Below are positions 1-64,000 of a DNA stretch of 64,000 nt, in pieces (the stretch's first letter is position 1; each line of letters begins with the position of its first letter). Position numbers and translations under genes: made by a program. Source of the stretch: Candidatus Methanomethylophilaceae archaeon (GTDB taxonomy: Archaea; Thermoplasmatota; Thermoplasmata; Methanomassiliicoccales; Methanomethylophilaceae); the NCBI GenBank assembly GCA_050950505.1, contig JBMNHS010000001.1, positions 640,001 through 704,000 of the forward strand, written 5' to 3'. The notes beneath the pieces are model-generated. The model was given only the letters and a program-made list of their open reading frames with translations. It ran no database searches and had not been told where the DNA came from.

Positions 1-668
1 GAGCGGAAAAAAGAGGCGTAAAAGCCAGTTCCGAAATCATTCACGGAGTGCCTGCGGTGGATATCGTGAACAAAGCCAACGAAATCGGGGCAAGAGCAAT
101 CATCATGGGTTCTTTGGGAAGAACCGGACTTTCAAGGTTATTGGTGGGCAGCGTCGCCGAAAGAGTGATCAAACTTGCCTACGGACCGGTAATCATAGTC
201 CGCAAGCCCGAACATGAAGAAGGCCACAGAATGGAAAGGATGCTCATTGCCACCGATGGCAGCGAAGCCAATCAGTCCGCCGTGAGAATCGGACTCCGTC
301 TCGCGGCCCGTCTTCACATGAAAGTTTCCACCATAAGCATAAACGACATCAGGGATGTTCCCAGCACGAACGCTTCCGAAACCTGGGCGTTGCTCAATGA
401 CATAAGCAAGTCTGCCGTGGCCGACGTAATACATCAGGGACACAAGCTCGGAGTGAACGTGGATCCGATTATCGTGGACGGGGTTCCCCACAAGGAAATC
501 ACTGAACGTTCCGCGGATCACGACATAGTGGTGATAGGTTCACTCGGACGTTCCGGACTCTCCAAACTGAAAGTGGGAAGCGTCGCCGAGAAAGTCGTTC
601 GCTATTCAAAGTGTCCTGTGATGGTCGTTAGGGCAACGGATTGCTTCGTGCCCCTGGACCCGTTTTAA
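1..668 (+). CDS. Universal stress protein, tandem UspA domains (5'-truncated by window edge)
   Basis: Two USP signatures (IIMGSLGRTGLSRLLVGSVAERV; VVIGSLGRSGLSKLKVGSVAEKVVRYSKCPVMVV) and MLIATDGS; reading frame is open back to base 3. Confidence 0.93.
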   Translation, partial: AEKRGVKASSEIIHGVPAVDIVNKANEIGARAIIMGSLGRTGLSRLLVGSVAERVIKLAYGPVIIVRKPEHEEGHRMERMLIATDGSEANQSAVRIGLRLAARLHMKVSTISINDIRDVPSTNASETWALLNDISKSAVADVIHQGHKLGVNVDPIIVDGVPHKEITERSADHDIVVIGSLGRSGLSKLKVGSVAEKVVRYSKCPVMVVRATDCFVPLDPF

Positions 669-1084
669 CCGATTTGTTGTCGAGACCTGTATTTGAACCA
701 TCCTCTGGTGTTGTCAGTCATAAGGTAAATCAAGATCAACAGTTGGAACACGGCACCGAATATCATTCCCGAGACAAGTCCGGATATCAAAGACAGGACG
801 GTCATGACAACCGCAAACCACCAGCCCCACATTTTTCCGGAGAACAGCGCTCCGCCGATACTTGCGACTATCAGACCGAGTATGATAAAAATCACGCCAA
901 TCACGGTTGCGCCCATATCAAAAGAAAAATCCAGTTCTTCCATCAGACCCTCGGGCATTCCCATGATAACGGTCACGGCTCCGACCAACATCACGGATAC
1001 TCCGGCAATTATCTCCAAGACCGCGACAAGGGTCAGCAGGATCGGCCGTCTGTAAAATCTCTGATCATAGCTTCTGTCGTTCAT
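665..1084 (-). CDS. Small integral membrane protein (about 4 TM), function unknown
   Basis: RPILLTLVAVL start, four hydrophobic segments, WGWW motif. Confidence 0.8.
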   Translation of the reverse strand: MNDRSYDQRFYRRPILLTLVAVLEIIAGVSVMLVGAVTVIMGMPEGLMEELDFSFDMGATVIGVIFIILGLIVASIGGALFSGKMWGWWFAVVMTVLSLISGLVSGMIFGAVFQLLILIYLMTDNTRGWFKYRSRQQIG

Positions 1085-1390
1085 CAGAGGCTTATTGCAT
1101 TTGAAATATTAATTGATTCATTGTTTTGAATACTGCAAACGTGTTCTGTTCCGTATTCTGTGTCCTTTTTCTGGCCGGCAAGGATTTCCCATTTGGGCGT
1201 TGATAAAATAACTATTTATAGAAGTATTACTCAACTCCATATCAAGGGAGTCAAGGTGACCACCGTAAACGAAGATTTCGGAAGGGGACGGTGCCTCCGC
1301 GCCTCTTCGGTCACCTTCTCCAATTCTCCGTATGTTTTCCAAAGGGAGCGGGGCGCATCCGTCATGACGGGAACCTTCTCGAAGAAAACC

Positions 1391-1429
1391 TTTTTATCTG
1401 AAACAAGTTATTGACATATGTCAGAAACT
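1391..1429 (+). promoter_or_regulatory. Putative TATA box (TTTTTATC) plus 24-bp imperfect palindromic operator upstream of the DUF134 operon
   Basis: AGTTATTGACAT|ATGTCAGAAACT at 1406-1429 (10/12 arm match, perfect core TGACATATGTCA 1412-1423), just downstream of a purine-rich BRE-like tract and a TATA-like element. Confidence 0.6.
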
Positions 1430-1493
1430 ATGACACTTCGAACCGTACGCCGACAGGTTGCGGAAAGAAACAATCAACGAAGAGGAACAACCG

Positions 1494-1880
1494 ATGTCAC
1501 GTCCCAAAAAATGGAGAAACGTCTGCCGTTTGCCCTGCAACATGCATTACGGCCCTTTGGACGAGATTCCCGAAACCCGGGAAGCCATTATCATGACCGT
1601 CGAGGAGTATGAAACCATACGCCTGATAGATCACATGGGGTTGATTCAGGAAGAATGCGCCGAACGCATGGAAGTCGCAAGGACCACCGTGCAGAGCATT
1701 TACAGCGACGCCAGGAAAAAAATTGCGGATTCACTGGTCTCGGGTTCCCCGCTGGTCATAGAAGGCGGCCGTTACAAAGTATGCGAACACAGCGAAGGCT
1801 GTCAAAGACGCAAATCCTGCAGACGCAGGGCGCATGAACAAAATGAAAACGATTCAAAAGCAGAAGAGGCGAAATTATGA
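1494..1880 (+). CDS. DUF134 (UPF0251) HTH DNA-binding protein
   Basis: [11 protein letters not shown]...[54 protein letters not shown]; ATG at 1494 after GAGGA. Confidence 0.9.
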
Positions 1881-2242
1881 AAATTGCAGTACCAGTCATC
1901 AATGATTCAGACAATCCGGAAATAGCTCAACAGCTCGGAAGGGCACCGTTTTACATGGTGTACGACACCGAGGCGAAGACCTCCGAAAAGATCGTCAATC
2001 CCGCTCAGGACAGTCCGTCCGGCGCCGGCGTGAAAGCCGCTCAGACCATAGTCAACACAGGATCAGCGGTTTTGCTGACGATAAGATGCGGCGACAAAGC
2101 ATACGAGGTTCTGAACGGAGCCGGCGTGAAGGTTATGGAGGCCTTTGTCGGATCCGCAATGGACAACATTAACGCATACGAGGAAGGAAAGATGTCCGAA
2201 TTGGAAACGATTCATTCCGGACATCACGGAAAAGGGGCCTGA
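1877..2242 (+). CDS. NifB/NifX-family (dinitrogenase FeMo-cofactor-binding-like) protein
   Basis: MKIAVP...[11 protein letters not shown]...NP....GAGVKAAQ...[14 protein letters not shown]; His-rich tail. Confidence 0.88.
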
Positions 2243-2246
2243 TGTC

Positions 2247-3083
2247 ATGAACATCGCGGTGCTCAGCGGCAAGGGCGGCACCGGCAAGACGATGGTATCG
2301 GTCAATCTTGCAACCGTGGCCGGACCCTCCGTTTACATCGACTGTGATGTGGAAGAACCGAACGGTCATCTGTATCTCCGACCCGAGGACGTCGAACGGG
2401 AAGCCGTCGACGTCCTTGTCCCCAAATCGGATCCCGATAAGTGCGACGGATGCATGAGGTGCGTGGAGTTTTGCAGGTTCAACGCACTGGCATACACTTT
2501 GGACAGACTCACGGTGTTCACGGAAATGTGTCATTCCTGCGGAGGATGCAAAGTCATCTGTCCGAAGGATGCCATAACGGAATACCCACGGACGATAGGA
2601 TATGTGGAATCCGGCAAATCGGACAATGTTAAAATTCATACCGGAATCATGAACATCGGCGAAGTGGCCGGAATTCCGATAATAAACAGATTGTTGGAAA
2701 AGATCCCGGAGTCCGGAAATGTGTTCATTGACTGCCCTCCGGGCAGTTCCTGTTCGGTCATGGAAAGCATCAAGGACGCGGATTTCTGCGTACTTGTTTC
2801 CGAACCCACGGTGTTCGGGGCCCACAATCTCAACATGGTCACGGAATTGGTGACGGTGTTCGGAAAACCTTTCGGAGTCATACTGAACAAAGACATAGAA
2901 GGAGAAAGAAACCCCTCGGAAGAATACTGCATTGAAAACAATCTGAAAATTCTGGGAAGAATTCCTTTTGATAAAGAATTGGGACTGCTTAGTTCGGAAG
3001 CCGTAATCGCAGCACGCGAAAATCCGAAGTTCAGAAATCTGTTCACCGAAATATTCAACAATATCAGAGAGGCGGCCTTATGA
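2247..3083 (+). CDS. MinD/ParA-like P-loop ATPase with 2x[4Fe-4S] ferredoxin insert
   Basis: MNIAVLSGKGGTGKT, DCDVEEPN, CDGCMRCVEFC, CHSCGGCKVICP, IDCPPG; ATG at 2247. Confidence 0.92.
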   Translation: MNIAVLSGKGGTGKTMVSVNLATVAGPSVYIDCDVEEPNGHLYLRPEDVEREAVDVLVPKSDPDKCDGCMRCVEFCRFNALAYTLDRLTVFTEMCHSCGGCKVICPKDAITEYPRTIGYVESGKSDNVKIHTGIMNIGEVAGIPIINRLLEKIPESGNVFIDCPPGSSCSVMESIKDADFCVLVSEPTVFGAHNLNMVTELVTVFGKPFGVILNKDIEGERNPSEEYCIENNLKILGRIPFDKELGLLSSEAVIAARENPKFRNLFTEIFNNIREAAL

Positions 3084-3958
3084 AACAACTGCTGATTCTC
3101 AGCGGAAAGGGTGGTACGGGAAAAACAACGGTCGCCGGTGCGATAATCCGTCTGGCACAGGTCCTTGCCTGTGCCGACTGTGACGTGGATGCACCCAACC
3201 TGCATCTGATACTGAATCATGAGGGGGACGGGGAAAGAAAGGATTATTTCGGACTTCCAAAAGCATTCATCGATCAGAACGCCTGCACCATGTGCGGCCG
3301 GTGTTCGGAGATGTGCCGTTTCAACGCCGTGGATGTGGGAGAATGCACGGTTGTCAACGGTTTCGCCTGCGAAGGCTGCGGACTCTGCGAAGCAATCTGT
3401 CCGGAGAACGCGATTGAAATGCAGGCGGTTGCGGCGGGAGATCTCAGATTGTTCAAAGATGAAGAGAAAGGAGTGTTCTCCACCGCCCAGCTCAGAATGG
3501 GCAACGGAACGTCGGGGCTGTTGGTGACTCAGGTCAAAAATCAACTGAAAAACGCAGCGGCGCACCTGGGATTTGCGGTGATAGACGGTTCTCCCGGCAT
3601 CGGATGTCCCGTCATAGCATCACTCTCCGGAGCGGACATGGTGCTCGTGGTGACTGAACCGTCCATGTCGGGATTCAGCGACATGGAAAGAATCCTGGAT
3701 ACTGCAAAAGGACTCAGGGCGGATACGGCGGTATGCGTCAACAAAGCCGACCTCAATCCGAAAATAACGGAAAAAATAAAAATCCGTTGCGAAGAGAGGA
3801 ACGTGCCTTATGTCGGGGAAATCCCTTACGATTCCATTGCCGTCAAAGCCGTCAACGACGGCCTGACCGTGGCGGACGTGAAATGTCCCGCGGGCGATGC
3901 GGTCCGTGATATATTCCATAACGTAATGGAAGTCTTCGACGGGAGGCGCCGAGTATGA
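3080..3958 (+). CDS. MinD/ParA-like P-loop ATPase with 2x[4Fe-4S] insert (paralog of upstream gene)
   Basis: LSGKGGTGKTT, DCDVDAPNL, CTMCGRCSEMC, CEGCGLCEAICP, IDGSPGIGCP. Confidence 0.92.
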   Translation: MKQLLILSGKGGTGKTTVAGAIIRLAQVLACADCDVDAPNLHLILNHEGDGERKDYFGLPKAFIDQNACTMCGRCSEMCRFNAVDVGECTVVNGFACEGCGLCEAICPENAIEMQAVAAGDLRLFKDEEKGVFSTAQLRMGNGTSGLLVTQVKNQLKNAAAHLGFAVIDGSPGIGCPVIASLSGADMVLVVTEPSMSGFSDMERILDTAKGLRADTAVCVNKADLNPKITEKIKIRCEERNVPYVGEIPYDSIAVKAVNDGLTVADVKCPAGDAVRDIFHNVMEVFDGRRRV

Positions 3959-4773
3959 AAGTATACGTATTGGTTGACAACACATCTGTCCCCGGAGGCC
4001 CCGAAGGGGAACACGGACTCAGTTTGTTCATTGAATCCGGAAAACACAAGATAGTGTTCGATACGGGTCAGGGCGAAAGATTCCTCCGTAATGCGGAAAA
4101 GATGAACGTCAATCTTTCCGACGCACAGGCCGCCGTCATATCCCACGGTCATTACGATCACGGAGGCGGAATTGAACATTTTATCGAAATAAACAAAACT
4201 GCCCCGGTTTACGTCCACAGGGACGCCTTCAAGCCCCATCTGGCATTCAGAGGCGGAAAATACACGGACATAGGAATCAATCCGGATTTGAAGAACAATG
4301 CCCGGACGGTACTTACCGACGGCATCACGGAAATCGCGGAAGAATTGATTCTTTTCAGCGGAACGGAGAACAGGTATCCTCTTCCCCCGGGCAATGAAAA
4401 TCTGTTGACGGGACCGACAGAAAACCCATATCCGGACAAATTCGAACATGAGCAGAATCTGATAATCAAGGAAGACGGAAAAACCGTCCTGATTACCGGA
4501 TGCTCCCATCGCGGAATCGCAAACATAGTCACCGGAGCCAAGGAAATTCTCGGAAAGTTTCCGGATATTGTAATCGGAGGATTCCATCTCCGTGCAAGAC
4601 CGGGAAACAAAGAGGATTTATCCCACATCCGCAGGACCTCCGAGGTTCTTTCGGAGACAGGAGCCAAATTCTACACGGGCCATTGCACCGAAGAATCGGC
4701 TTATGAAACAATGAAAGAAGTATTGAAAGAAAACATTGGAAAAATGGGAACCGGGAACATACTGGTACCTTAA
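3955..4773 (+). CDS. MBL-fold metallo-hydrolase
   Basis: EHGLSLFIE, FDTG, SHGHYDHGGG, TGCSHRG, GGFH, GHCT. Confidence 0.9.
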   Translation: MKVYVLVDNTSVPGGPEGEHGLSLFIESGKHKIVFDTGQGERFLRNAEKMNVNLSDAQAAVISHGHYDHGGGIEHFIEINKTAPVYVHRDAFKPHLAFRGGKYTDIGINPDLKNNARTVLTDGITEIAEELILFSGTENRYPLPPGNENLLTGPTENPYPDKFEHEQNLIIKEDGKTVLITGCSHRGIANIVTGAKEILGKFPDIVIGGFHLRARPGNKEDLSHIRRTSEVLSETGAKFYTGHCTEESAYETMKEVLKENIGKMGTGNILVP

Positions 4774-4825
4774 AACTTATTAAAAAACAAAAAATCAAAC
4801 CCATAGAGAGACAAGGAGAAAAAAA

Positions 4826-5182
4826 ATGAGAATATTTGTGGCAAGCGACGGAGAACAGGTGACCCAGCATTTCGGTCACTGCAGATACTTCAGGGCGTAC
4901 GACGCAGAGAACAACACCATCGTGGATTCCAGGGTTATAGAAAATCCCGGACACAAACCCGGATTCCTTCCGGTGTTTCTGAAGGAACACGGTGCGGACG
5001 TAATCATATCGGGAGGTATGGGCGCGGCGGCAATCGATCTGTTCAATCAGAACGGAATAGAAGTGATCGTAGGAGCCTCAGGGGATGCCAAAGCGGCGGC
5101 GGAAGCCTTTTTGGCCGGAGATTTGGAATCCACCGGTGATGTATGCAGAGAGCATATGCATCACGACGAATGCGGTCACTGA
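4826..5182 (+). CDS. NifB/NifX-family protein
   Basis: QHFGHC..F, NPGHKPGFLPVFL, ISGGMG..A; CREHMHHDECGH tail. Confidence 0.9.
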   Translation: MRIFVASDGEQVTQHFGHCRYFRAYDAENNTIVDSRVIENPGHKPGFLPVFLKEHGADVIISGGMGAAAIDLFNQNGIEVIVGASGDAKAAAEAFLAGDLESTGDVCREHMHHDECGH

Positions 5183-5690
5183 ACGAAAAATAAAACCATG
5201 ACACAATGCACAGTGCGGATCGGAAGCCTGATGATTTTTACGTCATCGGACATCCGCCGCACCGTGCACAATTCCATAGTCGGTGTTTCGGCACAGAACC
5301 AACTCGACAGTGTCGACGGTGCACACTTCTTGCCGATGCACCATAAAAGCAAACCACCGGTCACCGTAATTTGAAACAATCGGGAAATTTCATGATTTCC
5401 AAAGAAACACGGCTCAGACGCATCCGTTTTTGAGAACCTCAATCCATTGTGCGCATTCCGTGAATATACCCCCTCATTCCGAGAATAAGATATAAAAATG
5501 AAAATGTATACATACATGCGGCCGTACGATTCGACGACCATGTTCGGGATGTTTCACATTCTGAATAAAGGCAATCGATGCGACGGTTCCGATAAACGAT
5601 ATATATATAGATACAGCAGTCATTAAATTTGCGTCGGAGATTGTTTTGGAAGCATAACTACAATAAGGTTGTTTCAAAAAGGGGTCAGTA

Positions 5691-8600
5691 ATGGAAAGGT
5701 TGGATAAATTAGGACTCGGGATATGGTTCGTATCACTGTTGCTCGTATCGGCAATGGTAGTGCTGGACGGCACAGACGAAGATTCGGACCCGGAAGATCC
5801 CATCGAATATCCGGTCGTCGGAGGCAACGGAGGCATATGGGACAGACCCTTTGATGAATTCATTGTAACTATAAAGGCGGATTGTTCAAAATTCACGGGC
5901 TTAAAAATCAACGGATTTCCGGTTGATGAATCCAATTATACCATATCGTCAGGAAGCGCAGTAATCACCCTGAAACCCGATTATCTCCGGACGCTCAGTG
6001 ACGGGACGCATTCTTTGGAATTTTTGTTCAATGACGGAAACGCATCCATGACTTTGACGGTATCCGTCGAGGCTAAAATATTGAAAATCGAGGAACTTGA
6101 ATCGCTCCTCGCCGATTACGACAAAGACGATTACAGCGAAGAGGACTGGACGTCTCTGGTTGATTTCATAACCGCGGCGAAACTGGAAATCGTAAATCTC
6201 GAAGACGTATCGGAAGTGGAAACATTCGACATCGGTAATGTAAAGACCGAATGCGACGACGTAAGAACATTGGCGGAAATAAAGGAATCCTTTTTGGACG
6301 AGTTGCAGAACAGGATTGACGGGCTGAACGGAACCGATGGTTTCAACATCACTTTGAACGGCGAAGATCTGACGGTGGAATCGGAAAATACCGCGGATGT
6401 TCCGGACATTCTTGATGCAATATCGGATTTGGCCGACATATTGGAGAATCTTTTCGGTACGAATGCCAAGCTGACCGTCAACGGCAAAGATTTTATTCTG
6501 GGCGATGTGAACCTTACAGAACTGGCCGAGGCACTTCTTGAAGATTCGGACGACGGTCTTCCGGACGGAAAAGAAATCGACGCCGAATACGCAGTATCCG
6601 TCCGATATGAAAACGTCAATATCGGTCTCAATGGCATTCTGAGTCTTTACGCCATTTGGAACATCAACCAGTACACCATAACATTTGACACCGACGGAGG
6701 TTCTTCCGTCGACTCCATCAAACAGGATTACGGCACGTCGGTGAAGGCTCCGGCAGGCCCGACCAGAACTGGATACTCCTTCGCGGGCTGGAACCCGGCG
6801 ATTCCGGAAACCATGCCGGCGGAGAACATCACGATAACCGCACAATGGTCGGTCAACCAATACACCATAACCTTCGATTCCGCAGGAGGAACCGACGTCG
6901 ATCCCATCAAACAGGATTACGGCACGTCGGTGAAGGCTCCGGCAGACCCGACCAGAACTGGATACACCTTCGCGGGCTGGAACCCGGCGATTCCGGAAAC
7001 CATGCCGGCGGAGAACATCACGATAACCGCAGAATGGTCGATCAACCAATACACCATAACCTTCGATTCCGCAGGAGGAACCGACGTCGATCCCATCAAA
7101 CAGGATTACGGCACGTCGGTGACGGCTCCGGCAGACCCGACCAGAACGGGATACACCTTCGTGGAATGGGATACGGAAATACCGGCAAAGATGCCCGCGA
7201 CGGACATGACCGTAACCGCAGTCTGGAAAATTAACCAATATACCATAACCTTCGATAACAACGGAGGCGCCGGAACGATACCTGCGGTTGATAAGGACTT
7301 CGAAGAGACCGTCACTGTCCCGGCCTACGGATTCACCAAGATTGGATATACTCAGATCGGCTGGAACACCGCCGCCGACGGCTCGGGAACGTCTTACGAA
7401 AAGGACGGAACCTTCGACATGCCCGCAGACGACATCACACTGTATGCCGTCTGGAAAATCAACCAATACACCATAACCTTCGATTCCGCAGGAGGAACCG
7501 ACGTCGACTCCATCGAACAGGATTACGGCACGTCGGTGACGGCTCCGGCAGACCCGACCAGAACGGGATACACCTTCGTGGAATGGGATACGGAAATACC
7601 GGCAAAGATGCCCGCGACGGACATGACCGTAACCGCAGTCTGGAAAATTAACCAATATACCATAACCTTCGATAACAACGGAGGCGCCGGAACGATACCT
7701 GCGGTTGATAAGGACTTCGAAGAGACCGTCACTGTCCCGGCCTACGGATTCACCAAGATTGGATATACTCAGATCGGCTGGAACACCGCCGCCGACGGCT
7801 CGGGAACGTCTTACGAAAAGGACGGAACCTTCGACATGCCCGCAGACGACATCACACTGTATGCCGTCTGGAAAATCAACCGGTACACCATAACCTTCGA
7901 TTCCGCAGGAGGAACCGACGTCGATCCCATCAAACAGGATTACGGCACGTCGGTGACGGCTCCGGCAGACCCGACCAGAACGGGATACACCTTCGTGGAA
8001 TGGGATACGGAAATACCGGCAAAGATGCCCGCGACGGACATGACCGTAACCGCAGTCTGGAAAATTAACCAATATACCATAACCTTCGATAACAACGGAG
8101 GCGCCGGAACGATACCTGCGGTTGATAAGGACTTCGAAGAGACCGTCACTGTCCCGGCCTACGGATTCACCAAGATTGGATATACTCAGATCGGCTGGAA
8201 CACCGCCGCCGACGGCTCGGGAACGTCTTACGAAAAGGACGGAACCTTCGACATGCCCGCAGACGACATCACACTGTATGCCGTCTGGAAAATCAACCGG
8301 TACACCATAACCTTCGATTCCGCAGGAGGAACCGACGTCGACTCCATCGAACAGGATTACGGCACGTCGGTGACGGCTCCGGCAGACCCGACCAGAACGG
8401 GATACACCTTCGTGGAATGGGATACGGAAATACCGGCAAAGATGCCCGCGACGGACATGACCGTAACCGCAGTCTGGAAAATTAACCAATATACCATAAC
8501 CTTCGATAACAACGGAGGCGCCGGAACGATACCTGCGGTTGATAAGGACTTCGAAGAGACCGTCACTGTCCCGGCCTACGGATTCACCAAGATTGGATAT

Positions 8601-11600
8601 ACTCAGATCGGCTGGAACACCGCCGCCGACGGCTCGGGAACGTCTTACGAAAAGGACGGAACCTTCGACATGCCCGCAGACGACATCACACTGTATGCCG
8701 TCTGGAAAATCAACCAATACACCATAACCTTCGATTCCGCAGGAGGAACCGACGTCGACTCCATCGAACAGGATTACGACACGTCGGTGACGGCTCCGGC
8801 AGACCCGACCAGAACGGGATACACCTTCGTGGAATGGGATACGGAAATACCGGCAAAGATGCCCGCGACGGACATGACCGTAACCGCAGTCTGGAAAATT
8901 AACCAATATACCATAACCTTCGATAACAACGGAGGCGCCGGAACGATACCTGCGGTTGATAAGGACTTCGAAGAGACCGTCACTGTCCCGGCCTACGGAT
9001 TCACCAAGATTGGATATACTCAGATCGGCTGGAACACCGCCGCCGACGGCTCGGGAACGTCTTACGAAAAGGACGGAACCTTCGACATGCCCGCAGACGA
9101 CATCACACTGTATGCCGTCTGGAAAATCAACCGGTACACCATAACCTTCGATTCCGCAGGAGGAACCGACGTCGATCCCATCAAACAGGATTACGGCACG
9201 TCGGTGACGGCTCCGGCAGACCCGACCAGAACGGGATACACCTTCGTGGAATGGGATACGGAAATACCGGCAAAGATGCCCGCGACGGACATGACCGTAA
9301 CCGCAGTCTGGAAAATTAACCAATATACCATAACCTTCGATAACAACGGAGGCGCCGGAACGATACCTGCGGTTGATAAGGACTTCGAAGAGACCGTCAC
9401 TGTCCCGGCCTACGGATTCACCAAGATTGGATATACTCAGATCGGCTGGAACACCGCCGCCGACGGCTCGGGAACGTCTTACGAAAAGGACGGAACCTTC
9501 GACATGCCCGCAGACGACATCACACTGTATGCCGTCTGGAAAATCAACCGGTACACCATAACCTTCGATTCCGCAGGAGGAACCGACGTCGACTCCATCG
9601 AACAGGATTACGGCACGTCGGTGACGGCTCCGGCAGACCCGACCAGAACGGGATACACCTTCGTGGAATGGGATACGGAAATACCGGCAAAGATGCCCGC
9701 GACGGACATGACCGTAACCGCAGTCTGGAAAATTAACCAATATACCATAACCTTCGATAACAACGGAGGCGCCGGAACGATACCTGCGGTTGATAAGGAC
9801 TTCGAAGAGACCGTCACTGTCCCGGCCTACGGATTCACCAAGATTGGATATACTCAGATCGGCTGGAACACCGCCGCCGACGGCTCGGGAACGTCTTACG
9901 AAAAGGACGGAACCTTCGACATGCCCGCAGACGACATCACACTGTATGCCGTCTGGAAAATCAACCGGTACACCATAACCTTCGATTCCGCAGGAGGAAC
10001 CGACGTCGACTCCATCGAACAGGATTACGGCACGTCGGTGACGGCTCCGGCAGACCCGACCAGAACGGGATACACCTTCGTGGAATGGGATACGGAAATA
10101 CCGGCAAAGATGCCCGCGACGGACATGACCGTAACCGCAGTCTGGAAAATTAACCAATATACCATAACCTTCGATAACAACGGAGGCGCCGGAACGATAC
10201 CTGCGGTTGATAAGGACTTCGAAGAGACCGTCACTGTCCCGGCCTACGGATTCACCAAGATTGGATATACTCAGATCGGCTGGAACACCGCCGCCGACGG
10301 CTCGGGAACGTCTTACGAAAAGGACGGAACCTTCGACATGCCCGCAGACGACATCACACTGTATGCCGTCTGGAAAATCAACCAATACACCATAACCTTC
10401 GATTCCGCAGGAGGAACCGACGTCGACTCCATCGAACAGGATTACGACACGTCGGTGACGGCTCCGGCAGACCCGACCAGAGAAGGATTTGTTTTCATGG
10501 GATGGAATCAGACGGTACCTGAAATCATGCCCGCTGAGAACTTGGAGCTCCTTGCTATTTGGGAATATCCGATTGTCGGCGGTAAAGAAGGTATGTGGAA
10601 CAAACCCCTTAATGAATTCACTGTAACCGTGGAAGCGGATTATTCGAAATTCACAGGTCTGAAAATCGATGGAAATCCGGTCGATGAATCAAACTATTCC
10701 GTAGTATCCGGAAGTACCATAGTCACACTCAACCTCGATTATCTCTGGACACTTGGCGACGGGGAGTACGACATAGATATTTTATTCGATGATGGAAACG
10801 CGTCCATGATTTTGACGGTATTCGCAGATGCTAAAATCTTGAAGATTAAAGAACTTGACACACTTCTCGCCAAATACGATGAAAATGATTACGGGGAAAT
10901 CTACTGGACCGCTTTGTTAGAGTATGTAATGTCTGCGAAGGAAGAAATCTCAAATCTTGATGATATTGAGAAAGTGGAAAACTATGATACCAATGCCGTA
11001 GAGGGTAATTGTGACGACGTAAAGACTTTGGCGGAACTCAAAGGATCTTTTTTGGCTGCGTTGCAGGACGAGATAACCATACTGAATGGAACCGACGGCA
11101 TCCACGTTGCCTTGGTCGATGAAAACATAACTGTCAAGATTAAAGACAATGTATCTATTTCGGTGGTTTTTAATGCGGCATCTGAGATGGTCAACGCATT
11201 AAAGAACATCGTCGGTAACGACAGCACCTTGACAATCAACGGACAGGAATTCACACTTTACGATGATGGGTTGCTCCCGGCTCTGGTTACCGCAATTCTT
11301 AACGAAACGACACCCGAAGAATTCCTGGACAAAGGAGATCCCGTGTCCGTTGGTTATGCCGCCAATATTGCGTACGAAGATGCAAACATAACTCTCGACG
11401 GTTGCTTGAACTTTAAAGCAGTCGGAACAAGAGAGATGCTGTTGATAACACTGCAGACCAAAATAGACGAGCTGAACAAAACCGAAGGCATCAACGTTAT
11501 TTTGAATGTTGAAGATGCGGCGGTGGACATAGCGGTGGAGTTTGACGACAACGTACCGATTCCCGTCGTCCTTAATGCGGCATCCAATCTGGTTGAAATA

Positions 11601-14600
11601 TTGAAGAAAATTGTCGACCCGGAAGAAAGTACATTGAAGCTTGGCAGTAGCGACAAAACATTCACTCTCCTGGATGAGGGGTTGCTTCCCGCCCTGGTTG
11701 TCGCACTTCTTGCAGACACAACGCCCGAAGAATTCTTGCTGAACAAATTGGAAGTAAGCACCGATTACATCGCATCTCTTCTGCATAAAGACGAATATAT
11801 CCCGCTTGAAGGCAAGTTAAGCTTCAAGGTAATCGAAACTACATGCGAAGTGATTTTCAGAGATTACAACGGAAATGTGCTGAAAGAGGAAACCGTTATA
11901 TATAGAGAAGGGGCCACCCCCCCGAACAATCCCGACAATAAGAAAGGTTATCGTTTCATCGGTTGGGACACATCTTACGATTGCATATTGACAGATCTGG
12001 TAATAACCGCTCAGTATGAGATATGTCAGTACACTGTAACCTTTTACACCGACGGAGGCTCTGCAGTCGATTCGATAACAGAGGATTACGACACATCAGT
12101 GGAGGGACCGGATAACCCTGTCAGAGGCGGTTATATCTTTTACGGATGGTACAACTCCGAAGGCGAAGAGGTAACTTTCCCGTTCAATATGCCCGTCGGA
12201 GGTTTGAATCTGACTGCGATGTGGAAAATCGGAATATCCGTTCCCGTCGGTAAAGAATTGACTTACAACGGAGCGAATCAGCTCGGCGCCGACGGAGGAA
12301 CCGGATATACTTTGGAAACGGGCAAGAATCAAACCAACGTCGGTGATTACACAGTCACGGCTACGCTCAACGACGGTTACCTGTGGGTCATTCCCGGAGA
12401 AAATGGGGGTGATATGTACAGTATAGAACCTCAGGTCATTTCATGGAGCATAGTCAAAACCAAATTGACCGTAAAGGCCGACGATGTGACAGTGATATTC
12501 GGCAATGAACCTGTATACACCGTGACTTACATAGGATTGGTCGGGGATGACAGCGAATCAGCACTTGGAGGCAAGTTAACTTTCAACACGGGCTATGACG
12601 CGGATTCTAACGTTTACAAAGAAACATATGTCATAACGCCCTCCGGCCTGACTTCGCCCAACTACGACATCGAATTCATTTCCGGTACGTTGACCGTCAA
12701 TAAAATCAAGATTGATGTTCCCGCTGCAATTTCTGATTTGATTTATAACGGATCTGAACAGACAGGCGTTCTCGAAGGAGAAGGATACACCCTGACCGGC
12801 AATTACAAGGGAACCGACGCCGGCAATTATGTCGCAACCGTCACGCTTGTGAACGGTTACATATGGATTATTCCCGGAGAAAACGGCGGAGAGAACACAT
12901 ACACAGCCGATCCACAGGAAATCAACTGGAGCATAGGGCAGAAGAACATAGCCGGAGCCGTCGTCACCCTTGACGGCACGTCTCTGGTTTACACCGGATT
13001 TGCGATAAAGCCCGGAGTGACTTCTGTCACCCTTGACGGCAAGATTCTTGTGGCAGGCACGGAATACACTGTGTCTCACGGCGAGAACATCAACGTCGTA
13101 ACCGGCGGATCGGTTGTCGTCACCGGAGAAGGGAATTACACCGGAACCGTTACGGCAACCTTCGTCATAACCAAGGAGAAACTCACCCTGCCGGCGGAAA
13201 ACACGACACTGTTCATATACACCGGTAAAGAGCAAACATATGACATTTCGGGCTTCGACCCTGACACCATGGGCATCGAAAACAACACGAGAACCGAGGC
13301 CGGATTCCAAACCGTTATCGTATCCATAAAGGACAAAGCCAACTATGAATGGGCCGACGAAACGGATGACGATGTGAAATTCACGTTCACAATATCCCCG
13401 AAGGAACTGGACATCAGCGAAGAATTCGGATTGGTCGCTGTGGACCGGGTTTACAACGGAAACGATGCAGAATTCATTTTTGTGTTCATGGATAGGGTTC
13501 TTGATTACACTCTTCTGGTAAACACCGATTATACCGTGACCGTTACCGGCGTGAACGGCATCAGGGATGTCGGAACTGTGACCGTGACCGTTACCTCCGT
13601 GGATGGTAGCAATTACAGCGTGTCCGCGACCAAGGAAATCAATATCACTCCAAAAATCATTGAATTGGATCTGACCGGAGAAAACACTTCTAAAATCTAT
13701 GATGGCAAAGTTGCGGTATTCGACTTCGAATTTAATGTTAATTACCCTATATATACTCTGAAGGAAAACACAGATTACACAATTGAATTCCTCAGAGGCA
13801 GCTATGACACAACGGATTTCCTGAACGTCGGAACCATAACAGTGAACATAAAACCCGTGGACGGCAGTAATTACAGCGTGTCCGGAACCATGTCCTTTAC
13901 CATCCTTAAGGCGGAACTGACCGCGACTTATGCGGGAGAAACCGTGGAATACGGAACGACGCCCGGGCTGTTCGTTACGGTAACCGGTTTCGTCAACGGC
14001 GAAAACGAGACTGCGGCAGGATATGCCGCACCGTCGTTGATTAACACAAATGTCAACGCAGGCAAATATCAGCTGGCACCCTCCGGCGGAGAAGCCGACA
14101 ACTACACCTTCAAGTATGTTGAGGGACAACTCGAGATAACCAGAGTCAAGCTTGACAAGCCTACAGCGGATCCGACGGAATTTGTCTATACAGGCAATGT
14201 GCAAACTTACAACCCAATCGGTTTCGTCGAGAGCACCATGGGCATCGAAAACAACACGAGAACCGAGGCCGGATCCCAAACCGTTACCGTATTCATAAAG
14301 GACAAGGTCAACTACGAATGGGCTGACGGAACGAATGTCTGTGTTGCATTCGAGTCCTTCAATATCCTGAAGGCAGATTTCTCCGATTTTGAAGTCAATA
14401 TCATCGTTGATGATGAAGAACGCGTTTATGACGGAACGGCCAAGACGCCCGACGTCACCGTTAAAATTGACAGCAAAGAACTCGAGAAAGACAGGGACTA
14501 CACAGTGTCTTATGACAACAACGTCAATGCCGGAGAGGCCGCAAAGGTCATCATAACCGGTATAGGCAATTTCAAGGGATTCACGTCTGAGGTTTTCATC

Positions 14601-17600
14601 ATATCCCCGAAGGACATTTCCGTCACGGGAGCGAGCATAACCGGTAAATACACCTTTGTCGGGGAGGCCATAACGCCGAACCCCGTGTTCACGGACACTT
14701 TCGTTACCGAAAACGATTACTCCGCGACATATGACGACCCCATCAACGCAGGAACGGTTACGGTCACCATCACCGGAAAAGGAAATTATACCGGAAATAC
14801 AACCGTAACTTTCACCATAATGAAGAAAACCGTCACCGTCACTCCCAATGCGGGATTGTCCAAAATTTATGGTGATGCCGATCCCGAGCTGACTTATACG
14901 CTGGATGATGAAGACGCTCTCCCGTTCATAAAGGAAGGCACGGTTCTGTCCAGGGTCGACGGAAAGAATGTGGGTACATACGCGATACTCTTGGGAACGT
15001 TGGAGCTTTGCGGCACGGACAATTATGTCTTGGAATTCACTGTCGGAGTGACTTTCGAAATCATCCCGAAGCCACTGACGGAAGGCATGTTCGTCATAGA
15101 CAGTCAGACCTATACAGGTTCAGTCCTCACACCAATCATTATTTCCGATATCGATTGTAACGAATACACGGTCGCCGACATAAACCCTGTCGGGGCAGGT
15201 GATTACGTTGTGAGCATTTCAGCGGTGACCGACGGAAACTACTCCGGATCGGTTACGGTGAAATACACCATTGAAAAGGCAAAACTCACCAAGCCCGTGG
15301 AAGATGAAACGGTGTTTGTCTACTCCGGCAGTGAACAGATTTACGCCCCCAAGGGTTTCGATACCGGCACTATGAATATCCTCGGCAACAAGATGACCTA
15401 TGTCGGAACTCAGGATGTTACCGTTTCTATAAAGAATAAAGACAACTACGAATGGATCGATGGAACAGATGCCGGTGTAATCTTCACATTCACCATAAAA
15501 GAAAAGATTTTCGATTTCTCTGCGGCGGAAACGTCCGTCAGCGATACGAAATACACGGGATTGAGCATAACCTTCGACTTCGATGGCAAGTTTGTCGATT
15601 CAACCATTGATGAAGGATACACTCTCTTGGAGGGCAAAGATTATGTTGTGGAGTATACCGACAACAAGAATGTCGGAACCGCGACGATAACCATTACCGG
15701 CAAAGGCAACTACGAAGGAGCCGTTATTGTCAAATTTAAAATAACCCCTAAGGAAATCACCGTCACTCCCAAGTCCGGTCAAACCGTGGAATATACGGGT
15801 TACGCACCTGATGTGAAATTCGATTTCCCCGAGAGTTTCGGTACCTTTGAAGATTTCACAGGAACTCTGGACCTTGCAAAGGACGGTCAACCTGTCACTG
15901 TCTACAACGTCGGCGAGTACACCGTTGTCCTCGGAGATTTGAAGTCCACCGATCCCAACTATGAATTGGTGTTGGCAACAGGCACAGTAACATTCGAAAT
16001 AACCCCCAAGAAAATCATCGCCACTCCCGCTGCGGGTCAATCCGCAGAATACGGAACCGGTTTCAGCTTGGAATTCAGCCTTTCCGAAACAGGATTCACC
16101 GACTACGGCGGAGTTCTGGGTCTTGAAAAGGACAACAGTCCCGTCACCGTATACAATGTCGGCCAGTATGTTATCGTCATCGGAACTTTGGCGTCCACTG
16201 ACGATAATTATATGCTTATATTGGCGGAATCGCCGGTAATCTTTGAGATATTCAAGGCGGAACTCATCAAGCCTGCGAAAGGCACAACAGAGTTCATTTA
16301 CACCGGCGAGGAGCAGACCTATGACATTTCGGGATTCAATCCCGACACCATGGATATCGCTGGCAACAAGATGACCGATGCCGGATCCCAAACCGTTATC
16401 GTGTCCATAAAGGATAAGACAAATTATCAGTGGGCGGACAAAACGGAAGGCGATGTGACTTTCACATTCACTATAGGGGAGAGAAACATCTCCGATGTCA
16501 CGATAACCATCGACCCGAATGCGAATCTGACTTACACCGGACTTGTCATAGAACCCGGTATAACGGTGACGTTGGACGGAAATCCGTTCAATACATCCAA
16601 CTATAGCGTGTCCTATGCAAACAACATCAATGCGGGAACCGCAACGGTAAAAATTACTGCCAAAGGGACCAACTACGATGGAACTGCCACAAAGGATTTC
16701 GTCATATCCAAAGCGAAGCTGACGGCGACCTATGCAGGAGAGTCCGTGGAGTACGGAACAATTCCCGGTTTAGTCGTAACGGTAACCGGGTTCGTCAATA
16801 ATGAAAACGCTGGCAACGCAATGGGATATAACGCACCGAGGTTGACCAATTCAAATGTCAACGTGGGCAAATATCAACTGACGCCTTCCGACGGAGCGGC
16901 CAACAATTATTCTTTCGATTACGCCACGGGAACTCTAAGCATAATCAAGAAGAAAGTCAATGTTCTGATTGGAACTGGTCAGACTGCGGAATACACCGGA
17001 GCCGCACCGGCTATCAATTACGAACTGTCCGAAACCGTGGATACCACTGTCACCGGTACATTATCCATAGGTGAGGTTTACAATGTCGGAATTTACAATA
17101 TACTGATAGGAACGCTTGATGCCGGGTCCAACTATGAATTGGTCAGGCCGGAAACCCCTGTCACCTTTGAGATTATTCCGAAAAATATCTCCGGTGCCAC
17201 TGTTGGGGCAATACCCGATCAGACTTACACAGGATCTGCCATCATACCCGATCTTGTAGTGAAGGACGGCAGTAAGACTCTCACAGCGGGTACCGACTAC
17301 GAAGTTTCGTTCGCCGGAGGCGTTGACAATACGAATGTCGGAAACGTCGCGGTCACCGTCACCGGCATCGGTAATTACAAGGGAACGGTTGACGGAGTGA
17401 CGTTCTCCATAATTCAAAAGAACATATCCGGCGTGAATGTAACGGTAACATTCACGGATGGCGTTTATAGCGTCACCGCTATGGACGGCGATAGGACCTT
17501 AGAAGAGGATGTCGATTACGAAGTCGAAACCGCCGGAAACCCTCTGGTAAAGATAACCGTAAAGGGCAAGGGCAACTACACGGGAGAAGTATCCTTCGAG

Positions 17601-20600
17601 ATATACACAATATCATTCGTTGTTGAAAATGGAAACACAATAGCGGATATATACAATCTTCAGAAAGATGACGTTGTTACTCTCGAGAATCCCTCCAGGG
17701 AAGGTTATGAATTCACGGGATGGTATATCGATTCAGAAGGAGAAGAAGTCACAGGGAGCAATATATGGACTTTTGTCAATAAAGCAATAAACAATGTCAT
17801 AACTCTGACGGCGGTATTTGAGCCTTGCAAATATACCATAACCTTTGATTCTGCGGGAGGATCCACTGTTGATTCAATAACCCAGGACTACATGTCCAAA
17901 GTGAACGCCCCTGGCTATCCTGTCAAAACAGGTTATAATTTCGTTCATTGGAAAGATTCAGACGGAAACGAGGTAATCTTCCCCACAGCCATGCCTCTGG
18001 GCGGCATGAAACTTACTGCTGTCTGGTCAATCAACCAATACACCATAACCTTTGACACCGACGGAGGCTCCACAGTCGATTCGATAACCCAGGATTACGG
18101 CACGACAATCGATTCTCTCAATGACCCGACAAAGGAAGGATACACCTTTGCAGGATGGTACCCTATCGTGCCGGCAACCATGCCCGCGAATAACTTTACG
18201 ATAACAGCCTTATGGACCGTCAACCAATACACTATAGAGCTCAATCCCGCAGATGGATTCGTTATCGAAGATGGTGATGGATCTTATACTGTCAAAGGCA
18301 GTTATACCGACAACAGTATAGTAAAAGACGTTATAAATGAAATTCTGAGTGTAAGCATTCATTGCAACGATATCGACATATCAGATGTTTTCGATATCAG
18401 TTATTATGACATGAGCGGTAATGAAATCTTTGTTCTGGACTTATCCAAGGGCGGGACGACATTCATGATTCGGTTGAAGGCAACCCCGGATTCGAACGAA
18501 CACAGTTCATTCGGATGTTGGGTGATTTTCAAATACGGCTCGGTAACAATCGGCAAAGAAAGTACTGATTACTTAACCATCGAGGATGCTTTGGAACAAG
18601 CGAGTTCCGACCAGACGATAATCGTCAAATACAACACATCCTTTGCCGATGAGGATGTAGCTCTTCAGGTTTATGGCAAGACTGTATTTGAAGTGGGAAG
18701 CGGAGTTACATTGTTGTTGCCTTATGACGGTAATCTAAGAAGTGATTTCACCGATGCAAAATTAGATGCAGAAGCAGGGGAAGCGACAACACCTTCCAAA
18801 CGTGATGTTGCCTATGTAAAATTGAACGTACCCGAATCGATTTCTCTTGATGTTTCCGGAACACTTACCGTAAATGCGAAAAGAACACACAGTTCCACGG
18901 CTTACCAGAACATTGTATCAGGTAAAAATTATTCAGAATTAATACTGAATAGTGGCAGTAGGTTAAACATCGAACAATATGGTGTCCTTAACGCCATTGG
19001 TTTTATTTACGGAGACGGTCACATCAAAGCATCAGGGGGAGCAACCGTGCTCGAGACCATGCTCATAAGTAGTTTTAGGGGAGGGTCCGCATCACTTAGT
19101 TTAGGACTTGGCGGAAAAGTGTTTCCATTTGAACAATTCACTATTATAAATATAGAGTCTGATTTGATAATCGAGGAGGATGCCGTGTATAAAGCGCATA
19201 TATTCGTTTATGCAAGTAGTAAGTACACCGGTTCAGATGTGGATTTGATAGGCAACGGCGCCGATAGCATGTTATGTCTTTCCGAGGGACACATATTAAA
19301 AAAGTTTGATGCCGCAACCGGGAATTTGACGCTTGAGGTGGAAGGCACATGCAATTTACAAGATATTAATGCCAACGGTTTCTCTTCCAGCGGTCTTAAT
19401 CTACCCTTTGATGGCAGATGGCATATCGTTGTTAAGAGTGGCAGCGTTCTCAATATAAATTCTGAAGTCAGCTTACTGCCCGGTGCTTCTGTAGTGGTGG
19501 AAGCGGATTCGGTAGTCAATATCAATGGCGGTTTGATCGTGTTCAATCCGTATGAGTACATATATGCGGATAACAAAACATATAATGAATTCCCTACGCC
19601 CAATGCTTCACATTGGTATCGGATACAGCCCACATTAGGATATAAGAGCGACACGTCTGCCAAATTAGAGGTTTATGGTCAGCTCAATGTGAACAAAGAC
19701 GGATACATAGCAGGCAAAGTAGACGTAATGGCAGACGACGTTCTGAACATAGAAGAAGGTGCTGAAACTTCCAAGTATATTTGGTATGTAGGGGAAGTAA
19801 GTACTGTCTTCGAAAGAGCAGTAAAGTTATGGCTGGATGAAACCTATACCATAAGTGTTACCGTTGATAATCCTACTACAAAGGTAGATGAGACATTTTC
19901 CGCGGTTGTTACCGCTTTAGTAAAAAGCAAGTATGGTACACCCATTGCCAATAAGTCTGTTTCTTTCAGATTGCCCGGTGACGATACGGTATATTACGCC
20001 ACTACAGATGGCAAGGGTTATGCAAAAATAACCCTCGAAGTAACCCCATCAGAGAGTGGGTATTGCATCATTCGTGTAGATGTTGACGATAGTTTTGCTG
20101 AGGGTATTATAGAAGTAACGAAGTCCTCGGGTGGTGGCGGTAGTTGTTTATCACCAGACACACTCATAACTTTAGCCGATGGGACTCAAAAGCCCGTCGA
20201 GGAACTTACCGGAGACGAACTTCTGCTGGTTTGGAATATGAATACCGGTACATTTGATGTCGCGCCCATCATATTCGTAGATTCCGATCCTCACGCAGAG
20301 TATGAAATCATTCAGGTGAATTTCTCTGACGGAACGTATGTAAAAGTCATATACGAACACGGGTTCTGGGACTTCGATCTGAACCGGTACGTGTACATAA
20401 ACGACGACTGTCCGCAACAGTACATAGGACACTGGTTTAACAAACAAACCACGGACGCGGACGGAAATTTCGCGTGGACAAAGGTTCAGCTTGTTGACGT
20501 CGTGATTTATACGGAGTACACGACCGCATGGAGTCCGGTCACCGCCGAACATTTGTGCTATTACACAAACGGGATGCTGTCTATGCCGGGCGGCATCGCG

Positions 20601-20852
20601 GGTCTGTTCAACATCTTTGAAGTCAATCCCGAAACGATGGAAATCGATCAGGAAGCCTATCTGGCGGATATAGCGGAATACGGACTTTTCACCTATGAGG
20701 AATTTTCTGAGATTCTCTTTGTGCCCGAAGAAGTATTCGACATATTCCAGGCAAAATATTTCAAGATTGCAATAGGAAAGGGATTGATCGATATGGACAG
20801 ACTGGTTAAACTGGTGGAACGGTACGGCGGCATGCTGGGCATGGAACTCTGA
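5691..20852 (+). CDS. Giant (5053 aa) secreted adhesin-like surface protein: signal/TM, X2-like Ig and helical modules, >20 InlB B-repeat (Listeria-Bacteroides) domains, MBG/Ig-like repeats, beta-helix-like region, Big-like Ig, C-terminal Hedgehog-type Hint domain
   Basis: N-terminal hydrophobic stretch LGLGIWFVSLLLVSAMVVL; repeated YTITFD..GG...P.DPTRTGYTF..W...MPA.D.T.TA.W; repeated TVTITGKGNY.G; GGGGS-CLSPDTLITLADG Hint start at 20145. Confidence 0.93.
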   Translation: MERLDKLGLGIWFVSLLLVSAMVVLDGTDEDSDPEDPIEYPVVGGNGGIWDRPFDEFIVTIKADCSKFTGLKINGFPVDESNYTISSGSAVITLKPDYLRTLSDGTHSLEFLFNDGNASMTLTVSVEAKILKIEELESLLADYDKDDYSEEDWTSLVDFITAAKLEIVNLEDVSEVETFDIGNVKTECDDVRTLAEIKESFLDELQNRIDGLNGTDGFNITLNGEDLTVESENTADVPDILDAISDLADILENLFGTNAKLTVNGKDFILGDVNLTELAEALLEDSDDGLPDGKEIDAEYAVSVRYENVNIGLNGILSLYAIWNINQYTITFDTDGGSSVDSIKQDYGTSVKAPAGPTRTGYSFAGWNPAIPETMPAENITITAQWSVNQYTITFDSAGGTDVDPIKQDYGTSVKAPADPTRTGYTFAGWNPAIPETMPAENITITAEWSINQYTITFDSAGGTDVDPIKQDYGTSVTAPADPTRTGYTFVEWDTEIPAKMPATDMTVTAVWKINQYTITFDNNGGAGTIPAVDKDFEETVTVPAYGFTKIGYTQIGWNTAADGSGTSYEKDGTFDMPADDITLYAVWKINQYTITFDSAGGTDVDSIEQDYGTSVTAPADPTRTGYTFVEWDTEIPAKMPATDMTVTAVWKINQYTITFDNNGGAGTIPAVDKDFEETVTVPAYGFTKIGYTQIGWNTAADGSGTSYEKDGTFDMPADDITLYAVWKINRYTITFDSAGGTDVDPIKQDYGTSVTAPADPTRTGYTFVEWDTEIPAKMPATDMTVTAVWKINQYTITFDNNGGAGTIPAVDKDFEETVTVPAYGFTKIGYTQIGWNTAADGSGTSYEKDGTFDMPADDITLYAVWKINRYTITFDSAGGTDVDSIEQDYGTSVTAPADPTRTGYTFVEWDTEIPAKMPATDMTVTAVWKINQYTITFDNNGGAGTIPAVDKDFEETVTVPAYGFTKIGYTQIGWNTAADGSGTSYEKDGTFDMPADDITLYAVWKINQYTITFDSAGGTDVDSIEQDYDTSVTAPADPTRTGYTFVEWDTEIPAKMPATDMTVTAVWKINQYTITFDNNGGAGTIPAVDKDFEETVTVPAYGFTKIGYTQIGWNTAADGSGTSYEKDGTFDMPADDITLYAVWKINRYTITFDSAGGTDVDPIKQDYGTSVTAPADPTRTGYTFVEWDTEIPAKMPATDMTVTAVWKINQYTITFDNNGGAGTIPAVDKDFEETVTVPAYGFTKIGYTQIGWNTAADGSGTSYEKDGTFDMPADDITLYAVWKINRYTITFDSAGGTDVDSIEQDYGTSVTAPADPTRTGYTFVEWDTEIPAKMPATDMTVTAVWKINQYTITFDNNGGAGTIPAVDKDFEETVTVPAYGFTKIGYTQIGWNTAADGSGTSYEKDGTFDMPADDITLYAVWKINRYTITFDSAGGTDVDSIEQDYGTSVTAPADPTRTGYTFVEWDTEIPAKMPATDMTVTAVWKINQYTITFDNNGGAGTIPAVDKDFEETVTVPAYGFTKIGYTQIGWNTAADGSGTSYEKDGTFDMPADDITLYAVWKINQYTITFDSAGGTDVDSIEQDYDTSVTAPADPTREGFVFMGWNQTVPEIMPAENLELLAIWEYPIVGGKEGMWNKPLNEFTVTVEADYSKFTGLKIDGNPVDESNYSVVSGSTIVTLNLDYLWTLGDGEYDIDILFDDGNASMILTVFADAKILKIKELDTLLAKYDENDYGEIYWTALLEYVMSAKEEISNLDDIEKVENYDTNAVEGNCDDVKTLAELKGSFLAALQDEITILNGTDGIHVALVDENITVKIKDNVSISVVFNAASEMVNALKNIVGNDSTLTINGQEFTLYDDGLLPALVTAILNETTPEEFLDKGDPVSVGYAANIAYEDANITLDGCLNFKAVGTREMLLITLQTKIDELNKTEGINVILNVEDAAVDIAVEFDDNVPIPVVLNAASNLVEILKKIVDPEESTLKLGSSDKTFTLLDEGLLPALVVALLADTTPEEFLLNKLEVSTDYIASLLHKDEYIPLEGKLSFKVIETTCEVIFRDYNGNVLKEETVIYREGATPPNNPDNKKGYRFIGWDTSYDCILTDLVITAQYEICQYTVTFYTDGGSAVDSITEDYDTSVEGPDNPVRGGYIFYGWYNSEGEEVTFPFNMPVGGLNLTAMWKIGISVPVGKELTYNGANQLGADGGTGYTLETGKNQTNVGDYTVTATLNDGYLWVIPGENGGDMYSIEPQVISWSIVKTKLTVKADDVTVIFGNEPVYTVTYIGLVGDDSESALGGKLTFNTGYDADSNVYKETYVITPSGLTSPNYDIEFISGTLTVNKIKIDVPAAISDLIYNGSEQTGVLEGEGYTLTGNYKGTDAGNYVATVTLVNGYIWIIPGENGGENTYTADPQEINWSIGQKNIAGAVVTLDGTSLVYTGFAIKPGVTSVTLDGKILVAGTEYTVSHGENINVVTGGSVVVTGEGNYTGTVTATFVITKEKLTLPAENTTLFIYTGKEQTYDISGFDPDTMGIENNTRTEAGFQTVIVSIKDKANYEWADETDDDVKFTFTISPKELDISEEFGLVAVDRVYNGNDAEFIFVFMDRVLDYTLLVNTDYTVTVTGVNGIRDVGTVTVTVTSVDGSNYSVSATKEINITPKIIELDLTGENTSKIYDGKVAVFDFEFNVNYPIYTLKENTDYTIEFLRGSYDTTDFLNVGTITVNIKPVDGSNYSVSGTMSFTILKAELTATYAGETVEYGTTPGLFVTVTGFVNGENETAAGYAAPSLINTNVNAGKYQLAPSGGEADNYTFKYVEGQLEITRVKLDKPTADPTEFVYTGNVQTYNPIGFVESTMGIENNTRTEAGSQTVTVFIKDKVNYEWADGTNVCVAFESFNILKADFSDFEVNIIVDDEERVYDGTAKTPDVTVKIDSKELEKDRDYTVSYDNNVNAGEAAKVIITGIGNFKGFTSEVFIISPKDISVTGASITGKYTFVGEAITPNPVFTDTFVTENDYSATYDDPINAGTVTVTITGKGNYTGNTTVTFTIMKKTVTVTPNAGLSKIYGDADPELTYTLDDEDALPFIKEGTVLSRVDGKNVGTYAILLGTLELCGTDNYVLEFTVGVTFEIIPKPLTEGMFVIDSQTYTGSVLTPIIISDIDCNEYTVADINPVGAGDYVVSISAVTDGNYSGSVTVKYTIEKAKLTKPVEDETVFVYSGSEQIYAPKGFDTGTMNILGNKMTYVGTQDVTVSIKNKDNYEWIDGTDAGVIFTFTIKEKIFDFSAAETSVSDTKYTGLSITFDFDGKFVDSTIDEGYTLLEGKDYVVEYTDNKNVGTATITITGKGNYEGAVIVKFKITPKEITVTPKSGQTVEYTGYAPDVKFDFPESFGTFEDFTGTLDLAKDGQPVTVYNVGEYTVVLGDLKSTDPNYELVLATGTVTFEITPKKIIATPAAGQSAEYGTGFSLEFSLSETGFTDYGGVLGLEKDNSPVTVYNVGQYVIVIGTLASTDDNYMLILAESPVIFEIFKAELIKPAKGTTEFIYTGEEQTYDISGFNPDTMDIAGNKMTDAGSQTVIVSIKDKTNYQWADKTEGDVTFTFTIGERNISDVTITIDPNANLTYTGLVIEPGITVTLDGNPFNTSNYSVSYANNINAGTATVKITAKGTNYDGTATKDFVISKAKLTATYAGESVEYGTIPGLVVTVTGFVNNENAGNAMGYNAPRLTNSNVNVGKYQLTPSDGAANNYSFDYATGTLSIIKKKVNVLIGTGQTAEYTGAAPAINYELSETVDTTVTGTLSIGEVYNVGIYNILIGTLDAGSNYELVRPETPVTFEIIPKNISGATVGAIPDQTYTGSAIIPDLVVKDGSKTLTAGTDYEVSFAGGVDNTNVGNVAVTVTGIGNYKGTVDGVTFSIIQKNISGVNVTVTFTDGVYSVTAMDGDRTLEEDVDYEVETAGNPLVKITVKGKGNYTGEVSFEIYTISFVVENGNTIADIYNLQKDDVVTLENPSREGYEFTGWYIDSEGEEVTGSNIWTFVNKAINNVITLTAVFEPCKYTITFDSAGGSTVDSITQDYMSKVNAPGYPVKTGYNFVHWKDSDGNEVIFPTAMPLGGMKLTAVWSINQYTITFDTDGGSTVDSITQDYGTTIDSLNDPTKEGYTFAGWYPIVPATMPANNFTITALWTVNQYTIELNPADGFVIEDGDGSYTVKGSYTDNSIVKDVINEILSVSIHCNDIDISDVFDISYYDMSGNEIFVLDLSKGGTTFMIRLKATPDSNEHSSFGCWVIFKYGSVTIGKESTDYLTIEDALEQASSDQTIIVKYNTSFADEDVALQVYGKTVFEVGSGVTLLLPYDGNLRSDFTDAKLDAEAGEATTPSKRDVAYVKLNVPESISLDVSGTLTVNAKRTHSSTAYQNIVSGKNYSELILNSGSRLNIEQYGVLNAIGFIYGDGHIKASGGATVLETMLISSFRGGSASLSLGLGGKVFPFEQFTIINIESDLIIEEDAVYKAHIFVYASSKYTGSDVDLIGNGADSMLCLSEGHILKKFDAATGNLTLEVEGTCNLQDINANGFSSSGLNLPFDGRWHIVVKSGSVLNINSEVSLLPGASVVVEADSVVNINGGLIVFNPYEYIYADNKTYNEFPTPNASHWYRIQPTLGYKSDTSAKLEVYGQLNVNKDGYIAGKVDVMADDVLNIEEGAETSKYIWYVGEVSTVFERAVKLWLDETYTISVTVDNPTTKVDETFSAVVTALVKSKYGTPIANKSVSFRLPGDDTVYYATTDGKGYAKITLEVTPSESGYCIIRVDVDDSFAEGIIEVTKSSGGGGSCLSPDTLITLADGTQKPVEELTGDELLLVWNMNTGTFDVAPIIFVDSDPHAEYEIIQVNFSDGTYVKVIYEHGFWDFDLNRYVYINDDCPQQYIGHWFNKQTTDADGNFAWTKVQLVDVVIYTEYTTAWSPVTAEHLCYYTNGMLSMPGGIAGLFNIFEVNPETMEIDQEAYLADIAEYGLFTYEEFSEILFVPEEVFDIFQAKYFKIAIGKGLIDMDRLVKLVERYGGMLGMEL
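6663..7040 (+). repeat. Two 189-bp (63-aa) B-repeat units preceding the main array
   Basis: Near-identical segments offset by 189 bp (e.g. 6728 vs 6917); AGWNPAIPETMPAENITITA occurs twice. Confidence 0.85.
7041..10481 (+). repeat. Intragenic tandem array: 8 full plus 1 partial 417-bp units (139 aa = two B-repeats each), nearly identical
   Basis: Unit starts 7041, 7458, ... 10377; identical off-frame ORFs recur every 417 bp (7288, 7705, 8122, 8539, 8956, 9373, 9790, 10207). Confidence 0.97.
20145..20585 (+). other. Hint (Hedgehog/intein) autoprocessing domain, Hog-like, within the giant protein
   Basis: C1-LSPDTLITLADGTQKPVEEL, IIFVD46, VIYEH72, WSPVT...NGMLS end; no terminal His-Asn. Confidence 0.88.
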
Positions 20853-21037
20853 CCCGATTCATGAAACATCGCGGTAACAGATTAGGCATCTGCAACCAAA
20901 GACACAAGTTCAAATCCATCATAGACTGCCCATGAAGTCAAAACGATACGCCGCAAAACCTCACTCAGAGAGAGTATTTTCACGTTCTTTTCATATCTTG
21001 TTAACCGTGTAACACAAATTGATTGTGTCAAAAGGGA

Positions 21038-21148
21038 TGGTCCCCACCCCCTGATTTGAACAGGGGACCTGCTGATATCGGCGGCTGTACCGGAAATTCC
21101 GGAAACACTCTACAGTCAGCCGCTCTGGCCAGACTGAGCTAGGTGGGG
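21038..21148 (-). tRNA. tRNA-Tyr(GTA) with 33-nt intron at canonical 37/38 position (21077-21109), CCA encoded
   Basis: CCCCACC/GGTGGGG acceptor with C1-G72, anticodon arm GCTGA-CT-GTA-G^A-TCAGC, TTCAAAT T-loop. Confidence 0.95.
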
Positions 21149-21200
21149 ACATCCTGTGCTATATGCAACATATTTAAAACCATTTTGGTCCGAAGCGACT

Positions 21201-21947
21201 TTATCCGAAATAATTCAGGTCCTCTTCGGAGGTTCTGCTGCTTTCGAGCTCGCGGACTTTTTGGTTCAGTTCGTCAATCATCGCCGAATGTCCGTCGAGT
21301 TCCTCGGTATCGACTTCGACTTCGAGTTTTTTGACCAAGATACCCATTACCGCGGCGGCACTTTTGTGGTCTATGAAATAACCCGCGGTCTCGCCCATTA
21401 GGCATATAGAATCTATTCCGTATATCTGACCCAGTGCAAGAAACATGGCGCTGGCACCGGCTATTCCGCCTTTGGGTTCGCCGGGTTCAAAAACAACCCC
21501 CAGCTTCTCGTAAGCCGCCTTTACCTCGACTCGGGAAACGGCACCGAGCACTCTCGGAGTTTCAATGATGGTTCCGGTTCCGTAACCTCCGAGGGTGACT
21601 ATTTCGGAAGGATCGTACTCCAGAAGGAGATTGATTATTTTCTTGCAGATTAGGAACTGACCCTCCGAAGAGGAACCCTGATAATCCCCCAGTATGAACA
21701 CCAAGTCGGTGTTTTCGGTCCGGGCGAACCAAAGTTCGTTCCTTGCGAAATCCGCAACGTTCTCTTCGTTTATCAGAACCTGCGGAGGAAAATCAGGGGA
21801 GTATATGGAAGCGAAACGTTTTGCATTCAGAGCGGACGCAAGGTAATCCGCGGCTATTTTGCCGACGTTGCCTATTCCCGGAAGTCCCTCGATGACAATG
21901 GGCTTTTCAAGTTCCGGTTTGGAATCATAAATCACGATACTTTCCAT
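21201..21947 (-). CDS. Proteasome assembly chaperone family protein (PAC2/PbaA-like)
   Basis: [34 protein letters not shown]; conserved position after nop10; likely start MESIV at 21947. Confidence 0.9.
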
Positions 21948-22116
21948 TTTCTCCGTACTCCTCTTCAATGGCCTTGCGGCGGTATGCGCCGTAACGGTCC
22001 TCCGGAGAGTATCTCGGAGGTGCCGGCGATGACGTGACGCCACCGCAGACGGGACACGTTTCTTTGAACGTATATCTTCCGCACCCGCAACGCATCATCC
22101 TGTTCATAAGCTTCAT
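21925..22116 (-). CDS. nop10: H/ACA RNP protein Nop10
   Basis: [17 protein letters not shown]...[17 protein letters not shown]. Confidence 0.93.
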
Positions 22117-22121
22117 TCGTT

Positions 22122-22895
22122 TTAACGTTTGAGAGCCGCGGTTCCTCCCGCGTCTTCCAAATATTGTATGGCAGCATCCGAAACGTCTTTGAGAATTTCT
22201 TCAGCTTCCTTGTACTCTCTTGCCTTTACGACGATTCTGTATCTGGGACATCCGATACAATGGATGCCCACATCGAATTCTTCGCCTACGGCCAATCCCG
22301 CTTCCAGAGCTTCTCTGATAAGAACGACGCCGTTGGGGGCTGAGGAGGTCATCATCAGGGTGCCGTCGATCTGCACCATCGACACCGTGATGTTTTCCTT
22401 GGCGACTTCCATAAAGGCATCGGTCCACTCTCCCGAGAATTCTTCAAAAAATGTTTCAGGATCGGCCACAGCACCTTCGAAAGCTCCGTAGAGCGTTCCG
22501 TACGTGTCGACAAGATCGTTGCCGAACATGGAGTAGGTGGCATCCTCGGGCACGGACATCCGTTCCGCGATGATTTCCATGAGTTTTTCGGCTTTCTTGT
22601 CATTTTTCCAAAATTGAATTTTTTCCCTCTTCTGGTGAGCGTTCACCGATTTGAGGGAGAGGTCGATCTGACCTTTTTTAGAGTCCACGCCCAGGACTTT
22701 GCAGACTACTTTTTGTCCTTCTCTGACGTAGTCCCTGATGTATTTTACCCAGCCGGTGGCCACATCCCGTATGTGTATGAATCCTACCTTTTCGTCGTAT
22801 TCGTCCAGAGTTACGAAAGCACCGTAGTTCTTTACATCCTGAACGGAACATACGACAAGCTCGCCATACTCGGGAAAGCCCCTGGCCCTCGACAT
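22122..22895 (-). CDS. eif2a: Translation initiation factor aIF2 alpha
   Basis: [11 protein letters not shown]1 domain, [30 protein letters not shown]. Confidence 0.97.
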
Positions 22896-23059
22896 CAGCC
22901 GACCACCTCGAGCACTTCGCCCTTAATGTCCCCTACCCCGCCTTTGGGGAAGATCAGGGTTGAACCGCAAACCAGGCATCTTACCTCTGTTGCAGGTTTT
23001 CTGAAGGCGATCTGCTCGTTTCCGCAGTCCTGACATTTGATTTTTATGAAATCGGTCAT
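22895..23059 (-). CDS. rps27e: 30S ribosomal protein S27e (below the ORF-track length cut-off)
   Basis: Manual translation [54 protein letters not shown]; canonical position between rpl44e and aIF2a. Confidence 0.95.
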
Positions 23060-23063
23060 TTGA

Positions 23064-23342
23064 TCACTCTGTAAGTTCGAACTTTTTGGCCCTGATGCAG
23101 CTCTTGAGATGTGCTTTCTTGCACGTGGTGCATCTGTACCTGATGTTCACTCTTTTAGTCGGTTTTTCTCTTCCTTCCGGTTTGGGTCTTGGGAAACCTC
23201 CGTATCCCGCGGTTACTTTTCTGAACCGCCTCTGACCCCATTTCAGCTCGCTGGCCTTTCTCTTTCTGACCCTCTCCACATCGTGCAGAGCGTGAGTCTC
23301 ACAGAAAGGACAGTAAGTCATAATGGCCCTGGGCATTTTCAA
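23064..23342 (-). CDS. rpl44e: 50S ribosomal protein L44e
   Basis: MKMPR...YCPFC..H...WGQRRFR...GYGGFPRP...KPTKRV..RYRC..C. Confidence 0.97.
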
Positions 23343-23653
23343 TTAAATCACCTTTGTCCGTTGGACAGAACGTGCTAATAATAAAGTCCTATAAATAAAC
23401 TTACTCACAGGCATCTTATAGCGCGCGTATTGTATTGAAAAAAACACAGTGTTCGGACATATAAGAACCTGTCTCATCCGGATCGGCCGCCACCCGTCCG
23501 ATTTAAAGCTTAACGGTGACAATTTTTGTAGGGAATCAACTTACAAACGTATTTAACTATGTCTTTTTAGTAAAATCAATGGATGTTTAGTACGTCATTA
23601 TATATTTAAATTAATACAAATATTAATATAGACGTATGCCAAGTTAATATCCA

Positions 23654-24001
23654 ATGTCTGATGACGGAGTAGTACTGGCAGAATATCTATTCAATGTACT
23701 AGGCATCCGCCAGAACAGTGTTAGAATTCTGAAGCACATGGCCGCATGTGACGGAGTCACATCCGATGAGCTGGAAGCGGTGGTGGATATCAGTCAGCCG
23801 AGCATATCCATCGCGATCAAAGAACTTATTGATCACGGATGGGTAAAAGTGGATTTCATCCGTGCCCAAGGCAAAGGACGCCCCAGGCATCTGTATTCGT
23901 TGTCCAAACCCCTGTGTGAAATAGTGGATGACATCGAAGTTGAAGCCCGGGGCATTATAAATCGGATGGAAGAGGGAGTGGCGTTCCTCAGGGAGCTCTG
24001 A
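23654..24001 (+). CDS. Winged-helix transcriptional regulator (MarR/ArsR-like)
   Basis: TSDELE..VDISQPSISIAIKEL...GWV...KGRPRHLYSL. Confidence 0.85.
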   Translation: MSDDGVVLAEYLFNVLGIRQNSVRILKHMAACDGVTSDELEAVVDISQPSISIAIKELIDHGWVKVDFIRAQGKGRPRHLYSLSKPLCEIVDDIEVEARGIINRMEEGVAFLREL

Positions 24002-24683
24002 AAGTCTCCACTCCGTTTTCGCCGGCTATCAGCGCAACCGATGCAAGATTCAGGAACAGACCGTTTTCCACCACGCCGGGAATATTGTTTATGCTGGACT
24101 CCAGGAAATAAGGTTTCTCAATGCTTTCAAACCTGCAATCGTAAATGTAATTCCCTCCGTCTGTCAGGAAAGGCAGGTTCCCGTTCATTCTGAGTTCCGA
24201 TCTGCATCCCAATTTTTCCAAGGCGAGACCGGTGTGTTCATGTCCGAAACACAAAACTTCCACGGGGAGGGGGGTGTCGGCACCCAACACATCCACGAAT
24301 TTCGAACGGTCCGCTATGATGACTTCCATGTCCGTGGCGGAAGCTATGATTTTTTCTCTTAACAAAGCGCCGCCGAGGCCTTTGATCAATTGCAGAAGCA
24401 GATTGATTTCATCGGCTCCGTCGATGGTGACGTCGATACGTCCGGTCCCTTCAAAAGGAACGACGTTCAGACCGCAGTTTTTCCCCAATTCGGTGCTTTC
24501 TTCGGAAGTGGAAACGCAGGTGAGGGTGAGACCTTCTTCGGAGACTCTTTCACCGATACGGGTTATCGCAAAATATGCGGTGGACCCCGTTCCCAAACCG
24601 ACGGTCATGCCGTCTTCGATATATTCGTCAACGGCGGCCTCCGCTGCCATTTTTTTGTATTTATCCGTTTCAGACAAGGCCAT
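23988..24683 (-). CDS. rpiA: Ribose-5-phosphate isomerase A
   Basis: GLGTGST, DVTIDGADE, IKGLGGALLREKI, IPGVVENGLF. Confidence 0.97.
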   Translation of the reverse strand: MALSETDKYKKMAAEAAVDEYIEDGMTVGLGTGSTAYFAITRIGERVSEEGLTLTCVSTSEESTELGKNCGLNVVPFEGTGRIDVTIDGADEINLLLQLIKGLGGALLREKIIASATDMEVIIADRSKFVDVLGADTPLPVEVLCFGHEHTGLALEKLGCRSELRMNGNLPFLTDGGNYIYDCRFESIEKPYFLESSINNIPGVVENGLFLNLASVALIAGENGVETFRAP

Positions 24684-25377
24684 TCAAAATCATCTCCTCG
24701 AGTCGGTCTGCCACGAAAGCGTTGATTCTTTTTCCGATTTCCTCGGAGGCTTCGGTGGTATCTCCCGCAAAGCCGTCGGGGAAACAGACTTCTGCGTTAC
24801 TGACAATCATGTATCCTTGGTCGGAGTATAATCCTATCGGACGGATTTCTTTGACCAGATCCGGGCGTATGGCCAAAACCCTGGCGGTTTCCAACATGCC
24901 TCCGTGGCCGTCCCCTCTGATGCCCTCCATGTCGGGACTGTCCGCCGCAATGTCGTAATCTGTCAGAAACATCACTTTGCAGCCGGTTTCCCTGACGAAA
25001 CGTTTGCAGGCTTCCGAACAGGCGGTCATGTGTCCCGATCCGGCGTGTCCCGTCATCACAAGAAATTTATGTATTCCTTTTTCGTGAGCGGAAACAAGAA
25101 CGTCGTACAGCAACGATCTCATGGTGTCGAAAGTGATCGAAACGGTTCCGGGCATGTTTTTGGTGGAAGAATGAAGTCCGTAGTTTATGCTTGGAAAAAC
25201 CAAAACATTCTCAATCCTCCGGGCAAGCTCTTCCGCAACCCATTCGGGTTGCACAGTATCCGCGTTCAACGGCAGATGGGGGCCGTGAGCTTCCACGGCG
25301 CCTATGACGAATATCCCGACGGGATCCTTTTTTACGGCTTCCGCGAATTCGTCACGGGTCATTTCGCCTACGTTCAT
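24670..25377 (-). CDS. Creatininase/creatinine amidohydrolase family protein
   Basis: GAVEAHGPHLPL..D, PGT, TGHAG, DGHGGMLET. Confidence 0.9.
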   Translation of the reverse strand: MNVGEMTRDEFAEAVKKDPVGIFVIGAVEAHGPHLPLNADTVQPEWVAEELARRIENVLVFPSINYGLHSSTKNMPGTVSITFDTMRSLLYDVLVSAHEKGIHKFLVMTGHAGSGHMTACSEACKRFVRETGCKVMFLTDYDIAADSPDMEGIRGDGHGGMLETARVLAIRPDLVKEIRPIGLYSDQGYMIVSNAEVCFPDGFAGDTTEASEEIGKRINAFVADRLEEMILNGLV

Positions 25378-25425
25378 ACCCTTGAATAGGGATATGTTAA
25401 ATTAATTTGACTCTTTGAAGTCGTT

Positions 25426-26100
25426 ATGCGTTTGGCATCGTTGTTTTCCGGAGGGAAGGATTCCGTGTTCTCCATGTACCTGGCGGTACAGTCGGGGTTT
25501 GATGTGCCGTACATCGTAAGCATGAAGCCGGTGAATGACGAATCCTGGATATTTCATGTGCCTAACATTGACGCGATTCCTGCCTTGGCGGAAACCATGG
25601 AACGGACCCATATCCGGGGATACACCGACGGCACCGAAGAAGGAGACATGTCCGGACTGAAACATGCGCTGTCCGAGCTGGACGTCGACGGCATTGTCAT
25701 GGGCGCGGTCTGGTCGGATTATCAGATGGATCGGATGAACCGGGTATGCGATGAACTGGGGCTGAAAGTGTTCGCCCCTCTGTGGAGAAAGGATCAGAAC
25801 ACCGTTCTTCGGGAAATCATAGATTCCGGCATCGAAGCCGTAATCATAGGGTATTACGCAGAAGGATTCGGACCGGAATGGTTGGGCCGAAAGATAGACT
25901 CCGAAGCCATGACCGAGCTGGAAGAACTGAACCGGAGGTTCGGCGTAAGCGTCACCGGAGAGGGAGGGGAGTACGAGACGTTCGTCATCGACTCCCCCCT
26001 ACACCGGCATCCGCTGGAAATAACCTCTTCCGAAAACGTAATCGGAAGAAACGCCGGAACCATGAACATTTTCACGGTTCGGCAAGGCTCTCGGGCATGA
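25426..26100 (+). CDS. dph6: Diphthine--ammonia ligase family PP-loop ATPase
   Basis: [37 protein letters not shown]. Confidence 0.88.
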
Positions 26101-28315
26101 ATTTTCTGAGTCTCAGCGCGTTGGACACCACCAGCAGTGACGAAGCGGACATGGCGGCCGCGGATATCATGGGCATTATCGAAATGTTCTCTATTCCAAG
26201 GGGGTACAGTATCCCTGCCGCGATGGGTATCGCTATGATGTTGTACATGAACGCCAGGAACAAATTCTGTTTGATGTTCTTCATGGTGGCTTTGCCCAAT
26301 TCCATGGATGCCGGTATGGACCTCATGTCGTCGGTCATCATGACCACGTCGGCGGAATCCATGGCGATGTCGGTTCCGGCTCTGACGGCCAATCCCAGAT
26401 CGGATTGCATGAGGGCGGGAGCATCGTTGATGCCGTCTCCGGCCATGGCGACGTAACGTCCTTCGATTTGCAGATTCTTCACGACTTCCAGCTTGTCCCC
26501 GGGTGCGGCGTTGGAGATGACGTTGGTTATCCCCACGGTGCCGGCGACGGACTTCGCCGTGGCTTCGTTGTCTCCGGTGACCATGATTATTTCCGCACCG
26601 TTTTCGTTCATCCGTCTGACGGCGAATTCGGATTCGGGTCTGATGGGATCGGAAACCGCGATAACGCCGAGAAGGACATCTTCTTCCGCGACGTAGAAGT
26701 AGGTCATAGCCTTTTCCGCGAATTCTTTGGATTCAGCGTCGAATCCGGATATGTCGCATCCGCATTCTTCCATGAGCTTGGGATTTCCGATGGTCACGGT
26801 CTTGCCGTTGACCACGCTTCTCACTCCGCCTCCGGTTACGGATTCGAAGCTTTCGTAAACCGGTATTTCAAGATTTTTCTTTTCGGCATATTCGATCACG
26901 GCTCTGGCAATCGGGTGTTCCGAACCGCTTTCCGCCGCCGCGGCGACGGCTATGAGATAATCCTCGTCCATATTCGAAGCCACGCCGGTGACTTCCGGGA
27001 ATCCCATGGTTATGGTTCCCGTTTTGTCCAAAATAATCGTGTTGATGTCTCCCGCCCGTTCCAGCGCGGAAGCGCTCTTGAAGAGAATCCCTTTGTCCGC
27101 GGCGACTCCCGTTCCCACGGTTATCGCCATGGGAGTGGCGAGACCCAGCGCACAGGGGCAGGATATGACCAGAACGGATATCAGTACCGTGAGCGCGAAC
27201 TCCAGCCCTCTTCCGGCGGCAAACCATACCAGGAACGCCGCCAAAGCTATCACGATGACGACGGGAACAAACACGGCGGCAACACGGTCCGCCAATCTTG
27301 CGACCGGCGCTTTGGTTCCCTGGGCGGTCTCCATCATCATTATGATTTCATGAAGCACGGTGTCCTTTTCGGTTCTGAGGGTGTTCACAATCAGGTTTCC
27401 GGTTCCGTTAACGGTGCCGGCGAACACATCGTTCCCCTCGGCCTTGGCCACAGGCATGCTTTCCCCGGTGAGCATGGATTCGTTCACCGTGGAGGTTCCG
27501 GAAAACACAACGCCGTCCACCGGGATCTTTCCGCCGGGTTTCACCGAAACCATGTCGCCGACGGACACTTCCGAAACGGGTATTTCCACTTCTTCGCCGT
27601 CTTTTATGACCGTGGCGGTATCCGGCTGAAGATCCATCAATCCCCTGACGGCGGAATCCGTTTTGACTTTGGAACGGGATTCCAGATACTTTCCGACGGA
27701 AATCAAAGTGATGATCATCGCCGCCGATTCGTATGTGAGATGGGCGGCGGGTTCGCCGAGTATGAGCATTCCCGTGTTCCAGAACGCATACAGAAGGGAT
27801 GCGGTCGCACCCAATGCGACCAACGAATCCATCGTAGGAGTTCCGGTGCGGAGGGCAGGGAATCCACGGAGGAAGAATCTTCTTCCCGCATAAATCACGG
27901 GCAGACAGAGAACCATCTGCACAACGGCCATGACCGCCATGTGGTCGGACAGCCAAGGGATGTTTCCGAACATGTCCCACATACCGATGGTGAACAACGG
28001 TATGGTGAACGCCGCGGCAAGAATGAGATCCCGTCTCCTGACCATGGATTCCTTCGCTTCCGCGGCCGCAATGATTGCGGGGTCGTCCTCAATGGTGACG
28101 TAACCGGAATTTTCTATTACTTTTATCAGTCCGGGTTTATCGGTGACATCCGGATTGTAGGTGATTGCGGCGACGCTGTTGCCGAAATTGACCGCGGCTT
28201 CGTACACGCCGTCCGCGGAGCGAAGAGCTTTCTCCACCCTTTGGGCGCAGGCAGTACAGGACATGCCTCCGATACGGAGGGTCGTCCGTTCCCGCGGTTC
28301 ATCCGAAGAGACCAC
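26072..28315 (-). CDS. copA: Copper-translocating P1B-type ATPase
   Basis: [49 protein letters not shown]. Confidence 0.96.
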
Positions 28316-28526
28316 GCTTCACCTCTGCACGGAAACCCACATCCACGACGGCGCGGATAAGATCCGTTTCATTCACGACGGAATCGTCGTACGTCACCTG
28401 GGCGGAACCCTTCTTCTGGTTCACCGTGGCGTCGGATACGCCTTCCAAGGATTTTAGGGAAGCTTCCACTTTCTTAACACAGTTAATACAGGTCATTCCC
28501 TGAATTTTGAGGTTTGTTTTAGCCAT
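28299..28526 (-). CDS. copZ: Heavy-metal-associated copper chaperone
   Basis: [24 protein letters not shown]; directly upstream of copA. Confidence 0.9.
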
Positions 28527-28558
28527 ACGGCAGTAATCGTATTTCTGATATAATACGT

Positions 28559-31500
28559 TCAGTTTCTGCTTTCTATGGTTTTCACGATTTTCGCAATCTC
28601 TCTTTCGGGATCTTTCCACATTCCGGGAGTCCACACCCTGTGCATCACCCATCCGTTGGATTCGAGGTATTTCTGCCTGTGATAATCCCTTTCTCTTGCC
28701 GATTGCGACATGCCGTAGAGATGACCGTCGATTTCGATGCCCAAGATGTAATCCCCGTTCTGTTTTACGGCCAAATCTATTCTGTATCCGCCGATACCCA
28801 CGTTCCTGTCCACGGTGTATCCTTTGCGGACGAGGGAGTTGTACACCCTGTCGGACACCGAGCTTTGGGTTTCGATGATCGGGGAATCGTCCCAGCGGGA
28901 ATCGCAGAAGGATTGAAGGATATGGTCGGCAGATGCCGTGTCCCCGTTGCTCACGGCCTCGGAATACTGCAGATATTTCTTCAGCAGCTTCGGACCGTCA
29001 TTTGCAACATCCTCCACTCTCAGGTTTTCGGGTCCTATGGAAGTCACAATGTGAATCTTCCGTTTGGCGCGGCTGATTGCGACGTTGAGGCGGTTTTCCC
29101 CGCCCTGGTTGTTCAGCCACCCGAATCTTTGTGCCATCTTGCCGTCGGGGTTCGGGGCGTAGCCGATGGAGAACATTATCACATCCCTTTCGTCGCCCTG
29201 AACGGTTTCGATGTTCTTGATGAACAGACTCACATCCTCGCCGTTGTCGAATCTTGTCAGCTCGGCGCTGAACACTTTGTTGAAAACCGGGTCTTTGGCG
29301 CATTCGTCGTCAAGCATGTCGCTTATCAGATCTTTCTGTGCCGCGTTGAACGTGAGTATGCCGACGCTTTCGTTCTCCCTCCGGGTTCTGAAGAAGTTCT
29401 TCAGCAACTCTATGATTTTGGCGGCCTCGACTTTATTTTTGGTATTGTCCCAGACACCGTCCACCCTGTGGACTTCGATGGGGGGTTCCTCCGGCACTTT
29501 GATGTTGGGCGAAACGTAAAGTTCCCCTTTGTAAAATGCGTAGTTCGAGAAAGCGATGAGTTCCTCGTATCTGGAACGGTAGTGGAAGTTCAGAAGGATG
29601 GAATCGTAACGGGATCTGGCCAAATCCAGGAGGCTGTCTTCTTCCAGTGCGGCTTCGTCTTCCATAAGACCTTCCTCGTATTCGAGACGTCCGAACCCCA
29701 GACTGCTGGGCCTCAGTTGTTTGTGGTCTCCGGAAACAACGACCTTCCTGGCTCTGTATATGGAGGGTATGCCTCTTTCCACATACATCTGGGAAGCCTC
29801 GTCGAAAATCACCAGATCGAACAGTCTCATGCGGAGAGGCAGAACTTCCGATACGGTGTCGGGAGTCATCAGCCAGACTCTTATTCCGTTGAACAGTTCG
29901 TGATCGAAACGCTCGACGAATTTGTTGATGTTCCATTTCCGTTTACTGTCGGCGACTCTGAGCATGTCCCCTTTGCGTTTGGAATCGGTGATGTTTCTCA
30001 TGTAGCCCTGGAAATGATACTCGGCGGAACTTCTGGCCAGTTCCATCTTCTCTTCGATTTTTGAATCGATGTCCGAGACGATACGGTCGAAATCCCGTAT
30101 GTTCTGCATCAGATCCCTGTTGTTCGCGTCGAATTTCTGCAGACGGTCGTTCAGTATGAATTTCAGCATTTGATCGTTGCACTGCTTGGGTCCGGTTTTC
30201 AGGGCGTCAATCAGGTTAAGCAGATTTTTGCCGTATGTTTTTTCATTGGCGGTCATTCGGTCATAGGCCGCGCTCCGTTCGGAGAACAAATCGTAATCCC
30301 CAAGGCCGTCGAAGAATCTCCGTGGCTCATCCAGCAACATGTCGACCATGGATTTTCCGTATTCCGCGAAACCGAACTCCAGTATCTTTTCCGCTTCTTT
30401 GGCGATTTTTCCTCTGCCCATTTTGCGGCCCAGGGCGCCTTTGGATTTCAATTCGGAAACACTCGTCTCCAAATCCCTGATCAGCATTTTGGTCTCTCCG
30501 ATGTCGTACTCGGAAAGATTGTTTTTCACATTCATGATCCAGGGGTTCCTTTCCAGGCAATCGTGATATTCCCCGAACCCTTTGAGAGTCAGGGAATCCG
30601 AAAAGGTATCGTGAAGGCTTTTCACTTCTCTGTAATTCAGTTTCAGCAATTCCGGGTTTATCCCGTCCCTCAGTATTGCGTATTCTTCGTACTGATGCCG
30701 GTCGTTGAGATCCAGCCATCTGTCCATGGAGTAAAGTTTGTACGGGGAAATGCCGAATTCATCGGGCTTGTACATACGTTTGGAAATTCCGTTCAGTATG
30801 TTGAAATCGTTGTCCACGGATTCAGAAATGTCCCGGAGTCCGTATTCCTCGCGGGGAGGTTCCGGCTCAAGCATTCTGCTTATCTGGTTGTAGAAATTTC
30901 TTTTGTCTCCGGAATCGTCGATGAGCATGCAGTATTTCGACAGATTTCCCAAACGGGAATAGACCACGTCCAGAGCGATTTTCTTTTCTGAGACCATAAG
31001 CACGTTGCGCCCGTGCATTATTTCCGAAACAATCAACGCGGTGATGACCTGGGATTTGCCGGTGCCCGGAGGACCCTGCACCACCAAAGCATCATTCTTC
31101 TGAATTCCCGTAAGGACGTTCTCCTGGGCGCTGTTCAGGGGATTGATGTAAAGCAAATCCTTTTCCGAAGCGCCCAGTCCTTTTTCTTCGATTTCTTGCC
31201 CGGACAGAGGTTCCCTGCCGATTCCGGTGAACTCGTAGGGATCCCAATCTTTGACCAAATCGTTCAGGACTTTGTTTATATTCTTCCTTTCAATTATTTT
31301 TTCGAAGTCCAGGTGTATGGCGCTGGAGTACGAAGAATAACGTCCCAGCACGATGTTGGGAATGATTTCCAGCTGCCCCGGGGTGTATTTAGGGAAGCCG
31401 TTTGTTTTGTACTCTTTGAAAGGCACGGTTCCCGTTTCTTTTCCCGCATCTATGGATATTCCCTGTTCCGAATAGAATTTTATCAATTTTTCAAGGAAGT

Positions 31501-32275
31501 CTTCTTTCTTGTACTCTTCCAAAACCAAATCCGGAATCGGACGGTTGTCCCCGGACATTTTGATGTAAGCCAAAACCAAAGTTCCGTTCAGGACCACGTC
31601 CCGGTCTTTGTCCCTGAACAGGGTGATGTGTCTGGAGTCTTTCTCCATTTTTACCGGGAACAGAGCCAGAGGGGATCTGATGTCGAAATCTTCTCCGGGC
31701 ATTTTTCCCTGGGCAAAGGGATATGCGACGTATAAGTCGTGACGTCCCGTTTCCCTTATGTTGCGGTTCACTTCCCTCATCATGTCGCTGAGGTCCTTGT
31801 AAACGGCAACCTGATCTTTGCCGTCGGACAGGTCGCAGAGTCTGGCGGAATTCTTGGAGCCGAACAACAATTCCATGAAATCCGTGTCCTTCACACCGTT
31901 CAAATCGAAGGCCATGCCCTTTCCGAGCCGGCTCTGGTAAAGCATTCTGTTCTTCTTGTTTATGTTGACAAGTTTCTTTTCCAGTTCCGTCAGTATGTCC
32001 ACGGTTTCCTTGTCCATCTCGCGGCCGGTGCCTTCTTCGGGACAGTATTCGCTGATCACGCCCAGGAAGTAACTTCCGAACTCGGTTATGAAAAGCTCAT
32101 CCAGGCCCTTGATTGAACTGAGATGCTCCTTCCGTGTCGGCATGTACAGCGACATTTCCGTCAAAGCTTCGTCGGAGCATATTTCCAGAGGTCTTCCTGC
32201 TTTGTCTGTGTTGTCCTTTCTCAGTTTCTCCCTGAGTTCGTGGAGTTCCGAGTACAATCTGTTCGAGCCCATCAC
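28559..32275 (-). CDS. HRDC + DUF4011-like + SF1 (Upf1/DNA2-like) helicase + C-terminal restriction-endonuclease-like (Vsr/MTES_1575-type) protein
   Basis: N-terminal HRDC-like (LYSEL.ELR...ICSDEAL.EM...P.....L.IKG); KLVNINKKNRML; QGPPGTGKSQVI; VIFDEASQ; GDHKQL.P; HYRS; VQGDERD; RLNVAISRA; YRIDLAV...LGIEIDG..Y...ARERD..RQ..LE..GW...RVW. Confidence 0.9.
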   Translation of the reverse strand: MMGSNRLYSELHELREKLRKDNTDKAGRPLEICSDEALTEMSLYMPTRKEHLSSIKGLDELFITEFGSYFLGVISEYCPEEGTGREMDKETVDILTELEKKLVNINKKNRMLYQSRLGKGMAFDLNGVKDTDFMELLFGSKNSARLCDLSDGKDQVAVYKDLSDMMREVNRNIRETGRHDLYVAYPFAQGKMPGEDFDIRSPLALFPVKMEKDSRHITLFRDKDRDVVLNGTLVLAYIKMSGDNRPIPDLVLEEYKKEDFLEKLIKFYSEQGISIDAGKETGTVPFKEYKTNGFPKYTPGQLEIIPNIVLGRYSSYSSAIHLDFEKIIERKNINKVLNDLVKDWDPYEFTGIGREPLSGQEIEEKGLGASEKDLLYINPLNSAQENVLTGIQKNDALVVQGPPGTGKSQVITALIVSEIMHGRNVLMVSEKKIALDVVYSRLGNLSKYCMLIDDSGDKRNFYNQISRMLEPEPPREEYGLRDISESVDNDFNILNGISKRMYKPDEFGISPYKLYSMDRWLDLNDRHQYEEYAILRDGINPELLKLNYREVKSLHDTFSDSLTLKGFGEYHDCLERNPWIMNVKNNLSEYDIGETKMLIRDLETSVSELKSKGALGRKMGRGKIAKEAEKILEFGFAEYGKSMVDMLLDEPRRFFDGLGDYDLFSERSAAYDRMTANEKTYGKNLLNLIDALKTGPKQCNDQMLKFILNDRLQKFDANNRDLMQNIRDFDRIVSDIDSKIEEKMELARSSAEYHFQGYMRNITDSKRKGDMLRVADSKRKWNINKFVERFDHELFNGIRVWLMTPDTVSEVLPLRMRLFDLVIFDEASQMYVERGIPSIYRARKVVVSGDHKQLRPSSLGFGRLEYEEGLMEDEAALEEDSLLDLARSRYDSILLNFHYRSRYEELIAFSNYAFYKGELYVSPNIKVPEEPPIEVHRVDGVWDNTKNKVEAAKIIELLKNFFRTRRENESVGILTFNAAQKDLISDMLDDECAKDPVFNKVFSAELTRFDNGEDVSLFIKNIETVQGDERDVIMFSIGYAPNPDGKMAQRFGWLNNQGGENRLNVAISRAKRKIHIVTSIGPENLRVEDVANDGPKLLKKYLQYSEAVSNGDTASADHILQSFCDSRWDDSPIIETQSSVSDRVYNSLVRKGYTVDRNVGIGGYRIDLAVKQNGDYILGIEIDGHLYGMSQSARERDYHRQKYLESNGWVMHRVWTPGMWKDPEREIAKIVKTIESRN

Positions 32276-32361
32276 CTACCTGATGCATGAGTGACAATTA
32301 AAACCTATAGGGTTATGGGCGGTCGGGTGTAAATCTGAACGACAGTTTCGGAAGACTTATA

Positions 32362-32736
32362 TTGGGGACCAGAGGAGAGATTACCGAGACGGTGACGGAA
32401 GAAATGACGGCCATCGCCGTGGGCAGCGGAACCCTGCAGGTGTTCGGCACTCCCGCCGTTGCGGCACTGATGGAAAAAACCGCGTACACTTCGGTAATCG
32501 ATCAGTTGGAACCCGGTACGAACAGCGTCGGCGCAAAAACGGAAATGGATCATCTGGCTCCGACGCCTTTGGGTTCGGAAGTGACCTGCGTCACAGAATT
32601 GACGGACATCGACCGGAGAGTCCTGACTTTTGAATTCTCGGTCAGGGACGCCGTTGGTGAAATTGCCAAAGGCAGGCACACAAGAGTAATCGTCGACACG
32701 GCAAAGTTCCTGGACAAAGCGTCAAAACGCGTTTGA
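32362..32736 (+). CDS. Fluoroacetyl-CoA thioesterase (FlK)-like hotdog protein; start uncertain (no in-frame ATG upstream)
   Basis: TA.AVGSG.L.VFGTP...ALME, SVG....HLAPTP.G, G.H.R. Confidence 0.88.
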   Translation: MGTRGEITETVTEEMTAIAVGSGTLQVFGTPAVAALMEKTAYTSVIDQLEPGTNSVGAKTEMDHLAPTPLGSEVTCVTELTDIDRRVLTFEFSVRDAVGEIAKGRHTRVIVDTAKFLDKASKRV

Positions 32737-34005
32737 TCAGAACAGACCGCCGATTATCACGGGCAACAGCAGACATCCCGTGAGAGGTATCCGGCTCATG
32801 CCGGACTGTTGCGGAACGAGTCCGATCAATGCAGCCACGGCAAGGACCGTGAATCCGCCGATTCCCGTCATGAGAACGACCAATGACGTCACCGCAACCA
32901 ACGCGGCCGCGCTCATGGCCCTGGGATTTATTTTATCCGCGATGCCGGACATCACCCGCCCGGAAAATATCATAAGAACATATCCTATCGTCGCGGCGAT
33001 GCACATGGTAAGCAACAGCAGAATGAAGGATTCCGAACAGAATCCTTTCAGTTCATCGCCGATTATTTCTTTGATTACCGCCGAAGTTCCGGATCTTCCG
33101 CTCCCCGTCACGGACAGAGTGACCAGTGAAAACACCGACGTCACTGTGCCTATGGAAGCAACCAGGGATATGAACGCTTCCGGCCTCTCTTCTTTTTGAA
33201 TGCCTGCGGAAAGGGCGGCGCCGGCGGTCGCGGTTATGCCGGGAAACCATCCGGCCACGGACCCTGTCAGAACACCCTTCAATCCCGGCAGGGGACCGAC
33301 AGGGTCGGTTCCGTAATCGAACTGTTCCGGCAATTCCGTGTTGCCGACGGTGTTCAGCAAAGTGGGTATGCCGAACAATCCGGTCAGAAGGGGAAACAGC
33401 AAAGTCCCGTTTTTGAAAAATCCTTCCGATGGCAGTTCCCCCGTGCCGCAGGCAATTCCCAGCAAACCGGAGGCTATGAACAGGACCAAAGCAAAAAATC
33501 TCCCCTTCAGCCCTTCGGCGGAGAATATGACAACCGCGGCGACAAAGACGACCACATACACCGTCATTCTGTCCATGATCCCGGCGGCACCGTTCAGCAT
33601 GACATACTGAACCGGAACCGAAAGGACGACGGCGCTCAACGCACCCACCGCGCTTCCCGCGGCGGCGGCTCTTACGGCAACCATGCCTTTGCCCTCCGTA
33701 AGCAACCGATGTCCGGGCAACATGGTCAGAGCCTCGTCGGCATCCGGAGCCCCGATGAAAACAGAAGGGATGAAGTCCATGAAGGAATGAACCACGGAAG
33801 CGGACAGTATGCAGGACGAAACAAGTAAGGGCACGGCTTCCGGCTCAGCAAACGCCGATATCGCAGAGAACAGGGAAGTGTAGGACGCCAGCATGACGGC
33901 TGCCAGAGTGTTCACGTGTATCCCGGGGACCAGGCCCGTGAAAGCACCCAACGTCGATCCGACGATACTCGTGGCGAGTATGAGCAGAAGGACTTCCGTG
34001 CCCAT
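32737..34005 (-). CDS. TctA-family (DUF112) membrane protein
   Basis: G.FTGLVPGIHVNTLA, F.DFIPSVFIGAPD...L..LPGHRL..EG.G; many TM segments. Confidence 0.88.
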   Translation of the reverse strand: MGTEVLLLILATSIVGSTLGAFTGLVPGIHVNTLAAVMLASYTSLFSAISAFAEPEAVPLLVSSCILSASVVHSFMDFIPSVFIGAPDADEALTMLPGHRLLTEGKGMVAVRAAAAGSAVGALSAVVLSVPVQYVMLNGAAGIMDRMTVYVVVFVAAVVIFSAEGLKGRFFALVLFIASGLLGIACGTGELPSEGFFKNGTLLFPLLTGLFGIPTLLNTVGNTELPEQFDYGTDPVGPLPGLKGVLTGSVAGWFPGITATAGAALSAGIQKEERPEAFISLVASIGTVTSVFSLVTLSVTGSGRSGTSAVIKEIIGDELKGFCSESFILLLLTMCIAATIGYVLMIFSGRVMSGIADKINPRAMSAAALVAVTSLVVLMTGIGGFTVLAVAALIGLVPQQSGMSRIPLTGCLLLPVIIGGLF

Positions 34006-34050
34006 TGGACACAATCCTACTCAGGCGATGATAAACGTGTAGAGTTACAG

Positions 34051-34602
34051 TTAGTACTCCAAGCAAGGTTTGCCGTTTTCGATCTTCACGTTGAGAAGAG
34101 CCTTGATTTCAATCCCCTCAAGTATTCCCGAAAGACCCCCGGCTTTGTTGAACACGATGCCCACTTCGGAAACCTCGGCACCGTGTTCGGACAGGGCGGA
34201 AACAACGGCTTTGAGGGTGCCGCCGGTGCTGAGGGTATCATCGACGATAGCAACCCGATCCCCTTTTTTAACGCCGTTTATATACAATTTTTCAGAAGAA
34301 TACCCTGTGTTGCGGGTCACGGCGATTTCGCCCGGAAGTCCGTATTTCCGTTTTCGGATGACTCCGAAAGGTATTCCGGTGCGGAGGGAAAGCACGGCGG
34401 CCAAAGGAATGCCCATCGCTTCGGGGGCCAATATCAAATCGCAATCGAATTCACAAACGTCCATAAGTCCGTCGATGACTTCTTCGAGAAGGTCGGAATC
34501 GACGGGAGGAACCCCGTCGCTCACCGGATTTACGTAATAAGGGTACCCGTTCCGGTCCACCACGGGCCCGGACAGAAAGCTCTTTTTGAGAAGATCGTAC
34601 AC
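34051..34602 (-). CDS. hpt: Purine phosphoribosyltransferase (archaeal Hpt/Apt-like)
   Basis: YPYYVNPVSDGVP, EAMGIPL, RKRKYGLPGE, IVDDTLSTGGT. Confidence 0.88.
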   Translation of the reverse strand: MYDLLKKSFLSGPVVDRNGYPYYVNPVSDGVPPVDSDLLEEVIDGLMDVCEFDCDLILAPEAMGIPLAAVLSLRTGIPFGVIRKRKYGLPGEIAVTRNTGYSSEKLYINGVKKGDRVAIVDDTLSTGGTLKAVVSALSEHGAEVSEVGIVFNKAGGLSGILEGIEIKALLNVKIENGKPCLEY

Positions 34603-34685
34603 GGGCAGGGAATGCTAATGCGAGCATATTAACCTGTTCCGGACGAGATGTATTTAAATGAAGTCCCGATAACAATCTCGATAAA

Positions 34686-35750
34686 ATGGATGTCGCCGAA
34701 AGGTATGACCTGATAATGCGAAACGTGGAAGAAGTCGTCACGGACGATGAGCTCAGAGAACTTATTGAAACCAAGGAAAATCCCACGGCGTACATAGGAT
34801 TCGAGCCCTCGGGATTGGTCCATATGGGTTGGGTCATGGTGGCTTCCAAAATAATAGATCTTACGGATGCGGGCTTCAAAGTCACGGTTCTTTGGGCGGA
34901 TTGGCACGCTTACATCAACGACAAACTGGGCGGAAATCTGGAAAACATAAGAACCTGCGCCAGATACATGGAAGATTGTTTCTCCGCTCTCGGCGTACCC
35001 GAAGATAAAGTGAAATACGTATATGCCAGCGACCTGGTGAGCGACGTGGAATACTGGGAAAATGTAATCAAAGTCGCAAAAGTCACCTCCCTGAACAGAG
35101 TCAAAAGGGCCATGACCATCATGGGCCGTTCCGAAGACGAAGCGGACGTGGACACGTCGAAGATATTCTATCCGATTCTTCAGGCCACCGACATATTCTG
35201 CATGGACGTGGATTTGGCATATGCGGGAATGGACCAGAGAAGGGCACACATGCTCGCGAGAGACGCCGCGGATAAACTGGGATGGAGAAAGCCCGTCGCT
35301 CTGCACACCCCGCTGATACCCGGCCTCGCCGGGGGAAACAGAATGGATCCCGTGGAATCAAAAATGTCCAAAAGCAAACCTGAAAGAAACATTTCGATTC
35401 ATGACACTCCCGATGAAATCAAAAAGAAGATGAAAAAGGCCTTCTGCCCCACGGACCGGGAGTCCGAGGACACCAACCCGGTGTTGATGCTCTGCCGTTA
35501 CATCATCTTCCCGAGATTGGGAAAGTTCGAAATAGACCGTCCGGAGAAATTCGGAGGTCCGGTTTCCTACGCCGATTACGAAGAACTCACCGAAGCTTAT
35601 TTCGGGGAACGGCTGTTCCCGTTGGATCTCAAGAACGGCGTGGCCGACGCAATATCGGAGATTCTCAGACCTGTCGGGGAAAAGTTCGAAAAGGAACCCG
35701 GAAATTACGAAGCTCTCAAAGAAGTGCTGGTCGGATTAGGAAGACTCTGA
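34686..35750 (+). CDS. tyrS: Tyrosine--tRNA ligase
   Basis: AYIGFEPSG.VHMG, ADWHA, YPILQ..D, GMDQR, KMSKS. Confidence 0.97.
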   Translation: MDVAERYDLIMRNVEEVVTDDELRELIETKENPTAYIGFEPSGLVHMGWVMVASKIIDLTDAGFKVTVLWADWHAYINDKLGGNLENIRTCARYMEDCFSALGVPEDKVKYVYASDLVSDVEYWENVIKVAKVTSLNRVKRAMTIMGRSEDEADVDTSKIFYPILQATDIFCMDVDLAYAGMDQRRAHMLARDAADKLGWRKPVALHTPLIPGLAGGNRMDPVESKMSKSKPERNISIHDTPDEIKKKMKKAFCPTDRESEDTNPVLMLCRYIIFPRLGKFEIDRPEKFGGPVSYADYEELTEAYFGERLFPLDLKNGVADAISEILRPVGEKFEKEPGNYEALKEVLVGLGRL

Positions 35751-36707
35751 TTCCTGCATTTCATTTCTGATGTTGCGGAATACGTCCATGACCTGAGTTA
35801 CGCACATTCCCAGCAAGGCTTCCACATCGCCGGTTCCGGACAGTCCGGCGGCGCCGAGATGTCCGCCTCCGTCACAGTCCGTGTCGGTACCCACGGTCTT
35901 CAGTATATCGCCGAGATTGATTCCCCGCCTCACGATTTCCTGTGTGGCCCGGGAGCTGATTCTGAATTTCTCATCCCGTTGTGTTCCGACGAACACAACA
36001 TCGGCTCCGGAGTTCATGATCGCTCTGCAGGCGGAAGCCTCAAAACTGTTTCCGATGGCCGAGGCGACAATCATGTCGGCCACCCTTTCGAATTTCACGC
36101 GGCCGATGGTTTTCATCACCGCGACACGTTCGGACATACGCACTTCGGCGGATATGGTGGACATGGCTTCATCCATGGCCACTCCGCTCTCCTCCATTAT
36201 TTCCGCAAAATTTCTTAATGTGATTTCTTTCGCAAATTGGAAATGGCCGCTGTCGGTCAGAATCCCGCCCAAAAGAGCCAACCCCACATTCCTGTTTATG
36301 GGATATCCCGCCTCGCGTATGATTTCGGCAATCACTTCGCAGCAGGAAATACTTTCGCAGTCACAGAAGAATCTGACGTTTTCCCATTTTCCCGTGGGGA
36401 TGTGGTGGTCTATCACAATGCTTCCTTCGGGAACTTTCGCATCCAAAAGTTCGGGTGACGAAGTGTCAACAACCACGGTCAGATCGTAATCTTCCGGGTC
36501 ATAGGTCTCAGAATATTCGATTCCGATGTTTTCGATGAAAGTGTTCGCGACGTAATCGGTTCCGCCGCAGGCACATACGGTGCAGTCGGGAAATGATTCG
36601 CACAAGGCGTAGGCGGACCCCATCGCATCCACGTCAGCGTTGTTGTGCACCAATATTGCTTTCTTGCCTTCACGCAGCGCATCCGCCGCTTCCTTGAACT
36701 TTCCCAT
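35736..36707 (-). CDS. DHH/DHHA1 family phosphoesterase
   Basis: HNNADVDA, VVDT, IDHH, ILTDSG.F, GGGH..AAG. Confidence 0.9.
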   Translation of the reverse strand: MGKFKEAADALREGKKAILVHNNADVDAMGSAYALCESFPDCTVCACGGTDYVANTFIENIGIEYSETYDPEDYDLTVVVDTSSPELLDAKVPEGSIVIDHHIPTGKWENVRFFCDCESISCCEVIAEIIREAGYPINRNVGLALLGGILTDSGHFQFAKEITLRNFAEIMEESGVAMDEAMSTISAEVRMSERVAVMKTIGRVKFERVADMIVASAIGNSFEASACRAIMNSGADVVFVGTQRDEKFRISSRATQEIVRRGINLGDILKTVGTDTDCDGGGHLGAAGLSGTGDVEALLGMCVTQVMDVFRNIRNEMQESESS

Positions 36708-36719
36708 AGGCCCCAATGC

Positions 36720-38051
36720 TCACTCCGTCTTTTTGAACTTTGCCAAGAGTTTGCCGATCTTTGTGGATCCCAAACCGACAAGCAGGATGTCGGAATTGTA
36801 AAGTCTCACGGTAATCAGTATGGTGACCACGGCGAATATCACGCAGTACACCAAACCCGAAACGACCAACAACACATTTCCGAACAACAGGTTCTGCATG
36901 ATCATCATCGGGTGCGAGAAAGGTATTGCGAACATTATTGCACGCATCACGGGGCCCAAGGAATTCCAGTCCGAAAGAAGGAATATGAACATGGGAATCA
37001 TGGCAAGAACCGATATCGGCAGAGTCATGGTCTGAGCTCCTTTGTAACTCTTGACGAAAGCTCCCAGAATCATACACAATCCCAAAGCGCACATTATGGA
37101 GAGGAACACGACCAACATCGTAATCGCCCACTCAAAGGGACCCAAAACCAACCCTATTTCGGACAGGTCGGTTCCCCCTATGCTCGTGGTCATGCTTCCG
37201 ATGTAAGCATACATTCCTATCATGTATGCTCCGCCGTAAATCAATCCCATCAGGGCGGAAGCAAGAATTTTTCCGCTGACGATGGTCGTTCTTTTGACGG
37301 GCAAAGTAAGCAGAGTCTCGAGAGTTTTGTTCTCTTTTTCGTTGCCCATGGATGATATGACAATGCTTCCCACCACCATGATGACTATCATGATAACAAT
37401 GGGAATCATCAACGTCTGGGTCATCAACGCGTTACTGATGTCCATGGGAGTCGTTCCCGCCACGAACCTGCCGTTGATGTATGTGTAAGAACCTTCAGAG
37501 TCTATTTTGACGGGATTGGTTTTGAATTCGTAATCTTCTCCGATGATGCTTTCGGATATGACGGCTCTGACGGAGTTCACATAAATCTGCAGAATTTCGG
37601 AACCGAGCCCGCTCATCATACCGGTGCCTTCCGCAATGTAATACGCCCGGACGGTTCCCTGTTTATCGTTTTTTATGTTAAGGGTGAAATTCTCGTCTAT
37701 CACCAACGCGCTGTTGAGGCCCAATTCATTCATCTTTTCGATTAGCCATTCTCCGTCTTCGACGGTTCCTTCGGCAGGAATTATCACGACGTGACGCTCG
37801 ATTTCTTCTTCGCTCATGCCTCCGTAGAAGCTCTTTATGACGGCTATGGCCAAATCCGAATATTCGGTATCGCCCCCGTCGTCGAAATTAAGCAATCCGA
37901 AGACCGGAGGTTCGGAAGCGCTTTCCGTCTGCTGACCGATCATGAATCCCAATCCGACGAATATCATAACAACGATGATTATGGACATCAGGGATTCCAG
38001 ATTCAAAAGTTCCCGCAATTCCTTTTTTATGACGTTCAGAAGTTTATTCAA
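36720..38051 (-). CDS. ABC-2 type (NatB-like) exporter permease
   Basis: KKELRELL, EKENKTLETLLTLPV.R..I..GK, IPFSHP. Confidence 0.9.
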   Translation of the reverse strand: MNKLLNVIKKELRELLNLESLMSIIIVVMIFVGLGFMIGQQTESASEPPVFGLLNFDDGGDTEYSDLAIAVIKSFYGGMSEEEIERHVVIIPAEGTVEDGEWLIEKMNELGLNSALVIDENFTLNIKNDKQGTVRAYYIAEGTGMMSGLGSEILQIYVNSVRAVISESIIGEDYEFKTNPVKIDSEGSYTYINGRFVAGTTPMDISNALMTQTLMIPIVIMIVIMVVGSIVISSMGNEKENKTLETLLTLPVKRTTIVSGKILASALMGLIYGGAYMIGMYAYIGSMTTSIGGTDLSEIGLVLGPFEWAITMLVVFLSIMCALGLCMILGAFVKSYKGAQTMTLPISVLAMIPMFIFLLSDWNSLGPVMRAIMFAIPFSHPMMIMQNLLFGNVLLVVSGLVYCVIFAVVTILITVRLYNSDILLVGLGSTKIGKLLAKFKKTE

Positions 38052-38769
38052 CGGACTTCACCCCTTTGACGAACACTTCCTCCAGATTCAACGCATCATA
38101 TTTTTCCAGCAGTTCGGCGGGGGTTCCCTGCATGATGATTCTCCCTTTGTTGATCATCGCCACCCTGTCACACAGGTATTCAACTTCGTGCATGTTGTGG
38201 GACGACAGAAGAACTGTGACTCCGGAATCCGCGATTTCCCGGATGAGGCCGCGGATGTCATGGGCGTTGATAACGTCCAATCCCGAGGTCACTTCATCCA
38301 TGATTGCAAGTTCCGGTCGGGTCATCATCGCCCGGGCAATCAGCAACCGCCGCATCATCCCTTTGCTGTAAGTGCCGACTTTGCTGTCTATTCTGTCGCC
38401 GAGATTGGCGATTTTTATGCCCTCTTCAAGCATCTGCCCTTTCTTTCCGCCTTCGCTGAAGAAACCGGATATGAACTGCAGATATCTGCGTCCGGTCATT
38501 TCTTTGTAAGCTCCCGCGTCTTCCGGGAGATAACTGATACATTTGCGGACCTTATCGCCTTCGGAAGCCACGTCGTGCCCGCAAACGGTTATCGAACCGG
38601 AAGTTATGGTAATGAGGGTGGAAATCATTCTCAGCGCCGTGGTTTTTCCGGCGCCGTTGGGACCGATCAGTCCGAAGATTTCTCCTTTCTTCACTGAGAA
38701 ATTTATTCCTTTGACCGCTTCCACACCGCCGTAGGATTTGCAAACATCGTTTACACGCAGGGCATCCAT
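38044..38769 (-). CDS. ABC transporter ATP-binding protein
   Basis: GPNGAGKTT, YSKGM, MDE, SSH. Confidence 0.95.
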   Translation of the reverse strand: MDALRVNDVCKSYGGVEAVKGINFSVKKGEIFGLIGPNGAGKTTALRMISTLITITSGSITVCGHDVASEGDKVRKCISYLPEDAGAYKEMTGRRYLQFISGFFSEGGKKGQMLEEGIKIANLGDRIDSKVGTYSKGMMRRLLIARAMMTRPELAIMDEVTSGLDVINAHDIRGLIREIADSGVTVLLSSHNMHEVEYLCDRVAMINKGRIIMQGTPAELLEKYDALNLEEVFVKGVKSVE

Positions 38770-38856
38770 GGACGGTTGACGTGTAATAAACTTAAAAAGA
38801 TATGTGACGGAGGATTAAGAAAATAGGTAAAGAGGGCCAAAGGCCCCGAAACCGGT

Positions 38857-39219
38857 TTAAGCGTCTTCCTGTGCGGGAGCGACGTTGCCGAGAGCCTTGT
38901 TGATGGTTTCCTGGAGTGTCTGGTATTTCTCCTGGAGGTTTTTGGCCTGGCGGTCCAAACCGTTGACGCGGATCTCAAGGGTTTCGATGGATTCCTCGAG
39001 GTCATTTTTGATGCCGTCTTTGTCGTCGACCTTAATCAGAAGGGAACCGACGTTTTTGAAAACGTCACCGGTCGCTTTGGCAAGTTCGTCCACAGTGCGT
39101 CTGAGTTCCCTGAGCTGAATCTCCATCTGAGCCTTCTGGGTGTTGACGTTCTGCAACTGCTGCTGAATCTGCTGGAACTGGGTTATCTGATTTTGGAGCT
39201 GGGGGCTTAATTCGTTCAT
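38857..39219 (-). CDS. pfdB: Prefoldin beta subunit
   Basis: SPQLQNQI.QFQQIQQQLQ, VFKNVGSLLI; superoperon position. Confidence 0.95.
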   Translation of the reverse strand: MNELSPQLQNQITQFQQIQQQLQNVNTQKAQMEIQLRELRRTVDELAKATGDVFKNVGSLLIKVDDKDGIKNDLEESIETLEIRVNGLDRQAKNLQEKYQTLQETINKALGNVAPAQEDA

Positions 39220-39452
39220 TTTTTCACCTTTATGATATTTTCTATGTCTTCCGTTATCGTTATGCTTTCAAGGTATGAATTGACGGCGGCCCTCATTGCG
39301 GAAGCGTCGGTTGCGATAATTTCGATTATCGCAACCCCTTCCTCGGAACGTACCGAAACGCCGGTACGGGGCAGATCCTCGGTCTCCGGTCCCACCGAAG
39401 CGATAACGCTTTCGGCATCGGAGGATCCGATTCTGAGGGTCGCGGTCAGCAT
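39216..39452 (-). CDS. pcc1: KEOPS complex subunit Pcc1
   Basis: I.A.D..AMRAAVNSYL; position between rpo12 and pfdB. Confidence 0.88.
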   Translation of the reverse strand: MLTATLRIGSSDAESVIASVGPETEDLPRTGVSVRSEEGVAIIEIIATDASAMRAAVNSYLESITITEDIENIIKVKK

Positions 39453-39456
39453 ACGA

Positions 39457-39594
39457 TCAGTCCGACTTCAGGACCTTCTTTATGTTGGGTCTTTCCTTGA
39501 AGAAAATCCTGGAACCGCACTTTTCGCACTGGAAACCCAAGGTTGCTATGTTCCTCAGGTGCTCGTTGCACTTGGCGCATCTGTAGTCGGACAT
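39457..39594 (-). CDS. rpo12: RNA polymerase subunit Rpo12 (P)
   Basis: MSDYRCAKC...FQCEKCGSRIFFKERP. Confidence 0.93.
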   Translation of the reverse strand: MSDYRCAKCNEHLRNIATLGFQCEKCGSRIFFKERPNIKKVLKSD

Positions 39595-39596
39595 CT

Positions 39597-39848
39597 TTAC
39601 TGCTCCGACACCTTGGAAATTTCCCTTCTGGTTTTGGGAGTGTACGCACCGGCAGCGAACTTGGCGTCGCAGCGGCGGCATTCCCAAATTCCGGAGGATA
39701 CTCTTTTCACGGAGTGGTGGTAGCAAACGGGACATTCATGTCTCTGCTTCTGTTGGGCCTCAATGGTTTTGACCCTGTTGCGGACAATGACACCGTATCT
39801 TGCACCGAACCTTCCCGCGGTACCGGCTTTCTTGGTTCTTTTCGCCAT
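39597..39848 (-). CDS. rpl37ae: 50S ribosomal protein L37Ae
   Basis: RTKKAG.AGRFGARYG, CPVC...VKR.SSGIW.C..C...FA.GAY.P. Confidence 0.97.
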   Translation of the reverse strand: MAKRTKKAGTAGRFGARYGVIVRNRVKTIEAQQKQRHECPVCYHHSVKRVSSGIWECRRCDAKFAAGAYTPKTRREISKVSEQ

Positions 39849-39853
39849 ATTAA

Positions 39854-40627
39854 TCACTCAATCTTTTTTCTTATTTCTATGCCGGTTTCGACAGCCATGT
39901 CCAAACAGGCACTGAGTTCGTCAAGGCTGATGGATCCCTGACCGCCCTTTTGCATCGCCCTGAAGTTTCCTTCGTCGTCAGTCGTGACGGTGAGACGGGC
40001 CGAAGCAATGTGCTCTTCGTCAAAATTTGGGTCTATTATTAAATCTTTTCCTATTTTGGCAAAGGTTACCGAAATGGGGGTGCAGGTAACGGGCAGAGGT
40101 TTATCCTCGCCCTTTCCGTATCTTTCCCCGGGAATGATTGCATTCTTGATTGCCAACACGGCGGCCAGGTTGCAGGCGTCGAACAGGTTGCCGCAATAAT
40201 CGATTACGTAGATGTCCACGTAGCACATCCAGACTTCTTCCCCGGCGACGATGCAGAGTTTGTCCACATCTATCATTCCGGATTCGCGGATTCCGCGGTC
40301 GACCACACGGGCGAGCTCGATGGAATCTTCTCCGGGCGGGCCGGATTCGAAGGAAGAATGGGCAAGAGGAATGAATTCCGCCCCGGTGGTCAGGACTCCG
40401 CTGTTCGGTTTGTCCGAGAACGGGGTTCCGGGTATGATCTTCACGCCGGCAATCACGGTGGTGTCCCCGAGCGTTACTTTGGCGGAACCGTCGGCGGTTC
40501 CGATCAAACTGATTTCATATTCGATGTTGCGGACGTCCTTGACGCCGCGCCCGTCGGTTCTTTTTCCCTCTTTTAATTGATTCACGATGTAATCGCGTCT
40601 GATTTCTGAAATGATTTTACTGCTCAT
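39854..40627 (-). CDS. rrp42: Exosome complex component Rrp42
   Basis: [34 protein letters not shown]. Confidence 0.96.
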
Positions 40628-41372
40628 CGGATTCATCCTCCTCTTCTTCGTCATCCACGTCCGCACTGTAGCGTCTCTTCAGAGCATCCTTCTGCATCTC
40701 GTAGACCCGTCCGCAGCCTTCGACGCCCAGTTCTATGGCGCGGTCGAATTCTTCGCGGGTCATGTTTCCGTCCATCTGCAGGAGCACGATTTCTCCTGTG
40801 GTGGGAACAATCGCCATGGGAACGTCGGCTTCTCCGAAGTTGTCTTCCTCTTTGTTGAGATCCAAGAGGACGTGACCGTCGGCTTTGCCGGCGGCGATGG
40901 ATGCGACGATGTCCTTCATGGGTATTCCCGCATCGGCAAGCGCAACGGATGCGGCGGTAAGCCCGGCACACCTGGTGCCTGCGTTGGCCTGCAGAATTTC
41001 GATGTAAACGTCAATGGACGCACGGGGGTAGAGTCCGGTGAGCACGACGTTTTCCAGGGCTTCCGAGATAATCTTGGAAATTTCTACGGATCTTCTGTCC
41101 GTGCCCGGTCTCTTTCTGTCATCCACGGAATAGGCCTGCATGTTGTATTTGCACTGAATAATGGCTTTCGTCGGATCCTGAAGGTGTCTGGGGTGACATT
41201 CCCTGGGGCCGTACACTGCGGCCAGTACTTTGTTTTTACCCAATTCCACATATGCGGATCCGTCCGCATTCTTCAGGACTCCGGCCTCAATTTTAAGGTC
41301 CCGGGGTTCTTCGGCGGTTCTGCCGTCGATCCTTATGCCTTTATCATCAACTAATATCATATCTTCACTCAT
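40617..41372 (-). CDS. rrp41: Exosome complex exonuclease Rrp41
   Basis: [41 protein letters not shown]. Confidence 0.97.
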
Positions 41373-41374
41373 GA

Positions 41375-42088
41375 TTACTCATCTCCCTCATCTTCTTCAT
41401 CCTCATTCTGAGGGACTGCACTTTTCAAAAATTCTTTTACACGTTCGGTAAGATTCGCACTTACACTCTCTTCGTCAATCATTTTGATTGCTTCCACGGC
41501 GGCATCGGCATTTGTTCCTTCGCCGTCAATCCAAATCACACCGTTCTGTCCGATGAAAATTCTGCAATCGGTGATGTTCTTGATCATCTGTATCATAGAA
41601 CCGCTTTTCCCGATGACACGGGATACTTTGGTGTGTGAAATGTTGACGATCCTTCCTCCTTCGAGTTTCCGGAGTCCGGAATCTTTCATGGTCATCGAGA
41701 TTTTGTTGCTCTCGTCGACCATGAGTATCTTCAGCATGACGACATCGCCAACGCTGAGGTATTTGGAAGTGTCTCCGAAAGCCACCTTCCAGGGGACCTC
41801 GCTCACATGCAAAGGTGCGGGATAGGGGGCTCCGATGTCGACCATCCATATGGAAGATCCGACATCTTCGATGACTCCGATGACGGTATCTTTCGTCATC
41901 GGCATGTAACGTCCTCCGAGGGGAATCACGCTGACGGTGTTCTGGCGTATTCTTTTCACGCCGAGTATGCCTGCACGGATTTCGCCGCCAAGGAGGTATG
42001 TGTTTTCTCCCGCTCTCATGTTTCCGCCGTCCAATACATCTCCGGGGACGACCACCTCGCGGGGGCTTCTTCTGCTTTTATCACTCAT
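41375..42088 (-). CDS. rrp4: Exosome RNA-binding protein Rrp4
   Basis: [25 protein letters not shown] motif, GQNG.IW. Confidence 0.96.
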
Positions 42089-42107
42089 TATAAATCACGT
42101 CTTGAAA

Positions 42108-42803
42108 TCAATCCAACATCTTCACCGATGCGGATCCTTTTGTTTTCTGTTTGAGTTTTTCCGAAAACTCTATGGTCAGACCCGCAGGGATTTCCATAAT
42201 GGCCATCCACGAGCCGTCGTTGCCCCATTCTTCCCTGTCGACCGAACCGTAATGCATTATGTCTTCATAGCACCGGGCATATTCGTTGCCGCTCAGTTTT
42301 ACGGCAACTTTGACTTTTTCGAACCTGATGGGAAGCAGAGGCCGAAGAAGCTTCATTGCTTCATCGATCTCCCGTTCCATGGGTTTGAACAGGTCGGGGC
42401 GGAATCTGGCTTCTTCCAACGCCAGTTCTATTCTCTGTGCAGGGTGAGGGAGTTTTGTCTGGGGGTTTATCGCGTTGGCGGAAATATATGTTATAATCCG
42501 TCTGCGTTTGGCCTCCAACATCTCTCTTCTCTGCTCGGTCGTTATCTGAACCTCGCCTTTTTCGATGATTCTCTCGGCAATTTCCAAAGGATCGGTGGTT
42601 CCGAACGCCTCCATCATTTTTTCTTCGGGAGGGCGGAGTCCTTTCTTTGCATCCTTGAACACGTCTTCGACGGCAAGGTACTTTGACAGATCCACTTCTT
42701 TGCCCTGTTTAATCAAATCCATGGCGGCGGGATCCAGCAGAATCTCGAATGTTTCGCCGTGGCTGTCCAATCGGGCAATTATGGCGTTGTCGAGGTCGAC
42801 CAT
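42108..42803 (-). CDS. sdo1: Ribosome maturation factor SBDS/Sdo1
   Basis: IARL..HGETFEIL, FGTTD, GEVQIT.EQRR, NPQT..PHP..RIE.A. Confidence 0.96.
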   Translation of the reverse strand: MVDLDNAIIARLDSHGETFEILLDPAAMDLIKQGKEVDLSKYLAVEDVFKDAKKGLRPPEEKMMEAFGTTDPLEIAERIIEKGEVQITTEQRREMLEAKRRRIITYISANAINPQTKLPHPAQRIELALEEARFRPDLFKPMEREIDEAMKLLRPLLPIRFEKVKVAVKLSGNEYARCYEDIMHYGSVDREEWGNDGSWMAIMEIPAGLTIEFSEKLKQKTKGSASVKMLD

Positions 42804-42810
42804 CGTAACT

Positions 42811-43518
42811 TCACTCTTTCAGCAATTCCGAAATCTCTTCGGTGGAGAGTCTGCGGAAACGTTTTCCTTTCTCCACCACTCCGATTTCGATATTTTCGGC
42901 GGCAGGTTTTTCATCGACGCCGGATTCAAGACCCTTTATTCCGAGTCTGAGGGCATCAAAACATTCCATGCCGTCTTCGTACTCCCTTTCGAAAAGATCC
43001 ATCACCGCGGCGCGTCCGCATCCGATGCAGGTGGCCTTGTAAGACACCAGAGCGCCGGACGGGTCGGTTTCAAACAGGTTGAGTCCCGATTCGTCGACTC
43101 CCGCCAAGAGCATGGCGGTTCCGAAAGGACGGGCTCCGCCGAACTGAGTGTAATTTTGTTTGAAATCGCATATTTTCTTGACCAACATCTGAACGGATAT
43201 GCTTTCGCCGTAAGTTATCTTGTGAATCTGGGCGCTCTTTCTTGCCTCGTCCACCAAAATTCTTGCGTCGGCGACCAAACCTGATGTAGCGCATCCGATG
43301 TGGTCGTCGATATCGTAAATTTTCTCTATGGAAGCGGGTTCCACCAACTTGCTGGATACCCTTTTATCAACAATGAGGGCCACTCCATCCTTATACTTCA
43401 GACCGATAGTCGTCGTACCTTTTTTCACCGCTTCACGGGCGTACTCGACTTGAAAAAGCCTTCCGTCGGGGGAGAAGACAGTAATTCCCCTGTCATAAGC
43501 CATTTGTCCTGGTTGCAT
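42811..43518 (-). CDS. psmA: Proteasome alpha subunit
   Basis: YDRGITVFSPDGRLFQVEYAREAV, SGLVADAR, RPFG, TDPSG. Confidence 0.98.
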   Translation of the reverse strand: MQPGQMAYDRGITVFSPDGRLFQVEYAREAVKKGTTTIGLKYKDGVALIVDKRVSSKLVEPASIEKIYDIDDHIGCATSGLVADARILVDEARKSAQIHKITYGESISVQMLVKKICDFKQNYTQFGGARPFGTAMLLAGVDESGLNLFETDPSGALVSYKATCIGCGRAAVMDLFEREYEDGMECFDALRLGIKGLESGVDEKPAAENIEIGVVEKGKRFRRLSTEEISELLKE

Positions 43519-43567
43519 TATCTAATCTCCTTGTACTCTCGAGTATGACGTAAGACACAGTATATTA

Positions 43568-43894
43568 TTATTTCATCCCTTGCGTCCGGTTCTCATCTCC
43601 GGATTTTTTCCCTTTTCCCAAGGGCCCGTATGTTTCCCTCAGAGTCTTGAGGGTGCCGGAGGTTTTCAGTGATTCTGACCCCGGATATCCGCAAACGATT
43701 CGGGTTATGACTTCTTCCTTATCGGCGGGAGAACATCTCACGACGGCCATCCCTTCATCACAATATATTATTCTGATTTGAGGCAAATCCGAAAGAAGGC
43801 GATCGAGTCCCCGTCTGTCGGTTTCTTCCGGAACGTTGAACACGATGTACCTGCGCCTGCCCCGCATACTCTTGACAGTCACGTCGGAAACCAT
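43568..43894 (-). CDS. pop5: RNase P protein component Pop5/Rpp14-like
   Basis: RGRRRYIVF, AVVRC, TSGTLKTLR; canonical position upstream of psmA. Confidence 0.8.
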   Translation of the reverse strand: MVSDVTVKSMRGRRRYIVFNVPEETDRRGLDRLLSDLPQIRIIYCDEGMAVVRCSPADKEEVITRIVCGYPGSESLKTSGTLKTLRETYGPLGKGKKSGDENRTQGMK

Positions 43895-44427
43895 CAGTTC
43901 TTTGTTTTTATCTTTATCCGTTGGGAAGGTTGCCTAAGACGGCCGGATTCGTAGATGTTGCCGCACCGGTCGCAAACTCCGAGGTGACTTTGAAAGGAGT
44001 TTCCGCAGGAACAGATTATCGATCCGTCATCCCCAGGATAAACCGTTCCGCATCCGCAAACTCCGTCACCCGGATTCTTTCCGCATACCGGACAAGGAGT
44101 CGTTTTCGCCGGTCTGACCGTGGAATCATCGAAAGGTGCGTTACAATAAGGACAACCGCCTATGGAAAACGCACAGTCTTTATGGGATATTCTGCCGCAA
44201 CTGCATATCGCAATCTCGTTGTTTCCGATGCGCCCCAAGCAGACTGAGCAGGGTTTTTCCGATCCCGAATCATCCAGAAAATGGGTAGGTCTTTCGGAAA
44301 AATGGAGATTTCTGCAGTCTCTTTCATCGATATTGCGGAACCCATTCAACCGTTTGATGGATATAATTACCACCGACACAAAAATTATACCCAGTAGGAT
44401 TATCAATATGACCAGGCTCATACTCAT
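43894..44427 (-). CDS. Membrane-anchored RING-like zinc-finger plus zinc-ribbon protein
   Basis: N-terminal TM (LVILIILLGIIFVSVVIISI); CSVC-x11-CSC-x4-H-x2-C-x6-CPYC; then CPVC, CGC, CSC, CDRC; stop overlaps the pop5 ATG. Confidence 0.78.
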   Translation of the reverse strand: MSMSLVILIILLGIIFVSVVIISIKRLNGFRNIDERDCRNLHFSERPTHFLDDSGSEKPCSVCLGRIGNNEIAICSCGRISHKDCAFSIGGCPYCNAPFDDSTVRPAKTTPCPVCGKNPGDGVCGCGTVYPGDDGSIICSCGNSFQSHLGVCDRCGNIYESGRLRQPSQRIKIKTKN

Positions 44428-44756
44428 TATAGATAAACGTTTCCTATTTAACACATCCGATAATGGAATACCGATCCTGAAATAATGCATACAATGTAAA
44501 AATTTGTGTTACTCACTTTACAATAAATATAGTAGTATTAACTTATAAGATAACATAGAATTTGAGTTAAATTTTAGATACTGGCTCATATGCAAAACGG
44601 CATTAACTAATTTTCTTTACGGAAGCATGAAAATCAAAAAACAGAAATTCTATATTAAATACGTTCATCATTTAAAGATATTGCGTAGAAGGGTTAATAT
44701 CAATATCCCCGTATTTCAGATTCGTTAAAAACCACTTAAACAACGGAGGCAATGAT

Positions 44757-47700
44757 TTGACCAAATCAGCATTAGTAATTGGAGGAGGAATCGCAGGCAT
44801 TCAAGCTTCGTTGGATCTTGCGGACAGGGGCGTTCACGTCTACCTGGTGGAAAAAGATGCCACCATCGGTGGGGCGATGTCCCGTCTGGACAAGACTTTC
44901 CCGACGAACGATTGTTCTGCTTGTATCCTGTCTCCCAAAATGGCAGACTGTGCGGGTCACCCGAACATTTCGCTTCTCACCTATCATGAAGTAATGAAGG
45001 TGGACGGAACGGCAGGGGACTTCAAAGTCACAGTAAAGAAAAAGGCCAGATATGTCATCGCAGAGGAGTGTACCGGCTGTGCTGACTGTGTGGCAAAGTG
45101 TCCTTCCAGGAATATTCCCGATGAATACGAATTCGGTCTTTCCTCAAGAAGGGCGATTCACATACCCCACGCCCAGGCAGTTCCCAGAGTTGCCATCATC
45201 GATCCTGACAACTGCAGGATGATTCAGAGCGGCAAGTGCGGTGTGTGCGCCAAAGTCTGTCAGAAGGGAGCTATTAACTACGAAGACAAAGACGAAGAAA
45301 TTGTCATCAACGTCGGATCCATAATAGCAGCCACAGGTTTCGCCGTGTGGGATGCTAACATAGCGTCCGAATACGGATACGGCAGATTCGACAACGTCAT
45401 AACTTCGATGGAATTCGAAAGATACATGTGTGCATCCGGATGTACCGGCGGTCACATAACGATGCCTTCTTCCGGCGAAGAGCCCAAGAAGATAGCCTTC
45501 GTTCAGTGCTGCGGATCCAGATCCCAGAAAGACGGTTGGAAGAAATACTGTTCTTCCATCTGCTGTATGCAGGCAACCAAGGAAGCAATGCTCACCAAAG
45601 AGCACATAGCCGAAGTTCAGGAAGATATCTACTTCATGGACATCAGATCCTACGGAAAAGAGTTCGAAGACTACATCCACAGGGCTGAAAACCAGTACGG
45701 TATCGGAATGCACAGAGGGGCCCGTGTTTCACACCTCGAAGAGGACCCTGAAACCAAGCAAATTATACTGAATTACACCGATGAAGAAAACAACGGAAAA
45801 TCCGAAGTGTACGATCTCGTCGTACTTTCGGTTGCGCTTGCACCGCCGGAGGGCGTCAAAGAATTCGCCGACACGCTCGGTATCGAACTCAACGACCACG
45901 GATTCTGCAAGACCACCGTTTTCGATCCTCTTGCAACTTCAAGAGAAGGTGTCTTTGTTACCGGTGCTTTCGCCGCGCCCAAGGACATTCCCACATCGGT
46001 TGCCGAAGCCAGCGGTGCATCCGCCAAGGCCGCCAAATACATCGTCGGAGAGGGATTCGTACCCGCAGCCCCCAAAGAATATCCTGCTGAAAAGGATGTT
46101 TCCGGCCTGGAGCCCCGTGTCGGTGTTTGGGTCTGCCACTGCGGAACCAACATTGCCGGAACCATCGATGTGAAAGCCGTTGCCGAATACGCATCCAAAC
46201 TGCCCGGTGTCGCTTACGCCACCGACGTGGTATACGCATGCGCACAGGACGCACTTGCCGAAATATCCGAATCCATCAAAGAGCACGACCTCAACAGAGT
46301 CGTCGTCGCATCATGCACGCCCAGGACTCATGAACCCCTGTTCAGAGAGTCCGCCCGCGACGGAGGACTCAACCCGTACCTCGTCAACATGGCGAACATA
46401 CGCGACCAGTGCTCCTGGATTCACATGCAGGCCGCCGATGCAGCCACTGAAAAATCCAAAGATCTTATCAGAATGGCAATCGCCAAGGCCAAGTTGCTCG
46501 AACCCCTTCAGGGTGCCGACGTCCCTGTCATTCAGACAGCCGCCGTCGTCGGTGGAGGAATCACCGGTATGACCGCTGCCCTCGACCTTGCAGCTCAGGG
46601 ATTCACAACGTACTTGATTGAAAAGGAGAAGGAGCTCGGAGGTTTCGCACGCAACTTCAAACACAAGGAAGACGGAGTATCCGTATCGGACTTCCTCCAG
46701 AAGACCATCGATGCCGTCAACAGCAACGATCTCATCAAAGTCTACACCGGAGTGTCCGTGACGGACATACCCGGTTACGTCGGAAACTTTAAACTTAAAC
46801 TTTCCAACGGAGCCGAGATCGAAACCGGAGCGGTTCTGCTTGCAATCGGTGCCGAACAGTATCAGCCCACCGAATTCAACTACGGAAAGGACCCCAAGGT
46901 CATGACCATCATTGAAGCGGAAAACAAGATTGACGAAGGCGCTTTCAACGGCCAGAACGTAGCATTCATAAGCTGCGTCGGATCCAGAAACGACGATGTC
47001 GCATACTGTTCCCGCGTATGTTGTTCCGGTTCGCTGCGCAACGCAATCCAGATAAAGATGAAGAACCCGATGGCAAACGTCACGTACTTCCACAAAGACG
47101 TCAGGACTTACGGATTCCGCGAGGATCTCTACTTCCTGGCATCTCAGCTCGGAATCAACTTCGTCAGATACCCCGTCGGAAACGACCTTCCGTCCTATGA
47201 CGGAAACGTCGTCAAGGCATTCGACAGCACTCTCGGTGTAGAAATCGAAGTGCCGGTCGACGCCGTTGTGCTGGCGGCGGGAATCGCGCCTAACCCCGAA
47301 TCCCAGAGCATCGCACAGATGGTCAAGGTCCCCATAAGCAAGGATGGCTTCTTCTTCGAGGCTCACCAGAAGCTCAGACCGGTGGACTTCGCTACCGAAG
47401 GTGTGTATGTCGCGGGTACCGCGCACTGGCCCAAATTCATGGACGAGTGCATGGCTCAGGCGTCGGGTGCGGCTTCCAGAATGGTTACGATCATTTCCAA
47501 GCCGAACCGTGTTTCCGAAGGTATCGTGGCTTCCGTCAACCCCAACAGGTGTGACGGCTGCGGTGTCTGTGAAGGATGCTGTGATTACAATGCGATTAAG
47601 ATTGTAGACTGCGGAAACGGAAAATACAAGAGTGACGTGAACCCCGCCCTGTGCAAGGGCTGCGGAAGCTGCGTCGCATCTTGTCCGTCCGGAGCGATGG

Positions 47701-47771
47701 AGCAGGCAGGATTCAAGACCTCTCAAATCGTCGCTGAAATAGATGCATATCTTGATTCTGTAGGAGAGTGA
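44757..47771 (+). CDS. hdrA: Heterodisulfide reductase subunit A (long, two-flavin-module form), TTG start
   Basis: ALVIGGGIAG, LDKTFPTNDCSACIL, FVQCCGSR, YCSSICC, VGVWVCHCGTNIAG, VVASCTPRTHE, second GGGITG, C-terminal ferredoxin motifs; GGAGG RBS. Confidence 0.96.
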   Translation: MTKSALVIGGGIAGIQASLDLADRGVHVYLVEKDATIGGAMSRLDKTFPTNDCSACILSPKMADCAGHPNISLLTYHEVMKVDGTAGDFKVTVKKKARYVIAEECTGCADCVAKCPSRNIPDEYEFGLSSRRAIHIPHAQAVPRVAIIDPDNCRMIQSGKCGVCAKVCQKGAINYEDKDEEIVINVGSIIAATGFAVWDANIASEYGYGRFDNVITSMEFERYMCASGCTGGHITMPSSGEEPKKIAFVQCCGSRSQKDGWKKYCSSICCMQATKEAMLTKEHIAEVQEDIYFMDIRSYGKEFEDYIHRAENQYGIGMHRGARVSHLEEDPETKQIILNYTDEENNGKSEVYDLVVLSVALAPPEGVKEFADTLGIELNDHGFCKTTVFDPLATSREGVFVTGAFAAPKDIPTSVAEASGASAKAAKYIVGEGFVPAAPKEYPAEKDVSGLEPRVGVWVCHCGTNIAGTIDVKAVAEYASKLPGVAYATDVVYACAQDALAEISESIKEHDLNRVVVASCTPRTHEPLFRESARDGGLNPYLVNMANIRDQCSWIHMQAADAATEKSKDLIRMAIAKAKLLEPLQGADVPVIQTAAVVGGGITGMTAALDLAAQGFTTYLIEKEKELGGFARNFKHKEDGVSVSDFLQKTIDAVNSNDLIKVYTGVSVTDIPGYVGNFKLKLSNGAEIETGAVLLAIGAEQYQPTEFNYGKDPKVMTIIEAENKIDEGAFNGQNVAFISCVGSRNDDVAYCSRVCCSGSLRNAIQIKMKNPMANVTYFHKDVRTYGFREDLYFLASQLGINFVRYPVGNDLPSYDGNVVKAFDSTLGVEIEVPVDAVVLAAGIAPNPESQSIAQMVKVPISKDGFFFEAHQKLRPVDFATEGVYVAGTAHWPKFMDECMAQASGAASRMVTIISKPNRVSEGIVASVNPNRCDGCGVCEGCCDYNAIKIVDCGNGKYKSDVNPALCKGCGSCVASCPSGAMEQAGFKTSQIVAEIDAYLDSVGE

Positions 47772-47776
47772 ATAAA

Positions 47777-48220
47777 ATGGCAGATTTTGAACCAAAAGTA
47801 GTAGCGTTCTGCTGTAACTGGTGCTCGTACGCGGGCGCCGACGGAGCAGGCGTAGCAAGGCTTCAGATGCCTACAAACTTCCGTATCATCCGGACAATGT
47901 GCTCGGCCAGAATCGACCCTGAGTTCATACTCAGGGCGTTCTCCAAAGGCGCAGACGGTGTGATGATCCTCGGTTGTCACCCTGCGGACTGCCACTATAT
48001 CGGCGGTAACTACAGGGCCAGAAGAAGGATCTCGCTCCTCAGGATAGTGCTCGAACAGTACGGATTCGACCCCAAAAGGCTCAAGCTCGAATGGGTCTCC
48101 GCGTCCGAGTCCTCAAAGTTCCAGGAAACTGTTACGGATTTCGTAGATACAATCGCAAAACTCGGCCCCACGCCTTTGGTTAAGGTCGAGTTGCCTGTTA
48201 AGGCTAAGGAGGCTGAGTAA
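47777..48220 (+). CDS. mvhD: Methyl-viologen-reducing hydrogenase subunit D
   Basis: FCCNWCSYAGAD.AG, MCSARIDP, GCHPADCHY..GN, WVSASE. Confidence 0.97.
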   Translation: MADFEPKVVAFCCNWCSYAGADGAGVARLQMPTNFRIIRTMCSARIDPEFILRAFSKGADGVMILGCHPADCHYIGGNYRARRRISLLRIVLEQYGFDPKRLKLEWVSASESSKFQETVTDFVDTIAKLGPTPLVKVELPVKAKEAE

Positions 48221-48221
48221 A

Positions 48222-49466
48222 TTGTCGTTAAAAGGTTGGTGGGCAGAAAGGAAGAAGAAGAGAGATGAAGCCAAGGCTCAGAAAGAGTCTAAGGCACCCG
48301 CATCCTCTTCCGCCGCCCCCGTAAAGAAAGAAACCGCGGCCGCGTCCGCATCCGACTCCACAGTCTGCGCTTTGGATACCGAACCCATCGGACTCGAAGC
48401 CGCGGATCTCGGGCCTTTGATGCCCGGAGCGCCCGAAGGAGGCAAGATCAACCTTGCCGTCTATTGGGCATCCGCCTGCGGTGGATGCGACGTGTCCTTG
48501 CTGGACATCGCCGACAGGATTCTCACGGTAAAGGACATGGCGAACATCGTCATGTGGCCCATTGCCGTGGATGGTAAAGAAAAAGACATTCAAGCTCTGG
48601 ACGACGGAGAAATCACCGTCTGCATGATAAACGGAGCTATCAGGAATGAAGAGAACGAACACATGGCAAAACTGCTCAGACAGAAGTCTCAGATCGTAGT
48701 TGCCTACGGTTCATGTGCTACCTGCGGAGGTACACCCGCTCTTGCAAACCTTGTGCCCGGCGGTATCAATGAGATTATGGACTACGTCCACAACGAGGTA
48801 CCCAGCACAAAGGACTTCCAGGAGACATACCACAAGGATAATTACGTACACCCCCAGACCTCCACTGAGGTCCCTGAGGGAACGCTTACCCTGCCGGTAT
48901 TGTACGATACCGTCTACGCACTCGACCAGGTCATTGATGTGGACTACTATCTCCCGGGATGCCCTCCTCTCCAGGAGTCGATTTCCCACCTTTTGAAGAT
49001 AGTCGTGGACTTCGTGTACAGCGGAGTCCCGCTTCCCCCCAAGGGAACCGTCGCCGGTGTCACATCCAAGACACTCTGCGAGGAATGCCCCAGGGAAAAG
49101 AAGTTCGAGAGAATCACCGAAGTCAAAGAACCTTACGAGGTCGACACGAACAACGACAAGTGCCTCATGGATTTGGGAATCATCTGTCTCGGACCGTCCA
49201 CCATGGGCGGATGCGGTGCGGCATGTACCCGCGTGGGACAGCCTTGCCGCGGTTGTTACGGACCTTCGCCGGATGTTCAGGAACTCGGATCGAGCGCATT
49301 CACTGCAATCGCTTCACTGTTCCCCATTTCGGATGAAGAGTCTCAGATGAGCGAGGATGATATTGACAACATAATGAGGCAGATAAAGGACCCCCTCGGG
49401 TACTTCTACGCTTTCTCTATGTCCAAGTCCTTGATTATGAGAGCAGTTGATGAAGGAGGTCAGTGA
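48222..49466 (+). CDS. mvhG: Methyl-viologen-reducing hydrogenase small subunit with N-terminal extension, TTG start
   Basis: SACGGCDVS, AYGSCA..GG.PAL, YLPGCPP, LCEECPR, CLG..T..GC.A.C....PCRGCYGP. Confidence 0.95.
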   Translation: MSLKGWWAERKKKRDEAKAQKESKAPASSSAAPVKKETAAASASDSTVCALDTEPIGLEAADLGPLMPGAPEGGKINLAVYWASACGGCDVSLLDIADRILTVKDMANIVMWPIAVDGKEKDIQALDDGEITVCMINGAIRNEENEHMAKLLRQKSQIVVAYGSCATCGGTPALANLVPGGINEIMDYVHNEVPSTKDFQETYHKDNYVHPQTSTEVPEGTLTLPVLYDTVYALDQVIDVDYYLPGCPPLQESISHLLKIVVDFVYSGVPLPPKGTVAGVTSKTLCEECPREKKFERITEVKEPYEVDTNNDKCLMDLGIICLGPSTMGGCGAACTRVGQPCRGCYGPSPDVQELGSSAFTAIASLFPISDEESQMSEDDIDNIMRQIKDPLGYFYAFSMSKSLIMRAVDEGGQ

Positions 49467-49467
49467 A

Positions 49468-50985
49468 ATGACCGGACCTATAATTTGGGATGAAAAGAAG
49501 AAAACAGACAAAAAGAGGATTTTGATCGATCCCATTACCCGTCTTGAGGGTCACGGAAAGATTGAAATCTTCCTTGATGACGACGGAAACGTGAAGAACG
49601 CATACTGGCAGATTCCGGAACTGAGAGGTTTCGAGAGATTCTGCATCGGCAGGCGTGTCACCGAGATGAACCAGATTACCGCAAGACTCTGCGGTGTCTG
49701 TCCCGGCGCCCACCACATGGCTGCGTCCAAAGCGGCGGACGGATGTTACAACACCGAGCCCACCGAAGGCGCATTGGCCATCAGGGATGCATTCTTCCAC
49801 GCACACTACGTACACAGCCACACGGCGCACTTTTACGCATTGGCTTCCGCCGACTTTGTCTGCGGACCCGGAGCTCCCGTCGCCGAGAGAAACGTTCTCG
49901 GTGTCATTGACCGTGTAGGACTCGAGCTCGGAGGCGCAGTACTTACGTCCCGTGCCAAAGCTCAGAAGATCCAGGCGATCATCGGAGGAAAGGCCACCCA
50001 CCCCGTTATGTCAGTACCGGGCGGTGTAACCAAACCCATCAACAGGGAAGAGCAGAAAGAAATACTGGGCTACGCAGAAGATCTGGTGGAGTTCGGTAAA
50101 ACAACCATGCAGGTGTTCAAGGACGTTGTTCTTGCCAACAAAGACTACGTTGACATCATAACCAACACGGACCTCTACTACAACGAGACGTATCACATGG
50201 GGATGGTCAACGACAAGAATGAGTTGGAGTTCCACAACGGACCCATCAGAGTCATTGCGCAGGACGGCAGCGAATTCGCAAGATTCGACCAGTACGACCA
50301 CCTTGACCACGTATCCGAGGCCGTTGAGGAATGGAGCTACGAGAAGTTCCCCTACCTCAAAAATGTCGGATACAAGGGAATGGTTGCCGGACCCGAAAGC
50401 GGTCTTTACCGCGCGGCCCCTCTGGCAAGATTCAACGCTGCGGACAGCATCCGCACCCCGCTTGCCCAGGAAGAGTTCGCCTATGCGAAGGGATTCTTCA
50501 AGGATCTCGGCATCACCGGACCCGTGCAGCACACCCTGGTCGCTCACTGGGCAAGAGTCATCGAATTGCTCTACGCCGCTGAGAAGTGCAAGATGATGGT
50601 CGAAGACGACAGGTTCCTCGACCCCAATGTCAAACAGCACGACCTCCAGCCCGGCGGACGCGGTGTGGGTGTGGTTGAGGCACCGAGAGGTACTCTCTTC
50701 CACGACTACGAGTGCGATGAGGACGGTCTTGTCACCAAGTGCAACCTGATTGTCGGAACCACCAACAACAACGGCCCCATCAACTGCGATGTTGCCAAGG
50801 TTGCGAAAGGCCTGATCAAGAACTTCGAAGTATCCCCCGGTTTGCTGAACATGGTGGAGATGGCGTTCAGGGCATACGACCCCTGCAACTCCTGCGCCAC
50901 TCACAGCCTGCCCGGTCAGATGCCCATGACGGCAGAGATCAGGCGCGCCGACGGATCGATTTTCGACGTAGTCAGCCGCGGATGA
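49468..50985 (+). CDS. mvhA: Methyl-viologen-reducing [NiFe] hydrogenase large subunit (group 3c)
   Basis: DPITRLEGHG, RGFE, RLCGVC, EAPRG, RAYDPCNSCATH plus cleavable tail; GGAGGT RBS before ATG 49468. Confidence 0.97.
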   Translation: MTGPIIWDEKKKTDKKRILIDPITRLEGHGKIEIFLDDDGNVKNAYWQIPELRGFERFCIGRRVTEMNQITARLCGVCPGAHHMAASKAADGCYNTEPTEGALAIRDAFFHAHYVHSHTAHFYALASADFVCGPGAPVAERNVLGVIDRVGLELGGAVLTSRAKAQKIQAIIGGKATHPVMSVPGGVTKPINREEQKEILGYAEDLVEFGKTTMQVFKDVVLANKDYVDIITNTDLYYNETYHMGMVNDKNELEFHNGPIRVIAQDGSEFARFDQYDHLDHVSEAVEEWSYEKFPYLKNVGYKGMVAGPESGLYRAAPLARFNAADSIRTPLAQEEFAYAKGFFKDLGITGPVQHTLVAHWARVIELLYAAEKCKMMVEDDRFLDPNVKQHDLQPGGRGVGVVEAPRGTLFHDYECDEDGLVTKCNLIVGTTNNNGPINCDVAKVAKGLIKNFEVSPGLLNMVEMAFRAYDPCNSCATHSLPGQMPMTAEIRRADGSIFDVVSRG

Positions 50986-50992
50986 ACAAAAC

Positions 50993-51058
50993 AGGAGGGC
51001 AATGCCCTCCTTTCAAACATTTTCTTCCAATCAAAAGGGGGTTCGCCCCCTTATTTTT
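50993..51058 (+). terminator. Two GC hairpins with T-rich tails after mvhA
   Basis: AGGAGGGC-AAT-GCCCTCCT (50993-51011) and AAGGGGG-TTCG-CCCCCTT-ATTTTT (51035-51058). Confidence 0.7.
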
Positions 51059-51405
51059 ACCATATATCGTATATTTTGATGAAGTCGGTGCCCTCATCGG
51101 TTTGAACAAGCCTATCGAAGACGTAATTCGGGCTTATACGGTTTTCTCTTTGTGTCCGCCGACACATTCAATGATCGCAAAAACCGGTCCGAAACCCAAT
51201 TTGTCAATATATTCTTTCACGAAACCGACGGTTCCGACAGAAAATAATATATTTTTGTTTGCTTTTGTAAGCCCTGTCCTCCGTTCGGTTAATACTGTAT
51301 ACACAAAACTGTATTTGAACGAGGACACTTTTTTTTCGGCAGTCTTCAAAAATACATCACATTCTATCAATCAAGCGTCAAGGTCAGGGAACAAACGCAT
51401 TTGAT

Positions 51406-52614
51406 TCAGAGGACAGAGCTCAGGAATTCGGTCAGAGAACAGCATATTATTCCGGTATCCGTTGTACCCTCGTAAACTCCCGGATCCATCATCACCACAT
51501 ATTTCGGGAAATTATCCCTTATCGATTCAAGATTGCCGAACTCGCGTTCCATGGTCTCTTCCGATTGAATCGTCTGACATGCCTGTATGTAGATTCTCTT
51601 ATCCCCCTTCTCTGCGACGAAGTCTATCTCCTTTCCGTCGGAGGATCCGATGTAAACACCGTAACCTCTTCCCAGAAGCTCCGTGAATATCATGTTCTCG
51701 ATGTGTCCGGGTGTATCCTCCGGACGATATCCCAACAGGGCGTGTTTGATTCCAAGGTCGGTTACATAATATTTGTATTTGGCCGTGAGAACTCTCTTTC
51801 CCTTTATGTCGAAGGTCTTTGCGCGTATTATGATGTTCGCGGATTCCAGATATCTGAGGTATTCATAAACGGTGTCCGCCGAAACCCTGATGCCTGTCGA
51901 CCTCATCGTGTTATAGAGATTGTTGGCTGAAACGTAGTTTCCGATGGTTGAAAGCGTGTATCTCAGAAGGTTCTTCAACAACTGTTTGTTCTTGATGCCG
52001 AACCTCTCTTCGATGTCATTCGCGATGGATACATCGACAATATCGCGGACCGTCTGCATGTCGGATTGGATATCGGCCGGATTACGCCATAATATGGGAA
52101 ACCCTCCTGCGCGTACGAACGTATGAAAAACATCATCCGCGCCCCCGAACATCTTTTGGAACTCCAGGCATTCCGTGTACGACAGAGGCAACATATGTAT
52201 CGTGTTGAATCTGCCGCCGAGATGGGTTGCATATTCGGAAGACAGCAGATCGGAGTTGGATCCGGTGAGATACACATCGTATAGCTCCCTTGCAATTATG
52301 TCTCTTATTGCCAATTCCCATTCTTTGACGTTCTGTACTTCATCTATGAACAAAACATTCTTTCTTGTTGCATCGACTGCGGATTCCACCTTTCCGAGAA
52401 GCGATCTCCAATCCCTCAGATTATAGTTCTCGGCCAGTTCCATGTTCAGATATACCACGTTATGATCTGTGAATGATCTTGAGAATAATCTCATGACGGA
52501 GGATTTGCCGCATCTTCTTATGCCGGTTATGATTTTGGCATTACCGTTGCCGATGAACGGTCTGATCCTTTCTGTATATCTCGGTCTGTCGACGAGACCG
52601 GCGATGGTATTCAT
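51406..52614 (-). CDS. AAA_14 ATPase with DUF4143 C-terminal domain
   Basis: ITGIRRCGKS, FIDEVQ, TGSNS, GGFP, KYYVTDLG, EN....L, EIDFV. Confidence 0.92.
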   Translation of the reverse strand: MNTIAGLVDRPRYTERIRPFIGNGNAKIITGIRRCGKSSVMRLFSRSFTDHNVVYLNMELAENYNLRDWRSLLGKVESAVDATRKNVLFIDEVQNVKEWELAIRDIIARELYDVYLTGSNSDLLSSEYATHLGGRFNTIHMLPLSYTECLEFQKMFGGADDVFHTFVRAGGFPILWRNPADIQSDMQTVRDIVDVSIANDIEERFGIKNKQLLKNLLRYTLSTIGNYVSANNLYNTMRSTGIRVSADTVYEYLRYLESANIIIRAKTFDIKGKRVLTAKYKYYVTDLGIKHALLGYRPEDTPGHIENMIFTELLGRGYGVYIGSSDGKEIDFVAEKGDKRIYIQACQTIQSEETMEREFGNLESIRDNFPKYVVMMDPGVYEGTTDTGIICCSLTEFLSSVL

Positions 52615-52983
52615 ACCGCATACATCGATTGAAAGGTATTTAAGATTATCAATAGTTTCGATTAAAGAAGGAAACTATACAGTTATTATAGCATAAGTTT
52701 CATTTTACAGTCTAAACCTTTTCCGATAAGCCGAAGGGCACTCCCGCAATCGGACATCTCTATTCGACTGCCATGGATTACGGGCTCATGACTCTATATT
52801 TTAGTTTTTGGTCGTTTTCCGCACCCTTTCACAGAAAGTTCGGGTAATCGATAAGGAATTGAGGAATACGCCGATATCAAAACCTGCATTCATGTTAATA
52901 TGCAGTGTAATCAATCAAAACGATCTAATACAGTCCGTTAAAATAATTTGATACGGTCTGTCAATTATTTGTAATTCAGACGG

Positions 52984-53763
52984 TCACTTCTTATCTTTTC
53001 TTATCCAGCGTGAATTGTTACGTCCTTTGATCATGAGGTCGGAACGTTTTCCCAGATTAACGCCGTCAAGTAAGTAAATCTGTGCGTTGTCAATATCCAT
53101 AAGTTCGCTGTTAAGCAACGGCCCCAGCAGATCTTCTTTTTCAACATTCACGGGAGATCCGCCCAGCATACGGTTGAAAGCGGGAATGACAATGAATTTC
53201 TCGGGCAGGAGAGAATATCTTTCCGATTCCGTATTCAAAAATTTACCCCGCATCCAACAGGGCTCTGTTGTTATTTTTCCGACGCCATCTTTGAACATTA
53301 CCGCAGGGTGATTATGGGCCATAATCAGTATTTCGCAGTTCATCACGTCTTCAGAAGGCCAGGTATGTCCGTGAACATAACCGACCCGTCCGATTTTCAA
53401 ACCCGTAGCGGGACGGAACCCGACCCCCCGGGGAAGAAACTCTTCCAAATTGGTATCGTGATTTCCTCTCACCACATCCACTTCGCTGAAAATATCCAGT
53501 AAATTATCGAAGAATTCGGGTATTTCCCGATATTCCTGTTTGGAGGTTCCGGGTACGGAGTCTTTGACATCTCCGATGATAATTATTCTGTCGCAGTCTT
53601 CCGATATTTCGATGATGGTATTCAGCATTTCTTTGGTTCTGGATACCAGGTGAAACCCCTTGGCTCCAAGGTGGGATTCAACACCTATGTGCAAATCTCC
53701 AATCACCAGTATGTTCCCGTTACGCAATGCAGGTATGCCGATGACGGGCTGAATGTCAATCAT
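52984..53763 (-). CDS. Calcineurin-like metallophosphoesterase (SbcD/Mre11-related archaeal family)
   Basis: GDLHIG, IGDVK, RGNHD, HGH, AHNHP, PAFN. Confidence 0.9.
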   Translation of the reverse strand: MIDIQPVIGIPALRNGNILVIGDLHIGVESHLGAKGFHLVSRTKEMLNTIIEISEDCDRIIIIGDVKDSVPGTSKQEYREIPEFFDNLLDIFSEVDVVRGNHDTNLEEFLPRGVGFRPATGLKIGRVGYVHGHTWPSEDVMNCEILIMAHNHPAVMFKDGVGKITTEPCWMRGKFLNTESERYSLLPEKFIVIPAFNRMLGGSPVNVEKEDLLGPLLNSELMDIDNAQIYLLDGVNLGKRSDLMIKGRNNSRWIRKDKK

Positions 53764-55184
53764 CGTTTCGACAATCCTTCTTTCAGAACGTTAGGAATTT
53801 CATCGATAACATCCGTTGCAATCATTCCGTAACTACGTGATTCAAATCCCCGATCTCCCGCTTTGCCACAAATATATGCGCCGAGGCATGCGGCATCGAA
53901 TGCGGACAAACCTTTTGAAAGAAGTCCCGCCACAATTCCGGCCAGCACATCCCCGGTTCCGGCAACTGTCATTGCCGGATTACCGGTACGATTCATCCTT
54001 GTGTGTTTTCCGTCGGAGATTATATCCTCTTTTCCCTTCAGCAGTATGACGGCATTCAGCGATTTTGCGATATCGGCAACATCATCGGCATTTCTGAATT
54101 TCTTTCCGAGCCTTTCGAATTCTCTTTTGTGGGGCGTGAAAACAATCGGAACCGATGCTTCGAAACCCGATTCAACGGCAGTGATTCCGTCGGCATCGAT
54201 GACCATGGGAACACCGCATCCGGAAACAAACATTCTGACCGCCGAAAGAGTATCTTCGTCCGTACCGAGACCGGGTCCGATCAGCACCGTATCGTAATCA
54301 ACGGAAAATTTCAGAAGTTCGGGTACATGAGACGGAAGCAGAATATTACGGGAGTTGCCATCTTCATCTGCAAGGGGGTGAAATGTGAACACCGGTGAGA
54401 ACGATGCCACGCTGCCGGCAATTCCCTCCGGGGTTGCGATATTTACTATATCCGCCCCGACTCTCAGGGCCGACAGTCCGGACATGGCAGGAGCTCCGAT
54501 GTAAGGCCCTCCGCCCACAATCATAACCCGCCCGTTGCATCCTTTGTGACTGTCGGATTTGGGAACGGGGTATCTCAGCATGTCGCCGGGTCCGACTATC
54601 CTTAATGCGTCTTCGGGAATTCCGATGTCGGCTACAACGATTTCGCCGGAGTTTTCTTCCGTCATACCGGTTTTCGGATACTGAAAAGAAACCGTTATGT
54701 CCGGTTTGACCTGCATGTCGCACCCTAATCCGGTGGGTATGTCGGCGGAGATTATCGTATCTTTGAAGTTTTTGGATATTTTTATGAAATTATCGTAAGG
54801 CGATTTAATCGACCCCTTGGTTCCTGTGCCCAAACCGCAGTCGACAAGCACGTCGAAGTCGTTAGGGACGAGGTCATCGAACATAATAACAGGACAATTC
54901 AAAGCAGAAAAGTATTTTCTGGAGATATCGGAGCGTATCGACGTCTCGGGCTTCATCAGACAAACAGTAACGTCTTCGTCTTTCATCAAACCGGCGGCGG
55001 CGAATCCGTCGCCTCCGTTGTTGCCCGTACCGCAAACAAACAGGAATTTCTTACCTGAATACCGTTTAAGAACCTTAACCAGAGCGTTTCCCGCATTTCC
55101 CATAAGCGTATAGAGATCCGTGCCCAAAGCTTCGGCATTGGCGTCCAATATACGGGTTTCCGATGCAGGCAACATCTCAATCAC
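53760..55184 (-). CDS. nnr: Bifunctional NAD(P)H-hydrate epimerase/dehydratase
   Basis: CGTGNNGGDG, D.PTG, SHKG..G, GPGLG, DAD, TPH..EF, AGTGDVLAG. Confidence 0.95.
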   Translation of the reverse strand: MIEMLPASETRILDANAEALGTDLYTLMGNAGNALVKVLKRYSGKKFLFVCGTGNNGGDGFAAAGLMKDEDVTVCLMKPETSIRSDISRKYFSALNCPVIMFDDLVPNDFDVLVDCGLGTGTKGSIKSPYDNFIKISKNFKDTIISADIPTGLGCDMQVKPDITVSFQYPKTGMTEENSGEIVVADIGIPEDALRIVGPGDMLRYPVPKSDSHKGCNGRVMIVGGGPYIGAPAMSGLSALRVGADIVNIATPEGIAGSVASFSPVFTFHPLADEDGNSRNILLPSHVPELLKFSVDYDTVLIGPGLGTDEDTLSAVRMFVSGCGVPMVIDADGITAVESGFEASVPIVFTPHKREFERLGKKFRNADDVADIAKSLNAVILLKGKEDIISDGKHTRMNRTGNPAMTVAGTGDVLAGIVAGLLSKGLSAFDAACLGAYICGKAGDRGFESRSYGMIATDVIDEIPNVLKEGLSKR

Positions 55185-55474
55185 TTTTGATTTTTGACCA
55201 ATATTTCACCGATGCGGGGCAATATTTCAGTTTTAGTCATTTTTCCCCTTTCAACGCGTATGCAACCGTTTTTGGCAAGAGCATTGCCGGGGTAAGACAT
55301 GTTTTCGAATATTTTGTATTCCAGGTCGAGAATCATGGCCCCTTTGGCAATGATGTCCAAATCGGGATCTTTGACGCACAGTGATTTGGGCAGTCTGCGT
55401 CCTTCGGAACGGGTGCGTCCGATGTCAAAATATTCCGGCCATATCGTGATGGCCGTATCCTCATCATATGCCAT
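55181..55474 (-). CDS. srp19: Signal recognition particle protein Srp19
   Basis: IWPEYFD..RTRSEGRRLPK..CV..P; YP; adjacent to rps8e. Confidence 0.92.
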   Translation of the reverse strand: MAYDEDTAITIWPEYFDIGRTRSEGRRLPKSLCVKDPDLDIIAKGAMILDLEYKIFENMSYPGNALAKNGCIRVERGKMTKTEILPRIGEILVKNQK

Positions 55475-55570
55475 AATGAACACGTATCATGTGAAAAGAA
55501 TTAAAACTGATTGGAAAAATAAAGGCAGGCGGGCCGTTGCCTGAGACGGCAACCTGTGTATGAATCGGTA

Positions 55571-55950
55571 TCAGAGCAGAACAGCGTTGATGACCCCATC
55601 CTGACCGGGCCTGGAAGTGACGACAGCGTCACCGGCTTCGGTGGATGATGGTAGCGCCCCTGTTCATGATGTTGCGCTGTACGTAGTTAGGGTCGGCCGG
55701 GTTGGTTTTGACGGTTATGATCTTTACCTTTTTGGTGGTGTTGTTGCTTCTTATCGACAACGTTGGCATATTCTGCCATGAGAACGCCGGTCTTCACGTT
55801 ACCGCCCATTCCGCGGTAAGCCTTGGAAGACTGACGGCCTATTCTTGTGAACTGTTTCTCTCTGCCGATTTCGAATTTTCTTTTACCAGCGCACAGGACA
55901 CGCCTGCCGCCGGTGGACTTTCTTCTTGATTTACCCTGCCAAAGTGCCAT
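55571..55950 (-). CDS. rps8e: 30S ribosomal protein S8e, with two apparent +1 frameshifts (about 55748 and 55643), probably sequencing errors
   Basis: MALWQGKSRRKSTGGR start; removing two bases restores ...TTKKVKIITVKTNPADPNYVQRNIMNRGATI.TEAGDAVVTSRPGQDGVINAVLL*. Confidence 0.92.
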
Positions 55951-56003
55951 ACTAATCGAATCCACTTTACATAAGATACGTATAAAAAGGTTTGTGATAC
56001 AAG

Positions 56004-56654
56004 TTACAGCCCCTCGAGGCCCAACAGAACAGAGCTTCGGGCTTTACCGTTCTTTGATATCCACTAATGCGCCGTAACCGTCCTCTTGCGGGGCCGGGAT
56101 TCACAAACACGGTGCCGTCCTGTTCCACAATGCCCCGGGCTTCATGCACATGTCCGGACAGAGCAAGGATGGGCTCGAATTCGTCGACAATTCTTTTAAC
56201 TGCTTTGCTGCCCACGCTCTGCCCGGAGGGAATCTGATCCAATATCCCGTACGGCGGTACGTGAGTCATAAGCACCATTCCCTTTTTTGATATCTGTTTC
56301 AGACCCTGATAAAGTTCGTTTTCCGTAAGTTCGAAAGGAGTTCCGAAGATGGTTATGTTGGATCCCCCCAATCCGGCAAAATGTATTCCGTCGATTTCAG
56401 TGCTTTTGCCGTGCATATCGTGGGCAACATCGGAAATCTTCCGAGGCATGTCTCTGGGATCGCAGTTTCCGGGTATAACGTACACCTCGGAATTGATGTC
56501 CTGTATGATTCCGATTGCGTCTTCCCCCGTTCCCATGTCCGTGACGTCCCCCAGGAAAAGGGTGAACTCCGGAGCGTACTCCTCGAATCATGGAGTTAAT
56601 CGATTCCAACATGGATCGCTTCTGATGAAAGTCCGTAATCACCAAAAATCTCAT
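56004..56654 (-). CDS. Icc-like metallophosphoesterase with about three apparent +1 frameshifts
   Basis: MRFLVITDFH, LGDVTD, PGNCD, THVPP, SGHVHE, NPGP motifs spread over different frames. Confidence 0.8.
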
Positions 56655-56784
56655 GGTTGATGATGGCAAGGCAGGTTAATACTCCTTTTGTTGTCGGTAT
56701 TGAATATCATCGCATAATATAAGGAACGGAAGCCATAAGTGTGACCGTAAGATATTTCTTTCCGATAATGGTGGCAAAATGTGA

Positions 56785-56872
56785 TGGCGTGGAGGGCGAG
56801 ATTCGAACTCGCGAGTCCTTGTGGGACAATAGATTAGCAGTCTATCGCCTTGCCAGGCTGGGCTACCTCCAC
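56785..56872 (-). tRNA. tRNA-Ser(GCT), CCA encoded
   Basis: GTGGAGG/CCTCCAC acceptor, ATAGA-CT-GCT-AA-TCTAT anticodon arm, long variable arm, GTTCGAATC. Confidence 0.96.
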
Positions 56873-57337
56873 TTATTTGAGGTGTATGTGGTTACGGTAT
56901 TAAACTTTTGGATGTTCGATCGCTTCCGTGCAGAAGTACATATACCATGAGATTCATTATTATTTATTCGAAAATACATCAATTGTGTTCTCGAATATCA
57001 CGGATGAGTAGTATTTTATATGAATTCGTGATTGTACAATTCCCTGTGACATGTGGGGTACGGCGGCATCAAAACCGTTATATACTCCACAGCGTTACGA
57101 GGAGTTGCGAGAAAGAACCCGACGTGTATCCACGTCTGTTTTTCTTCGCAAATATGGAGAGTCAAGATCCCCGCCTCCGTGCGTGATCTCTTGAACTCTG
57201 ACGTTCGATGCTACGAATGTTCTGTTAGACGGAACATTCGATTGAGTGTGCCGTTTGACAGGACAGCGGTGAAACATGGTAAAACTGCCAGTTTCTTTTC
57301 ATCCATCCAAGACGATACAATATGTCATTAGGATTTG

Positions 57338-58807
<1,470 letters not shown>

Positions 58808-58811
58808 AAGC

Positions 58812-58834
58812 AGGGTGGGGTTTTACCCCACCCT
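58812..58834 (+). terminator. Perfect hairpin immediately after the 16S 3' end
   Basis: AGGGTGGGGT-TTT-ACCCCACCCT. Confidence 0.65.
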
Positions 58835-59157
58835 CAACCAAAACTATGTGTGTATCAAAACGAAAATAAAGCAAGGAAATCAATGATTTCCCGCGATTCC
58901 TCGGCAGCTTTACCATGCACTAAACGTAGCATCGAACGTCCATCCATTCTTTTTTTTCTATACTGTCTGTATAACTTTCAGTATCTTCAGAAAGTCGAAT
59001 ACGTCATGAGATTAGGTGAAAACTGCGAAATGCAAATCATGATTCGATTGCATTTTCCGTTCAGAATATAAAAGTGTAAAAAGTTTGGTTCGGAGATCCT
59101 TTCCGGCTGACGCAATTCCCCGGGGCTCTCCATTCGGTGCTCCGTTTGATTCGAAAC

Positions 59158-60348
59158 TCACCCCAGCAAAGCCTTGACGATTTCTTCGGCGGATCCGAGA
59201 TCTTCGGCACTGGGTTTCCACATGGAACGGATTCCTGTGTCGGTAACTTGGAACCCTGCATCCGCAAGCTCCTTTTTCAGTATATCGACACTCTCGCCGC
59301 TCCACCCGTAGCATCCGAACGCAGCCGCCCTTTTGTTCTTGAACTTCAGGGATTTCATGAATCTTATCGCGGTGCTCACGCCCATCATTATGTCGCGGCT
59401 GATTGTCGGGGATCCGACGGCAATCGCTTTGGATCTGAACACTTCCGTCATCATTTCGCTCATGTCCGATTTGGAACAGTTGAACATTCTTACCATGGTG
59501 TTCGGACTGACTTCGGATGTGACTCTGGATATTTCCTGGGCTATGGCGGCGGTGCCTTCCCACATGGTATCATACAGAATCGTGAGCTGATCTTCCTGGT
59601 AATTGTCTGCCCATTCCACATACTTCTCGATAATCTGCATGGGTTTGTCCCTCCAGATGACTCCGTGACTTGTGGCAATCAAATCTATCGGAATGTTCAG
59701 CGCTTTGATCTCAGCAATCTTCTTGGTTACCAAAGCGGAGAACGGTGACAGAATATTGGCGTAATATTTCATTGCCTCATATTCGAGCTTGCACTGATCT
59801 GCGGTGTCGTTGAACAATCCGCCCACGGCATAGTGCTGTCCGAAGGCATCGTTGGAGAACAGGATGTTGTCCCCCGTCAGATAAGTGGCCATACTGTCCG
59901 GCCAGTGAAGCATCGTCATCTCAACGAAAATCAATTTCTTTCCGTTTCCCACATCCACGGAATCTCCGGTCTTCACAACTCTGAAATCCCAGTTGTTTCT
60001 GCCATACTGTCCCTCTATGCTTTTTACGGCGTTGGCGGTACAGTAAATCGGGGTTTCCGGAATCTCTTTCATAAGGGCGGGAAGGGCGCCGGAGTGGTCC
60101 GCTTCACCATGATTCATGATTATGAAATCAATGTTTTCCAACCCCACTTCTTTCTTCAGATTATCGACGAACCCGTCGCCGTGAGGCGTCCATACAGTGT
60201 CTATCAACACAGTCTTTTCTTCTTCGATGAGATATGCGTTTTGACTTGAACCATCAGTGATGGTGTAGTCTTCGCCGTGGAATTTTTTAAGTTCCCAGTC
60301 CAGGTAGCCTACCCAGCTGACATTGTTTTTGATTGTACGTTTCATCAT
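59158..60348 (-). CDS. fprA: Flavodiiron protein FprA (MBL + flavodoxin)
   Basis: NHGEADHSG, LHWPDSM, FSNDAFGQH, SHG.IW, TMWEGT, GSPT, FGCYGWSGE. Confidence 0.95.
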   Translation of the reverse strand: MMKRTIKNNVSWVGYLDWELKKFHGEDYTITDGSSQNAYLIEEEKTVLIDTVWTPHGDGFVDNLKKEVGLENIDFIIMNHGEADHSGALPALMKEIPETPIYCTANAVKSIEGQYGRNNWDFRVVKTGDSVDVGNGKKLIFVEMTMLHWPDSMATYLTGDNILFSNDAFGQHYAVGGLFNDTADQCKLEYEAMKYYANILSPFSALVTKKIAEIKALNIPIDLIATSHGVIWRDKPMQIIEKYVEWADNYQEDQLTILYDTMWEGTAAIAQEISRVTSEVSPNTMVRMFNCSKSDMSEMMTEVFRSKAIAVGSPTISRDIMMGVSTAIRFMKSLKFKNKRAAAFGCYGWSGESVDILKKELADAGFQVTDTGIRSMWKPSAEDLGSAEEIVKALLG

Positions 60349-60507
60349 AATTCCTCTGATTCCGCAATCGGACTAGGATATTAAAATACGGTGCGTCAGG
60401 ATTATAACCCCCGGACGAAAATTCCATGAATGTATCGGATTCCGACGTTCGTCTTTACAATCCCCGTTATTAACAGAATATATCTATTTTCAGAACATCC
60501 CCCGGGT

Positions 60508-61062
60508 ATGGACGTCAGAATCAAATCGGCAGTACCGGGAGCGATTCTTTGGATGGTGTTCATAGTGCCCGCCGCGTACATGATTCATGTATCCGACTTC
60601 AGCGGAACCGAATCCTTTCTCGTGTTGTTGTTTGCCGCTTTCTCGGGAACCATAGCCACGGAGGGATATCACGAAATCGCGGGCCACCGGCCTTTGGGAA
60701 CACTCAAAGAATTCTCGGCCATGACCCGTGAAGAACTTTCCATGTTCAACGGACACAGAATATCTCTGTTCAACGGGATTCTCCACCTGATTTCCGCCGT
60801 GATTGTAAGTGCTCCGACTTATCTGCGGGCGTATTTGTACGAAGATTACATTCTGGTTATTTTCTTCAGTCTGCTGATACCCATGGCTGTCATGTTGGCC
60901 GTCGGCAGTTATTTGGTCAATTACGGCAGACTGTTCAAAACGCCAGATGGACGAAAGGCGGGCAGACTCAGAGACCCGGGAGCCGCCGCCAGAACCACGT
61001 TTTCATTGTTGATCGCGATAGGGGCATGTTACGGATTGGCGACCTTGTTTTCAATAGTATGA
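60508..61062 (+). CDS. Hypothetical membrane protein (alternative start 60430)
   Basis: About 5 hydrophobic segments; fills the gap between fprA and tRNA-Gln. Confidence 0.65.
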   Translation: MDVRIKSAVPGAILWMVFIVPAAYMIHVSDFSGTESFLVLLFAAFSGTIATEGYHEIAGHRPLGTLKEFSAMTREELSMFNGHRISLFNGILHLISAVIVSAPTYLRAYLYEDYILVIFFSLLIPMAVMLAVGSYLVNYGRLFKTPDGRKAGRLRDPGAAARTTFSLLIAIGACYGLATLFSIV

Positions 61063-61118
61063 AGAAGCTTCCGAAATGAAATTCCGTCCCGATTCGACGG
61101 AATACAAGAGTGTGATTA

Positions 61119-61194
61119 TGGTAGTCCTGCCCGGGTTCGAACCGGGGTCGCTGGCTCCAAAGGCCAACATGATTGACCACTACACTACAGGACT
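61119..61194 (-). tRNA. tRNA-Gln(TTG), CCA encoded
   Basis: AGTCCTG/CAGGACT acceptor (A1-U72), TTGGC-CT-TTG-GA-GCCAG, GGTTCGAACCC. Confidence 0.96.
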
Positions 61195-61212
61195 TTGAAT
61201 GAGTTATCGGTT

Positions 61213-62451
61213 TCAGTTATTTAACGTTCTTCCGACAAAATATGTGGACGAACAACCTGTGATTTCCACGTCCAGGAATTTTCCCAACGGAAGGTCTTCC
61301 ATAATGCCCACGGGTCTGTAATTGTCCGTTCTGGCTATGACGGTTCCCGGTTTGCCCTTTTCAGTGACAAGAACCCTAACGGTTTTTCCGATCATCGCTT
61401 CGTTGTTCGCCAGTTCGATTTCGCTTCTGACGTCGGTGAGTTCGGTCGACCGTTCCTTCAGAATCCTGCCGTTGATCGGTTTCATTTTCGCGGCCTTTGT
61501 GCCGGGACGCGAAGAGAAACGTGTGATGTTAACAGTATCCGCTTTCAGTCTTCTGAGCAGGTCAACACTCATCCGGTGATCTTCATCAGTTTCTCCGGGA
61601 AATCCCGCAATCATATCCGTCGCAATGCTCATATCGGGATATCTGGCTCTGATCAAATCGACGAGAGCGAAAAACTCCTCCACGGAATACATCCGCTTCA
61701 TGCCATCAAGGATTCGGTTGCTGCCGCTCTGTACGGGAATATGTATGAACCTGTATAGACGCGGGTCTTTGAAAACATCAAGCAACTCATCCGCTATGGG
61801 CATCAACCAGTCGGGATTCATCATACCGATCCGTATTCGGTAATCTCCCGGAGTTTTCAGCATCAGGCGCAGAAGTTCGGGCAAACCTAAACCCGTGTCT
61901 CTGCCGTAGCAGGCGGTATCCTGCGCTGTAATCAATATTTCCTTGGCTCCCCCCGCAATCCTTTTGCGGAATTCCGCCAAAAGTTCGTCGACGGGATAAC
62001 TGATCAGTTTTCCCCTGGCGAATCTGGTTATGCAATACGAACATGCTCCGAGACAGCCTTGTGCGATGGGAATGATGGCCGAAGTGCTCGTATCTTTGTG
62101 GTCCAAAGGATTCCAGCATCCGTATTTCGTTCCGACTCTGTCGGAGAATTCCGAATAGTTCTGAGGAGATATGATAAGGGAATCGGGAAGTCTGACGGAA
62201 ATTCTTCCGGGCTGAACTTCGGCCATGCACCCGGTCACTATGACCTCTTTGCCCATGCTCCGAAGATCGGTCATCCGTTTGACCATCTTCTTTTCGGTGG
62301 TATCAACCACGGTGCAGGTGTTGAGTATGACGATGTCCGCATCTTCGACCGAAGAGGTTTCTTCGTAACCCATGCCCGTCATCCTTTCGGCGAGTTGTTC
62401 ACCCTCGCCGTAGTTCATGGTGCAGCCGTATGATTCTACGAAATATCTCAT
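61213..62451 (-). CDS. mtaB: tRNA t6A37 methylthiotransferase (MiaB-like radical SAM, archaeal e-MtaB)
   Basis: ESYGCTMN, NTCTV, TGCMA, CLGACSYC, PVQSGS, GFPGET, C-terminal TRAM. Confidence 0.92.
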   Translation of the reverse strand: MRYFVESYGCTMNYGEGEQLAERMTGMGYEETSSVEDADIVILNTCTVVDTTEKKMVKRMTDLRSMGKEVIVTGCMAEVQPGRISVRLPDSLIISPQNYSEFSDRVGTKYGCWNPLDHKDTSTSAIIPIAQGCLGACSYCITRFARGKLISYPVDELLAEFRKRIAGGAKEILITAQDTACYGRDTGLGLPELLRLMLKTPGDYRIRIGMMNPDWLMPIADELLDVFKDPRLYRFIHIPVQSGSNRILDGMKRMYSVEEFFALVDLIRARYPDMSIATDMIAGFPGETDEDHRMSVDLLRRLKADTVNITRFSSRPGTKAAKMKPINGRILKERSTELTDVRSEIELANNEAMIGKTVRVLVTEKGKPGTVIARTDNYRPVGIMEDLPLGKFLDVEITGCSSTYFVGRTLNN

Positions 62452-62460
62452 ATGAAACGT

Positions 62461-63093
62461 TTAACGGGTCGCGGCTTCGTTGGTCACCTGACCGAACGCA
62501 GTTTTGTTCGAAATGTTTGTGATTTTGACACGCGCACGCGCGCCTTTGGCGGTGCCCGGCACGATAACGATCATGTCATCATGTTTGCCGATTCCGTCAC
62601 CCTTCTTTCCCACATCATTGATGACAATTTCGATAATGTCCCCGGCCTTGAGTTCGGCGGGGCCCGCTCTGACGGTCTTGCGCACGGAGATGGGTCTGCT
62701 GGCACCGCAGGCTTCACACTCGAGAAGTATGGTTCTGTCGTGTTTCACGAGCTTGGTGTCGGGACGGGAACATTCGGCACAGATCACATAGGTGTCTGTG
62801 TATTGCTGGAGTCTTTCGTTGAGAACGTTCATGGATATTTTCGCTTTGAAAATAGCCCGTCTGTTGTCAATTTCGCCGGGAGTTCCCAATTCTCTCAAGA
62901 GGAAGTGGAGCAGATGCTGAGGTTCCCTGCGGACCCTGTCTGCGATGTCCATAAAATTCCTGAGGATGGTGGTCTTACCTTCCTGCATGATATCCAGTTC
63001 CGGAAGTTCGAATCTCTCGTGAGCTTCTATCGTTTCCGGAAGATTCAGTTTGGCTCTGTTGAGCAATGCCATGTAATCTTCATCATTCCCCAT
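62461..63093 (-). CDS. eif2b: Translation initiation factor aIF2 beta with C-terminal TRAM domain
   Basis: DY.ALL.RA...LPE, ERFE.P, RELGT, YVIC.EC.RPDT, CEACGA; DVGKKGDGI TRAM. Confidence 0.95.
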   Translation of the reverse strand: MGNDEDYMALLNRAKLNLPETIEAHERFELPELDIMQEGKTTILRNFMDIADRVRREPQHLLHFLLRELGTPGEIDNRRAIFKAKISMNVLNERLQQYTDTYVICAECSRPDTKLVKHDRTILLECEACGASRPISVRKTVRAGPAELKAGDIIEIVINDVGKKGDGIGKHDDMIVIVPGTAKGARARVKITNISNKTAFGQVTNEAATR

Positions 63094-63382
63094 AGTATCT
63101 CCGATTCAGGCTAGGCAGAAGAGGATTTAAACGTTATGCATTCATACACGGTCACGGAAAATGGATTTCCGCCACGGCAAATATGAAACGCATATGCCGG
63201 AAATGCGGGCTTTTTTTATACAGACAGACTGAAGCGGCCATATTATGTATGCGGCCGTCACGTCGTAAAAGGTCTTATATAGAGGGTTATAATAGCAATG
63301 TTCTACGCATGACCCGTGTTATACGTGGTCTTTAAATACACAATCATATCGTGTGATAAAAAATTCAATGAGGTGAAGAAAT

Positions 63383-63811
63383 TTGGGAAATGGTCTAAAC
63401 ACCGCAAGAAAAATGAGAGTCGACAGGCAGAGGACCCGTTGGCTCGACAGAGGATACAAAAAGAGAGTGCTCAAGCTCAGGGAGAAATCGGATCCTTTGG
63501 AGGGATCCTCCCAGGCAAAGGGCATCGTGCTGGAGAAAGTCGGTATTGAAGCAAAGCAGCCCAACTCCGCCATACGCAAGTGCGTCAAGGTCCAGCTCAT
63601 AAAGAACGGACGTCAGGTCACCGCTTTTGCCGTCGGAGACGGCGCAATCAACTTCATCGACGAACATGATGAAGTTCTGATCGAAGGTATCGGCGGAAGG
63701 ATGGGTCGTTCTTACGGAGATATCCCCGGTGTCCGTTTCAAAGTAATCAAGGTTAACGATGTCTCCCTTGACGAGATGGTCAGGGGCAGAGCTGACAAGC
63801 CTGTGAGGTGA
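63383..63811 (+). CDS. rps12: 30S ribosomal protein S12 (uS12), TTG start
   Basis: [36 protein letters not shown]; GAGGTG RBS. Confidence 0.98.
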
Positions 63812-63816
63812 TTTTG

Positions 63817-64000
63817 ATGACAGGTGAAGAGAACACAGAAATTAAAGAAACGGTCGAAACGACCGAAGAGGCACCCGTAATGCCAAAACCCCTCATGTTC
63901 GGAAAATACGATTCTTCCGAGGTTGTGGTGGAGGACGTCGGTCTGGCAAAATATATGGACCTTACACCCACGAACATTCCCCATTCCGGGGGAAAACATG
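63817..64000 (+). CDS. rps7: 30S ribosomal protein S7 (uS7), 3'-truncated by window edge
   Basis: MTGEE...LMFGKYDSSEVVVEDVGLAKYMDL.P..IPHSGGKH; follows rps12. Confidence 0.92.
   Translation, partial: MTGEENTEIKETVETTEEAPVMPKPLMFGKYDSSEVVVEDVGLAKYMDLTPTNIPHSGGKH

Follow-up and report, generated by a model that had tools for sequence, protein, structure and literature searches.

The last 235 residues (4819-5053) of a giant adhesin-like protein of a gut methanogen are probably a functional Hint cassette that cleaves at its N-terminus and stems from Clostridia, i.e. a Hint domain that would have been stripped of the C-terminal Asn step and coupled to an obligatory acidic, helical subdomain of 88 residues. 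Hint domains occur in three settings: as splicing inteins, as toxin-releasing pre-toxin modules, and as the cholesterol-attaching Hog domains of eukaryotes. The cassette family described here presents the Hog layout in prokaryotes, with what appears to be N-terminal cleavage only, a fixed terminal tail and interchangeable passengers. If the thioester of such a cassette were passed to an acceptor, gut microbes would have a type of covalent anchoring or adhesion that is new to chemistry, and the module could be used as it stands as a self-ligating protein tag; with hydrolysis alone, many large surface proteins would still undergo a maturation step that has gone unrecognised. For the archaeon itself, it would mean that a bacterial adhesin terminus has been imported in place of the native transmembrane (TM) anchor.

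The cassette forms the end of an ORF (Table 1) whose neighbours are unrelated housekeeping genes in the window, by which we mean the whole stretch of 64,000 nt that was analysed. According to Pfam, the passenger consists of Flg_new (Listeria-Bacteroides) repeats, which occupy 21 stretches in the first half of the ORF (E 1e-235), together with MBG_2 (E 7e-23) and CBM_X2 (E 7.6e-12) domains. Its N-terminal segment, which gives the top 19-aa Kyte-Doolittle window of the whole protein (mean 2.49), is the sole strongly hydrophobic stretch. The Big_1-type domain is matched below its cut-off (E 3.9e-6, 27.3 bits versus 34.9; residues 2221-2289 of the ORF's second half), and a Big_1 family annotation is present also among the precomputed annotations of the closest homologues (P0003-P0009). 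At the junction the translation runs ...IIEVTKSSGGGGS-CLSPDTLITLADGTQKPVEEL..., where the hyphen marks the predicted scissile bond before Cys4819. Ser/Gly-rich linkers are frequent before the cassette among homologues, and the -1 residue is variable (S 92, E 39, A 28, G 25, N 17 and others 40 among 241 homologues).

Table 1. Features of the giant ORF, its C-terminal cassette and the gene that follows, in positions of the window
Feature	Position	Strand	Basis or remark
Giant adhesin-like ORF	5691..20852	+	5,053 aa (ORF list and translation)
N-terminal hydrophobic segment, residues 7-25	5709..5765	+	Predicted signal peptide or signal anchor
Weak Big_1-type Ig-like domain	19851..20057	+	Pfam PF02369; directly before the linker
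Linker KSSGGGGS, residues 4811-4818	20121..20144	+	Flexible; its last residue, Ser4818, takes the -1 position at the predicted cleavage site
Hint domain, module residues 1-147	20145..20585	+	hhalign versus PT-HINT; PF01079; 1at0 alignment
Cys1 (residue 4819)	20145-20147		Codon; position from (20145-5691)/3+1
Asp46, in IIFVD	20280-20282		Codon; numbering from Cys4819
Ile69	20349-20351		Codon; at the block-B Thr position
His72, in VIYEH	20358-20360		Codon; numbering from Cys4819
Closing motif H136-LCYYTNGML-S146	20550-20582		Followed by Met-Pro
Acidic, aromatic-rich conserved tail, 88 aa, module residues 148-235	20586..20849	+	Alignment A3; tail-only profile
Stop codon	20850..20852	+	No same-strand gene after the ORF in the window
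Next gene, PAC2 family	21201-22043	Opposite to ORF

Judged by profile comparison, residues 1-140 of the cassette are a genuine member of the Hint superfamily. When a profile of 24 cassettes was aligned by hhalign with 10 clostridial PT-HINT domains (PF07591), which correspond roughly to the A-type bacterial intein-like (BIL) domains, a match of 97.0% (E 8.4e-11) was obtained over 128 columns, extending from query 1-140 to template 1-132 of 142 and running through blocks A to G. The same procedure gave only 44% over 21 columns for five archaeal mini-inteins; the set compared consisted of clostridial PT-HINT domains and archaeal mini-inteins. Among the Pfam models, PF01079 was the most frequent best match of the members, never at its gathering score. 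It matched residues 1-72 of the archaeal cassette (P0002) with E 0.0069 and 16.4 bits (cut-off 29.7), and was found in 5 of 13 members and then in 6 of 9 others, at best with E 5.9e-6 and 26.5 bits, which is likewise below the cut-off; one of these matches covers positions 4-141 of its protein. In fact, the gathering score of no Pfam model was reached by the archaeal cassette or by any of the 13 and 9 members scanned. PF07591 was not reported by hmmscan at E<=10 in the 13 members or at E<=1 in the 9 more, and a genome that carries three cassettes (G152) had no match to it either. Intein_splicing matched one member of a sister subfamily (subfamily 2) with E 4.2e-5.

Searches by sequence against PDB chains gave nothing significant. 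With the archaeal cassette alone as the query, the PDB returned 4o1r (E 0.044) and Drosophila Hedgehog 1at0 (E 1.1), neither of which is significant; the latter alignment, not significant alone, pairs residues 1-72 with residues 1-72 and places D46 on D46 and H72 on H72. Profile A1 retrieved no PDB chain at E<=10, and the best match of profile A2 was an unrelated coat protein (E 0.044). The ESM Atlas matches of one homologue (P0075) were all below 0.8 and included a GLUG-motif cluster.

The preliminary description of this DNA had read the end of the ORF as KSSGGGGS followed by Cys4819, D46, H72 and an 88-aa tail, and had taken it for a Hint-type module of Hog-like layout. Both the layout and the assignment are borne out, the former by the translation and by its recurrence in the family: the module begins with Cys, has neither a terminal Asn nor a C-extein, and finishes in a tail that is conserved. 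C1 and H72 are kept in 337 of the 337 homologues examined and in all 13 members of the sister subfamily, and a Cys at the exact start of the domain together with an invariant His is hard to explain without catalysis. The conservation of D46, which corresponds to the Hedgehog-specific Asp303 needed for the transfer step of Hedgehog, holds in part: this residue is kept in 326 of the 337 close homologues and in only 1 of the 13 members of the sister subfamily, which retains C1, H72 and the tail. The residues C1, T6, G13, G35, F60, H72, F98 and L116 are invariant in the alignment of both subfamilies, and the module is under purifying selection (pN 0.13-0.18 versus pS 0.80-0.92).

Two departures from Hedgehog and inteins, i.e. 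Ile in place of Thr69 and the lack of a His-Asn closing the Hint domain, had also been pointed out, and both turned out to be characteristic of the module. Among 242 sequences, position 69 is Ile in 236, Val in 5 and Leu in 1, and the Thr of the TXXH pattern of Hog is absent. According to excerpts of PMC4695875, the block-B Thr aids the acyl shift in inteins and Hedgehog, and its family-wide replacement by Ile or Val counts against the core reading of the cassette as a cleaving domain. The Hint part closes with ...WSPVTAEHLCYYTNGMLS, residue 147 being the last before the tail, so that L145-S146-M147-P148 stands in place of Val-His-Asn. With Ser-Met-Pro at the site of His-Asn and the stop codon right after the tail, only N-terminal cleavage would be possible.

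The tail opens with an extended PGG..LFNIFEV stretch, continues with about four short helices, as counted from the sequence rather than by a tool, and ends ...IDMDRLVKLVERYGGMLGMEL; D175, Y179, G180 and L181 are invariant in it. It has a net charge of about -11.5, a pI of 4.1 and a GRAVY of about 0, and its alignment A3 across the two subfamilies has a mean column identity of 53%. The tail is always found with the Hint domain: the tail-only profile detected nothing in 301 Clostridia genomes except 19 cassette sites, which lie in 10 genomes, and exactly this set was recovered by the Hint-only profile (scored on 300 of the 301 genomes) and by the whole-cassette profile. Hint and tail are strictly coupled at 19 of 19 sites. 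The absence of a C-terminal TM helix and the amphipathic last helix of the preliminary description were also confirmed, because the C-terminal 60 aa reach a Kyte-Doolittle maximum of only 0.91 (19-aa windows), and with a muH of 0.52-0.54 the last helix is moderately amphipathic. In all 3 of the other large Flg_new-positive ORFs of the same genome, the C-terminus consists of a TM helix and a basic tail, which the giant ORF lacks; by analogy with these paralogues, the cassette may take the position of an anchor.

To model the contact between the two parts, Hint and tail were treated as two chains, although they are halves of one polypeptide, with the alignments made in this analysis as input. 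The median ipSAE of three runs was 0.69, versus 0.00 for the best of three controls, and the ipSAE mark is attained by 58 of 80 solved complexes and by 2 of 110 mismatched pairs. The runs had at least 77% of their contacts in common, the pLDDT was 90-94 for the Hint chain and at least 77 for its partner, and the modelled interface on Hint comprises residues 1, 30-35, 43-46, 70-71, 75-84, 99 and 130-137. The tail is thereby predicted to pack beside the catalytic centre (C1, D46 and 70-71). As a separate observation, an EF-hand-like spacing in the tail gave a single faint Pfam match (E 0.0075).

The 235-aa unit belongs to a large clostridial family that is without a model in Pfam or NCBIfam, and that is represented by 2,716 clusters of 50% identity at E<=1e-3 (1,266 at E<=1e-30) and is abundant in gut and rumen metagenomes. 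A literature search, which was incomplete, found no description of surface proteins, whether clostridial or archaeal, that end in such a Hint-plus-tail cassette, and the architecture lists in the additional files of PMC3482391 could contain it. The module is the end of the protein in 228 of 241 homologues, the 13 others having only low-complexity or short hydrophobic extensions. In gut Clostridia it terminates secreted adhesins, proteases and lipases; signal-peptide-like N-termini are present in 174 of 337 homologues, and the passengers include S8 and C1 peptidases, alpha/beta hydrolases, BspA LRR and Flg_new proteins. As these passengers are unrelated to one another, a generic C-terminal function is argued for. 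The 10 carriers among the 301 Clostridia genomes hold 1-3 copies each, which is below expectation for a general sorting signal. A further lead is a 251-aa ORF of Acholeplasma laidlawii, which lacks a signal peptide, may be truncated and has Tyr at position 46. The cps and pilin-like genes noticed near cassettes were each observed in a single lineage.

Of 151 genomes from the order of the archaeon, a single one was found to carry the cassette; it was absent from 7 of 7 other genomes of the same genus, and none of 6 genomes of this genus matched the last 518 aa of the passenger. Because the cassette is so rare here and widespread in gut Clostridia, it is likely, as far as these comparisons of sequences go, that the methanogen gained it from gut Clostridia by horizontal transfer, along with the C-terminal part of the adhesin or more, and that the cassette evolved for a bacterial envelope. 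The nearest bacterial copy, from Anaerovoracaceae, is 74% identical in the module and 34% identical in the adjoining passenger. The GC content of the ORF (0.43-0.54) is not distinct from that of the rest of the window, and composition therefore speaks neither for nor against transfer.

We propose that after export Cys4819 would attack the carbonyl of Ser4818, with His72 assisting the N-S acyl shift. The resulting thioester would have no route via splicing or Asn cyclisation, and therefore an outside nucleophile would have to resolve it, by which the 4,818-aa passenger would be detached from the cassette. Quite possibly, the tail positions a specific acceptor to which the new C-terminus of the passenger is ligated, in a cis-acting transfer of the Hog or sortase type. 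In that case the acceptor would be something that gut Clostridia possess, or a generic group such as a glycan hydroxyl or an amine, and not an archaeal lipid. The scarcity of D46 in the sister subfamily, the acidic tail, the low copy number per genome and the absence from the window of any acceptor-making or partner gene adjoining the archaeal ORF count against such a transfer.

Nearly as likely, though equally tentative, is that the cassette does no more than release its passenger, the thioester being cleaved by water, or by sulfide or thiols in the gut, and the cassette serving as a removable export or folding aid or as a non-covalent tether that sheds the passenger. This reading has the core of the mechanism in common with transfer and differs in the fate of the thioester alone. 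N-terminal cleavage by water or thiols in Hint domains without the Asn step is established for inteins and Hedgehog, according to excerpts of PMC4695875. The features that count against transfer are compatible with mere release, i.e. the tail resembles a soluble domain more than a lipid-binding one, the sister subfamily can do without D46 and no acceptor-related gene adjoins the ORF; in addition, the cassette was retained after its transfer to an archaeon whose envelope differs from that of Clostridia. However, pure self-removal would bring no obvious benefit to unrelated passengers, Hint and tail are both strongly constrained as well as strictly coupled, and the modelled tail contacts C1 and D46, which would be unnecessary for simple self-removal.

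It is rather improbable that the Hint fold has been kept with its cleavage lost, so that the cassette would act as a distal binding module. The Ile at the block-B Thr position and the failure of every member to reach a Pfam cut-off would suit such a cap, but the single Cys at the exact domain start and H72, invariant in 337/337 and 13/13 sequences, and the flexible Ser/Gly linkers that precede the cassette speak for a cleaving domain.

Improbable, too, is the archaeal self-lipidation originally envisaged, in which the adhesin would be transferred to archaeol, another isoprenoid ether lipid or a polyprenol chosen by the tail. The Hog-like layout, with D46 and H72 in the Hedgehog register, and the lack of the TM helix that the three native Flg_new paralogues possess led in this direction. 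The bacterial origin of the cassette, its restriction to a single genome of the order with none of the same-genus genomes carrying it, and its wide occurrence in gut Clostridia speak against a system aimed at an archaeal lipid. Moreover, the archaeal tail shares 60-69% identity with those of Clostridia and has therefore not been reshaped for an archaeal lipid, and D46 is not universal. The role of the tail as a lipid-selecting region is likewise weakened by its acidic composition and neutral GRAVY, which are unlike the hydrophobic sterol-recognition region (SRR) of Hedgehog as characterised in excerpts of PMC4695875.

A polymorphic-toxin-like arrangement, in which a PT-HINT domain would free the 88-aa tail as a toxin and an immunity gene would lie downstream, appears very improbable. 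PT-HINT is the sole strong match of the cassette among the profiles compared, both occur in the same class of bacteria, and three known PT-HINT loci (G274 and two in G295) were weaker matches of the Hint-only profile (E 1.6e-7 to 8.7e-5). In polymorphic toxins, according to excerpts of PMC3482391, PT-HINT keeps Val-His-Asn and directly precedes variable C-terminal toxin domains accompanied by immunity genes. In the cassette, by contrast, the His-Asn that a tail-side cut needs is gone, the tail is constant, neither an immunity gene nor another same-strand gene lies downstream of the ORF in the window, and hmmscan never reported PF07591 for members. The chance that the cassette is a true intein or a splicing BIL domain is negligible: it has the block A/B pattern and the N-S acyl shift chemistry in common with inteins (PF14890, TIGR01445) and matches TIGR01445 (E 0.016), a DnaB intein model (E 4e-4) and 4o1r weakly, but it does not interrupt a host protein, lacks a C-extein, a terminal His-Asn, a +1 nucleophile and a homing endonuclease, and barely aligns with the archaeal mini-inteins.

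Among known systems, Hog shares much of its organisation with the proposed cleaving cassette: it is C-terminal on a secreted protein, has a Cys1 nucleophile with His72 and Asp46 in the same register as in the archaeal protein, dispenses with Asn cyclisation and a C-extein, and ends in a conserved tail of 60-90 aa right after the Hint domain. Arbitrary passengers are tolerated in the cassette family, as they are by Hedgehog according to excerpts of PMC4695875. The cassette differs from Hog in being prokaryotic, in scoring 16-26 bits with PF01079 versus the cut-off of 29.7, in the change of Thr69 to Ile, in the rarity of D46 in one subfamily, and in an acidic tail where Hog has a hydrophobic SRR. 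Given that its N-terminal half is in register with the Hint domain of Hedgehog, D46 included, the cassette could be the kind of bacterial Hint-plus-tail unit that gave rise to eukaryotic Hog domains. In a still broader and more doubtful form of the transfer reading, the cassette would be the prokaryotic counterpart of Hog, in which a thioester made in cis and an obligatory tail serve a specific acceptor, providing sortase-independent, enzyme-free covalent ligation across gut Clostridia that is functional even in a wall-less methanogen.

The C-terminal signals of sortase (LPXTG), archaeosortase (PGF-CTERM) and T9SS (CTD/PorU) substrates are removed via an acyl-(thio)ester and the protein is passed to an envelope nucleophile, for which a separate transpeptidase is required. 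The likeness of the cassette to these signals is a functional analogy only, as its thioester would form in cis and there is no sequence relationship. A sortase was found in 2 of the 10 cassette genomes versus 143 of the 290 others, a lower frequency that is not significant (Fisher p 0.105, for genomes that are related and not independent).

Translation of the window shows that the giant 5,053-residue ORF ends in ...TKSSGGGGS-CLSPDTLITLADG..., with the Cys codon at 20145 as residue 4819 and, counted from this Cys, Asp46 (IIFVD) and His72 (VIYEH), all at the positions assigned in the preliminary description; the Hint-like part closes with ...EHLCYYTNGMLS, and a further 88 residues come after residue 147. 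The sole strongly hydrophobic segment of the protein is N-terminal (residues 7-25, Kyte-Doolittle 2.49), and the maximum in the C-terminal 60 residues is 0.91, in agreement with the claim that there is no C-terminal TM helix. The ORF, the residue positions and the hydrophobicity profile thus bear out that description of the sequence. The 235-residue C-terminal cassette, i.e. a Hint domain (module residues 1-147, Cys4819 being residue 1) plus a tail (148-235), is a real feature, and its interpretation as a Hedgehog-like self-lipidation device of an adhesin is partly supported.

A Pfam scan of the passenger, i.e. the part upstream of Cys1, showed 21 stretches of Flg_new (Listeria-Bacteroides) repeats in its first half (E 1e-235), together with MBG_2, CBM_X2 and, right before the linker, a weak Big_1 domain; proteins with Listeria-Bacteroides repeats are already known from host-associated Methanomassiliicoccales (PMC7883539). 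The first third of the ORF is made up of tandem pairs of nearly identical Flg_new/Flg_new_2 units, and the repeats also give a 1,478-aa antisense ORF, which is very likely spurious. Upstream of the giant ORF lie genes for Usp, DUF134, a NifX-like protein, two MinD/Fer4 proteins and a metallo-beta-lactamase, and downstream, on the opposite strand, a PAC2-family gene, beyond which Nop10, aIF2-alpha, S27e and L44e were read off the ORF translations; these flanking genes are unrelated housekeeping genes. The genome (1.33 Mb, 99.6% complete) encodes McrA, and the organism is therefore a methanogen. Its three other large Flg_new-positive ORFs all finish with a TM helix and then basic residues, apparently the native way of anchoring, whereas the giant ORF lacks this ending; the foreign cassette therefore occupies the place of the anchor in these native paralogues.

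Coordinates of the features discussed (window positions unless a contig or locus is named)
Feature	Location	Strand	Basis or remark
Giant ORF P0001, 5,053 aa	5691..20852	+	ORF translation
Flg_new/Flg_new_2 tandem pairs	6000-10400		first third of giant ORF
Antisense ORF, 1,478 aa	5949..10385	-	very likely spurious
Module position 48	20286-20288		
Conserved tail stretch, module residues 175-187	20667-20705		
Other large Flg_new-positive ORFs of the archaeal genome	C1:265801-271038, C1:969040-973539, C1:261327-264155		outside window; C-terminal TM helix and basic tail
Subfamily-2 tandem arrays (Clostridia genomes G363, G415)	L022:3099-5329, L027:6923-9174		2-3 cassette genes
Prepilin-type neighbour (G152, Oscillospiraceae contig)	L025:6453-7772	-	PF07963 E 2.5e-4 for one of the two
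Prepilin-type neighbour (G152)	L025:17820-18893	+	

The cassette belongs to a large family, which is not modelled by Pfam or NCBIfam, and no description of a Hint plus tail cassette was found in the literature searched. An exhaustive HMMER search returned 2,716 clusters at 50% identity at E<=1e-3, 2,031 at E<=1e-10 and 1,266 at E<=1e-30, and a word-indexed search returned 1,810 proteins of 413-2,000 aa and 322 of 129-412 aa, usually at 60-67% identity across 97-100% of the 235 residues. Named sources are few, namely Clostridia, Clostridiales and Lachnospiraceae MAGs and one Acholeplasma laidlawii protein; genome contigs that carry a title extend the list to Anaerovoracaceae (74% identity), Christensenella, Oscillospiraceae, Peptococcaceae and Acutalibacteraceae, and a related cassette is also present on a contig titled Methanomassiliicoccales. 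The passengers are mutually unrelated, including S8 and C1 peptidases, alpha/beta hydrolases, a peptidase M64 N-terminal domain, BspA LRR and Flg_new. A signal-peptide-like start was seen in 174 of the 337 homologues with Cys1 aligned, and in these the part before Cys1, counted with the signal peptide, has a median length of 920 aa (range 47-2,844). A minimal member, P0353 (278 aa, from a 157-kb contig), consists of a signal peptide, ~26 residues and then Cys1 with the full cassette, its passenger being a short peptide only. For 228 of 241 homologues the C-terminus lies no more than 6 residues from that of the query; the remaining 13 (e.g. P0018, P0034 and P0125) carry 32-55 extra residues, mostly His/Asn/Gly-rich with a basic end, most often ...RRRGR, two being short, hydrophobic and aromatic-rich.

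In direct database searches the archaeal cassette matches only weakly the Hedgehog Hint model PF01079 (E 0.0069, profile positions 13-84 covered by residues 1-72), the TIGR01445 model of the intein N-terminal region (E 0.016), the DnaB intein 4o1r (E 0.044) and the autoprocessing domain of Drosophila Hedgehog, 1at0 (E 1.1), the last aligning 1-72 on 1-72 with D46 on D46 and H72 on H72. Other members match PF01079 better (E 5.9e-6 and 6.5e-6, one match covering residues 4-141), and one subfamily-2 member matches Intein_splicing (E 4.2e-5, residues 10-139); no scanned member attains any Pfam gathering score, and PDB sequence searches found no solved relative. The decisive result came from profile-profile comparison by hhalign of 24 cassettes with 10 PT-HINT domains from Clostridia genomes (97.0%, E 8.4e-11, query 1-140, template 1-132 of 142). 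Since this alignment runs through EHLCYYTNGML on the PT-HINT motif ending ...VLVHN, the whole Hint fold is probably present, with a conserved Ser146-Met147-Pro148 at the position of the PT-HINT Val-His-Asn.

Tail and Hint form one unit. A tail-only profile run on 301 Clostridia genomes and a Hint-only profile scored on 300 of them gave strong matches at exactly the same 19 cassette sites (tail E<=1e-30, Hint E<=1e-55); below a wide gap only weak matches were found, three of those to the Hint-only profile being known PT-HINT loci (E 1.6e-7 to 8.7e-5). These sites fall in 10 of the 301 genomes, at 1-3 copies per genome and often in tandem. When Hint and tail, which are halves of one polypeptide, were modelled as separate chains from alignments built in this analysis, ipSAE was 0.71, 0.69 and 0.59 (median 0.69; best of three controls 0.00). 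Of 80 solved complexes 58 attain the mark used, as do 2 of 110 mismatched pairs; at least 77% of contacts were common to the runs, with partner pLDDT of at least 77. The modelled Hint interface comprises residues 1, 30, 32-35, 43-44, 46, 70-71, 75, 77, 80-82, 84, 99, 130, 132, 134-135, 137 and 147, and would therefore include the catalytic neighbourhood. The confidence of the model, rather than a measurement, supports binding of the tail to Hint. The tail is acidic and aromatic-rich (mean net charge -11.5, pI 4.1, GRAVY ~0 in 242 tails). Conservation in the tail is highest in D175-x3-Y-G180-L-F-T-x-x-E186-F, where residues are spaced as in an EF-hand loop (Asp 1, Gly 6, hydrophobic 8, Glu 12), and one subfamily-2 member faintly matches EF-hand_6 (E 0.0075); Ca2+ binding by this stretch is a possible lead only.

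Across the 242 rows of the close subfamily, C1, E71 and H72 are invariant, D46 is kept in 240 and I69 in 236, so that the difference from the Hedgehog Thr69 noted earlier is characteristic of these relatives; the residue preceding Cys1 varies freely. The 301 genomes also revealed a sister subfamily (subfamily 2) at 34-40% identity, which shares C1, H72, the YIGH-F motif and the tail D..YGL(F/Y)T motif, always has His48-Gly49, and has H136 and N142 replaced. Its position 46 is Val, Ile, Met, Arg or Phe, with Asp in one of 13 members, and hence conservation of D46 holds for the close relatives but not for the sister subfamily. Invariant in both subfamilies are C1, T6, G13, G35, F60, H72, F98 and L116 in Hint and D175, Y179, G180 and L181 in the tail. 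Each of the 242 close and 13 distant sequences carries Asp, Glu or His at position 48, which may be a more general acid/base residue than 46.

The cassette combines a Hint fold, a nucleophile Cys, a block-B His and a coupled tail, without an Asn-cyclisation residue or a C-extein; it is not an intein. Although homologous to PT-HINT, it has none of the features by which that family is defined, namely the His-Asn, the variable toxin and the immunity gene (PMC3482391). The Hog domain is by definition Hint plus SRR/ARR (PMC2362128), an architecture that the cassette fits, although it scores below the PF01079 cut-off and lacks the Thr of TXXH. From established Hint chemistry (PMC4695875), processing would be expected to begin with an N-S acyl shift at Ser4818-Cys4819, and the thioester could then be resolved by an external nucleophile only. 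The Hedgehog second step requires an SRR of ~70 residues at the C-terminus and Asp303, which is specific to Hedgehog and equals position 46 (PMC4695875). The architectural parallel with Hedgehog is complete; the archaeal protein has D46, and in the model the tail lies next to C1 and D46. We tentatively favour acceptor-directed transfer of the passenger. Release of the passenger with no transfer is nearly as likely, and a simple equation with Hog is opposed by the dispensable D46 in the sister subfamily, Ile for Thr69, the acidic tail, the lack of a partner gene adjoining the archaeal gene and the low copy number. All other explanations together are less likely, and an archaeal-lipid acceptor, as was suggested, is improbable because the archaeal tail shares 60-69% identity with the tails of Clostridia. 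As this Hog-like module is abundant in prokaryotes, its acceptor can be sought directly by experiment, and the bacterial family may bear on the proposal of Aravind and colleagues that Hedgehog HINT derived from HINT of bacterial polymorphic toxins (PMC3417536).

Among 151 genomes sampled from the archaeon's order, the cassette occurs only in the source genome, and in none of seven other same-genus genomes. The 518 passenger residues before it have no match in any of six same-genus genomes and only two, at 26-27%, in 64 family genomes. An Anaerovoracaceae protein is 74% identical in the cassette and 34% in the preceding ~840 aa, so at least the C-terminal ~1,080 aa share a common origin with bacterial proteins, conservation being higher in the cassette. 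Saturation of synonymous sites (pS 0.80-0.92 versus pN 0.13-0.18) points to purifying selection on the cassette and to a transfer that is not very recent; the GC content of the giant gene is unremarkable. Given the broad, deep spread in Clostridia versus a single archaeal species cluster, a bacteria-to-archaeon direction would be parsimonious.

The Acholeplasma laidlawii protein, P0249 (251 aa; WP_284544738.1, 1.46-Mb contig), from a cultured, wall-less mollicute, is 64% identical over the full module, and has Tyr at position 46, Ser for Cys138 and 17 residues before Cys1 without a signal peptide; the gene call may be truncated, because its 90% cluster includes a 1,246-aa member. The subfamily-2 arrays adjoin the capsule/exopolysaccharide regulators CpsB/CapC (E 9e-67), a Wzz chain-length determinant and a CpsD-like P-loop protein; as their flanks are syntenic and the carrier genomes look related, this arrangement is probably that of one lineage. 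On the Oscillospiraceae contig, two of three cassette genes are each followed by a gene of 357-439 aa with a prepilin-type N-terminal methylation motif, and the cassette protein of another locus, L029, has an N-terminus similar to these neighbours.
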